IMG/VR virus record: IMGVR_UViG_3300014199_000001
Span: 1-37,896 of that record
DNA length: 37,896 nt
Strand: one strand, 5' to 3'
From: a virus
Lineage: Duplodnaviria > Caudoviricetes
Shown here: positions 1 to 37,896 of the stretch, one piece after another
Position numbering within the stretch: position 1 is the stretch's first letter
How the letters are laid out: each line of letters begins with the position of its first letter
Notes under the pieces: model-generated
Seen by the model: only the letters and a program-made list of their open reading frames with translations
What the model was told of the DNA's origin: nothing
The model's database searches: none
Position numbers and translations under genes: made by a program

Positions 1-123
1 ATGTAGTGATAGAAGAGAAAGGATTTTGCTAAGGGATACAGAATTATGCTTGTCTAGTGATTCTAGGAATTTTAAATGTACATTGCCACTAGGTCATGCA
101 GGAAATCATAATTGGGGTAGTCC
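1..123. repeat. Terminal direct repeat (copy 1), identical to 37774-37896; indicates a circular or circularly permuted complete genome
   Basis: 123 bp atgtagtgat...ggggtagtcc is identical at both ends, and the ORF starting at 37379 continues in frame into ORF 26..271. Confidence 0.95.
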
Positions 124-271
124 TATATGCCAATCTAAGGATTCTAAGGGTCGCCAGTGTACACTATTAGAGGGGCATGATAGGAATCATGTAGCATATG
201 GCGTTAGTGGTATAGTTTCTGAATGGGGTAGAATATCGAAGGGTGATCCCACCATAAAAATTGGATGGTGA
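1..271 (+). CDS. C-terminal part of the junction-spanning DUF1599-like protein (starts at 37379); two Cx9Cx5Hx3H Zn-finger-like repeats
   Basis: Position 26 equals 37799, which is in frame with ATG 37379; repeats CLSSDSRNFKCTLPLGHAGNH and CQSKDSKGRQCTLLEGHDRNH. Confidence 0.8.
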   Translation, partial: CSDRRERILLRDTELCLSSDSRNFKCTLPLGHAGNHNWGSPICQSKDSKGRQCTLLEGHDRNHVAYGVSGIVSEWGRISKGDPTIKIGW

Positions 272-274
272 TTT

Positions 275-442
275 ATGATTAGCTTGGATAGCTGCCACGC
301 GGATATATCACCATTCACGGAGGGGGTATTGAGTAGGTGGGCTAAAAGTATTGGGGTTGATACGGGATTGTTTGAGACTAAGGAGGAGTGGGAATTGCTG
401 GCGGCTATTGCTAGGTTGCATTGTGAGGAGGGGAGATGGTAA
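275..442 (+). CDS. Small hypothetical protein (55 aa, MISLDSCHAD...GRW)
   Basis: Manual translation; fills the gap and its stop overlaps the pol start. Confidence 0.5.
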   Translation: MISLDSCHADISPFTEGVLSRWAKSIGVDTGLFETKEEWELLAAIARLHCEEGRW

Positions 443-3315
443 AGCCCGATTCATGCCAAGGGTGTATATTAGCCACATTTTCGGATGGATACGCGGTTAG
501 TGAGGGGAAAGGGACTAGTGGAGTTGTGATATTAGGGGAGGCGCTAGGATATAATGAGTATGTGGATGGATTGCCGTTTCGGCCTAGAGCGCAAGCGGGA
601 AGCAAGTTAGATCAGGTTATTAGGTTGGTAGAGCAGGAAACTATGCAGCCATTGAGCAGGAATAGTTTCCTGCTTTATAATTTGGTGAATTGTCATCCAC
701 CGGGGGATGCACTAGCGGGGGAAAAGTATGAGGCAGGCGCAGTAGCGGGGTGTGCGCCGAATGTGGAGAGAGTAGTGGGAGGGTTTCAGACGCCGTTTAA
801 TAAGACGGTGTTAGCGCTGGGGAATTTGCCCCTGAAATATCTGACTGGCGTTAGTGGAGATGCAAAGGAAAAACAGAGTATTACTAATTTGAGGGGATAT
901 GTGTTGGAGAGTAAGTATGGGCCTGTAGTGCCAGGGTTGCATCCAGCGTTTATTAGGAGGGGAAAAAATCATTGGACGCCGTTATTGATGGCGGACATGA
1001 GATTGGCGCTGGAAGTTGCATCGGGGAAATATACTAGATATCTGGGGCATCCTAGATATGTTAGGCCACAGTTTCAGGTTGCGCCTAACGTGGATGAGGC
1101 GTGGGGTTATTATTATAAGCTGAAAGATGGGTCTAAATTGGTTGTGGGGTATGATATTGAGACTGTGGACACACCGGGGAGCGAGGAGGATGAGAGAAAC
1201 GAGTTAGAGAGTACGGAGATAACTCAGGTACAATTTTCGGTTGCAAAGGATGAGGGAATAGCATTGCCGTGGCAGGGGGAATATATTAAGGTTATTAGTT
1301 TGATATTGGGGTTGCCGAATGTTAAACTGAGTTGGAATGGGTGGAATTTTGATGCGCCGATTTTGGAGAGTAAGGGAGTAACGATTGGTGGGCAGGATCT
1401 AGATTTAATGTGGATGTGGAAACATTATCAGCCTAAGTTACCGAGGGGGTTGCAGAGTGTGGCGAGTTTGTTTAGGTTTCCGTTTCCGTGGAAGCATTTG
1501 TACCAGGCGGATTTGGGGTTTTATGGGTGCGCGGATGTTAGTGCCCTGCATTATATATGTGGGCCGTTGCCGGGGCTGATGAAAGATAGGGGAGTGTGGG
1601 AGGGATATAAGAGGCATATATTAGGGTTGCATCCAATATTAGTTAGGGCTAGTAAGAAGGGGATTCCGGTTAGCGAAGAAAAGAGATTAGCATTGGAGGA
1701 GAGGTTTAAGGCTAGGAGGGGGGAGTTAGATAAAGAGTTGCAGAAGGCGATACCAGATGAGTTGAGGAATATTAAGCCGAAAAGGAAGGATAAGGAGACG
1801 GGAGAGATTAGTTATGGCTACATTAGTGGAGAACCTAGAATCGTTAGACAAGGAACTGAAGAATATAGGAGAATGCTTGGAGTTATCCCAAAGGGTAGGA
1901 GTGCCATCCCAATTAATGTATATCTTGAACGAAAGTATAATCTTGTCTATGCAGAGTTTAAGGAAACAGATAGCAACGAGGTTATCAATAGATGGTGCAT
2001 CATAGAGCCATTTAAGGCTAGTAAGGATCAGTTAGTTAAGTATCTCAAGTGGAAAAAAGCAGAGGTTGAAAAAGTTGTTGAGGATTTAGTGTTGCAGAGG
2101 CAGATGTTAGGGGGGCGAGATAAGGAGATAACCGAGGAGATAGAGACTTATAGAGATTTGGCTAAGAGCTATGAGATACCTTTGACGTTGAAGACTAAGA
2201 AGGAGACTACTGGGAAGAAAGAATTGGATACCTTATTTGATAATACAGGCGATCCTGTTTTAGCATTGGTTACTAAGATCCGAAGTCTAGATCAAAACCT
2301 AAATAATGCTATCCCCAACTGGAAGCCAAAGGGAGATAGTAGAGTACATACTACATTTGGTTTTACTGCAAGTAGCGGGCAATTGGATGCTAGACGGCCC
2401 AATGTCTTGAACGCAGGGGCACACACTGAATATAGTAGGGAGTTCAGAGAGATTATAACTGCCCCTGTAGGGAGAACATTTATTGAATTTGATTTCCGGT
2501 CATTTCATGTAGCGACAATGGGATACTGTGCTAATGATAAAGACTATGTAAGGTTTTCTCAGATAGACCCTCACTCTATTCTGGGAAGTTATATAGATCC
2601 TAGTGTGATAGGACAAACCATAAGTCTAAAGTGGTCAGATAAGGATATAGATATTGCAGCGAGAGAGTTTAAGAAGCGATGTAAGGAGATAGAGAAAAAG
2701 GGGGGAGTTAATGTAAGACAGGAGTTAGCTAAGCCCACAGTGTTAGGAAATCAGCTTGGGCTAGGGGCAGTCAAGTTGCAAAGGCAAAATAGAAAGTTTA
2801 TCAAAACTATAGCTGAGGCTGAAAAGATGCAGGAATTGCTTGTAGGGTTGTTTCCGAAAGTGGCAAAGTTTAAGGATGCAATTAGGGAGAAGGCACATCT
2901 GCAACAGTATCTGATTAATGAATTTGGGTTTATTGATTACTTTTTTGATGTATTTAGCTTCGAGTTCAATAAGAGAACTAACCAGTGGCAGAAGAAACAT
3001 GGAGATGATAGCGAGAGGGTTATTGCATTTCCTGTACAGTCTACAGCATTCGGTAAGATTCAGCTTGATATACTAGAATGTGAGAGATTAGGATATAATG
3101 AGAAATATGAGTTTGTTGTGAGCATTCATGATTCACTGTTATTTTGCGTGAGAGTGGAGCATATAGATGAGTGCTTGGAGAATGTTAGCAGAGTTATGCA
3201 GGCCCCGTGTAAGATGCTAATTAATGCGGCTACTGGGGCTGAGGGGTTGGCGGTGGGGGTAGAAGCGAAAGTGGGGGGTACATGGGCTAATATGAAGGAA
3301 GTGCAAATATGCTAG
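436..3315 (+). CDS. polA: Family A DNA polymerase with N-terminal family-4 uracil-DNA glycosylase-like domain and 3'-5' exonuclease
   Basis: UDG: CxxC, GEALG, PF, NxxxCHPP, HPAF. Exo: YDIET, WNGWNFD, YGCAD. Pol: motif A EFDFRSFH, motif B RQELAKPTVLG, motif C IHDS. Confidence 0.92.
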   Translation: MVKPDSCQGCILATFSDGYAVSEGKGTSGVVILGEALGYNEYVDGLPFRPRAQAGSKLDQVIRLVEQETMQPLSRNSFLLYNLVNCHPPGDALAGEKYEAGAVAGCAPNVERVVGGFQTPFNKTVLALGNLPLKYLTGVSGDAKEKQSITNLRGYVLESKYGPVVPGLHPAFIRRGKNHWTPLLMADMRLALEVASGKYTRYLGHPRYVRPQFQVAPNVDEAWGYYYKLKDGSKLVVGYDIETVDTPGSEEDERNELESTEITQVQFSVAKDEGIALPWQGEYIKVISLILGLPNVKLSWNGWNFDAPILESKGVTIGGQDLDLMWMWKHYQPKLPRGLQSVASLFRFPFPWKHLYQADLGFYGCADVSALHYICGPLPGLMKDRGVWEGYKRHILGLHPILVRASKKGIPVSEEKRLALEERFKARRGELDKELQKAIPDELRNIKPKRKDKETGEISYGYISGEPRIVRQGTEEYRRMLGVIPKGRSAIPINVYLERKYNLVYAEFKETDSNEVINRWCIIEPFKASKDQLVKYLKWKKAEVEKVVEDLVLQRQMLGGRDKEITEEIETYRDLAKSYEIPLTLKTKKETTGKKELDTLFDNTGDPVLALVTKIRSLDQNLNNAIPNWKPKGDSRVHTTFGFTASSGQLDARRPNVLNAGAHTEYSREFREIITAPVGRTFIEFDFRSFHVATMGYCANDKDYVRFSQIDPHSILGSYIDPSVIGQTISLKWSDKDIDIAAREFKKRCKEIEKKGGVNVRQELAKPTVLGNQLGLGAVKLQRQNRKFIKTIAEAEKMQELLVGLFPKVAKFKDAIREKAHLQQYLINEFGFIDYFFDVFSFEFNKRTNQWQKKHGDDSERVIAFPVQSTAFGKIQLDILECERLGYNEKYEFVVSIHDSLLFCVRVEHIDECLENVSRVMQAPCKMLINAATGAEGLAVGVEAKVGGTWANMKEVQIC

Positions 3316-3797
3316 GAGTTTGGGTAAGTATCGCTAAGAATAAATGTTTTACTTGTATAGATAGAGATATGTACGAAGAGGTTATTGGTATGAAATGGAG
3401 TCTAACTCATGGTCATGCTTATAACTCCTACCGCAATTTGTATTTGCATCAGCTTGTAGTATTTAAGCATATAAGCGGGTATATTGGTGATGTTGACCAC
3501 AAAAATAGGGATAAGCTAGATAATCGATGGGAAAATCTAAGAATAGGGAATAGATCGCAGAATAATGCTAATAGCATTGCACGCAAGGGGAGAAAGTACA
3601 AAGGGGTTTATATAGTAGTTTGGCCAAGTTGTGTTAGGTATGTAGCTAAGATACGGGTATCTAAGAATATACACTTAGGCACATTTGATACTGAAGAGGA
3701 AGCTGCACTAGCGTATAATAAAGCTGCGGTTAAATATTATGGGGAATTTGCATGTTTGAATCAAGTAGAAGGAGATGCGAGAAATAAAATAGTATGA
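3309..3797 (+). CDS. HNH homing endonuclease with C-terminal AP2 DNA-binding domain
   Basis: VDHKNRDKLDNRWENLR (HNH); YKGV...HLGTFDTEEEAALAYNKAA..YGEFACLN (AP2). Confidence 0.92.
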   Translation: MLGVWVSIAKNKCFTCIDRDMYEEVIGMKWSLTHGHAYNSYRNLYLHQLVVFKHISGYIGDVDHKNRDKLDNRWENLRIGNRSQNNANSIARKGRKYKGVYIVVWPSCVRYVAKIRVSKNIHLGTFDTEEEAALAYNKAAVKYYGEFACLNQVEGDARNKIV

Positions 3798-3907
3798 TAA
3801 AAATGGCATTGAAGTTTATAGGTATCTTTATTGGGCTACCTATTGCGGTGATAGTGTTTTTGGGGTATGTAGAGTGGATATGTGAGGTTATGGCGACATG
3901 GAAATAG
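3794..3907 (+). CDS. Small membrane protein (37 aa, MIKMALKFIGIFIGLPIAVIVFLGYV...)
   Basis: Manual translation; ATGA overlap with the HNH stop; one hydrophobic helix. Confidence 0.55.
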   Translation: MIKMALKFIGIFIGLPIAVIVFLGYVEWICEVMATWK

Positions 3908-4041
3908 GATGCTTTAAAATTTGGCTAGCGGGGGTGGGGTTTATGATTGGAGCGGGATTAGTAGGGTTAGTGGTGGGGAGTTGTGTAGGATGGGTATTGG
4001 CGAGTTTGGTTATCTTAACTAAAAGGAAGTGGCATATATGA
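3898..4041 (+). CDS. Small membrane protein (47 aa, MEIGCFKIWLAGVGFMIGAGLVGLVVGS...)
   Basis: Manual translation; long hydrophobic Gly-rich stretch and basic C-terminus; overlaps neighbours. Confidence 0.55.
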   Translation: MEIGCFKIWLAGVGFMIGAGLVGLVVGSCVGWVLASLVILTKRKWHI

Positions 4042-4253
4042 AAGGTGATAATGGAGTTTCGGCGATGGAGTTGATTATGCAGTTGGAGGGAAAGGTTAGA
4101 AAGGCTAGAAAGGAGTTAGTGCAGTGGCAAGCTAGATGTATTATGATTGGGGCTATGAAGGTGGGGCCGTGGGTTACGATAGGGATTGGAATAGGAACGG
4201 CGATTACGTGGTTTGCATGGTATATGGCTAGTAGGGGGCATGTATGCAGATAG
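4038..4253 (+). CDS. Coiled-coil plus transmembrane hypothetical protein
   Basis: ORF track 4029..4253; likely start is ATG 4038 (ATGA overlap); C-terminal TM. Confidence 0.6.
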   Translation: MKGDNGVSAMELIMQLEGKVRKARKELVQWQARCIMIGAMKVGPWVTIGIGIGTAITWFAWYMASRGHVCR

Positions 4254-4333
4254 TTTGGAATATGTTGGGATATGTTGTGTTGTTGGTGCTGGTGGCATTG
4301 ATGCTGGTATGGGCGATAGAAGATGACTTATGA
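4244..4333 (+). CDS. Small membrane protein (29 aa, MQIVWNMLGYVVLLVLVALMLVWAIEDDL)
   Basis: Manual translation; single TM; coupled to both neighbours. Confidence 0.5.
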   Translation: MQIVWNMLGYVVLLVLVALMLVWAIEDDL

Positions 4334-4491
4334 AAAACTGGGTAGCCCTAATGTTGACACTTATTGGATATGCCTTTTGGGCTATAAGTTTGTATTATGG
4401 GTGTGCTAGAGAGGAGTATGCTAAAGCAGCATTCTATATGGCCTTAGGAATATTTACTTGGACCGCTCCACCTTTTGGAAGAGGAGATTGA
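4330..4491 (+). CDS. Small two-TM membrane protein (53 aa, MKNWVALMLTLIGYAFW...)
   Basis: Manual translation; ATGA overlap; two hydrophobic segments. Confidence 0.55.
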   Translation: MKNWVALMLTLIGYAFWAISLYYGCAREEYAKAAFYMALGIFTWTAPPFGRGD

Positions 4492-4493
4492 AT

Positions 4494-4829
4494 ATGGACT
4501 TTCACGGACGATGGTATACAAGAGGGAGTCAATTAGTTATCGTGCATAAGGGGGTAGGCGAGGAGGAGGAGATGGTATTTGAGGGGCATGAGATATTGTT
4601 ACAGCAGCCCTTTAATTATGATCCTGACTTGCCTATAAGGTATAAGTGGAATCATTCGGGGAAGTGTATTGAGAAGAGTAAATATCTGCCAATTACGGAG
4701 TGGGATAACTTGAGTAATAGGATACAGACATATAGGGGTGGGGCGTTAGTATATGCGGCAACGTGTCCAGTGAATGGGGGGTGTAGGTTGTGTGAGGAGG
4801 AGGGGGAGAGGAGTTATAGTGACAAATAG
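4494..4829 (+). CDS. Hypothetical protein with C-terminal Cys cluster
   Basis: ORF track 4458..4829; ATG 4494 follows GAGGAG. Confidence 0.6.
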   Translation: MDFHGRWYTRGSQLVIVHKGVGEEEEMVFEGHEILLQQPFNYDPDLPIRYKWNHSGKCIEKSKYLPITEWDNLSNRIQTYRGGALVYAATCPVNGGCRLCEEEGERSYSDK

Positions 4830-4927
4830 ACAGATAATTATGCTTATGACAAGTATATTAGCATCTAATGGTAGGTTTGCAGGATACGCACCTGAAGAGT
4901 ACGTTAACTATGCTATAAGGATATACA

Positions 4928-5173
4928 ATGGCGAACAAGCGAAAACCTAATAGTATTAGGGTGGTTTGTATCGCGGGGACGGTGCTAGCACAAGTGAGGG
5001 AGACAATTTTGGCGGATGCTAAGGCGAGGGGGATTAGCGTGGCGAAAGTGGTAGGGGAGATCCTGACGAGTTGGGCAGAGTGGAGGGGTAAGGCTGGTAG
5101 CAATTCAATTGCCAAAGAAGGAGAATGGAGAGGGAAGGGGTACAGTTGGGACGCTGATAGGATAGCAAAGTAG
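4928..5173 (+). CDS. Ribbon-helix-helix-like DNA-binding protein
   Basis: Beta strand then VRETILADAKARGISVAKVVGEIL, a CopG/Arc-like pattern. Confidence 0.55.
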   Translation: MANKRKPNSIRVVCIAGTVLAQVRETILADAKARGISVAKVVGEILTSWAEWRGKAGSNSIAKEGEWRGKGYSWDADRIAK

Positions 5174-5355
5174 TGGAGTAGAATAGTCCACTATAAGGGG
5201 GAAGGGGGCATACTGCTAAGAATGCGATATGCCCCTAGTTGGCGTTAGCAGCCCCTAGGCTGAATCGCGGGAAAGGGGGGTAGTAAAGTATCAGGAGGGT
5301 GCTAACGCGCGATTTCGAGGGATTTTTCGACACATTTCGTTTCAGTGGGTTAGGC

Positions 5356-5396
5356 TGTGGAAAAGATGAGGATAAAGCCTGTGGAAATGTGGAAAA
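5356..5396 (-). promoter_or_regulatory. Cluster of four DnaA-box-like 9-mers
   Basis: TGTGGAAAA (5356, 5388) is TTTTCCACA on the - strand and matches TTWTNCACA; TGAGGATAA (5367) and TGTGGAAAT (5380) each have one mismatch. Confidence 0.5.
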
Positions 5397-5445
5397 CTCT
5401 AGTGGGGCTAGTTGCTAGCTAGCCGAGGGTGTTTTCAATATCATC

Positions 5446-5616
5446 ATGTCTAGCCCCTTGGTGTTGTCGGCGGCATTGGACATGCGAGCGACGGCCTTAA
5501 CTACGCAAACCTTTATGATCCTGGGGTTTGTGTATGGATATAAGATGGCGCAAGCGGAGGGACTTGACGGGATGCTCACAGGAATCGAGCGGGCTACCGA
5601 AGGGGAAGAGAGCTAG
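5446..5616 (+). CDS. Small hypothetical protein (56 aa)
   Basis: Manual translation MSSPLVLSAALDMRATAL...EGEES; followed by a hairpin. Confidence 0.4.
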   Translation: MSSPLVLSAALDMRATALTTQTFMILGFVYGYKMAQAEGLDGMLTGIERATEGEES

Positions 5617-5636
5617 ATTGGTAGTACCTTCACCTA

Positions 5637-5665
5637 GGTAGAGCTATAAGGGGAATAGCTCTACC
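5637..5665 (+). terminator. Perfect 11-bp hairpin (terminator or processing stem)
   Basis: GGTAGAGCTAT-aagggga-ATAGCTCTACC; no U tract. Confidence 0.4.
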
Positions 5666-5698
5666 GAATGGGGGTATTAGCGAATGGGGAAAATTGAT

Positions 5699-5800
5699 AT
5701 GAGCAAGTGGAAAGAGATATGCTACGGTGTGGGGCTAATTTTGATGATCGCGCTAGCATGGGCGTTAGTGGATATTGCGGCGGGAATATGGACACGCTAG
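5699..5800 (+). CDS. Small membrane protein (33 aa, MSKWKEICYGVGLILMIALAWALV...)
   Basis: Manual translation; one TM. Confidence 0.45.
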   Translation: MSKWKEICYGVGLILMIALAWALVDIAAGIWTR

Positions 5801-5889
5801 CGGGGGAGTTAGTAGAAATGCTCAAAGCGGCGGGATTGACGGAAGAGGAGATAAGAGCCTATGTTAAATGGCTGCATCCAATGGGATGA
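5788..5889 (+). CDS. Small hypothetical protein (MDTLAGELVEMLKAAGLTEEEI...)
   Basis: 3' part of ORF 5707..5889 from the internal ATG. Confidence 0.4.
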   Translation: MDTLAGELVEMLKAAGLTEEEIRAYVKWLHPMG

Positions 5890-6046
5890 AGTTAGGACAT
5901 ACCATAGTGAGTGCGGTATGGTAACATTGCTCACTAGTGGTGAGTGTACAGCGTGTTGGCAAAGGGTGCTAGCAGCCGAGAGGTTCCTGCTGAATGCTCC
6001 TAGACGCGAGGGGAAGGGTACCCTACGATTGGGAGGGGTGAGATGA
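5861..6046 (+). CDS. Small Cys/His-containing hypothetical protein
   Basis: ORF track; HxxC...CxxC. Confidence 0.4.
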   Translation: MLNGCIQWDEVRTYHSECGMVTLLTSGECTACWQRVLAAERFLLNAPRREGKGTLRLGGVR

Positions 6047-6052
6047 ATTTTG

Positions 6053-6081
6053 TTGACATCGCTTCTCAAAGCGAGTAACAT
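6053..6081 (+). promoter_or_regulatory. Sigma70-type promoter with palindromic spacer (possible operator)
   Basis: TTGACA-17bp-TAACAT; the spacer contains TCGCTT...AAGCGA. Confidence 0.6.
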
Positions 6082-6103
6082 TGTAAGTGGAGATGAAAGG
6101 GGC

Positions 6104-6301
6104 ATGACGATGACGCAGCCAATCTATCAAAATGGAGGTTACATGGTTATGCCCCTTGTGCGTCAAGTTACCATCGAGAATCGAGAGGGCAGACGGGTAA
6201 GTGGGCCGTATCCGATTGAACAGATTGAAGATGCTGTGCAGACGTGTGATGAGTTAGCGCAACGTGATGGGGCCTTTGGGCATAGGACTTATCGCGGTTG
6301 A
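6104..6301 (+). CDS. Hypothetical protein
   Basis: ORF track 6050..6301; ATG 6104 lies downstream of the promoter and of a purine-rich RBS. Confidence 0.55.
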   Translation: MTMTQPIYQNGGYMVMPLVRQVTIENREGRRVSGPYPIEQIEDAVQTCDELAQRDGAFGHRTYRG

Positions 6302-6303
6302 GG

Positions 6304-6407
6304 TTGAGTGTGTAGCAGGTGGCATACCCATGCGGGCTAGAAACTAGAACCCGTAGGATACAGAGTATGCTACTTGCTCTACACTCAAATGTAGAGCGGG
6401 TATCATT
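6304..6407 (+). ncRNA. Structured RNA element with two mutually exclusive stems
   Basis: 6304-6327 pairs with 6365-6388 (about 24 bp with GU pairs), or 6371-6383 pairs with 6390-6402. Confidence 0.55.
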
Positions 6408-6452
6408 AGATACAAATTCTAAAAGGAAAGTTTAAGAAAGGTAACGATAAGT

Positions 6453-6992
6453 ATGTCTCTAGTATTTGTGAAACGTAGTGTTCTGCCTGCGGTTGTGCAT
6501 GGTAGGAATGGAGCCGCATCTGTAGTTATTACAGGTAGCGGACGAATTGGGATGAGTGTGTTGGCTACTAAGGCACTGGGAGAGGGATTGACTCATGTAG
6601 CCGTGGCGTTTGATCCTGAGAGCCGGATTATGGCGATTTATGGGCCTAGCCCGAAGATTAAAAAAGCTCTGCCAAATGAGGGAGATTGGGTTAAGCTGAA
6701 CATTAACAAAAAGAGCAATGCAGTGGACTTTGCGGCTACTAACTTGCTGAATCACGCGCCTACATTCAATGGTAAATTGTATGAGTATCGGGCTAGCGGG
6801 AATCAGACATTTGAAGTTAAGGTGAATGAGAAAGAACAATGTATCTCGTTCACGGTGCCGGAAGGTAAGCTGATCCCGAAGCCGGTTGTTAAGCGAGAGA
6901 AGAAAGACAAGAAAAAGAAGGAAACAGTTAGTAGTGGTACGGCTGCTACGCCGGAAGCTAGTGAAGGTGAGTTAGTGCTAGAGAGCGCGTAA
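6453..6992 (+). CDS. Hypothetical beta-rich protein with Lys-rich and acidic tail; possible nucleic-acid-binding protein
   Basis: ORF track; KREKKDKKKKE followed by EASEGELVLESA. Confidence 0.6.
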   Translation: MSLVFVKRSVLPAVVHGRNGAASVVITGSGRIGMSVLATKALGEGLTHVAVAFDPESRIMAIYGPSPKIKKALPNEGDWVKLNINKKSNAVDFAATNLLNHAPTFNGKLYEYRASGNQTFEVKVNEKEQCISFTVPEGKLIPKPVVKREKKDKKKKETVSSGTAATPEASEGELVLESA

Positions 6993-7085
6993 CCTAGGGG
7001 TTGGGGTTACGAATGATAGATTATAGATAAACTATAGAATGCGTGTGGGGCCTATCGAAGTTGGGGTAGGCCCAAAGGTATAATA

Positions 7086-7427
7086 ATGAAAATTATAATG
7101 TTAGGGTTGATTGTAGGGGGATTGAGTATGGCTCAGTCCCCTGAGGCACCTAAGACGTTTGATAAGGGCGCTAGCCCGATATCGGTTAAGGTGCCGGATA
7201 AGTTTACTAGTGACGTGCAGAAGTTAAATCAGCAATATGCCGATTTGCAAGCCGCGCAACAGATAGCGGATTTGAGTAAAGCTAACTTAGAGTTGCGAGT
7301 ATGCGCGGAAGTAGGGTATAAGCCGGAAGTATGTAGAGTGGACTGGAGAACAGGGCAGGTGATTAGGGTAGAGATGCCTAAAGCCCCTGCTACGGCTACA
7401 GACACTACAGACACTAGTAAGAAGTAG
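7086..7427 (+). CDS. Secreted/periplasmic protein with signal peptide and coiled coil
   Basis: MKIIMLGLIVGGLSMA|Q; helical Gln/Ala region; Cys pair. Confidence 0.7.
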   Translation: MKIIMLGLIVGGLSMAQSPEAPKTFDKGASPISVKVPDKFTSDVQKLNQQYADLQAAQQIADLSKANLELRVCAEVGYKPEVCRVDWRTGQVIRVEMPKAPATATDTTDTSKK

Positions 7428-7443
7428 TTTAGATGTTTGTAAT

Positions 7444-7480
7444 AGGCCCATTGATGGTTAGATGGGCCTCCCCTCCTTTT
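7444..7480 (+). terminator. Putative intrinsic terminator
   Basis: AGGCCCAT...ATGGGCCT stem followed by a pyrimidine tract ending TTTT. Confidence 0.45.
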
Positions 7481-7503
7481 GAAATCCTAAGACTTTCCTT
7501 TCC

Positions 7504-7531
7504 TATCGACAAAATACATATTTTGTTGTAA
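7504..7531. promoter_or_regulatory. dif-like tyrosine recombinase core site (candidate attP/res)
   Basis: TATCGACAAAA-TACATA-TTTTGTTGTAA: 11-6-11 inverted arms about 90 bp upstream of the recombinase. Confidence 0.55.
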
Positions 7532-7620
7532 GATACCCTTAGGCGATCAATTGGCCCAAGGGTTTACCGCCCTAGCCCGGTGATCGGCATACCACAAAAC
7601 AGAGAAAGGACGGTCCCCCA

Positions 7621-8172
7621 TTGCCGCGAAAGCACCTTACAGAACTAGAAGTAGACAAACTTATCAAAGCAGCTAAGACTACTAGAATGGGTACACGGAA
7701 TGTGTGCTTGATTATGTTAATGTTCAGACATGGGTTAAGAGTTAGCGAAGCTACAAACATGGAGTTGAGTCAGGTTGACGTAGCTAGTCATGTATTGCAT
7801 GTGCAAAGACTGAAGAATGGATTTAGTACCGTTCATCCACTGCGGCCAGATGAGATAAAAGTCATAAATGCCTGGATGAAAGATAGGAAAGCTATGGAGC
7901 TAAGTGAGAGTATTAAGACATTCTTTGTTAGTGAGCGAAAACGGCGAATGGATAGGACTAGCGTTAATCAGCTATTAGAGAGTCTTAGTAAGATAGCGGA
8001 ATTGCCACTAGTAGCGCACCCACATATGCTTAGACATGCTTGTGGATATGCGTTGGCGGATCAAGGGATTGATACTAGACTAATACAAGATTTCTTAGGG
8101 CATAAGAATATACAGAATACTGTTATATACACAGCAGCAAATAGCGCGAGGTTTGAGAGAATATGGAAATAA
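7621..8172 (+). CDS. Tyrosine recombinase, FimB/FimE-like (catalytic domain only)
   Basis: RHGLRVSE, RLKNG, HPHMLRHACGYALA, LGHKNIQNTVIY; 183 aa; AAAGGA RBS before TTG. Confidence 0.92.
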   Translation: MPRKHLTELEVDKLIKAAKTTRMGTRNVCLIMLMFRHGLRVSEATNMELSQVDVASHVLHVQRLKNGFSTVHPLRPDEIKVINAWMKDRKAMELSESIKTFFVSERKRRMDRTSVNQLLESLSKIAELPLVAHPHMLRHACGYALADQGIDTRLIQDFLGHKNIQNTVIYTAANSARFERIWK

Positions 8173-8390
8173 ATGCACTAGCGGAATATCAGCAGAAGTG
8201 GTAGTAACAAGAGGTAGCGAGTTGAGATTGAATGCAATTGTCCTGACCGACCGGGATGTGTCCCAAGCTCGGCTACCCCCCATCGCAAATCCTAAACCTT
8301 TCCCTTGCAACTAGTTTACGCGCAATCCTGTATCAACCGGCCCACAATCGATACCGAATGGCCCTACTTTTCGGACAATTGCGCGCGGCG

Positions 8391-11300
8391 CTAGTTACTC
8401 ACAAACCCTGTGGCTACTGATGCCCCACAGTTACCAGTGTTAATTGTAAGAGCACCGGCCGGCAAAGACCCCGCTGTAGTACAGCGGTATACCGTGTTCG
8501 TTCCACTATTAGCTGTTACGGTACCAGCACCCCAGAACGCACCCCCTTTTGTAATGTAAGCCATATTTTGGTTATTGGCATGATTTGTGATTCCGAAGGC
8601 GCGATACCCTGAGTTACTATCATTCGCCGGAGTCAGTACGATACCTTCTTTAGTCATGATGCTGGTGTCTGTGGTGAGAATGAAATTTGCACCCCCAGTC
8701 CCACTACCAGTTGCCCAGAAAGTTGTTTGACATGGCGTACCGCTTGTGCTGCCACAGTTCCCTAGCACCGCTGCGCTATATGTCAGTGGCGCATAGGTAG
8801 CATTATCAATCTCTGCTGTACCCTGTAATCCAATAACATAATTAGGGGCAGCCGTGGCGTTAGAGGGTAAGATACCGTGGAAGTCCCCGCCAAATGGGTC
8901 TGCTCCACCCAGCGAATACCAAAATCCCATCACGGCAGCATTCTGATTCCCATTAGCATTACTAGAATACATATTCACGCCAATACCATTTAGATATGTA
9001 TTAGACGATAAATTAGCTGCATTTGTCTGCCCAATATATAATGTCCAAAGGATTGAAGAGTTACCTGTAGTAATAGTGGGTGTAATAGTTAATGCCGAAC
9101 TAGGCCCCGTGGCTTGATCTATACTAGCTGTAACACCCATACTAGTAGCTTGTGCCGTTCCTGCTACGGAGAGGTTGCCTCTAATCGTCACATTTCCTGA
9201 TGGATCAATATGCAGGGAGTCTGCCATTGGTCCATCCGGATAGGTCCCTGTGCGGAGAGAAATCTGGGTGCCATTGATCGTTGGCCCAACACCGCTCTGG
9301 TTGTAGATGTATGCAGTTGCAGAACCAGTCCCCGTGGGATTGGCACCACTACCAGAGAATGCGTAGAATGCTCCTGCTGTTACAGTGGAGACAGCCGTTA
9401 CAGTGGAGCCGAACGTCCCGCTCCCTGCTGCGCCAAGGTTGCCTGAGCCATCAATCGACCCCAGAACAGAACTCCCGGCCTGATTCAGAAACCGGATTGA
9501 GGTATTGCCAGCATTCAGGATGTTCAAGTAGTTATCGCTGCTAACGAACATTGCACCCCGAGCGGTTCCACCAGAATCCTTGAGCTGGAGATACTGACCG
9601 TTTGCAAAAACCAGATTGCGACTAAGCAGGTTGATGTTCGTCCCGTCATCCGTAATCGCCGAGTTCCCAATCGCGCTCCCGCTAATAAACTTAGAAACAT
9701 AATTTGTAGTACCACTTACATTCCCACTTGGCACATAAGGCAAACTAGGCACATCCCCCGCTACCAACAATCTCCACGTCGGCGCACCTGCTCCACTAGA
9801 CGGTCCCGCAAACACATAATTCTGACTAGTAGACGTTAATCCAATTCCACCTTGACTAACCGCCAATGCACTTGCTAAATGTGTAGCTGTAACCTGATTA
9901 CTAGTATTTATGTCTACCCCAGTTAACGCTATCTGTGTTCCATTAGCCTCAACAATCCCACTTCCATTACTAGTAAAATTCAAATTTATATTGGTATCAC
10001 TCCCAGTTGCTCCTATTGCAACCGTAGCAGGATTAGCTGTAGCAGCATTAGTAACTGTAATTGCGTCCACTGCGCTAGCGGTATTCGATGCAGCTAAAAA
10101 TACCTTCCCATTGGTATCATAAATCCCCGTGGTTATCTTAGGTGTTGTCAATGCTGCATTAGTAATCGCCGTTCCACTAGTTAATGTACTCGGCAATTGC
10201 CCCGCTGTCGCACTACCACTAATATTACTAAATGCTACCTGTGCGCAATTATTGCTCCCAGTAGTCCATCCTTGACTCCAGTTACTCCCATTACACGCGC
10301 TAGCTGTAGCAGCCGCAGCCGCTGTCCCCAACACTCCCCCATCTTGTATCTCACCGCTAGTCCCCGTAAATTGTGCTACGTGCAGAGTTGTGATACTCCC
10401 AGTAACCCAATTTGCATTAACACTGCCCCCCAACGCAACAGCGGTACCATTCACTGTAATTGAATTATGTACCAATCCTGTATTCGGAATAGAAGAGTTA
10501 GTGATATTACTCCCATTCGTAACTGTTGGATTAGGGTAGTTACTTCCTAAATCACCTCCTGCTGGCCCTGATGGCGGTCCCGCTGCCCCACTCCCTTGCA
10601 CCGTTAACACACTTGTACTATCATTCCACGTACAAATAGTAGTAACATTATCACAATTTATCCTAAAAGGCCCACTAACCCTAGATGCAGAGGGTATAAG
10701 CGCTCCTGCATTATACCCTTGCATTATCACTCCATTCCCAGTCTGCCCAAACAATGACTTCCCAAACATCAACACCAACACAATAAGTATGCCAATCAGC
10801 ACCCTATTTAGCACCCTAAACTCCCTAACATAACTTACTCCCTCAGGCACATTGACTATTGGTGCCTTTACCTCAATCAGCGTAGGACTAACCGGCGCTG
10901 GCATCACACTAACATTAACTTGTGGCTTAATCTCCTCAACCGCACTAACCAACCTCCCCAACACTTCCCCATAATCAATTGGCCCCACCGGCGCTGGAAA
11001 TTCCTGTTTCTCATGATTACACTCCACCTTAACTGAGATATCTTTATCAGCAATCACCTTCAACACTTCCGAATAATCTATTGGCCCCGGTATCGGCAAC
11101 TGTTCTGGATATGGTGGAATAACTGTCTGTGGAATACCTTCAACTGCTTCCGTAACTTCTACCAACTTCTTCTCAATACTATCTAGATGCTTAGTATAAT
11201 CATAAGTCGTAGGCCGCCCAGGAAAATTTATATGGAAAGTTTGTCCATCAGCGCCACCTTCACCTGTCTTACTTAAATTAGTCTTGTGCCCCGTTGTAAA

Positions 11301-11495
11301 TCCTACATGCGTAATCAAATGATATAACGCGACATCCTCTATCTGACTTGGCGTTAAATCTGGCCTACCAGCCTTAGCCTCTACTCTAAACCTCTCTAAC
11401 TTATCCTCTCCTAATACCTCCAATTCTCTCCCCACCAACGGATACCCATGCTTAGTCAACAACTCCGCCAAAAAATCACTAACTTGCACTTTCAT
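8391..11495 (-). CDS. Large spike/receptor-binding protein with N-terminal domain and internal TM/signal segment
   Basis: Likely ATG 11495 (AAGGAG RBS); Gly/Ser/Thr/Asn-rich fibre motifs GGDLGSNYPNPTV and VFAGPSSGAGAPTWRLLVAGDVP; VLIGILIVLVLMFGKSLFG|Q. Confidence 0.7.
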   Translation of the reverse strand: MKVQVSDFLAELLTKHGYPLVGRELEVLGEDKLERFRVEAKAGRPDLTPSQIEDVALYHLITHVGFTTGHKTNLSKTGEGGADGQTFHINFPGRPTTYDYTKHLDSIEKKLVEVTEAVEGIPQTVIPPYPEQLPIPGPIDYSEVLKVIADKDISVKVECNHEKQEFPAPVGPIDYGEVLGRLVSAVEEIKPQVNVSVMPAPVSPTLIEVKAPIVNVPEGVSYVREFRVLNRVLIGILIVLVLMFGKSLFGQTGNGVIMQGYNAGALIPSASRVSGPFRINCDNVTTICTWNDSTSVLTVQGSGAAGPPSGPAGGDLGSNYPNPTVTNGSNITNSSIPNTGLVHNSITVNGTAVALGGSVNANWVTGSITTLHVAQFTGTSGEIQDGGVLGTAAAAATASACNGSNWSQGWTTGSNNCAQVAFSNISGSATAGQLPSTLTSGTAITNAALTTPKITTGIYDTNGKVFLAASNTASAVDAITVTNAATANPATVAIGATGSDTNINLNFTSNGSGIVEANGTQIALTGVDINTSNQVTATHLASALAVSQGGIGLTSTSQNYVFAGPSSGAGAPTWRLLVAGDVPSLPYVPSGNVSGTTNYVSKFISGSAIGNSAITDDGTNINLLSRNLVFANGQYLQLKDSGGTARGAMFVSSDNYLNILNAGNTSIRFLNQAGSSVLGSIDGSGNLGAAGSGTFGSTVTAVSTVTAGAFYAFSGSGANPTGTGSATAYIYNQSGVGPTINGTQISLRTGTYPDGPMADSLHIDPSGNVTIRGNLSVAGTAQATSMGVTASIDQATGPSSALTITPTITTGNSSILWTLYIGQTNAANLSSNTYLNGIGVNMYSSNANGNQNAAVMGFWYSLGGADPFGGDFHGILPSNATAAPNYVIGLQGTAEIDNATYAPLTYSAAVLGNCGSTSGTPCQTTFWATGSGTGGANFILTTDTSIMTKEGIVLTPANDSNSGYRAFGITNHANNQNMAYITKGGAFWGAGTVTANSGTNTVYRCTTAGSLPAGALTINTGNCGASVATGFVSN

Positions 11496-11496
11496 A

Positions 11497-11802
11497 TTAT
11501 ACCACTCCTTCCTCATCTTGTGCAAATGTAGTAGTTCCACTAACTGTCTCAATATACCCTGCTATATCTCCAATATCAAACAACTGCTCTCCATTAGTAA
11601 ACTCATACTGATACCCTAACGGATACCTATTCGCCCCACTAGTCGCGCTAGGCTTCATTACATAAAAATCCGTAGTAGGCCATCCCACCACGGAATTATC
11701 TTCCCTAACTTTAATTGACTTAGTAGGTATATGCGCCACCACAGCTATTGGCAATGCAGCCCCTACCGTAATCAAACTCGTATACCCAATAGGCTTTGAC
11801 AT
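11497..11802 (-). CDS. Small beta-rich virion protein (vertex/penton-like candidate)
   Basis: 101 aa beta-strand pattern within the structural operon. Confidence 0.5.
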   Translation of the reverse strand: MSKPIGYTSLITVGAALPIAVVAHIPTKSIKVREDNSVVGWPTTDFYVMKPSATSGANRYPLGYQYEFTNGEQLFDIGDIAGYIETVSGTTTFAQDEEGVV

Positions 11803-11810
11803 TAAGCCTC

Positions 11811-13349
11811 CTACTGCCCCATAACCACAATATTACAAGTTTCTGCAACCATCCCTGCATTAGCAGGTAACGTCAATGTACTTGCTGTGGTACTAGGATT
11901 CTGCGCCCCGCATGACCCACCACCCTCCATCAATACCGGCCCCGTAGTAAACGCCGTGGGATACGCATAAGTTTGTGCAACTCCTGTATTAGCATATCCA
12001 TTTAAATAACAACTAGCTATCTTAAATGTCCCCTGCATAGACTCCGAACAGCTAGCTGTTCCTGAAGTGCCATTTTGACTAGTAGCCGTAGGGTTGCTAT
12101 TAAGTTGATTAGCCTTAATAGCAAAAGCCCCCAAATCCACACTCTGACTAGCTCCAGTATATGGAACAAGCTGATTAACATTCACACTAACCGTAGGCAA
12201 TGTAATGTGCGCATCAGCCTCTCCACCATAATACAGTGTTATCGTGGGAGTTGCCGAATTACTAACCCCTTCCACCACTACCTGCACTCTACTAGCACTT
12301 GTTGCAAACGTATATGGATTATTCATCCAAAATTCTAAATCAAACTGCGTCTCTCCCACTGTCGGCTGCAAAGTCCCCGTTGAATCTGTTGTACCAATCG
12401 TACCTATAAAATTCCCTGTTGAATCAACCTCATTTACAACTGCCATTACACTAACTGTTCCCACTGGTGCAGCACTTCTACTGCAATGCACATGTACCAA
12501 TACTTCCCCCGCAGGTAACACCGCTTGCCCAGGTACCCCAGCGTTAGTCATCCATGTTTGCAACACATTAGTACCACTAACAAGCGGATACGCAACCGTA
12601 GTAAGTATGGCATAAGTCGCAGGTGTCAACTGCAAGTTATTCGCTACCGCAGAATTGGTATTAGTCATGAAGTAAGTTAATGTATTCCCAAGTGGAATCG
12701 GTATCCACTCAGGGGCACTACTAACTACTCCATTCCCCTGCTGAGCCAACAAATACAACTGCCCAGTAATATTCCCCGCCAATCTAGTAGTAGCTCCTCC
12801 TATACCCCCATATATCGTATCCCCCAACTGTTGCAACTGAGCCAAATTCTCATTAACATTCGGGCTAATATTCAACTGTGGTGCTGCCTGATTCCTATTA
12901 TCTAATGAAATCGTTCCACTAGCATTCCCCACCGGCGCAACCGTGTAGCTACTCAACCCCGCCCCAGTATCATTCACACTCCCAGTGGTATTCCCCGTTG
13001 CCACTGCACACGTACACGTATTCGGCAACGTAGGCGTACTAGTTCTCAGCACATCATAACTAGTAGCCCCCATCAAATTCCAATTCACCTGAACATAATT
13101 ACTCCCACTCAGCGTATTAGGGGCATTCCCTACTTGCGCCATTGCTGCCTGAGTCTGACCAATGGGCAAATTAGCCACTACCCAATAATAATAATTCCTC
13201 AGCCCCGCCACTCCTACAGTCTGCGCACTAACACTAGTTACTCCACTAGGCGCACTGGCCCCAAGATATAATGTGCTAGGGGCAACCTGATTTGTTTGCC
13301 CCCAACACCCAATCGCCATCGCACTCAACAATAATAGTATCTTTCGCAT
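11811..13349 (-). CDS. Signal-peptide-bearing beta-rich virion/spike protein
   Basis: ATG 13349 with AAGGAG; MRKILLLLSAMAIGCWG|Q; Thr/Gly/Asn-rich; paired Cys. Confidence 0.7.
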   Translation of the reverse strand: MRKILLLLSAMAIGCWGQTNQVAPSTLYLGASAPSGVTSVSAQTVGVAGLRNYYYWVVANLPIGQTQAAMAQVGNAPNTLSGSNYVQVNWNLMGATSYDVLRTSTPTLPNTCTCAVATGNTTGSVNDTGAGLSSYTVAPVGNASGTISLDNRNQAAPQLNISPNVNENLAQLQQLGDTIYGGIGGATTRLAGNITGQLYLLAQQGNGVVSSAPEWIPIPLGNTLTYFMTNTNSAVANNLQLTPATYAILTTVAYPLVSGTNVLQTWMTNAGVPGQAVLPAGEVLVHVHCSRSAAPVGTVSVMAVVNEVDSTGNFIGTIGTTDSTGTLQPTVGETQFDLEFWMNNPYTFATSASRVQVVVEGVSNSATPTITLYYGGEADAHITLPTVSVNVNQLVPYTGASQSVDLGAFAIKANQLNSNPTATSQNGTSGTASCSESMQGTFKIASCYLNGYANTGVAQTYAYPTAFTTGPVLMEGGGSCGAQNPSTTASTLTLPANAGMVAETCNIVVMGQ

Positions 13350-13378
13350 ATTACTCCTTACCACCACTACCACTATCG

Positions 13379-13741
13379 CTAATAACTAACCTGATACGTA
13401 ACCTTGTAATTCATACTCGTAATCGTAGTACAAGCATTAGCTCCTGTTTTAATCAGTTGTATCGCAGTTCCGCTAGTCATCGCTCCCTGCCATCCAAACG
13501 TGGTAAGTGTATTATTCGCTGTAGTCTCACTAACAAACGCAGCAGACGCTAGACTAGCAGTAGGAACTGCCACGCTCACAATCGGTGTAGTATTCCCTGC
13601 TGTCCCTGTAATTGCATAACTAGCATTTATCACCCCACTAGGAGGCGTAGTAATCATTTGTGCTGTCTGAATCCCTTGTGCTTGTCCAAACAGCCCCACT
13701 GCAACCAACAAACTAACTACTACAACTTTCAATAGTCTCAT
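13379..13741 (-). CDS. Signal-peptide-bearing small beta protein
   Basis: MRLLKVVVVSLLVAVGLFG|Q. Confidence 0.7.
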   Translation of the reverse strand: MRLLKVVVVSLLVAVGLFGQAQGIQTAQMITTPPSGVINASYAITGTAGNTTPIVSVAVPTASLASAAFVSETTANNTLTTFGWQGAMTSGTAIQLIKTGANACTTITSMNYKVTYQVSY

Positions 13742-13757
13742 ATCTCATATTCTCCTT

Positions 13758-14306
13758 TTAACTTTGTGCAGGATAGAAATATCCTACCAAACTTCCCACC
13801 ACATTCCCGTTCAACGCTCCATTATTCAAATGGTTGATAACTAGCGTAATCACCTGATTTGAGTAAACCCTAATTGGACTAATCGGCCTAGGTGTCTGGA
13901 TAGTCCCTTTCTCAATCAAGATATTATCGAAATTTCTTACCGCTGCACCATTACGAAACAGTTGCGCCTGAATATCTCCACTCCCTTGAACAAATCCTCC
14001 CCCCGTAAAATTCCAACTAAACGCATTTATAACTCCATCCATCCCAGTTGGCACTGTCATCATAACAACCGTAACCGTTCCTGCCACTGCTGGCAATGCC
14101 GCTACTTGTGCCTGATCGTATGGTACACTGCCATCTGGTTCCTCTAACCAAGGTCTTTTAATAACACTAGTTGGCAAGTTAGACCCACTAACATCTGCTG
14201 TCCCACTTGCCACCAGTTGCCCATTAGTCAACAGCGCCGCATGAAGCAACGCTAACTCATTCATTGCTGAAGCATAGCTATTCAAACTATTTGCATTAGT
14301 CGCCAT
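13758..14306 (-). CDS. Jelly-roll-like capsid-associated protein
   Basis: Beta-rich; ends VVGSLVGYFYP, similar to the C-terminal strand of its neighbours. Confidence 0.5.
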   Translation of the reverse strand: MATNANSLNSYASAMNELALLHAALLTNGQLVASGTADVSGSNLPTSVIKRPWLEEPDGSVPYDQAQVAALPAVAGTVTVVMMTVPTGMDGVINAFSWNFTGGGFVQGSGDIQAQLFRNGAAVRNFDNILIEKGTIQTPRPISPIRVYSNQVITLVINHLNNGALNGNVVGSLVGYFYPAQS

Positions 14307-14310
14307 TCTC

Positions 14311-14925
14311 TTACCTCGTAATCTTTCTCATGCCAATCGAATTTGCATTTATTGGCACAGCTATGCTAAGTAACACTTGAACAACCGCCCCATTGGCATT
14401 AGTATCCAAATTGACGATTTCCCAATTCAATACCCCTGGTGGCGTCACAATAAATGGACTAAGTAACAACCCTGCCCCAAATGGCGTATCTGCATTACTC
14501 CCTGGATCGCTAGGCCCCACACCATTCCCCACTCCATACTCTAATTGCATATTACTCATCACTGTACGATCCAATGCGTAATCCCCATAAAATATACTCG
14601 CCTTACTTCCCTTATCCCACAACTTCAGTTTAATCCCCCCAGGGTTTATAGGTGATAAACTTGTCCCAGGATCACAAAAGTAATTCATCGAAACTACGTA
14701 ACTTCCCGCCGGTACTTGCACACTACCATTAACCGTTCCCAGCGCTGGAATTGTGGTATCACCCCCAGTAGGGAAATTAACTCCTATCCAGTAGTAATTT
14801 CCACTTTCCAGTATCTCCCTCATCAAATCTAACATTTCATCTGTCTGCCAATTATTATTATACCCAGGCAGATTCTCAATAAAAGTTAGTGGGCTGTAGG
14901 GAGCAACGATACTCAAAGGATTCAT
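14311..14925 (-). CDS. Jelly-roll-like capsid-associated protein
   Basis: Beta-rich; LLSPFIVTPPGVLNWEIVN...VQVLL pattern. Confidence 0.5.
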   Translation of the reverse strand: MNPLSIVAPYSPLTFIENLPGYNNNWQTDEMLDLMREILESGNYYWIGVNFPTGGDTTIPALGTVNGSVQVPAGSYVVSMNYFCDPGTSLSPINPGGIKLKLWDKGSKASIFYGDYALDRTVMSNMQLEYGVGNGVGPSDPGSNADTPFGAGLLLSPFIVTPPGVLNWEIVNLDTNANGAVVQVLLSIAVPINANSIGMRKITR

Positions 14926-14938
14926 AAATCCCCCTTTT

Positions 14939-15388
14939 CTAGCTACTAGTTGGAATCAGATAGCTTCCACGGAATGCAAAATAAATAGTATATGGCTCGT
15001 TACTCGAGATATCTTCAATTTCGCAATTGATACTACCACTAGCCGAATAATAAATGTAAGGGCACACCACATACGGAAACTGCCCTGATCCAAACAACAA
15101 AGTATCAATCACGCGATCTGTGGTACCGCCATTCCCCCCACACTGATACCACGTAGCACCATCCGAATTTCCTAGCCTAAATTTAAATCTCCGTGCCGCG
15201 CTAGCTCCACTAACAACTGTCTCTCTAGTCAGCGCTTTCAACCAAAAGTCACAAGTCCCCGGCAACGCCAGTGTAACCTTCTGCACGCTCAGATTAACCG
15301 ATACGCTAACCTCTAATGGAAACGTCTGTTCCCTCTCAATGTAAGTTTGTCCCCCAATACTTACCGTTCCATAACTTCCTGCTGCCAT
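14939..15388 (-). CDS. Jelly-roll-like capsid-associated protein
   Basis: 149 aa; FPYVVCPYIYYSASGSINCEIED...IYFAFRGSYL. Confidence 0.5.
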   Translation of the reverse strand: MAAGSYGTVSIGGQTYIEREQTFPLEVSVSVNLSVQKVTLALPGTCDFWLKALTRETVVSGASAARRFKFRLGNSDGATWYQCGGNGGTTDRVIDTLLFGSGQFPYVVCPYIYYSASGSINCEIEDISSNEPYTIYFAFRGSYLIPTSS

Positions 15389-15415
15389 ACTCTCATCTCC
15401 TTTATCTAAAAATTA

Positions 15416-15484
15416 CAAAAGGGTAGAAAGGCTAGGCTTAGACATTACTAGCACCAACTACCCTTTCTATCAACTACCCTTTTG
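15416..15484 (-). terminator. Hairpin/terminator after the putative major capsid gene
   Basis: On the - strand, AAAGGGTAG (twice) ... CTACCCTTTT stem followed by T-rich sequence. Confidence 0.5.
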
Positions 15485-15513
15485 CTACCACCTTTTAGAG
15501 TGATATGTCTGCT

Positions 15514-16326
15514 TTACGCAACTCCACGAGACAGAATCCCATGCAACCGTGCGCTAACAGTCAATCCCACTCCAACATAAGGTGTAGCACTATTCTGCGC
15601 CAAACTAGCCCCACCACCATCGGCCTTAAACTGCATGTTGAAAGTTTGAGACTGCAAAATAGTAATACCAATGATTCCATCGGCAACTACATTCGCCCCA
15701 TTATTAACGCCCAATGCCAACCCCGCAGGCAACCGAGTATCCCACATATTATGATAGCTCGGCCAACCATTAGTAGAATTAAGCGAGTAAGCCGTTGCAG
15801 CCGCCGCCAAGTTACTAACACTGTTAGTAAAAATTCCGCCGCTCTGCGGAAACACATCCAAAGGCCCCTCAGCATACACTTTCTGGCTAACCCAAAACTC
15901 CATATAAGTGGTGCTAAAGAAACTTTCCAAATCAATCGGCGCAACCTGAGGATTAATAAAAATGCTAATCCCCGTCACGTTATACCACTGGGGCGCGGGC
16001 AAGCTACTAACCAACTCTAGGTTAGTATCCACCTTAGTCTTAGTTCCACTCCCAATCGGTGCAACGAACAGCTTAAAAAGTTGGGGGAGCGTAGTACCTG
16101 CGGCATAACTAATCCGATCATACAACACCCAATTGACATAATCTGCCATGTTAGGTACAATCGGATTGCTTCGCCGACTCCGCGCACGCGCAATTTTCAA
16201 AAAATCTGTCATATGCGCGCGGCTAACTTTACTACCCCCAACTTTATCTTGGGTAAATTCACTCCCCATTACAAACAGTTCCTTACCTTCTCGAACTGCT
16301 GCCAGAATATTATCGAAGTTTTTCAT
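15514..16326 (-). CDS. Putative major capsid protein (single jelly-roll-like) with N-terminal extension ending RRSNP
   Basis: Beta-rich after residue 55 (LYDRISY..FKLF..PIG..KTKVDTNL..LP..VTGI; C-terminal LHGIL); strong RBS; followed by a terminator; no HK97 features. Confidence 0.55.
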   Translation of the reverse strand: MKNFDNILAAVREGKELFVMGSEFTQDKVGGSKVSRAHMTDFLKIARARSRRSNPIVPNMADYVNWVLYDRISYAAGTTLPQLFKLFVAPIGSGTKTKVDTNLELVSSLPAPQWYNVTGISIFINPQVAPIDLESFFSTTYMEFWVSQKVYAEGPLDVFPQSGGIFTNSVSNLAAAATAYSLNSTNGWPSYHNMWDTRLPAGLALGVNNGANVVADGIIGITILQSQTFNMQFKADGGGASLAQNSATPYVGVGLTVSARLHGILSRGVA

Positions 16327-16369
16327 TTATCATCTCCTAGAATTTAACTATTCCCATATCTTGACTAAC

Positions 16370-17365
16370 TTACATTAGTCTCCCAGTTCGCCGCAACCGG
16401 CCCATACCTGCATTAGCCGTAGCCGCAGGCACCGCCATAGCTAGCGCATTAGTCACCTGCTGTGGGACCTGAAACGCTCCCATATTCCCAGGCTGATTAA
16501 CTTGAGGCAGATAGAATGAGCTTCCACCAATCAGGCCCATTCCCCTCAATCCACTAATCCCGGTATAACTCGCCGCACTCGGCAGAATCGCATTCAGCAT
16601 TTGTGCCGCAGCATATACCAATCCCCCAACCATGAAGTCATCCCCCATAGCAGAGTTCTTAGCGACCTTACCAACTAACTTCCCTTGCACCACAGCTACA
16701 ACTGCCATAACTAATCCACCCATAAACCCACTAGTCAGTGAAGAAGGCAGCATCCCACCAATCAGACCAGTAGCAAAATTGGTAACTACCATCCCACCCA
16801 ACGCGCCCAGAACCTTACCGCTAGTTCCAGACATCAAACCCGGATTCCGCCTATAATAACGGCGATGACTAGCATTATGCCGTCGCCGTCTCCGAGAGAA
16901 AAATGGATTATGCCGTACTTTAGTCCCATAATTGCGCCTCCGTCGATGCGCCCTATTAACACGTCGTTTCCGTCTTGCCATAGTTGAGCCTCCTTTATTA
17001 ATAATAACGATTTTCTTACCCTTGTTACGTTTATGGGAATAACTCCCAACTAAGCTAGCTCCTAATGCTTTCTTAATTTGTCTAGCTCGCCGCGTGATAC
17101 CACTTAGTCTACTGCGTTTAATTCTCCGCCCTGGATTACCCAACGCGGGAAATACCGTAAGAATATGACCTACATTGCGTTTGCGATGCCGTTTAACTAC
17201 CGCTTTAAACGTTCGCCGTCTTTTAGGATTACTCCTTCTCGCCTTCAACGCCGCCCTTTGTCTCTTAGTCCCAAAGAACTTAATCTGAGCCGCCGACATT
17301 TTCCGCCGCCTACGCTTACCTGGATTAACTAATCTCCGTTTCTTAACTACACTCATTTCTGCCAT
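16370..17365 (-). CDS. Arg-rich DNA-condensing core protein fused to a hydrophobic membrane domain
   Basis: First ~175 aa are extremely R/K-rich with repeated NP; C-terminal half has 2-3 Gly-rich hydrophobic helices and GMG motifs. Confidence 0.65.
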   Translation of the reverse strand: MAEMSVVKKRRLVNPGKRRRRKMSAAQIKFFGTKRQRAALKARRSNPKRRRTFKAVVKRHRKRNVGHILTVFPALGNPGRRIKRSRLSGITRRARQIKKALGASLVGSYSHKRNKGKKIVIINKGGSTMARRKRRVNRAHRRRRNYGTKVRHNPFFSRRRRRHNASHRRYYRRNPGLMSGTSGKVLGALGGMVVTNFATGLIGGMLPSSLTSGFMGGLVMAVVAVVQGKLVGKVAKNSAMGDDFMVGGLVYAAAQMLNAILPSAASYTGISGLRGMGLIGGSSFYLPQVNQPGNMGAFQVPQQVTNALAMAVPAATANAGMGRLRRTGRLM

Positions 17366-17435
17366 CTATTGCATTTACTCCTTTCTTTAGTATTTAACTC
17401 CAACCATAATCTTTAGATTCACGGATCACCCCCTT

Positions 17436-17963
17436 CTAAGATCCATAGATATAATTGGACTTACCATCCATATACCCTTGGTAAAATGATTCTTGTGCAG
17501 TAACCCTCTTACCTGGAATAGTAGGCTTACCCTTGGACTTTTGCCATGCTACTACCATATCCGCAAATTTCTGTGACTTACCCGCAACCCTACCCCTTAA
17601 ATACCATTTACGGTTTAACCCAGCTTCAAACGGATTACTAGCCCTACGTTTCTTAGTAACTCTCTTCCGTGCAGGGTTACTCTCCCTTTCTGTCAATAAA
17701 CTAACACTCCCATCCTTATTAAACCTAACCGCGTGAGTGGGCACCCATGAACCGAGAGCGGGGTTATGCTTAGGTTCTTGCCCATAATGCTCCTTAACAA
17801 TATCCCCATCTTTCATTAAGGTAACATCTTCATAAGCAGCACGGCCATACCCAGTCTTACTCTGCTTAACATAAGTAGAAAATTTCTTACGTGCTTCAAA
17901 CCCATTAGTACCGGAATAAACTGTGCCAATGTTACCTACAATAACTTCCCATTCGTGTTTCAT
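17436..17963 (-). CDS. Basic protein with three NP motifs (core/virion candidate)
   Basis: KHNP, ESNP, RRASNP. Confidence 0.65.
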   Translation of the reverse strand: MKHEWEVIVGNIGTVYSGTNGFEARKKFSTYVKQSKTGYGRAAYEDVTLMKDGDIVKEHYGQEPKHNPALGSWVPTHAVRFNKDGSVSLLTERESNPARKRVTKKRRASNPFEAGLNRKWYLRGRVAGKSQKFADMVVAWQKSKGKPTIPGKRVTAQESFYQGYMDGKSNYIYGS

Positions 17964-17999
17964 AACTAATTCCTTATCCCCACATCCTCAAAAATCCTC

Positions 18000-18028
18000 T
18001 TGACAAAAAGTGATGCCCACGGTATTAT
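18000..18028 (+). promoter_or_regulatory. Near-consensus sigma70 promoter antisense to the virion operon
   Basis: TTGACA-17bp-TATTAT in the 17964-18083 intergenic gap. Confidence 0.65.
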
Positions 18029-18083
18029 ATGATTATGGGCAACACGTTCAATAAAATTACTAATGGCCGGATTAGCGCTTGGC

Positions 18084-18908
18084 CTAATCCTTAATCCCCT
18101 CTGCCACGATGCTATATGATCCCCCTACCAGTGTCAATTTGCTATTAACACAATCATAAGTTAACATTGGTAGTTCTCCCTTAGATTCCTCGGAGAAATG
18201 ATGCTCGTATTCACATACTTCGCCATTACTATCGTCTAAGTGGAATTTGTCTGAAGTGTAGCATATAGAAACCACATATCCTATATTAACTATTCTTCTA
18301 TTAGTTCCTTCAATCTCTAATCCCTGATCTCCACCAATTATCTCTAAATTCTGCCCCCCAGCATCACAGCACAACTTCGGCCTATCAACCTTAAAACTAA
18401 TAGTAATCTCACTCTTCCCATCAACCCCTTCAATATCCATCTCAGTCAAATCTCCGAGAGCTACCATCGCTCCATCGAAGGTTTCAACTTCATCAACATC
18501 AATAACCTCTACCGGCTTTCTACCATGAAACTTCTCTGACATCTCCTCAACATCTGAAATATCATCCCCATCTGGGTTATACATCCTACCTTTAGTCTCT
18601 CTAAAACTAGTCCACCCTTTTCTCCATGCCGCCCCTTCACTATTAAACGGCCCCACTTCTCCCATCACACTCTTAAACCACCACTTACCATCTCTCTGAA
18701 ACACACTAGGATTAGATTTACGCCTCCCCGCCAACTCCCTCGCAAACCTGCTCCTAACCCCTTTCGGAGTTGCCTTTATCATCTCTTCTGCAATATGCTG
18801 GCTAATCCCCTTCACCCTCGCTGCCCCACTAGCCACAGCTTGCATCAATCCATACTGACTCGTACTAGTTGTGGGATTAACCTGTCTACCATATCTTTTA
18901 GATGACAT
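18084..18908 (-). CDS. NP-motif protein with basic N-terminal segments and an acidic, internally duplicated C-terminal domain
   Basis: RQVNP, RRKSNP, RMYNP; RPKLCCD..NLEIIGG resembles LPMLTYD..KLTLVGG. Confidence 0.65.
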   Translation of the reverse strand: MSSKRYGRQVNPTTSTSQYGLMQAVASGAARVKGISQHIAEEMIKATPKGVRSRFARELAGRRKSNPSVFQRDGKWWFKSVMGEVGPFNSEGAAWRKGWTSFRETKGRMYNPDGDDISDVEEMSEKFHGRKPVEVIDVDEVETFDGAMVALGDLTEMDIEGVDGKSEITISFKVDRPKLCCDAGGQNLEIIGGDQGLEIEGTNRRIVNIGYVVSICYTSDKFHLDDSNGEVCEYEHHFSEESKGELPMLTYDCVNSKLTLVGGSYSIVAEGIKD

Positions 18909-18918
18909 AACCTAACCT

Positions 18919-19377
18919 CTAACTTACTAACATTGCTACTAGCCCCATCCCCAACGCCGCTAGCGCAACCGTTGTAATAGTCCCCGCATCTATTCCAGTT
19001 CCGCTATCATCTGTACTCGCACTCTGCACACCCAAACTACTCAATAACGAATCCGCCCCAATTCCCACTTGACTAACCAAATAATTCAAATAATTACTCG
19101 TATCATTCTCCGTAGGCGGTGCATACGTATATATAAAACTCCTCAGTGTTGCCCCACTTGCCATTGCATTTTCGATATAACTTTGTAAAGCCGCCCATCC
19201 ATCCTCAGGAGTAGCGAATGTAGCAAAAGTGCCACTCGCAGTACTCTCTGATCCAACTTCCGTTGGAGCATACCGTAAGTTCCCCGGATTATTATTCCTT
19301 TGTGCGATGCTGCCACTAACATTAAACCCCTCCATCTGTGCAATTGCATCCATCAAACTCTGCATATCACTAGCCAT
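18919..19377 (-). CDS. Membrane-anchored lysozyme-like (NNPGNLR family) virion peptidoglycan hydrolase
   Basis: AIAQMEG, RNNNPGNLR, FATPEDGWAAL, YAPPTENDTSNY; C-terminal TM. Confidence 0.75.
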   Translation of the reverse strand: MASDMQSLMDAIAQMEGFNVSGSIAQRNNNPGNLRYAPTEVGSESTASGTFATFATPEDGWAALQSYIENAMASGATLRSFIYTYAPPTENDTSNYLNYLVSQVGIGADSLLSSLGVQSASTDDSGTGIDAGTITTVALAALGMGLVAMLVS

Positions 19378-19379
19378 AA

Positions 19380-19616
19380 TTAACTCCCTCCTTTCCCCCT
19401 CAACGCCTCCAACAAATTCCTATCTTTAATCTCCTTAATCATTGGGCAGTCACCTTTAGTACATGTCTTAAACCATTCCAAAATCAAATCTTGACTAGCC
19501 TCAATCTTAGTCAACCTATTTCCCAACCCAGCATACGCACCAAATACCGATATCAGCAGTGATATACACAACAGTATATCCCCCGCAGTTAGTCTACCTT
19601 CAAATAGTAGGTGCAT
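19380..19616 (-). CDS. Small membrane protein (TM plus coiled coil)
   Basis: N-terminal TM followed by RLTKIEASQ. Confidence 0.6.
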   Translation of the reverse strand: MHLLFEGRLTAGDILLCISLLISVFGAYAGLGNRLTKIEASQDLILEWFKTCTKGDCPMIKEIKDRNLLEALRGKGGS

Positions 19617-19625
19617 TAGATTAGC

Positions 19626-20048
19626 CTATGCCGTTGCCAGACTAGCCTCTAACTGTTTTTCCCGCTGCCTATACTTCGCTGCCTTACTACGTTTTCTATT
19701 CCTACTCCCTGCTTCCCATCTATACTTATGCTGCTTTGCTTGATGCACACTAGAGTAAACCATATAAGCCCCAATCACTCCCGCAATCAACTCAGGTACC
19801 CCCCATGTGCTAGGATCTCCACTAAACAATCCAGTACCAAGCAACCCAGTTCCATCAAACGATAATGTCCCCATCCCAAATGGCTTCGTAATATTTACTC
19901 CCTGTACCCCACTCGCCAATGCCGCCTTCTCCATTGCGATAAGTGGGTTATTATCTCCCCACGTGCTAGGTACAGTCATATTATTCTGCAACCCCAAACT
20001 ATGAGGACTCGAACTAACCTTAAATGTATTATCTGCCTGCGCGAACAT
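19626..20048 (-). CDS. Membrane protein with GMG motif, TM and basic tail
   Basis: Likely ATG 20048; PFGMG; LIAGVIGAYMVY; R/K-rich C-terminus. Confidence 0.6.
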   Translation of the reverse strand: MFAQADNTFKVSSSPHSLGLQNNMTVPSTWGDNNPLIAMEKAALASGVQGVNITKPFGMGTLSFDGTGLLGTGLFSGDPSTWGVPELIAGVIGAYMVYSSVHQAKQHKYRWEAGSRNRKRSKAAKYRQREKQLEASLATA

Positions 20049-20049
20049 A

Positions 20050-20421
20050 CTATTTCCCTTTCCCGCCCACCAAAACCCCAATAGCTACAATCCCCCCTAC
20101 TCCAATCAATATCACTTCCCACCACGGCAACCCAGTAGTAGGTTCCGGCGTATCCAGTGATTGAAAAAAATCCGCATTCTGTTGCTGCGTGGATGCCATT
20201 TGAGCATTAGTTATAGCCTGCACTGTGTCACTAGCTGCCTGCCCGCTCGTCGGTACCGCAGGTATAGCCTGCCCACCTACTGTCGATTCCACCGTCGCAG
20301 GCATTGGGGGAGACGTAAATGTTAATCCCTCAAAAGCATCCCACAATTTATCCCAAATGATAGTAGCAAAAGCCTCATTCTCTTCAAATAGCGTACTATC
20401 CCCCAACCCTCTCGCTATCAT
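20050..20421 (-). CDS. RGLG-motif protein with C-terminal TM anchor
   Basis: MIARGLGD...WWEVILIGVGGIVAIGVLVGGKGK. Confidence 0.7.
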   Translation of the reverse strand: MIARGLGDSTLFEENEAFATIIWDKLWDAFEGLTFTSPPMPATVESTVGGQAIPAVPTSGQAASDTVQAITNAQMASTQQQNADFFQSLDTPEPTTGLPWWEVILIGVGGIVAIGVLVGGKGK

Positions 20422-20423
20422 AA

Positions 20424-20687
20424 CTATCCTTTTGGCTGCTGACCCATATTTGCCTGAATCAGATTCAATATCACCTTCGCTTCAGTAGGCAATTCCAACC
20501 CACTAATTCCCCTTACCACTGCCTCATGTACATGTGGCTTAACCGCGTCCCATATTCCACTAACCTCAAACTTAGCTTCCGCCAATCTAGCCATTTGCTC
20601 CGCAAACTTATACGCCAGTACATCCACTCTTCCCAGCGCTGGGGCAGTATTCAAATCAACTACCTGTCTACTAACCTTATTTGTCAT
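20424..20687 (-). CDS. Hypothetical protein
   Basis: ORF track 20424..20714; likely ATG 20687. Confidence 0.55.
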   Translation of the reverse strand: MTNKVSRQVVDLNTAPALGRVDVLAYKFAEQMARLAEAKFEVSGIWDAVKPHVHEAVVRGISGLELPTEAKVILNLIQANMGQQPKG

Positions 20688-20925
20688 AATCCTTACTAGC
20701 CAACAACCCCACACCCAACAAACTCGCCAGCGTTGCCAGTTGCGTCTGCGTACTCATCAACTTATGCACCATATCCGGTGGTGCCCATATAATCGCCACT
20801 GCCAATGCGCAACTAATAATTCCAAAGGTGTTAGTTTTCCAGTTACTCTTATTCATAGTATTTATCGCCTTCTGTATCTTGCCCGCTAACTCCTCAGTCT
20901 TAATTAACTTAAATGGACTTACCAT
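20677..20925 (-). CDS. Small two-TM holin-like protein
   Basis: NWKTNTFGIISCALAVAIIW ... LASLLGVGLLASKD. Confidence 0.5.
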   Translation of the reverse strand: MVSPFKLIKTEELAGKIQKAINTMNKSNWKTNTFGIISCALAVAIIWAPPDMVHKLMSTQTQLATLASLLGVGLLASKDYDK

Positions 20926-20926
20926 C

Positions 20927-21373
20927 TTATAACCCCTTCAATGTCTTATAAATCCCAACCCATCCATAAATAGCATTCTGCGCTTGCCCCAATGTCAACA
21001 ACCCGCCGCATACTTGCTTATGTAGCCAATTCTCTACTACGTCTTTCTCTCTAGCCCCAAAGTATCCCGCTTGCCCCTTATAATATTGTGGCCACAGATT
21101 CCTAATATCGTTGCTCCCGCCAATCTCCAATGATATAAAATGATCTATCTCAACATCCTTAGCCAAATCCGCCAACGGCACCCCATACTTTTGCGCTACC
21201 TTTCTTCTAACATCCTCCGTAACTGCCCTAACCGTCGCGGTATACCCACTCTTACAAATAGTCTCTCCAATATTAGCTTGCGTTACACTCGTATCCACTG
21301 CCCCCGGTGTCAACTTAGGATTTGGCATCATTGCATGAGACGCAACAACCAAAAATAATATCAAACTAGTCAT
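20927..21373 (-). CDS. Secreted HNH-family nuclease
   Basis: Signal peptide MTSLILFLVVASHA; PKLTPG, EIDHFISLEIGGSNDIRNLWPQ, KDxxExxLxxxVC. Confidence 0.75.
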   Translation of the reverse strand: MTSLILFLVVASHAMMPNPKLTPGAVDTSVTQANIGETICKSGYTATVRAVTEDVRRKVAQKYGVPLADLAKDVEIDHFISLEIGGSNDIRNLWPQYYKGQAGYFGAREKDVVENWLHKQVCGGLLTLGQAQNAIYGWVGIYKTLKGL

Positions 21374-21924
21374 TAGAATGTCTTTCTAAACTCCAACCCA
21401 TAAGTCGGCTTAACTTCATTCGCCGTAATCGCCACATACATAAACTGCGCCACCACTGGCATGTGAAACGCCTTCTTACTCAGTACATACCCCGCATCAT
21501 AACTAACCTCCACTCCTCCCGCAAACATTGCACTAGTCGCAGTCCCTGTAGCTGTGGCAGCTGTAGTTACTCCTATCATTCCCTTACCAATAAAAGCCCA
21601 ATTCCCACTATGCGCCACATGATATTCCAGTGCCTCCCTCAGCGTGGCAAACCCCTGATTCAACCCTACCGCTGTATCAATGTTAGTTACCAAAAACGCA
21701 TTACTACATGCCCCTGTCTTAATCCCAAATCCCGTAGTAACTGCTGGCAACTGTCCATAGAAATCATATGTCATCCCGCCCAACGCAAAATATGTAAAAG
21801 GTGGCGTTGCGTTAGCTGCGCATGTAGTAACCGGCGTAGTAGGGGTGGTAGTGGTGGTAGTTGTAGGAGTTTGCCCCAATATCCCCACCACCATCATCAA
21901 TCCCGCAATAATAACTTTCTTCAT
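21373..21924 (-). CDS. Putative outer-membrane beta-barrel protein
   Basis: MKKVIIAGLMMVVGILG|Q, Thr-rich linker, alternating amphipathic strands, C-terminal TYGLEFRKTF. Confidence 0.6.
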   Translation of the reverse strand: MKKVIIAGLMMVVGILGQTPTTTTTTTPTTPVTTCAANATPPFTYFALGGMTYDFYGQLPAVTTGFGIKTGACSNAFLVTNIDTAVGLNQGFATLREALEYHVAHSGNWAFIGKGMIGVTTAATATGTATSAMFAGGVEVSYDAGYVLSKKAFHMPVVAQFMYVAITANEVKPTYGLEFRKTF

Positions 21925-21928
21925 CTCA

Positions 21929-22240
21929 CTAAACCCCCTTCACCAGCGACAACCCAATTATCCCACCTATTGCCAACAATGGCCAGTTATTCTCTAACCA
22001 CACCAATCCCTGATTAGTAGTTGCTACTGGCTGGGCCGCCGCTGCCGCTGCTGCATTTTCCCATTGACTTAACACCGCTGCCGAATAACTATCCAAAGTA
22101 GAATAATCTGCTGGATTTATCGGTCCTACAAACCCCGCTGGCACCGGAGGATTATATGCCAAGTCACTACTAACATCAATATCTCCAATCCCCCTGCCAT
22201 AATGTCCCTGCTTACCATTCTCCCAATAAGGTCTAGGCAT
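21929..22240 (-). CDS. RGIG-motif protein with C-terminal TM anchor
   Basis: YGRGIGD; WPLLAIGGIIGLSLVKGV. Confidence 0.7.
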   Translation of the reverse strand: MPRPYWENGKQGHYGRGIGDIDVSSDLAYNPPVPAGFVGPINPADYSTLDSYSAAVLSQWENAAAAAAAQPVATTNQGLVWLENNWPLLAIGGIIGLSLVKGV

Positions 22241-22242
22241 AA

Positions 22243-22773
22243 CTAACTCCCTATCTTAACAATCCGTTTCTCATATCCCGTCGGTATTAAATTCTGTCTA
22301 AATGGCGTCCCCTGCGGATTAGCATAAGGGTTAACACGATTAGCAATAACTCCCAACCCAAAATTGTTATACCCAAACCCACTAAACCCCGCTGCCTGCA
22401 TAGCAGTCCACCAATCTTGAATAGAACACAAATACCCTACCGGCTGCTGTGCCCCATTCACCGCTAATCCTGCTGGTCCTGGTATCCCTCTAACCGCAGC
22501 ATAATAGTAATTCCACACACTAACTGTCTGCAAGCTAGTTGGATCTGTCCTACCTGCTTGTGCCGCAGCCGCAACTAGCGCCAATGTATTAGTCGTGCTA
22601 GATACACTCGTAGCTGTACTCGCTTGGGGACTAGTCGTTGCAGCCGTAGTTGTAGCCGCAGTAGTATTTATCCCTAACACACTCTCTATCATACTCAGTG
22701 GATTAATTCCCAAAATCTCCAATATCACATATCCCCCACCCAATATCATCAACCAATCCGTAATTGTACCCAT
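22243..22773 (-). CDS. Membrane protein with N-terminal TM and C-terminal GFG/GLG motifs
   Basis: WLMILGGGYVILEILG; Thr/Ala linker; FSGFG, NFGLG. Confidence 0.65.
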   Translation of the reverse strand: MGTITDWLMILGGGYVILEILGINPLSMIESVLGINTTAATTTAATTSPQASTATSVSSTTNTLALVAAAAQAGRTDPTSLQTVSVWNYYYAAVRGIPGPAGLAVNGAQQPVGYLCSIQDWWTAMQAAGFSGFGYNNFGLGVIANRVNPYANPQGTPFRQNLIPTGYEKRIVKIGS

Positions 22774-22776
22774 AAC

Positions 22777-23862
22777 TTAACCTCTCCTGCCTTTATGTTG
22801 CCCACTCATCATAAAATATAGTGCCACTGCTGGAATAGAAACCAATCCCGCTATCTGCACGAAATCCCCACTACTAAATACCCCGCTCCAACTACTAGGA
22901 CTAAACAGTGCCTCAACTCCTGTCATAAAATCACTAAATGGATCACTACTAGGCGTAGTTGGGGTAGTTGTTACCGCAGCCGCACCCGCAGTCAAAGCAT
23001 TTACACTAGTACTAGTGCTTGCCCCAGTCTGTGCTGCAACCGTGCTACTTTGCGTAGTTGTATTCGCTGCAACAATACTAAACGACACATTCCCTACAAT
23101 ATCCCCACCTACTATCCATTGTTCTGTCCAATCCCCTATCTCATCAACCGTACACGTTCCACTCAAGCTAAAATTCCCATTCGCATTGGTGGTACCAACA
23201 TTTATATTCCCTACAACCCCATTCATTCCCCCACTAACTACCACCGCCGAATTAGCTTGAGCATTAGTGATACTTGCTGCCCAAGTATCCCCTACCTGCA
23301 TAGGATTCTCAAGCACACTAAATGTGAAATTGGGATTACTAGTTGTAGGCACAGGCGTGTTAGTTCCACCGTTAGTAACTGGGGATGCAGTCGTTGTTAT
23401 AGGATTCGCCGCCGTAGCTTGAGCCGCAACTACCGATGACTGTGTTACAGCTGGTACAACTGGACTAGGAGCAACTCCTGCTGCATATGCCTGCCCTGCT
23501 GCACTAACTGGTACCCCACTAGCAATAGCTTGCGCTACAACGGATGGAGGTACAACCGTGGTATTAGCATTTATCGTAAATGCCAATGTTCCTACTTGTA
23601 CACCCCCAACCATCCATATCTCATTCCAGCTACCAATCTGAGAATTAGTACACGTCCCACTAATCCCAAAGTTCCCATTTGAATCGGTAGTCCCAACATT
23701 AGCAAACCCACCGCCATTATTATTAACAGTAACAGGCGCATTCGGTGTAGCCCCAGTAATACTTACAATCCATTCATCCCCAACTTCCATAGGATTGCGC
23801 GGTAATGAATACCAAAAACTAGCCGTTGCCCCCATTCCTCTACTACGTCTTGGATATCTCAT
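22777..23862 (-). CDS. RGMG-motif protein with two tandem Ig-like repeats and C-terminal TM
   Basis: RSRGMG; two copies of NPMxVGDxW...NVGTTxxNGNFxxSGTCT...IGxWxExWxVGG; C-terminal TM. Confidence 0.75.
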   Translation of the reverse strand: MRYPRRSRGMGATASFWYSLPRNPMEVGDEWIVSITGATPNAPVTVNNNGGGFANVGTTDSNGNFGISGTCTNSQIGSWNEIWMVGGVQVGTLAFTINANTTVVPPSVVAQAIASGVPVSAAGQAYAAGVAPSPVVPAVTQSSVVAAQATAANPITTTASPVTNGGTNTPVPTTSNPNFTFSVLENPMQVGDTWAASITNAQANSAVVVSGGMNGVVGNINVGTTNANGNFSLSGTCTVDEIGDWTEQWIVGGDIVGNVSFSIVAANTTTQSSTVAAQTGASTSTSVNALTAGAAAVTTTPTTPSSDPFSDFMTGVEALFSPSSWSGVFSSGDFVQIAGLVSIPAVALYFMMSGQHKGRRG

Positions 23863-23863
23863 A

Positions 23864-24439
23864 TTAACTCTTGCTCAATAAACTTATTGCCCCAACAACT
23901 GCTATCGCTCCCCCTACCATCAACGCTCCATCACTCCCAAACAACCCCGTCAAGGTCCCGCTTACTGTTCCCGCATCAATTGGCGTTACATCCGCAATAG
24001 GATCATAATATAATGCGAACCAATCTAACTTCCCTCCGCGTTGCCTATCACTAATCCCAGTCGTTCCCGCAGACCCTAACGCCGGATTACTAAGTAAACT
24101 TACTGTCTGCGCCCATACTTGATTAAACACCGTCTCCGCTGCCTGCTGATTAGCAATTGTTTGTGGCTCACTATCCCACTGCGCTAAATTTTGCTTTAAA
24201 TAAACCTCTTCTTGATTTACATCCTGCGTAGCTTGTATCTTTTGTGTATCCGGCGCAAATAGGCTATTAAAAGCCATTCCCAATAACCCAATCGCGCCAC
24301 CTATCGCTGCTCCTATCGGCCCACCAATAGCTCCCACCGCCACTAATGCCCCCACCGTGGAACTTCCAGCTATGGCTACACCACTAGTTACAGCCTGCCC
24401 AGTTGTTAATCCCAATCCTCGATTGGACTCGCCAATCAT
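23864..24439 (-). CDS. RGLG-motif membrane protein with glycine-zipper helix
   Basis: SNRGLG; GAIGGPIGAAIGGAIGLLG; C-terminal TM. Confidence 0.7.
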   Translation of the reverse strand: MIGESNRGLGLTTGQAVTSGVAIAGSSTVGALVAVGAIGGPIGAAIGGAIGLLGMAFNSLFAPDTQKIQATQDVNQEEVYLKQNLAQWDSEPQTIANQQAAETVFNQVWAQTVSLLSNPALGSAGTTGISDRQRGGKLDWFALYYDPIADVTPIDAGTVSGTLTGLFGSDGALMVGGAIAVVGAISLLSKS

Positions 24440-24447
24440 ATAAATCC

Positions 24448-25095
24448 TTAGTGATGCGACATTCCACTAAACAGCACAAGTGCCAGCCCACCAATAAGTA
24501 ACAACGGTAGCATAGAACTCAAACTAGCACTCAATGCACTCGTGCTAAACGCATTACTAGTAGACCCAGTAGGCAGCGTATAAGTTGTAGTCCCATACGC
24601 ATTCGTACTCACATATTGCCCTGGATTAGTTTGTGGCACTGCATACCGCGTCCCCAGTACCTTAGCCGCCGCACTAATCCCACTATTCAACGCTGCCACT
24701 AGTCCCTGATCTATTGCACTAGGGCTACTAGATCCCTGATTACTTCCACCCCCTGAACTTCCACCATTAGCTCCACTCCCATTAGTATTTGCATCAATCC
24801 CCGCTAGAATTGATCCAAATGAGGGACTAGCATACAAGTTAGTAGAACTATTAACTCCCGACGATGGATTCCCATTAGCAGCTACAGGACTAGTATAATT
24901 CGATAGGCTATCATAATTATCATACTCATCTAAATCTTGTCCTAATCCCCTTGCATTATTCCCAAACCTATTAATCGGTATAGGCAGTGTCCCATCATCC
25001 TGCGATAGTGCATAGTCTCCACCCATTCCTTTACCCGTCAAACTAGTAGGTATAAATGGCGAACCGTCATCCTGATATAATCCGTAGTCTCCCAT
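24448..25095 (-). CDS. Low-complexity GMG/GLG-motif protein with C-terminal TM
   Basis: ATG 25095 (AAGGAG); GDYGLYQDDG/GDYALSQDDG repeat; KGMGG, RGLGQ; MLPLLLIGGLALVLF. Confidence 0.7.
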   Translation of the reverse strand: MGDYGLYQDDGSPFIPTSLTGKGMGGDYALSQDDGTLPIPINRFGNNARGLGQDLDEYDNYDSLSNYTSPVAANGNPSSGVNSSTNLYASPSFGSILAGIDANTNGSGANGGSSGGGSNQGSSSPSAIDQGLVAALNSGISAAAKVLGTRYAVPQTNPGQYVSTNAYGTTTYTLPTGSTSNAFSTSALSASLSSMLPLLLIGGLALVLFSGMSHH

Positions 25096-25198
25096 ATATC
25101 TCTCCTTCAATATCCTAATTGAGCGTATGTTATTGTGCCGCTTACTGTACCAGTAGCCGCTGTAACACAAACATAATTACTCGTTTCAAATAAATCCC

Positions 25199-26425
25199 CT
25201 AATAAGGTAAAGTTGTATAACTTATCATTCCTGTTACGGCTGCTGCACTAGTTGTAAGACACCAATCATTTCTAAACCCCGTAAATTGAGCATTACTAAA
25301 TTCCGTAATGGAACCTAGTCCACTACCCAAATTTACAGACTGCGGCGTAGTCGATGTAAATTGCCACTTACCCAAATTTATAATTGGATTATCGCATGCT
25401 GTGACATTTGTTCCTCCAACTAGCAGAGTTACTGTAGTAGCTGCCACGGGTTGTAATGATATTGCACAAATATGTACAACCCCCGTAAGTGTTGCCTCAC
25501 TAGGTAAAATAGCCCCAGTGCCACTAGCCACGTTAATAATAGAAGAGCTATCACACTGCACAATAGGCATACTCCCTAATGTGGTGCTTGTTGCGGGCAA
25601 CCCAGTAGTATTAGTTCCTACATAATCCATTGTTACCGCGCAATCAGAGGGGGTACCCGCCAACCGAGTAGTGACTATTTCAAGTGTACTATATAATCCA
25701 TATCCAAAAACTTGACTATCATATCCTGAAGTAGCACTAGCGCTATTACCATTTATAGTGATAGACGCAATCGTTTGCAACGCGCCGCCCCCTATAGCAT
25801 TAGTGGTCCCTAACAAACTTATCTGATAACCATCTGTACTCACACAACTTTTAGCTGGGGCATTATTCACCGCCGCAATAGATAATGCATGAGTAGTTTG
25901 CCCATAGTTACTAACGTAAATAGGTGAGCTACTACCCGTGGCAGGCATTACCGTAGCATTATAAACATGTTGTACTGTAAATTGCCCAATTTGAGTGGTT
26001 CCTCCTGCGGTATTAAGACTCCCCATGTACGTAGCAGACGCCACACAGTTTGTGGTATCAAATGAAATAAGATTGAATCTCACATATGGATATGCGCCAG
26101 AGCCAACATACGTAATACTAGTTTGCCCATTGATGGGCCCTTGGGGGTACCCGAATGCTACCCAAGTAGCGTTATCAGAGGAAAATTCTAACTGTCCTAC
26201 AGTGTTAATTGCAGGCGAACAAATCTTGGTCGGGGCATTCAACATCTTTAATACAACTTGATGCCCAGTCTGCCCAATATTGAGTACACTACTAGTAGCC
26301 GTGGCAGAACTAACAGTATTAAACAAAGCTACGTACACACTATTACTCACACTCCCACTCTGAGCAAACAAACACTCAATGAGCCCGCCCACTATTACAA
26401 CTGGTAGTATCTTCTTAATTAACAT
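25199..26425 (-). CDS. Signal-peptide-bearing beta protein with tandem repeat domains (virion surface candidate)
   Basis: MLIKKILPVVIVGGLIECLFA|Q; repeats NIGQTGH..NAPTKIC and NYGQTTH..NAPAKSC. Confidence 0.7.
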   Translation of the reverse strand: MLIKKILPVVIVGGLIECLFAQSGSVSNSVYVALFNTVSSATATSSVLNIGQTGHQVVLKMLNAPTKICSPAINTVGQLEFSSDNATWVAFGYPQGPINGQTSITYVGSGAYPYVRFNLISFDTTNCVASATYMGSLNTAGGTTQIGQFTVQHVYNATVMPATGSSSPIYVSNYGQTTHALSIAAVNNAPAKSCVSTDGYQISLLGTTNAIGGGALQTIASITINGNSASATSGYDSQVFGYGLYSTLEIVTTRLAGTPSDCAVTMDYVGTNTTGLPATSTTLGSMPIVQCDSSSIINVASGTGAILPSEATLTGVVHICAISLQPVAATTVTLLVGGTNVTACDNPIINLGKWQFTSTTPQSVNLGSGLGSITEFSNAQFTGFRNDWCLTTSAAAVTGMISYTTLPY

Positions 26426-26987
26426 CCCATTCAACCTTCCTATAAACCTTCCCTGTTTCCCACCCAAGTAAATTTCCATGACTACAATCCATTGGCACCC
26501 TACAACTTTTTACATACGCCGCAACATATATATGGCTAAATCTCTGCGGCATCTCTGGGTCTGCTGCTATCGTTACATACGTACACTTAATATGCGCTGC
26601 ACACAACATACTCGCACATAGCAAACTAAAATCATCGCAGTCCCCTTCAGGATTCGGCATACTCAACATTAACCCTGGATCAATTAGTAACTCCTGATTC
26701 CAGTCCTGCTCCCCAAGCTCGTTATATACAATATCCTCATCTAACCTAAATCTGATCTTTCTCTTGACATACCAAAAGATAGCCCTAATCAACGCTAGCT
26801 TGTCTGATTTGTTTCGCAAGGTTCGTAGGCAGGAGTCAACTGCGGAGGTTATAAGAGGATACGTTGCCGCGCGCCGAGCTAGGGCTACCATCTGATTTAC
26901 CGTATCCGCTGTGGATATGGCATTGTCATTGGGATTAGTCCCACGGTCACTTATGCGGATTGGTACTCCCCAATATCCTAAGCTCAT
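26415..26987 (-). CDS. Transglutaminase-like cysteine protease
   Basis: AIFWYVKRKIRF..D, GDCDDFSLLCASML, FSHIY, VPMD: Cys-His-Asp triad. Confidence 0.85.
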   Translation of the reverse strand: MSLGYWGVPIRISDRGTNPNDNAISTADTVNQMVALARRAATYPLITSAVDSCLRTLRNKSDKLALIRAIFWYVKRKIRFRLDEDIVYNELGEQDWNQELLIDPGLMLSMPNPEGDCDDFSLLCASMLCAAHIKCTYVTIAADPEMPQRFSHIYVAAYVKSCRVPMDCSHGNLLGWETGKVYRKVEWDVN

Positions 26988-27161
26988 TAGACTAATCCCT
27001 TAGATTTATGGTGCTGGGTATCAGATGGCAATTGGGACGCGGGCAGTCTACCACATCGCACTTATATAATGATACCCGGCACACTCCCACGATATGCCAC
27101 TGATCGCGCTAAATTCCACTCGTTTGCAACATACTTGTATCTTAAGGCGAGAATTTTGGTC

Positions 27162-27190
27162 TTGACGGCTTGACGGCTAAGACGTATTCT
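27162..27190 (+). promoter_or_regulatory. Sigma70-type promoter overlapped by CTTGACGG direct repeats
   Basis: TTGACG-17bp-TATTCT; CTTGACGG at 27161, 27169 and 27194. Confidence 0.55.
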
Positions 27191-27338
27191 GAGCTTGACG
27201 GAACGCGCCAACGAAAGCGCGAATCCAGCAGTTATCTTTAGCTGGAGCGCTAATTGCAGCCGAGATTGATCGGCTTCAACGGTTTAAAAGAAAATTACTG
27301 CGCTTTTCAAAGAAATAACAAACGATAGGAGGAAACAT

Positions 27339-28883
27339 TTGATGCCAGAACTCAAGACACAAACTAAAGATAATAATGATATATTTAGCGGGATAGATAC
27401 AGTAGTATCAGCGCCATCAACGCCGCCACTAGTTAAGGCTAGTGCAATCAACGAGGAAGCCGAAAAGATACGCAAAGCTAGGGAGTTACCTAAGAAGCCT
27501 GGAGATAATGTAACTTTCAATGAGTTGTGCGATTGGCTAAAGATACTAACGCCGGAGATGTTTCCGAGGATTATGATCTATGTTTATAGGCTGGAACCTG
27601 TAATCAATAGACAGCTTTGTGATCCACAATCGGCTAATAACATAGATGTAATTTCGGATGGTTATCACGAGCTTAGTGAGGATTACTTTATTAGTAGGCA
27701 TGGGGGCGGGAAGTATAAGTTGGTTATTTCGGACCTGGATAATAATCGTACATACAAGGGGGGATTTTTTAATGCGACGTTGAATATTAGTATGTTAGAG
27801 AATCCACCTAAGTTGGATTTACGTGAGGTAGAATGGGAGAATCAGAAGAACAGAGGTTATCGCAGTTGGGCACGAGCACAGAAATTGGTTGATGAGAATA
27901 ATATGCCATTACCAGAGAAAGTTAATGCTACACCACAATCTAATGCAGATGCTATGGTGCAAGCGATGAAACTAGCAATGGATTTTGCTAATAAGATGGA
28001 TGATAAACAGCAGGCGCAGTTGAAGAAACAACTTGGAGGGGATGAGGCGCTAACTAAGTCAATTGGGGATATTTTGTTAGAGAAGATGAAACAAGATGAC
28101 CCAAATAAGATGGTTAGTACATTGGCGACGTTGTTAGGGGCTATGAAGTCTATGCAGCCTCCACCAGCAGCGAATAATGATACACTAGCTACAATCATAC
28201 CTATGTTTACTAGCATGATGCAAGCGATGCAAGAGAGTAGTAAGCAGACTTTTGCAATGTTGATGGAGATTATTAAATCGAATAAGAGTGAGAGTGGAGG
28301 GGATAGAGATGAGATTAGTAGGCTGAAGGATCTAGTTGAGGTAGCTAGAGAGTTGAAGGGGGGGAATAGTAATAGAGAGCGCTCTACTGCGGAAGTGTTG
28401 ACAGAGTTTGCAGCACCGATTATAGGACCATTGCTGAATGTGGTGGGGCAAGTTATGGCAATTAGGGCAGGCGGCGCAGGGGCACCAATGCCAGTGAAAG
28501 GACAAGTAGTAGAAATGCCAAAAGCTAATGAGACTCAACCGGGAGCGGTAGGGCAACCTCAACAGTTGCCGACTGCGAATCCTAACGAAGCTACACAGAT
28601 AATTAGGCAGTTTGCACCAATTATTTTGAATAAGTTGAGTGGTGAAGGTTGGGAGATGGGTGCATGGATAGCAGAAGGGTTTGGGGAGATGACGGCAGTT
28701 GCGGTAACGAGATATGGAGTTGAGGGATTACTCGCTGCGGCTAAGACAGTGCCGGAATTTTGGAATCAAATCATGACTACCTATGGTGAGGAGCATTTGA
28801 GAAAATGGCTTACTAGTTTTGTGAATTTTAAGGAAGAGATGGCTAAGATGGAAGCGGAGGAGGGGGATAGTGCCACAAGTTGA
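27339..28883 (+). CDS. Large hypothetical protein, helical and Met/Gln-rich
   Basis: 514 aa ORF; AGGAGG RBS before TTG; no recognisable catalytic motif. Confidence 0.75.
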   Translation: MMPELKTQTKDNNDIFSGIDTVVSAPSTPPLVKASAINEEAEKIRKARELPKKPGDNVTFNELCDWLKILTPEMFPRIMIYVYRLEPVINRQLCDPQSANNIDVISDGYHELSEDYFISRHGGGKYKLVISDLDNNRTYKGGFFNATLNISMLENPPKLDLREVEWENQKNRGYRSWARAQKLVDENNMPLPEKVNATPQSNADAMVQAMKLAMDFANKMDDKQQAQLKKQLGGDEALTKSIGDILLEKMKQDDPNKMVSTLATLLGAMKSMQPPPAANNDTLATIIPMFTSMMQAMQESSKQTFAMLMEIIKSNKSESGGDRDEISRLKDLVEVARELKGGNSNRERSTAEVLTEFAAPIIGPLLNVVGQVMAIRAGGAGAPMPVKGQVVEMPKANETQPGAVGQPQQLPTANPNEATQIIRQFAPIILNKLSGEGWEMGAWIAEGFGEMTAVAVTRYGVEGLLAAAKTVPEFWNQIMTTYGEEHLRKWLTSFVNFKEEMAKMEAEEGDSATS

Positions 28884-29124
28884 AAAGTATGCGCCACTAA
28901 CGCTGAATGAGTGGATAGATAAAAAAGGTGTGCCGTTTAAGGATTTGGATGTTATAGGAGAGACAAATACATATAAGGAGTATGAGGCATACATATTTCA
29001 GCATATCGCTATGAATTTGACTCGCATTGCGGTTACTCATGCACTAGTGTTGGAGAAGTTGGAGATGATAGCAACTATCATGGATGAAGCTACTACTAGC
29101 GAGGATGATAGTGGAAGTGGTTAG
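28870..29124 (+). CDS. Hypothetical protein
   Basis: ORF track; overlaps the previous stop. Confidence 0.6.
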   Translation: MPQVEKYAPLTLNEWIDKKGVPFKDLDVIGETNTYKEYEAYIFQHIAMNLTRIAVTHALVLEKLEMIATIMDEATTSEDDSGSG

Positions 29125-29298
29125 ATTATTCAATGATGTGATTAAATATGCACGATTTTTTCGCTATAGCAAGTTGTTGAAAACAAAGGAACAGGATAAA
29201 CCTAGTCCAGTTTATATTTATGCAAGGTGAAAATTCCTTAATGAAAAAATCTTATGGTCGAGAGTGGCGAACCAAAGGCGAAAGGACAATAGTTAACA

Positions 29299-29616
29299 AT
29301 GCACATATATTGTAGTCAATGCAATTGCAAGTTTGCGTCAGTGATTATAGATCAGAATTTGGCATTGCAAGAGATAACTAATGCACTAGTTAGACATGGA
29401 AGGGAGAAACATAGGGAGTTTTGCGATAAGCTGAATCAGGCGATAGTGAAAGTTAGTTTCGCGGCGGGAGGTTTCTTGACGTTAATGGAGTTAGCAGTGG
29501 TACCAAAGGAGGAGGAGTTTATTGTTAAGAGTATAGCGAGTTGTCAGGACATTATGATGGCGGCGATGGGGTTTGATAAGGTGGAGGAAGATAAGGATGG
29601 GAGCGTAGTTAGTTGA
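29299..29616 (+). CDS. Hypothetical C2H2-like Zn-binding protein
   Basis: CSQC...HGREKH. Confidence 0.6.
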   Translation: MHIYCSQCNCKFASVIIDQNLALQEITNALVRHGREKHREFCDKLNQAIVKVSFAAGGFLTLMELAVVPKEEEFIVKSIASCQDIMMAAMGFDKVEEDKDGSVVS

Positions 29617-29691
29617 GTGCGGAGGGACCTTCAAAAAACGGGAAATGTATATTCATCGCGTAAGTCCTTTGTTTGCGACTTTTATACATTA

Positions 29692-29806
29692 CCAGAGTGC
29701 CACTACCAGAGTGAATCTATAACCTTTTACGTATGGGGTGTATAAAAACGCACACTATATACCTATATAAAAAGGTTGCGGAATCCTTCTGGTAGTGGCA
29801 CTCTGG
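29692..29806. repeat. 115-bp palindrome with perfect 19-bp arms; candidate replication origin
   Basis: CCAGAGTGCCACTACCAGA / TCTGGTAGTGGCACTCTGG; inner AACCTTTT/AAAAGGTT; AT-rich centre; lies just 3' of the helicase gene. Confidence 0.75.
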
Positions 29807-29876
29807 CAGTCGGGGGCGCGCCGGGCCGAACGTATCGGGTGGAGCGGATGCCGTCAATTCGGCCCCGGCTGGCAGA

Positions 29877-31265
29877 CTAGCGCTGGTATCGGGTAGCCCG
29901 GACACCACCAATCATGCCTCTACATGATTTCCACCCAAGGGATTTTAGACACTTCCCCACACGGATCTTATCTCCATTAGTCCATGTATCTTTAGGCTTA
30001 CCTAGACAATCCCTTAATACTTCCTCTATTGATACCTCATTTCTATTTTTCAATGCGGCACCAATAGTTTCTTCCCAAGCATCATTTACAAATCTTTGTG
30101 CTTGCTGTTCTTCTGCTAGTTTAATTTCATATCTCGATACTAAATACCACTTCTCCCCAGTGCGAAACCTCTCTACAGCTTCTGCCCATAACTGATCTCT
30201 ATCTTGTCTCAGTGAATCTATATCTATAACTCCGCACTTAACCGGCCAGAATCTCCTGGCCCCTGTTTCATCCTTCAAATATGCGTCATCATTAGTCGAA
30301 CCTGCGAATATACATTGTCTAGGAAACTCTTCAGACCTCCGATTATATGGCATCCTGATTCTATCCACTTGCTGAGATAAGAATGCCTTTACCTTAGACG
30401 ATTCCGCTCTATTAAGTGAGTCTAGTTCCGCTAGTTCAACGATCCAAACTCCATGTAATTGAATATATGAATCCTTAGATCCCACTTCCGGTAGTTGATC
30501 TGTAAACCATGGATCGCCCAACGCCCGTAACGCTGTAGACTTCTTAATCCCTTGAGGACCTTCTAAGATTAGAGAACAATCCGCCTTACATCCAGGTCTA
30601 AATATCCTAGCTACCCCCGATATCATCCACTTAGGCCCAACAGCTTCCGCGTAATTACTATGCTCAACTCCTAAATATGTTGTTAGCCAAGTATCTAATC
30701 TTGGTACCCTATCCCACTCTATCCCAAGTAAATACTCTTGTACAGGGTTATATGGCTGTTCTTTGGCAACTGTCTCTATAGCCAAAGCTGTTTCTGTCTT
30801 ATGTAAGTATATATTATGTTGGTGTAGCCACTCAGTAGCCTTTATATCATCGTCATCATCCCAAACATGACTATCTCTGCCCCAAGGTGTAATAGTTCTA
30901 GCAGTAGTACGCAATGAAAACTCATCCCACCATAACACATCCTCCCAATCTTTACCGTGTCTAAAAGCCGTAATACCGTTGGCAATAATTGCTAAATTTC
31001 CATGTTCCTCATTCTTTATTAATAACTTATCCCAATTTTCATCCCTAACTAGCTTAGGCCGCCTAGAACTTACCAAATTTATTCCTACATCCTCCACGAT
31101 TGCATCTGCACTATCATCATAGTCATCTGGTAGTAATATATTATGCTCGCGTTCTAGTTCCTCATAAAACTGCTCAACCTCCGCCAAGTCTGGTGGAGTC
31201 TCTTCATATATTCTATTAAGTTCCTCTATATCTTCATATCTATCATCGCTGCTATTATTTGACAT
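29877..31265 (-). CDS. VirE/VapE-family P-loop helicase without a primase domain
   Basis: WDRVPRL, PGCKAD, LEGPQGIKKST (Walker A), IVELAEL (Walker B), FAGSTN, DETGARRFWPV. Confidence 0.92.
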   Translation of the reverse strand: MSNNSSDDRYEDIEELNRIYEETPPDLAEVEQFYEELEREHNILLPDDYDDSADAIVEDVGINLVSSRRPKLVRDENWDKLLIKNEEHGNLAIIANGITAFRHGKDWEDVLWWDEFSLRTTARTITPWGRDSHVWDDDDDIKATEWLHQHNIYLHKTETALAIETVAKEQPYNPVQEYLLGIEWDRVPRLDTWLTTYLGVEHSNYAEAVGPKWMISGVARIFRPGCKADCSLILEGPQGIKKSTALRALGDPWFTDQLPEVGSKDSYIQLHGVWIVELAELDSLNRAESSKVKAFLSQQVDRIRMPYNRRSEEFPRQCIFAGSTNDDAYLKDETGARRFWPVKCGVIDIDSLRQDRDQLWAEAVERFRTGEKWYLVSRYEIKLAEEQQAQRFVNDAWEETIGAALKNRNEVSIEEVLRDCLGKPKDTWTNGDKIRVGKCLKSLGWKSCRGMIGGVRATRYQR

Positions 31266-31437
31266 ATTTAACTAGTTACCTCTCTTTCCGACACTTCCCA
31301 TACCCTACAGCTTCCACTCCCTCTATATCCTTTAGGGGAAGGGGGAAGAATTGCTCTCCCCCCAACTTGGAACGAAAGGTATAGAGAACGTTCGGTGGAT
31401 CAGACCAAACGTGTCGATGGATCAGATCGACACCCCC

Positions 31438-31466
31438 ACCTTATTACACCCCTACTGCTAAGTCAA
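31438..31466 (-). promoter_or_regulatory. Putative promoter for the helicase gene
   Basis: TTGACT-17bp-TAAGGT on the - strand. Confidence 0.45.
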
Positions 31467-31568
31467 CTAGCTTCAACTCTTTAGGATTTGCCCACCACGT
31501 ACTATGACATCCTTATATACTCCACTGGCCCGGCCCCCGGGTGACTTAAAAAAATTTCATAAAATTTA

Positions 31569-31597
31569 TTGACTTTTCCGACGGCTCGCCACATACT
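31569..31597 (+). promoter_or_regulatory. Promoter for the early/replication operon, with upstream A-tract
   Basis: TTGACT-17bp-CATACT; A/T tracts at 31547-31568. Confidence 0.65.
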
Positions 31598-31659
31598 ATC
31601 CTTAGATCATCCGATCAATGATCTAACCCAAACAATCTAAAGTAGTTAGTGAGGTAACT

Positions 31660-31926
31660 ATGCCACTCATAAACGTGAGTCAGTTAGCGCTGGAACCAGA
31701 AGTGCTAAGTGAAACCGCAAGACGTGAGATACATAAGATAGATTTGCTATGTGAGGAGATGTGTATATCGTGGAGAGAGGCAGATAAGATTGCTAAGGAA
31801 TTGGTGGGAACGGAGAAGGTTAGGGAATTGGGGGCACAAGAGGCGAGAAAGATGGTGGAATATTTGAAAAGGAATAGGAGTAGGTTATCTGAGAAACATA
31901 GGAGGATGAGATGGCAGAAGCAATAG
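31660..31926 (+). CDS. Hypothetical helical protein
   Basis: ORF with GAGG RBS. Confidence 0.65.
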   Translation: MPLINVSQLALEPEVLSETARREIHKIDLLCEEMCISWREADKIAKELVGTEKVRELGAQEARKMVEYLKRNRSRLSEKHRRMRWQKQ

Positions 31927-32059
31927 TACAACTTATTGGTGTGGTGATGGTGATGACTATGACGCTATTACATTTTAATATTTGGCAAGCTGGATTGTTT
32001 GTGTTTGCAATTTGTTTGATTCAAGCTAGAGAGGGGGACGACAGCGTGTGGAAGAAAAG

Positions 32060-32230
32060 ATGAATATTAGTGTGCAGATGAATGAGGAACTTATGATGAA
32101 GTTAGCGGAGATACGTAAGGAGTATAGAGGGGCGACGGTTAGCCAAGCTATTAGGTGGCTGGTGGAGGATAAATGGACGGAGATGCAAGCAGAAAAAAGA
32201 AACGAAGGAACAAGGGGCACTGGAGGATAA
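32060..32230 (+). CDS. CopG-like ribbon-helix-helix regulator
   Basis: MNISVQMNEELMMKLAEIRKEY..TVSQAIRWLV. Confidence 0.65.
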   Translation: MNISVQMNEELMMKLAEIRKEYRGATVSQAIRWLVEDKWTEMQAEKRNEGTRGTGG

Positions 32231-32236
32231 TCCGTA

Positions 32237-32503
32237 ATGGACGGAGACATAAGCAGAGAAACAAACGAAGTAAAAAACGAAGGAACATATAGTAAAGGGG
32301 CACCTTACTTGAATTTGGTAAAACATCCTTTCCATGTGATAACAAGGGGTGGGGCAATGGTGGGAGCATTTGCTAGTATGAAGACAGCAGTGTCGAGTGT
32401 GGTACTGAATGCGAGAGTAAATTGCAAGATTGTGGATATGATAGAGAATAAGACTTACAACTATATGGATGTTTTGAGGATAAGGGGGAGATATGGGATA
32501 TAA
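32237..32503 (+). CDS. Hypothetical protein
   Basis: ORF with GGAGG RBS. Confidence 0.6.
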   Translation: MDGDISRETNEVKNEGTYSKGAPYLNLVKHPFHVITRGGAMVGAFASMKTAVSSVVLNARVNCKIVDMIENKTYNYMDVLRIRGRYGI

Positions 32504-32771
32504 AGGGGAAAGTGATTGGCCTACACCGTGGGCGATAACGTGTGAGGGAAACGAGTTAGGAGCAAAACCATGCAATGAGGGGAATTTGATATTTCTGACT
32601 GCTGGCGAGTATTATGAGCAGTTGCATGATCCTTTGCGTAGGGGATGGGAGTGCCCTAGATGCGCGCAGCCAGCAACATTTTCACAAGAGAATTGTGACA
32701 AATTTATGGGAGAATTGATGGATCAATTGGAGAGGATTAAGCCAGAAGTGGAAAAGGGGGTTATGGAATGA
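32493..32771 (+). CDS. Hypothetical Zn-ribbon-like protein
   Basis: C...C ... WECPRC. Confidence 0.6.
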   Translation: MGYKGESDWPTPWAITCEGNELGAKPCNEGNLIFLTAGEYYEQLHDPLRRGWECPRCAQPATFSQENCDKFMGELMDQLERIKPEVEKGVME

Positions 32772-33139
32772 AAGTTTATTTAGCGCATAACTTCGCAGCT
32801 AGAGAGTGGTTGAGAGATGTAGTAAAACCAATGTTTGAGCAAATGGGGCATGTAGTTACTAGTAGTTGGGTTTAGGATGACGCACACCTAAGTAGCTTGA
32901 ATGCTGAACAGTCAGCGGTTAGGGATTTGGCAGATATAGAGGATGCTAGCTATCTAGTATTGTTTACAGATCAGTTTGGAGAAAGGGTGGGGACAGGTAA
33001 GTGGGTAGAAATAGGATATGCGCTTAGGGCGGGGAAAATAGTGATTTGTATTGGGGGGAAGAGTAGTTGCATATTTACTGAGTTGCTTAATGTGGTTAGG
33101 GTGGATAGTATAGGAAGGGCTTTGAGACTTTTGAGTTAG
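32768..33139 (+). pseudogene. Nucleoside 2-deoxyribosyltransferase-like gene with in-frame TAG at codon 36
   Basis: MKVYLAHNF...GHVVTSSWV*DD...RDLADIEDAS...GKWVEIGYALRAGK; TAG at 32873-32875. Confidence 0.7.
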
Positions 33140-33147
33140 GAGAGAGT

Positions 33148-34482
33148 ATGTTCACTAGTCGTAGTGCAGTTGAATCATATCAGGATTGCCCAAGATATCG
33201 CTATAACCAATATCATTTGTTGGGTAAGGGGGTTGTACCGAAAGCTAATTCTATTCCATTAGTAACAGGTGGGGCCGTACATAGAGGGGTTGAACATTTG
33301 ATGAATAGAGTTAGGATTGGGCAGGAACCTAATATTGAGGTTGCAGTGCAATTGGCGACGGGGCAATATACAGAGGATTGTGATAGGGCAGGATTCAAGT
33401 ATCGGGGTAAGGGCACTTTGACGGATGCGCAGAACGAATATACGTATCTAGAACAGTTGGCATTAGTTGAGGGATTAGTTAGAGCGTGGTATTTAAGGGA
33501 GTTGCCTTGGATTGTGAAGGGGTATAAGGTTGTTGCAGTTGAGCGAGAGATTGAGCATATTGAGATAGCGCCTGGGGTGATATTTCAGGCTAGAATTGAT
33601 GCGGAGTTACAACAACTTGAGACCAATGATTATTACAATTACTCGCTAAAGACGGCTAGGCAGTGGAATGAAAAGTCTGAGAGTAGTTATGGGCACGATT
33701 TACAGGGGATAACGGAGATATGGGCAGTTGAAGTGGATGCAATGCGGAGAGAGAATGAGAGAGGCAGTGCGTTAGAGAGTGTTAAAGGGTTGTTAGTCGA
33801 TGAGCAATTTGGGAATAAGAACCTAGCCGCGATCCAAGGATATCTTGAGAAACAAAGTTATGCTCGTAAGGTGATGGGGGTTAAATTCTGCATACTAATC
33901 AAGGGGGTAAGAAAGGAAAGCGATTATGGTAGCGGGGCAGATGGGGAAAGGTTGTATGTGACGTACTCGCCATTGATTAGGGGGTATAAACATTTTACGC
34001 CGGATAGGGTAGAGTATGCACATAGCTGGCGATATCCTAATGCGGAGAATAAGAGTGGATTTAGTATATTGGGTAAGGGGTGGGAACCATTTAATGTGTG
34101 GGAGATGGAGGGGGGAGTTAAGAGATGGATAGGAATGTTGAATAGAGGGGAAGTGCAACCGGATTGCGGGGATATTTTAAAGGCCCAGGTAGTAACGCCG
34201 GTGGAGATGTTTAGGAATGAGATAGAGATAAAAGAGGCGATAGAAGAAATTAAGTGTCAAGAGGGTAGAATACATTGGGCCTTAACCAATTTGCTTGAAT
34301 ATCCTAATTATATGGCGATGCATTTTCCCCACAATCGTAAACATTGTGACTGGCATTTTGGGGAGACTTGCGAGTATAAGGCGTTATGTTGGGATGAACA
34401 GGTTAGGAAAGATCCGATTGAAAGTGGGTTGTATCAGATTAGAGAGCCGCATCATAAGGCAGAGAGGTTAGCAAATGAGTAA
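33148..34482 (+). CDS. PD-(D/E)xK Cas4/RecB-like exonuclease
   Basis: SRSAVESYQDCPR, GGAVH, VEREI, ARID, SLKT, C-terminal C..C..C cluster. Confidence 0.8.
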   Translation: MFTSRSAVESYQDCPRYRYNQYHLLGKGVVPKANSIPLVTGGAVHRGVEHLMNRVRIGQEPNIEVAVQLATGQYTEDCDRAGFKYRGKGTLTDAQNEYTYLEQLALVEGLVRAWYLRELPWIVKGYKVVAVEREIEHIEIAPGVIFQARIDAELQQLETNDYYNYSLKTARQWNEKSESSYGHDLQGITEIWAVEVDAMRRENERGSALESVKGLLVDEQFGNKNLAAIQGYLEKQSYARKVMGVKFCILIKGVRKESDYGSGADGERLYVTYSPLIRGYKHFTPDRVEYAHSWRYPNAENKSGFSILGKGWEPFNVWEMEGGVKRWIGMLNRGEVQPDCGDILKAQVVTPVEMFRNEIEIKEAIEEIKCQEGRIHWALTNLLEYPNYMAMHFPHNRKHCDWHFGETCEYKALCWDEQVRKDPIESGLYQIREPHHKAERLANE

Positions 34483-34645
34483 ATTGAGGGGAGCGAGACT
34501 TGATTTGACATATACATTGCTAGATTACTTGATGTCTATATTCAGCACTACTTTGACATTGAGTGAAACGGTAACAAGCTGGAAAAATAATACATTTGAG
34601 TTCCCAGGGAGAATTGAGATAATTGAGGTTAGGTTGGTACCATGA
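34475..34645 (+). CDS. Small hypothetical protein (56 aa)
   Basis: Manual translation MSKLRGARLD...VRLVP; coupled at both ends. Confidence 0.5.
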   Translation: MSKLRGARLDLTYTLLDYLMSIFSTTLTLSETVTSWKNNTFEFPGRIEIIEVRLVP

Positions 34646-34842
34646 TAGATTATTCTAGGAATCCAACTGGGGATGTGGTATTTGATTTAGCGTCTACATC
34701 TAGTGTAGCGCAGATTAGGATATCGCTGAGTGGGTTTATTAAGATAGCTCAGGAGAGTCAGACTGAAGCAGAGTTTAGAGCGGAGTTGTTGAATAATGGA
34801 GATATAGAACGTAAAGCTAGAAAGGCAAAGATAGGAGAATGA
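34642..34842 (+). CDS. Hypothetical protein
   Basis: ORF track; ATGA overlaps. Confidence 0.55.
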   Translation: MIDYSRNPTGDVVFDLASTSSVAQIRISLSGFIKIAQESQTEAEFRAELLNNGDIERKARKAKIGE

Positions 34843-34982
34843 AAATGGACGAATTTATTGAGAATGCGATTGAAGCGGGATTCACGAAGACTCAAGCTAA
34901 GTTTTTGGCTGAGTATTTGTGTGATGATGAGATTATTTTTCCTGAAGATGAAGAAGAGGAAGAAGAGGAGCAGGAGGAGTAA
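34839..34982 (+). CDS. Small highly acidic protein (47 aa)
   Basis: MKMDEFIENAIEAGF...PEDEEEEEEEQEE. Confidence 0.55.
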   Translation: MKMDEFIENAIEAGFTKTQAKFLAEYLCDDEIIFPEDEEEEEEEQEE

Positions 34983-34985
34983 CCC

Positions 34986-35912
34986 TTGGAACCTAGATCG
35001 GTTATGATCTATGCGTCTAGTGGTGGAACTAAGACAACCCAGCTATATTTTTTGGCGAAGTATATTTATGAGACTACAGGAAAAAAGATAAAGATGGTGC
35101 ATAGTAGTCTTGGAGGATATACGCCATTCGTGGATAGTGGAATGATAGCAAGGGGAGAAGTAGAAGTATTTGAGTTTAAGAATAGGGTTACGTGGTTAGC
35201 CGATTATAGAAGGCTTAGTATGGGTTATTGGCCTAGACGCAAAACAGATGGAACGGAGTTTTTCGAGACTCATGAGGCATGTAAGATTAGTGATGCTGAA
35301 TGGGCACAGACTGGGGGGTATTTCTTTGATGACTTGACTAGTGTATGTGAGGCGTTGAAGAGTCATTGTAGTAATCAGGAGGGGAATTTAGGATTGAAAG
35401 AATCATTTGTCCATGAGGAAGGGGGATTTACGTTTAGGGGGATAAATGATTTTAGGTTGTATAATATCGTGCAGGAAAAAGTGTTGGAGAGACTTGGGGC
35501 ATTTACTAATTTCCCCGTGGATTATGTTGTGTTTAGTGCATTAGTAGGGAAGGGAGAGGATAAGCAGAGTAGAGAGACGGTGTATGGGCCACAGTTAGTT
35601 GGGAACGCGGCTACATATAGGCTACCGAGCATGTTCAATGCGGGGTGTTTTCATCTTAGTAAGGAGAAATATAAGGATAAGTCTGGGTCAGATGTAGAAG
35701 GGAGAGTAGCTTGGTTTGTAGAACATAACGATGGTACTACGGGGGTGCCATATCTTTGTAATAGTAGATTGACGCCGGAGTTGGTACCGGAGTTGTTGAA
35801 ATATTTTCCTTATGGATTTGTGCCATTAGGATATACGAAGGGTTTAGATATGTTTTTTAGGGTAGTCGATAAGTTGAAAAGAGATTATGTGAGTAAAGGA
35901 AAGGTAGAATAA
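34986..35912 (+). CDS. Sak4-like/AAA_24 ATPase (recombination)
   Basis: MIYASSGGTKTT (variant Walker A), YFFDDLT (Walker B), YGPQLVG; lies between the exonuclease and the SSB-like gene. Confidence 0.7.
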   Translation: MEPRSVMIYASSGGTKTTQLYFLAKYIYETTGKKIKMVHSSLGGYTPFVDSGMIARGEVEVFEFKNRVTWLADYRRLSMGYWPRRKTDGTEFFETHEACKISDAEWAQTGGYFFDDLTSVCEALKSHCSNQEGNLGLKESFVHEEGGFTFRGINDFRLYNIVQEKVLERLGAFTNFPVDYVVFSALVGKGEDKQSRETVYGPQLVGNAATYRLPSMFNAGCFHLSKEKYKDKSGSDVEGRVAWFVEHNDGTTGVPYLCNSRLTPELVPELLKYFPYGFVPLGYTKGLDMFFRVVDKLKRDYVSKGKVE

Positions 35913-35916
35913 CGAG

Positions 35917-36705
35917 ATGGCAGACTTACAAGAGTGGGATAAGCCGGTAGTAGTTACGGACCTTGGGCAAGTTAAGACTAAAGGTCGTAAGGTTGCGATG
36001 GATCTAAGCGAGGATGCTTGGAGTTTTGGTGAGCCTCCTGCGAAGGGGCATTATAAGCTGAGATTGTTTTTGGCTAAGGATGGACTTTCGCAGAGATACT
36101 ACGATGAAAAGAAAGAAGAGGTTTATTTCAATTTTTCGTTGGAGTGCAAGTTTATCCATGAGGATAAAGAGATTGACGGATTTACGATGTATGTGTATGT
36201 GTCAACTAAGATTCAACGAAGGAAAAAGATTAGTCAGGTAGCGGGGTTGATTCAAAAGATGGGGTATAAGTTGCCGACTAATGAGCTAGATGACTTGCAA
36301 CAGGCAAAGTTGTTTATGGCAGCGTTGAAGAAAGAACCAGTAATGGGGGCGGATGTGGATTGGCGGGCTAGCTATGACACTGGGAAGCTGGATAAGAGTG
36401 GGGGAAAGGTTTATAAGAATATTTTACACCACTATGAGCAATTCCCGGTGGATGAAGAGGGAGAAAGGAAGTCTACATTTAGCCATACTGGAGAGGGTGG
36501 AAGTGTGGCGGAGGTTAGAGCACAGTTGTTTGTGGCAAAGTGGTATGGAAAGGGAGAAACGCCGGTTGTGAAGGACAGCGGACCTAAGTTTGTTAAGACT
36601 GCTGTGGAGACGGAGTTAGATTTGCAGCCGGTTGCACAAGCGGCGCCGAGTGTAGCACCTAAACCTGCATCGGTGGATGCGGATTTGGAATTGTTGCTGA
36701 GCTAA
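35917..36705 (+). CDS. Putative single-stranded DNA-binding protein
   Basis: PPAKGHY beta-rich core, Pro/Ala linker, acidic tail DADLELLLS; follows the Sak4-like gene. Confidence 0.55.
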   Translation: MADLQEWDKPVVVTDLGQVKTKGRKVAMDLSEDAWSFGEPPAKGHYKLRLFLAKDGLSQRYYDEKKEEVYFNFSLECKFIHEDKEIDGFTMYVYVSTKIQRRKKISQVAGLIQKMGYKLPTNELDDLQQAKLFMAALKKEPVMGADVDWRASYDTGKLDKSGGKVYKNILHHYEQFPVDEEGERKSTFSHTGEGGSVAEVRAQLFVAKWYGKGETPVVKDSGPKFVKTAVETELDLQPVAQAAPSVAPKPASVDADLELLLS

Positions 36706-36713
36706 AGGAGGAA

Positions 36714-36752
36714 AGGGGCAAGTTATGAATAGAGTAGCTTGCCCCTATTTTT
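36714..36752 (+). terminator. Intrinsic terminator
   Basis: AGGGGCAAGTTA...TAGCTTGCCCCT followed by ATTTTT. Confidence 0.7.
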
Positions 36753-36932
36753 ATGAAGGTAACGATTGTAGTTGAGAAAATTGCGAATTATGAGGGAAAG
36801 TTTTTGGGATATAAAGCGCACTTTGGGGGGAGAGCAGAGTTATCGGTGTTGACTAAGTTTAAGAATCAAAGTGTGTATGAGTTGGTGAGAGATTTTGGGG
36901 ATATAGTGGGAGTGGGATATCAAGAGATATGA
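36753..36932 (+). CDS. Small hypothetical protein (59 aa)
   Basis: Manual translation MKVTIVVEKIANYEG...YQEI. Confidence 0.45.
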   Translation: MKVTIVVEKIANYEGKFLGYKAHFGGRAELSVLTKFKNQSVYELVRDFGDIVGVGYQEI

Positions 36933-37063
36933 GACGTAAGCGTAAACTTGTGATGGCGACTAAGCCATTTAAGTTTAAGTATCCGTTTGGATTACTAACA
37001 GTTATTGATTTGGTGGGAGAGAGACATGGACTTAAAAAATTGCGCAGAACGAAGTTACGATAA
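36929..37063 (+). CDS. Small basic protein (44 aa)
   Basis: MRRKRKLVMATKPF...; ATGA overlap. Confidence 0.35.
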   Translation: MRRKRKLVMATKPFKFKYPFGLLTVIDLVGERHGLKKLRRTKLR

Positions 37064-37376
37064 TGCAAAGAAGCATGGATTTTATGAAGATATTGATAAA
37101 TTCCAGATTTAGCCATATTTGTGGAGAAAATATGGCTTAGTCATAGGTTGATGTTAATTGTTAGTGAATTGGCTGAGGGGTTAGAGGGCTATTAGAGATG
37201 GAAAACTTGATACTAGACCTAAAAGTGGTGGACTAGGGGAGGAGCTAGCAGATACACAGATTAGATTGGCAGATTTAAGTAGGTATCTCTACCCTGGGAC
37301 AGATTTCGGGGATATAGTTGAGACTAAAATGGCATACAATGAAGGTAGACCGTTTAAACATGGAAGGAGTTTATAG
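37026..37376 (+). pseudogene. mazG: MazG-like NTP pyrophosphohydrolase with two compensating frameshifts
   Basis: NAKKHGF / RLMLIVSELAEGLE / AIRD..EELADTQIRLAD..KMAYNEGRPFKHG; the middle block (about 37103-37187) is in another frame. Confidence 0.7.
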
Positions 37377-37378
37377 AG

Positions 37379-37896
37379 ATGACTTTTGAAGAGTTTGAGA
37401 AATTTGAGCAAGAGTTGATAGCTGAAGTGGTTAAGATGAATGATACGAAGGGGAGAGAGTACGCAAGGGGGGAAGATAGGTTTGGGAATTTCAATAGGGG
37501 CGCAGAGAAAAATGCGGTTAGCAGGTTAGTGGTAGCGAATATTTACCTTAGTAAACATCTGGATGCGATTGATAATTATATTAGGACGGGGGGAAGGACA
37601 TTTTCTACTGAGGGTATTCGCGGGAGAGTTGTGGATGCTATTAAGTATTTGGTGCTAATTGAGGGGATGATAGAAGAGGATATTGAGAGGCAGGGGACAT
37701 GGCTATGCGATGGAGCTACTAAAGGAAAACATAGCGGCTGTTTCCATAATGGATGTGGATGCATATGCAAAGCATGTAGTGATAGAAGAGAAAGGATTTT
37801 GCTAAGGGATACAGAATTATGCTTGTCTAGTGATTCTAGGAATTTTAAATGTACATTGCCACTAGGTCATGCAGGAAATCATAATTGGGGTAGTCC
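37379..37896 (+). CDS. DUF1599-like (nucleotide-modification-associated, MazG/dUTPase-fold) protein continuing across the junction to 271 (about 221 aa)
   Basis: KGREYA..DRFGNF..KHLDAI..EGIRGRVVDAIKYLVL; no stop before the window end. Confidence 0.65.
   Translation, partial: MTFEEFEKFEQELIAEVVKMNDTKGREYARGEDRFGNFNRGAEKNAVSRLVVANIYLSKHLDAIDNYIRTGGRTFSTEGIRGRVVDAIKYLVLIEGMIEEDIERQGTWLCDGATKGKHSGCFHNGCGCICKACSDRRERILLRDTELCLSSDSRNFKCTLPLGHAGNHNWGS
37774..37896. repeat. Terminal direct repeat (copy 2)
   Basis: Identical to 1-123. Confidence 0.95.

Follow-up and report, generated by a model that had tools for sequence, protein, structure and literature searches.

Four consecutive genes on the minus strand of the window (the whole stretch of 37,896 nucleotides analysed here), at positions 15514-18908, repeatedly encode an Asn-Pro dipeptide (NP) with a basic residue shortly before it, which raises the question of what this motif does in putative capsid and core proteins. 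All of the NP motifs listed by the first-pass annotation, which had read them as protease sites or as a shared docking motif, were found again in the genes that it had named (genes are called here by their lower coordinate). The four genes contain 13 NP in 1,050 aa (mean 2.08 and maximum 9 in composition-preserving shuffles; 13 was reached in 0 of 20,000), 11 NP have R or K within 3 residues upstream (against 0.74), and NP is the top-enriched of the 400 dipeptides (Bonferroni 1.4e-4). The comparison with non-structural genes that the annotation had proposed bore this out, 13 such genes containing 3 NP against 7.07, none of them basic. The other 22 minus-strand genes contain 26 NP against 16.75 (35 of 2,000 shuffles) and 4 basic NP against 2.08 (305 of 2,000 shuffles), and downstream of the capsid gene, three conserved genes (13758-15388, minus strand; NP ratios of 0.8-1.2 in homologs) provide an internal control without enrichment. 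Six distant genomes retain the system, with 79 NP against 11.6.

With its 123-nt terminal direct repeat (1-123 and 37774-37896, no strand assigned), the window represents an entire circular genome, of 37.8 kb, and Pfam scans identified its own family A polymerase (PolA) and a tyrosine recombinase. No packaging ATPase was detected (no [GA]x4GK[ST] in the six frames of the complete genome and no such Pfam match), and scans of Pfam, PHROGs and NCBIfam found no family for the four genes or for gene 18084's C-terminal domain. A tblastn search against 50,697 annotated phages gave no match; in a genome scan, an identical contig was located in a bin labelled Saccharibacteria, and a second match was partial and chimeric-looking. 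The virus belongs to a large, uncultured group of prokaryotic viruses, likely tailless, with circular genomes and a predicted single-jelly-roll capsid; its hydrophobic and Arg-rich genes suggest an internal membrane and a nucleoprotein core.

Gene 15514 (15514-16326, minus strand) is predicted to encode a single-jelly-roll major capsid protein, with a 54-aa leader followed by the shell domain. Its model is an all-beta jelly roll that matched SPV1 (Z 8.0, rmsd 4.2, 146 aligned), HHIV-2 (7.8), HCIV-1 (7.0) and P23-77 VP17 (6.9); a sequence search against PDB chains gave no match. The NP site (R51-R52-S53-N54-P55; N54-P55 at 16162-16167, minus strand), with Pro55 as the predicted mature N-terminus, had been placed exactly at the start of the beta-rich domain, which is approximately right (predicted helix at 39-50, first strand at 63-74, pLDDT rising from ~55 to above 80 past residue 60). 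NPI occupies this site in 119 of 120 homologs, the sole miss being an N-terminally truncated protein, and column conservation is 0.35-0.55 before the site and 0.91 at 54-62, i.e., N54-P55 has a variable leader on one side and a conserved shell on the other. In one lineage (L045, L046 and L047, 99% identical), which is sister in the tree to all 22 rows with leader and NP, the capsid protein is leaderless: GAGGAGG is followed by ATG-CCT-ATT-GCC-CCA-AAT, with in-frame stops directly upstream, and the resulting start, Met-Pro-Ile-Ala-Pro-Asn, is the same product as expected from an Asn|Pro cut. Seven distant capsid proteins count against this pattern: they lack NP at the equivalent place, and 13-41 residues precede that place in them. 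A second capsid NP at residue 125 (IFINPQV), absent from the first-pass annotation, has no preceding basic residue and is predicted to link a strand to a helix; N125-P126 is probably structural, in which case NP alone would not be sufficient as a signal. The adjoining gene 14939 is conserved and reached at most 1.3% probability as a second jelly roll in profile comparison, and its protein matched only unnamed viral clusters in the ESM Atlas; profile comparison of the capsid protein with the three downstream genes gave no link.

The 331-aa core protein of gene 16370 (16370-17365, minus strand) is Arg/Lys-rich at residues 1-174 and continues into a hydrophobic domain, in which RGMG occupies residues 274-277. 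Five NP, at residues 14, 46, 77, 153 and 174 (17321-17326, 17225-17230, 17132-17137, 16904-16909 and 16841-16846, minus strand), split residues 1-174 into pieces of 14-76 aa with 29-43% R+K. In 28 of 32 homologs, 10-15 aa separate the last NP from the hydrophobic domain that follows it, and the remaining four have N-Q-G, N-A-G or N-S-G in its place. Core homologs contain 142 NP against 13.4, 80 NPG (the commonest NP context) against 1.1, and 87 N[^P]G against 26.2, with QP and DP at 0.

Gene 18084 (18084-18908, minus strand) encodes a 274-aa cassette polyprotein and candidate self-processing maturation enzyme, in which basic segments (residues 1-11, 12-66 and 67-111) precede an acidic domain; the NP sites are RQVNP (residues 11-12, 18873-18878), RRKSNP (66-67, 18708-18713) and, at the edge of the conserved domain, RMYNP (111-112, 18573-18578; all minus strand), the last keeping its Asn in 110 of the 117 rows aligned. 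Gene 17436 (17436-17963, minus strand), the content of which varies among relatives, encodes a 175-aa variable cassette protein with NP at residues 67, 96 and 110 (17760-17765, 17673-17678 and 17631-17636, minus strand). The 18084 family comprises 2,666 clusters with a common layout of up to 10 shuffled cassettes with basic-x-NP between them, followed by the acidic domain. Its leaders contain 340 NP against 46 (the domains 28), the NP count rises with leader length (rho 0.82), and the median NP spacing in cassettes is 56 aa. In 126 of 155 members an NP lies no more than 35 aa from the domain; the other 29, many with NS or NG by eye, count against the rule. Internal alignment ends fall within 6 aa of NP in 350 of 603 cases against 16%, these ends not being independent and perhaps being drawn towards NP by the common motif. 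Cassettes also occur as stand-alone genes, and 10 of 16 gene-initial cassettes begin no further than 3 residues from the Pro in their internal homolog, with exact Met-Pro in two (P0163.0 and P0226.0). Weak enzyme-domain matches were obtained for a few cassettes, and the only matches of the family among PDB sequences, all weak, fell on an ENLYFQG tag in engineered constructs and were rejected. The check on conservation in homologs proposed by the first-pass annotation came out positive at capsid N54-P55 and in the core and 18084-family relatives. Its view that the motifs fall at compositional boundaries is right for capsid N54 and for the final sites of 18084 (111) and 16370 (174); the remaining sites separate basic segments from each other. 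Nor would the predicted products be only the protamine-like peptides that it had named, 18084 and 17436 being strings of mobile cassettes.

We consider it probable, from these comparisons of sequences, that basic-x-NP marks the scissile bond (Asn|Pro) of a virion maturation code; the comparative evidence supports the cleavage reading of the first-pass annotation well, and where that annotation named no cutter, two candidates emerge here. Precursors would co-assemble around DNA (no packaging ATPase was detected), and cutting would then take off the 54-aa capsid leader and liberate Arg-rich peptides from the core protein, which would be anchored in the membrane; each cassette would become a small virion protein of its own, delivered with the genome. 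That the cut is made in trans by the acidic domain of 18084 is a tentative proposal, held with slightly less than even confidence. This conserved 163-aa domain (residues 112-274; 18084-18575, minus strand; net charge -24) has invariant H128, G129, K221, H236, P247, G263, Y265 and G271, and may bind the basic residues ahead of Asn. It has no invariant Ser or Cys (S264 in 66 and S/T219 in 82 of 117 rows) and would therefore act via His128/Lys221/His236/Tyr, activating water or promoting attack by the substrate's own Asn. A three-His zinc site was weakened as an idea by variation of H223 and D220 in distant members, and HExxH is absent from the family consensus. The model of the domain is confident. 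A Foldseek search of it (E<=0.001) found no match in PDB or BFVD, which is not proof of a new fold; the best fold comparison was with PilZ (Z 4.7, rmsd 3.5 A, 95 aligned; 3.7 in a second search), and as regards the assemblin-like fold there were weak split-barrel and tail-tube matches at Z 4.7 and below. The ESM Atlas gave no usable match for the domain, and no peptidase family was matched by the 18084 family or the cassettes. The lack of a known protease fold and of an invariant nucleophile counts against an enzyme role, as do a 96-aa version of the domain (L055, E 0.008) with Arg at K221 and H128 unaligned, and a member (G012) with NP cassettes inserted within the domain itself, which would need to act as two chains.

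The second candidate is a transglutaminase-like protein (26415-26987, minus strand; PF01841, E 1.3e-4 in Pfam), which might cut either NP or a second motif, G[ML]G. Its gene heads a run of predicted membrane-protein genes (19626-25170, minus strand) with [RK]G[MLI]G near their N-termini (in 20050, 21929, 22777 and 23864 and twice in 24448; FGMG in 19626); [RK]G[MLIF]G occurs 7 times against 0.87 (0 of 3,000 shuffles) and in 20 of 69 ORFs of the six genomes against 7.5. A TNP near the start of the transglutaminase-like protein was rejected as a member of the NP code (Asn in 90 and Pro in 74 of 120). It is possible, if unlikely, that this protein cuts NP and that the 18084 domain is an anchor bringing cassettes into the virion: it alone has a recognisable protease-type triad (C117, H152 and D167, in 120 of 120 among the homologs listed), and its superfamily acts on Asn/Gln amides. 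However, the motif borne by the genes that it heads is a different one, and this reading would leave the invariant polar His/Lys/His/Tyr set in the 18084 domain without an explanation. Papain-fold virion proteases generally cut at Gly motifs, unlike NP, and adenain, according to a source available in part, does so too; the protein fits the G[ML]G motif better than NP. Both candidate genes are present in all six distant genomes, so that co-occurrence cannot choose between them.

Cleavage itself has to be weighed against NP as an uncleaved docking or turn motif, the many copies of which would bind flexible chains of the core and cargo to a partner while the proteins stay whole. Asn-Pro is a common turn and helix-cap, NP copies scale with length, no protease fold was identified for the domain, and the G012 cassettes are easier to accept without cutting, yet this alternative of the first-pass annotation is weakened, and we regard it as rather unlikely: mobile cassette ends coincide with NP, small residues can replace Pro while Asn stays, downstream contexts vary (strand, helix, Arg runs), and Met stands for Asn in gene-initial parts (capsid L045, cassettes P0163.0 and P0226.0), as if Asn were needed only where something precedes. 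That each Asn-Pro cleaves itself, by asparagine-lyase chemistry in cis or by slow spontaneous scission, is very unlikely, although, in partly available literature, Asn|Pro is a known scissile bond with documented autocatalytic cuts (reovirus mu1/VP5 N42-P43, FlhB/YscU NPTH, RsgI) and self-cleavage after Asn occurs in the jelly-roll coats of nodaviruses and picornaviruses; at the single capsid site it is plausible. The known cases each use a folded scaffold, whereas the hundreds of sites here lie in unrelated low-complexity contexts and share only upstream basic residues, which points to a common recogniser. That NP serves as a recombination site in the DNA, signals ribosome skipping or follows from composition is barely conceivable. 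The encoded tyrosine recombinase and the frequency of NPG might suggest the former two, but at NP the two codons for Asn and the four for Pro all occur in about background proportions, the 276 NPG in the proteins and ORFs compared include 4 NPGP and 0 DxExNPGP, and composition-preserving shuffles never attain the count; the DNA-site and StopGo readings were rejected on codon use and NPGP counts, and NP is, on this evidence, a protein-level signal. An extended form of the preferred reading, with the 18084 domain as a new-fold enzyme making the substrate Asn cut Asn-Pro in trans, two orthogonal codes (G[ML]G in the membrane proteins, NP in those of the core, cargo and capsid) and NP as plug-in cassette delivery of shuffled small effectors, is speculative and would be somewhat surprising.

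Maturation by motif-coded proteolysis is on record for adenoviruses and large tailed phages; the literature search yielded no account of such maturation in single-jelly-roll viruses of prokaryotes, and none of this virus group or of the motif. If confirmed, the preferred cleavage reading would add a protease family with an unmatched fold, rare Asn|Pro specificity and >2,600 clusters, a readable rule from which an uncultured group's virion proteome after maturation could be predicted, >100 small uncharacterised cargo proteins delimited by the NP rule, and a counterpart among prokaryotic viruses to the way in which adenovirus cores condense and mature. Testing it would be cheap, as a laboratory strain can express the domain (163 aa) and short substrates.

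Among viruses with related capsids, the Halopanivirales (HHIV-2, HCIV-1, P23-77) have two single-jelly-roll MCPs and an FtsK/HerA-type packaging ATPase; no such ATPase was found here (six-frame and Pfam searches), and 14939, conserved and next to the capsid gene, scored low in the profile comparison for a second MCP. The heads of T4, phiKZ and SPN3US are of the tailed HK97 type, and their prohead proteases are serine proteases with Glu at P1, in contrast to the predicted single jelly roll, Asn-Pro and lack of an invariant Ser here. The likeness lies in a motif code, one virion protease, propeptides cut at several sites and removed, and self-processing, the SPN3US enzyme gp245 cutting A-X-E| (PMC10052503, available in part). 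The Portogloboviridae have a single jelly roll, as in SPV1 VP4 (SPV1 was the top match of the capsid model here, but tied with HHIV-2 and others), and circular dsDNA of about 20 kb, a nucleoprotein core and no polymerase, and their ICTV profile mentions no maturation protease (PMC8459092); an internal lipid membrane and a Sulfolobales host are further traits of the family, and the genome here is circular but larger and has PolA. Polyvalent proteins are likewise shuffled multi-domain proteins adjoining virion genes, proposed to be cut by an embedded, sometimes C-terminal peptidase (zincin MPTase, assemblin-like, DD or LonC; PMC5512222, available in part), and variable multi-domain fusions next to virion genes are found here; no match to those peptidases (including MPTase HExxH) or to the typical domain set was obtained, and the cassettes here are small and bounded by an explicit motif common to capsid and core proteins. 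Asparagine peptide lyases, in sources likewise partial, share an invariant Asn followed by Pro and an N-terminal peptide released from a capsid protein, and a conserved Asn stands at the predicted scissile position here; they are defined by Asn cyclisation in cis, at single sites in a folded domain, as against many sites in unrelated chains.

The adenovirus analogy drawn by the first-pass annotation holds only functionally: a jelly-roll virus has one short motif that recurs in many of its core and capsid precursors, and basic core precursors are trimmed, adenain (AVP) acting on pVII, pre-mu, pVI, pIIIa and pVIII at (M/I/L)XGG|X or (M/I/L)XGX|G (PMC4246237, available in part). It fails in that adenoviruses have a Gly-based motif, a Ulp1-type cysteine protease, a double jelly roll and a eukaryotic host, whereas the 36 window proteins have no Pfam match to the adenain/Ulp1 family and the motif enriched in the four genes is basic-x-NP, with a separate G[ML]G elsewhere. 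In its working the system would resemble adenovirus or phiKZ-type maturation and also polyvalent proteins, without having the defining features of any of them.

The first-pass annotation had read a recurrent basic-x-NP motif in four consecutive core and capsid genes as a candidate polyprotein-style cleavage code; every entry in its list of motifs proved correct, although one site without basic context, N125-P126 of the capsid protein, had been missed. The four minus-strand genes encode a cassette polyprotein (18084-18908), a variable cassette protein (17436-17963), a core protein (16370-17365) and a predicted capsid protein (15514-16326), and contain 13 Asn-Pro (NP) dipeptides compared to a mean of 2.08 in composition-preserving shuffles (13 was reached in 0 of 20,000). 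Arg or Lys lies within three residues upstream of 11 of the 13 sites (0.74 expected), and NP ranks first in enrichment among the 400 dipeptides. Thirteen non-structural genes of the window contain 3 NP (7.07 expected), none of them basic, and the other 22 minus-strand genes show a mild NP excess (26 vs. 16.75; 35/2,000 shuffles) with no significant excess of basic NP in the shuffle test. The observation also held among homologs: NP exceeds expectation 5.7-fold in the 16370 family, 4.8-fold in the 17436 family and 3.2-fold in the 18084 family, and the capsid N-P-I is kept in 119 of the 120 listed homologs (of 167), the lone miss being a truncated protein. For the three genes that lie just past the capsid gene in the downstream direction, NP is found in homologs at only 0.8-1.2-fold expectation.

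The capsid protein was modelled as a single jelly roll (pLDDT 75.8), the best structural matches of which are middling and partly tied (SPV1, Z 8.0, rmsd 4.2, 146 residues aligned; HHIV-2, 7.8; HCIV-1, 7.0; P23-77 VP17, 6.9). Conservation in an 82-row alignment is 0.91 at residues 54-62 vs. 0.35-0.55 in the leader. In the metagenome loci L045, L046 and L047 (one lineage, not three independent cases) the capsid gene starts without a leader: a ribosome-binding site is followed by ATG-CCT-ATT-GCC-CCA-AAT, with in-frame stops immediately upstream, and the protein begins Met-Pro-Ile-Ala-Pro-Asn. Met before Pro is usually removed from the N-terminus of proteins, and this capsid protein, minus its Met, would equal the product expected from a cut between Asn and Pro; NP is retained in the core and 18084 genes of these loci. 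A tree built from 30 selected capsid proteins places the lineage as sister to all 22 rows with leader and NP (joint branch 96/93), and seven distant proteins, in which 13-41 residues precede the column, lack NP there. The capsid Asn is thus strictly conserved solely in proteins that have a leader in front of it. The three conserved beta-rich genes that come next (13758-15388, minus strand) could encode a second capsid protein and the penton; profile comparison showed no link between them and the capsid protein.

For the core protein, 42 homologs were found; dereplication left 35, and 32 of them span the basic half. In 28 of these 32 the final NP is 10-15 residues ahead of the hydrophobic domain, and the remaining four have N-Q-G, N-A-G or N-S-G where it would stand. 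Pro follows 142 of 338 Asn residues; because NPG (80 vs. 1.1 expected) and N[^P]G (87 vs. 26.2) are in excess and neither QP nor DP occurs, the code is basic-x-NP(G), probably cut between N and P, with weaker N-x-G variants. The predicted NP-bounded pieces of the window protein are 14-76 aa long with 29-43% Arg+Lys.

At E<=0.001 a profile search recovered 2,666 members of the 18084 family, of which the 150 best were listed, and the sample comprised 156 proteins (four weak matches excluded), reduced to 155 by dropping one without the anchor pattern. Their leaders (15-642 aa) are basic and contain 340 NP (46 expected), whereas the C-terminal domains are acidic (mean charge -18.8) and contain 28. 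Leader length tracks NP count (rho 0.82; median spacing 56 aa), and an NP lies at most 35 aa from the domain in 126/155 members. In 72 leaders of at least 100 aa, 350 of 603 internal alignment ends (non-independent events) are no more than 6 aa away from an NP vs. 16% expected. The 210 cassettes, whose order varies, fall into 28 families plus 106 singletons; cassettes also occur as stand-alone genes or in the 17436 slot, and a stand-alone HNH-like cassette gene (L030:8218-8667) is homologous to the first cassette of P0133, P0134 and P0158. Internal homologs exist for 16 gene-initial cassettes, ten of which begin within three residues of the homolog's Pro (two exactly Met-Pro) and six further away. 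There is no codon constraint at NP sites. Pfam matches were obtained in only 6 of 75 scanned proteins (GNAT, HNH/endonuclease VII, DUF2314, DUF7336, RMF-like; one exceeds the curated cut-off). Cassette families 1, 11 and 14 (e.g., P0212, P0194, P0199) are short, Gly-rich and hydrophobic with basic tails, and by eye look like membrane-active peptides.

The core and 18084 genes of six IMG/VR records (G003 and four fragments left out) contain 79 NP (11.6 expected). One genome encodes, elsewhere in the structural region, an additional basic protein of 689 aa that has 15 NP and no Pfam match (G009:C1 47381-49450, minus strand, = L103:17381-19450), and in another the conserved 18084 domain is interrupted by an insertion of ~370 aa made up of NP-delimited cassettes (G012:C1 49069-50904, minus strand, = L110:14069-15904).

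Cleavage at the Asn-Pro bond, by whichever cutter, is probable, and it is rather improbable that NP is a docking motif that stays uncleaved. Our preferred candidate cutter, put forward tentatively at somewhat less than even chances, is the acidic 18084 domain (residues 112-274), because of its position, its charge complementarity and its own terminal NP. Its model is confident (pLDDT 92.6), with no clear structural match in fold searches and no family match in Pfam, PHROGs or NCBIfam. Across 117 rows the invariant positions include H128, G129, K221, H236, P247, G263, Y265 and G271 but no Ser or Cys. In distant members H128, K221 and H236 persist together with the tyrosines, whereas D220 and H223 do not. 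A 96-aa stand-alone version (L055, E 0.008), with Arg at K221 and no aligned H128, adjoins a separate NP polyprotein. Self-cleavage, the form of Asn-Pro scission documented in the accessible parts of PMC3207474 and PMC10328401, is very improbable here.

The cut might instead be made by the transglutaminase-like protein (26415-26987, minus strand), which we regard as unlikely, although its Cys-His-Asp is intact in 120/120 listed homologs (of 680 matches) and it seems to belong to the core genes of the virus group. A scan of IMG/VR for its family found 11 loci, with the 18084 domain in 8 of the 11 records and in 6/6 complete ones; co-occurrence across genomes cannot separate the two as NP cutters. 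The gene stands at the head of a run with another motif, [RK]G[MLIF]G (7 vs. 0.87 expected; 0/3,000 shuffles). Homologs keep this motif near their N-termini, and after crude ORF calling in six genomes it is present in 20 of 69 ORFs (7.5 expected). In the window, predicted membrane proteins (19626-25170, minus strand) carry [RK]G[MLI]G close to their N-termini, the core protein has it at residues 274-277, and the 24448 gene has a similar DYxLxQDDG segment after its Met start and again after the first GMG. This motif is possibly a second cleavage code, and two codes with two enzymes are suggested because the transglutaminase-like gene heads genes with a second, conserved motif.

The window is a complete circular genome, as indicated by its 123-nt terminal repeat and by a second assembly that aligns with it end to end. 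Among its products are PolA, a VapE-like helicase, a tyrosine recombinase and a lysozyme-like protein. Six-frame translation of the complete genome contains no canonical Walker A motif and, therefore, gave no sign of an FtsK/HerA packaging ATPase. The polymerase (436-3315, plus strand; family A) carries a fused N-terminal uracil-DNA-glycosylase-like domain and is followed by an HNH-AP2 gene. The lysozyme-like gene (18919-19377, minus strand) precedes the 18084 gene; two relatives have different-looking lytic genes instead (L008:6793-7332; L030:6778-7440), with a C-terminal hydrophobic tail. GC skew over 1-37896 is very strong (up to +0.5/-0.45) and tracks the coding strand. Gene order is conserved across 54 metagenome loci, the window included, and tblastn against 50,697 annotated phages gave no match. 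An identical contig (L056) lies in a bin labelled Saccharibacteria, which is probably not host evidence, and L057 and L001:1-3100, which join this virus to unrelated DNA, look chimeric.

We propose that the NP system is probably a motif-coded virion maturation with a cassette system and a candidate enzyme of unmatched fold. In main texts and listings of mostly open-access literature we found no description of the virus group or the NP motif, so an earlier mention is possible; the accessible part of PMC5894146 mentions neither protease nor transglutaminase, and that of PMC11161782 covers proteases of eukaryotic double-jelly-roll viruses. As far as the available parts of the sources go, the system works like adenovirus maturation (PMC4246237), like SPN3US gp245 processing (PMC10052503) and like polyvalent proteins (PMC5512222), but does not share the enzyme, motif or capsid features that define them. 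The window virus differs from Portogloboviridae (PMC8459092) in size and polymerase but has circular DNA and, by prediction, the capsid fold class in common with them.
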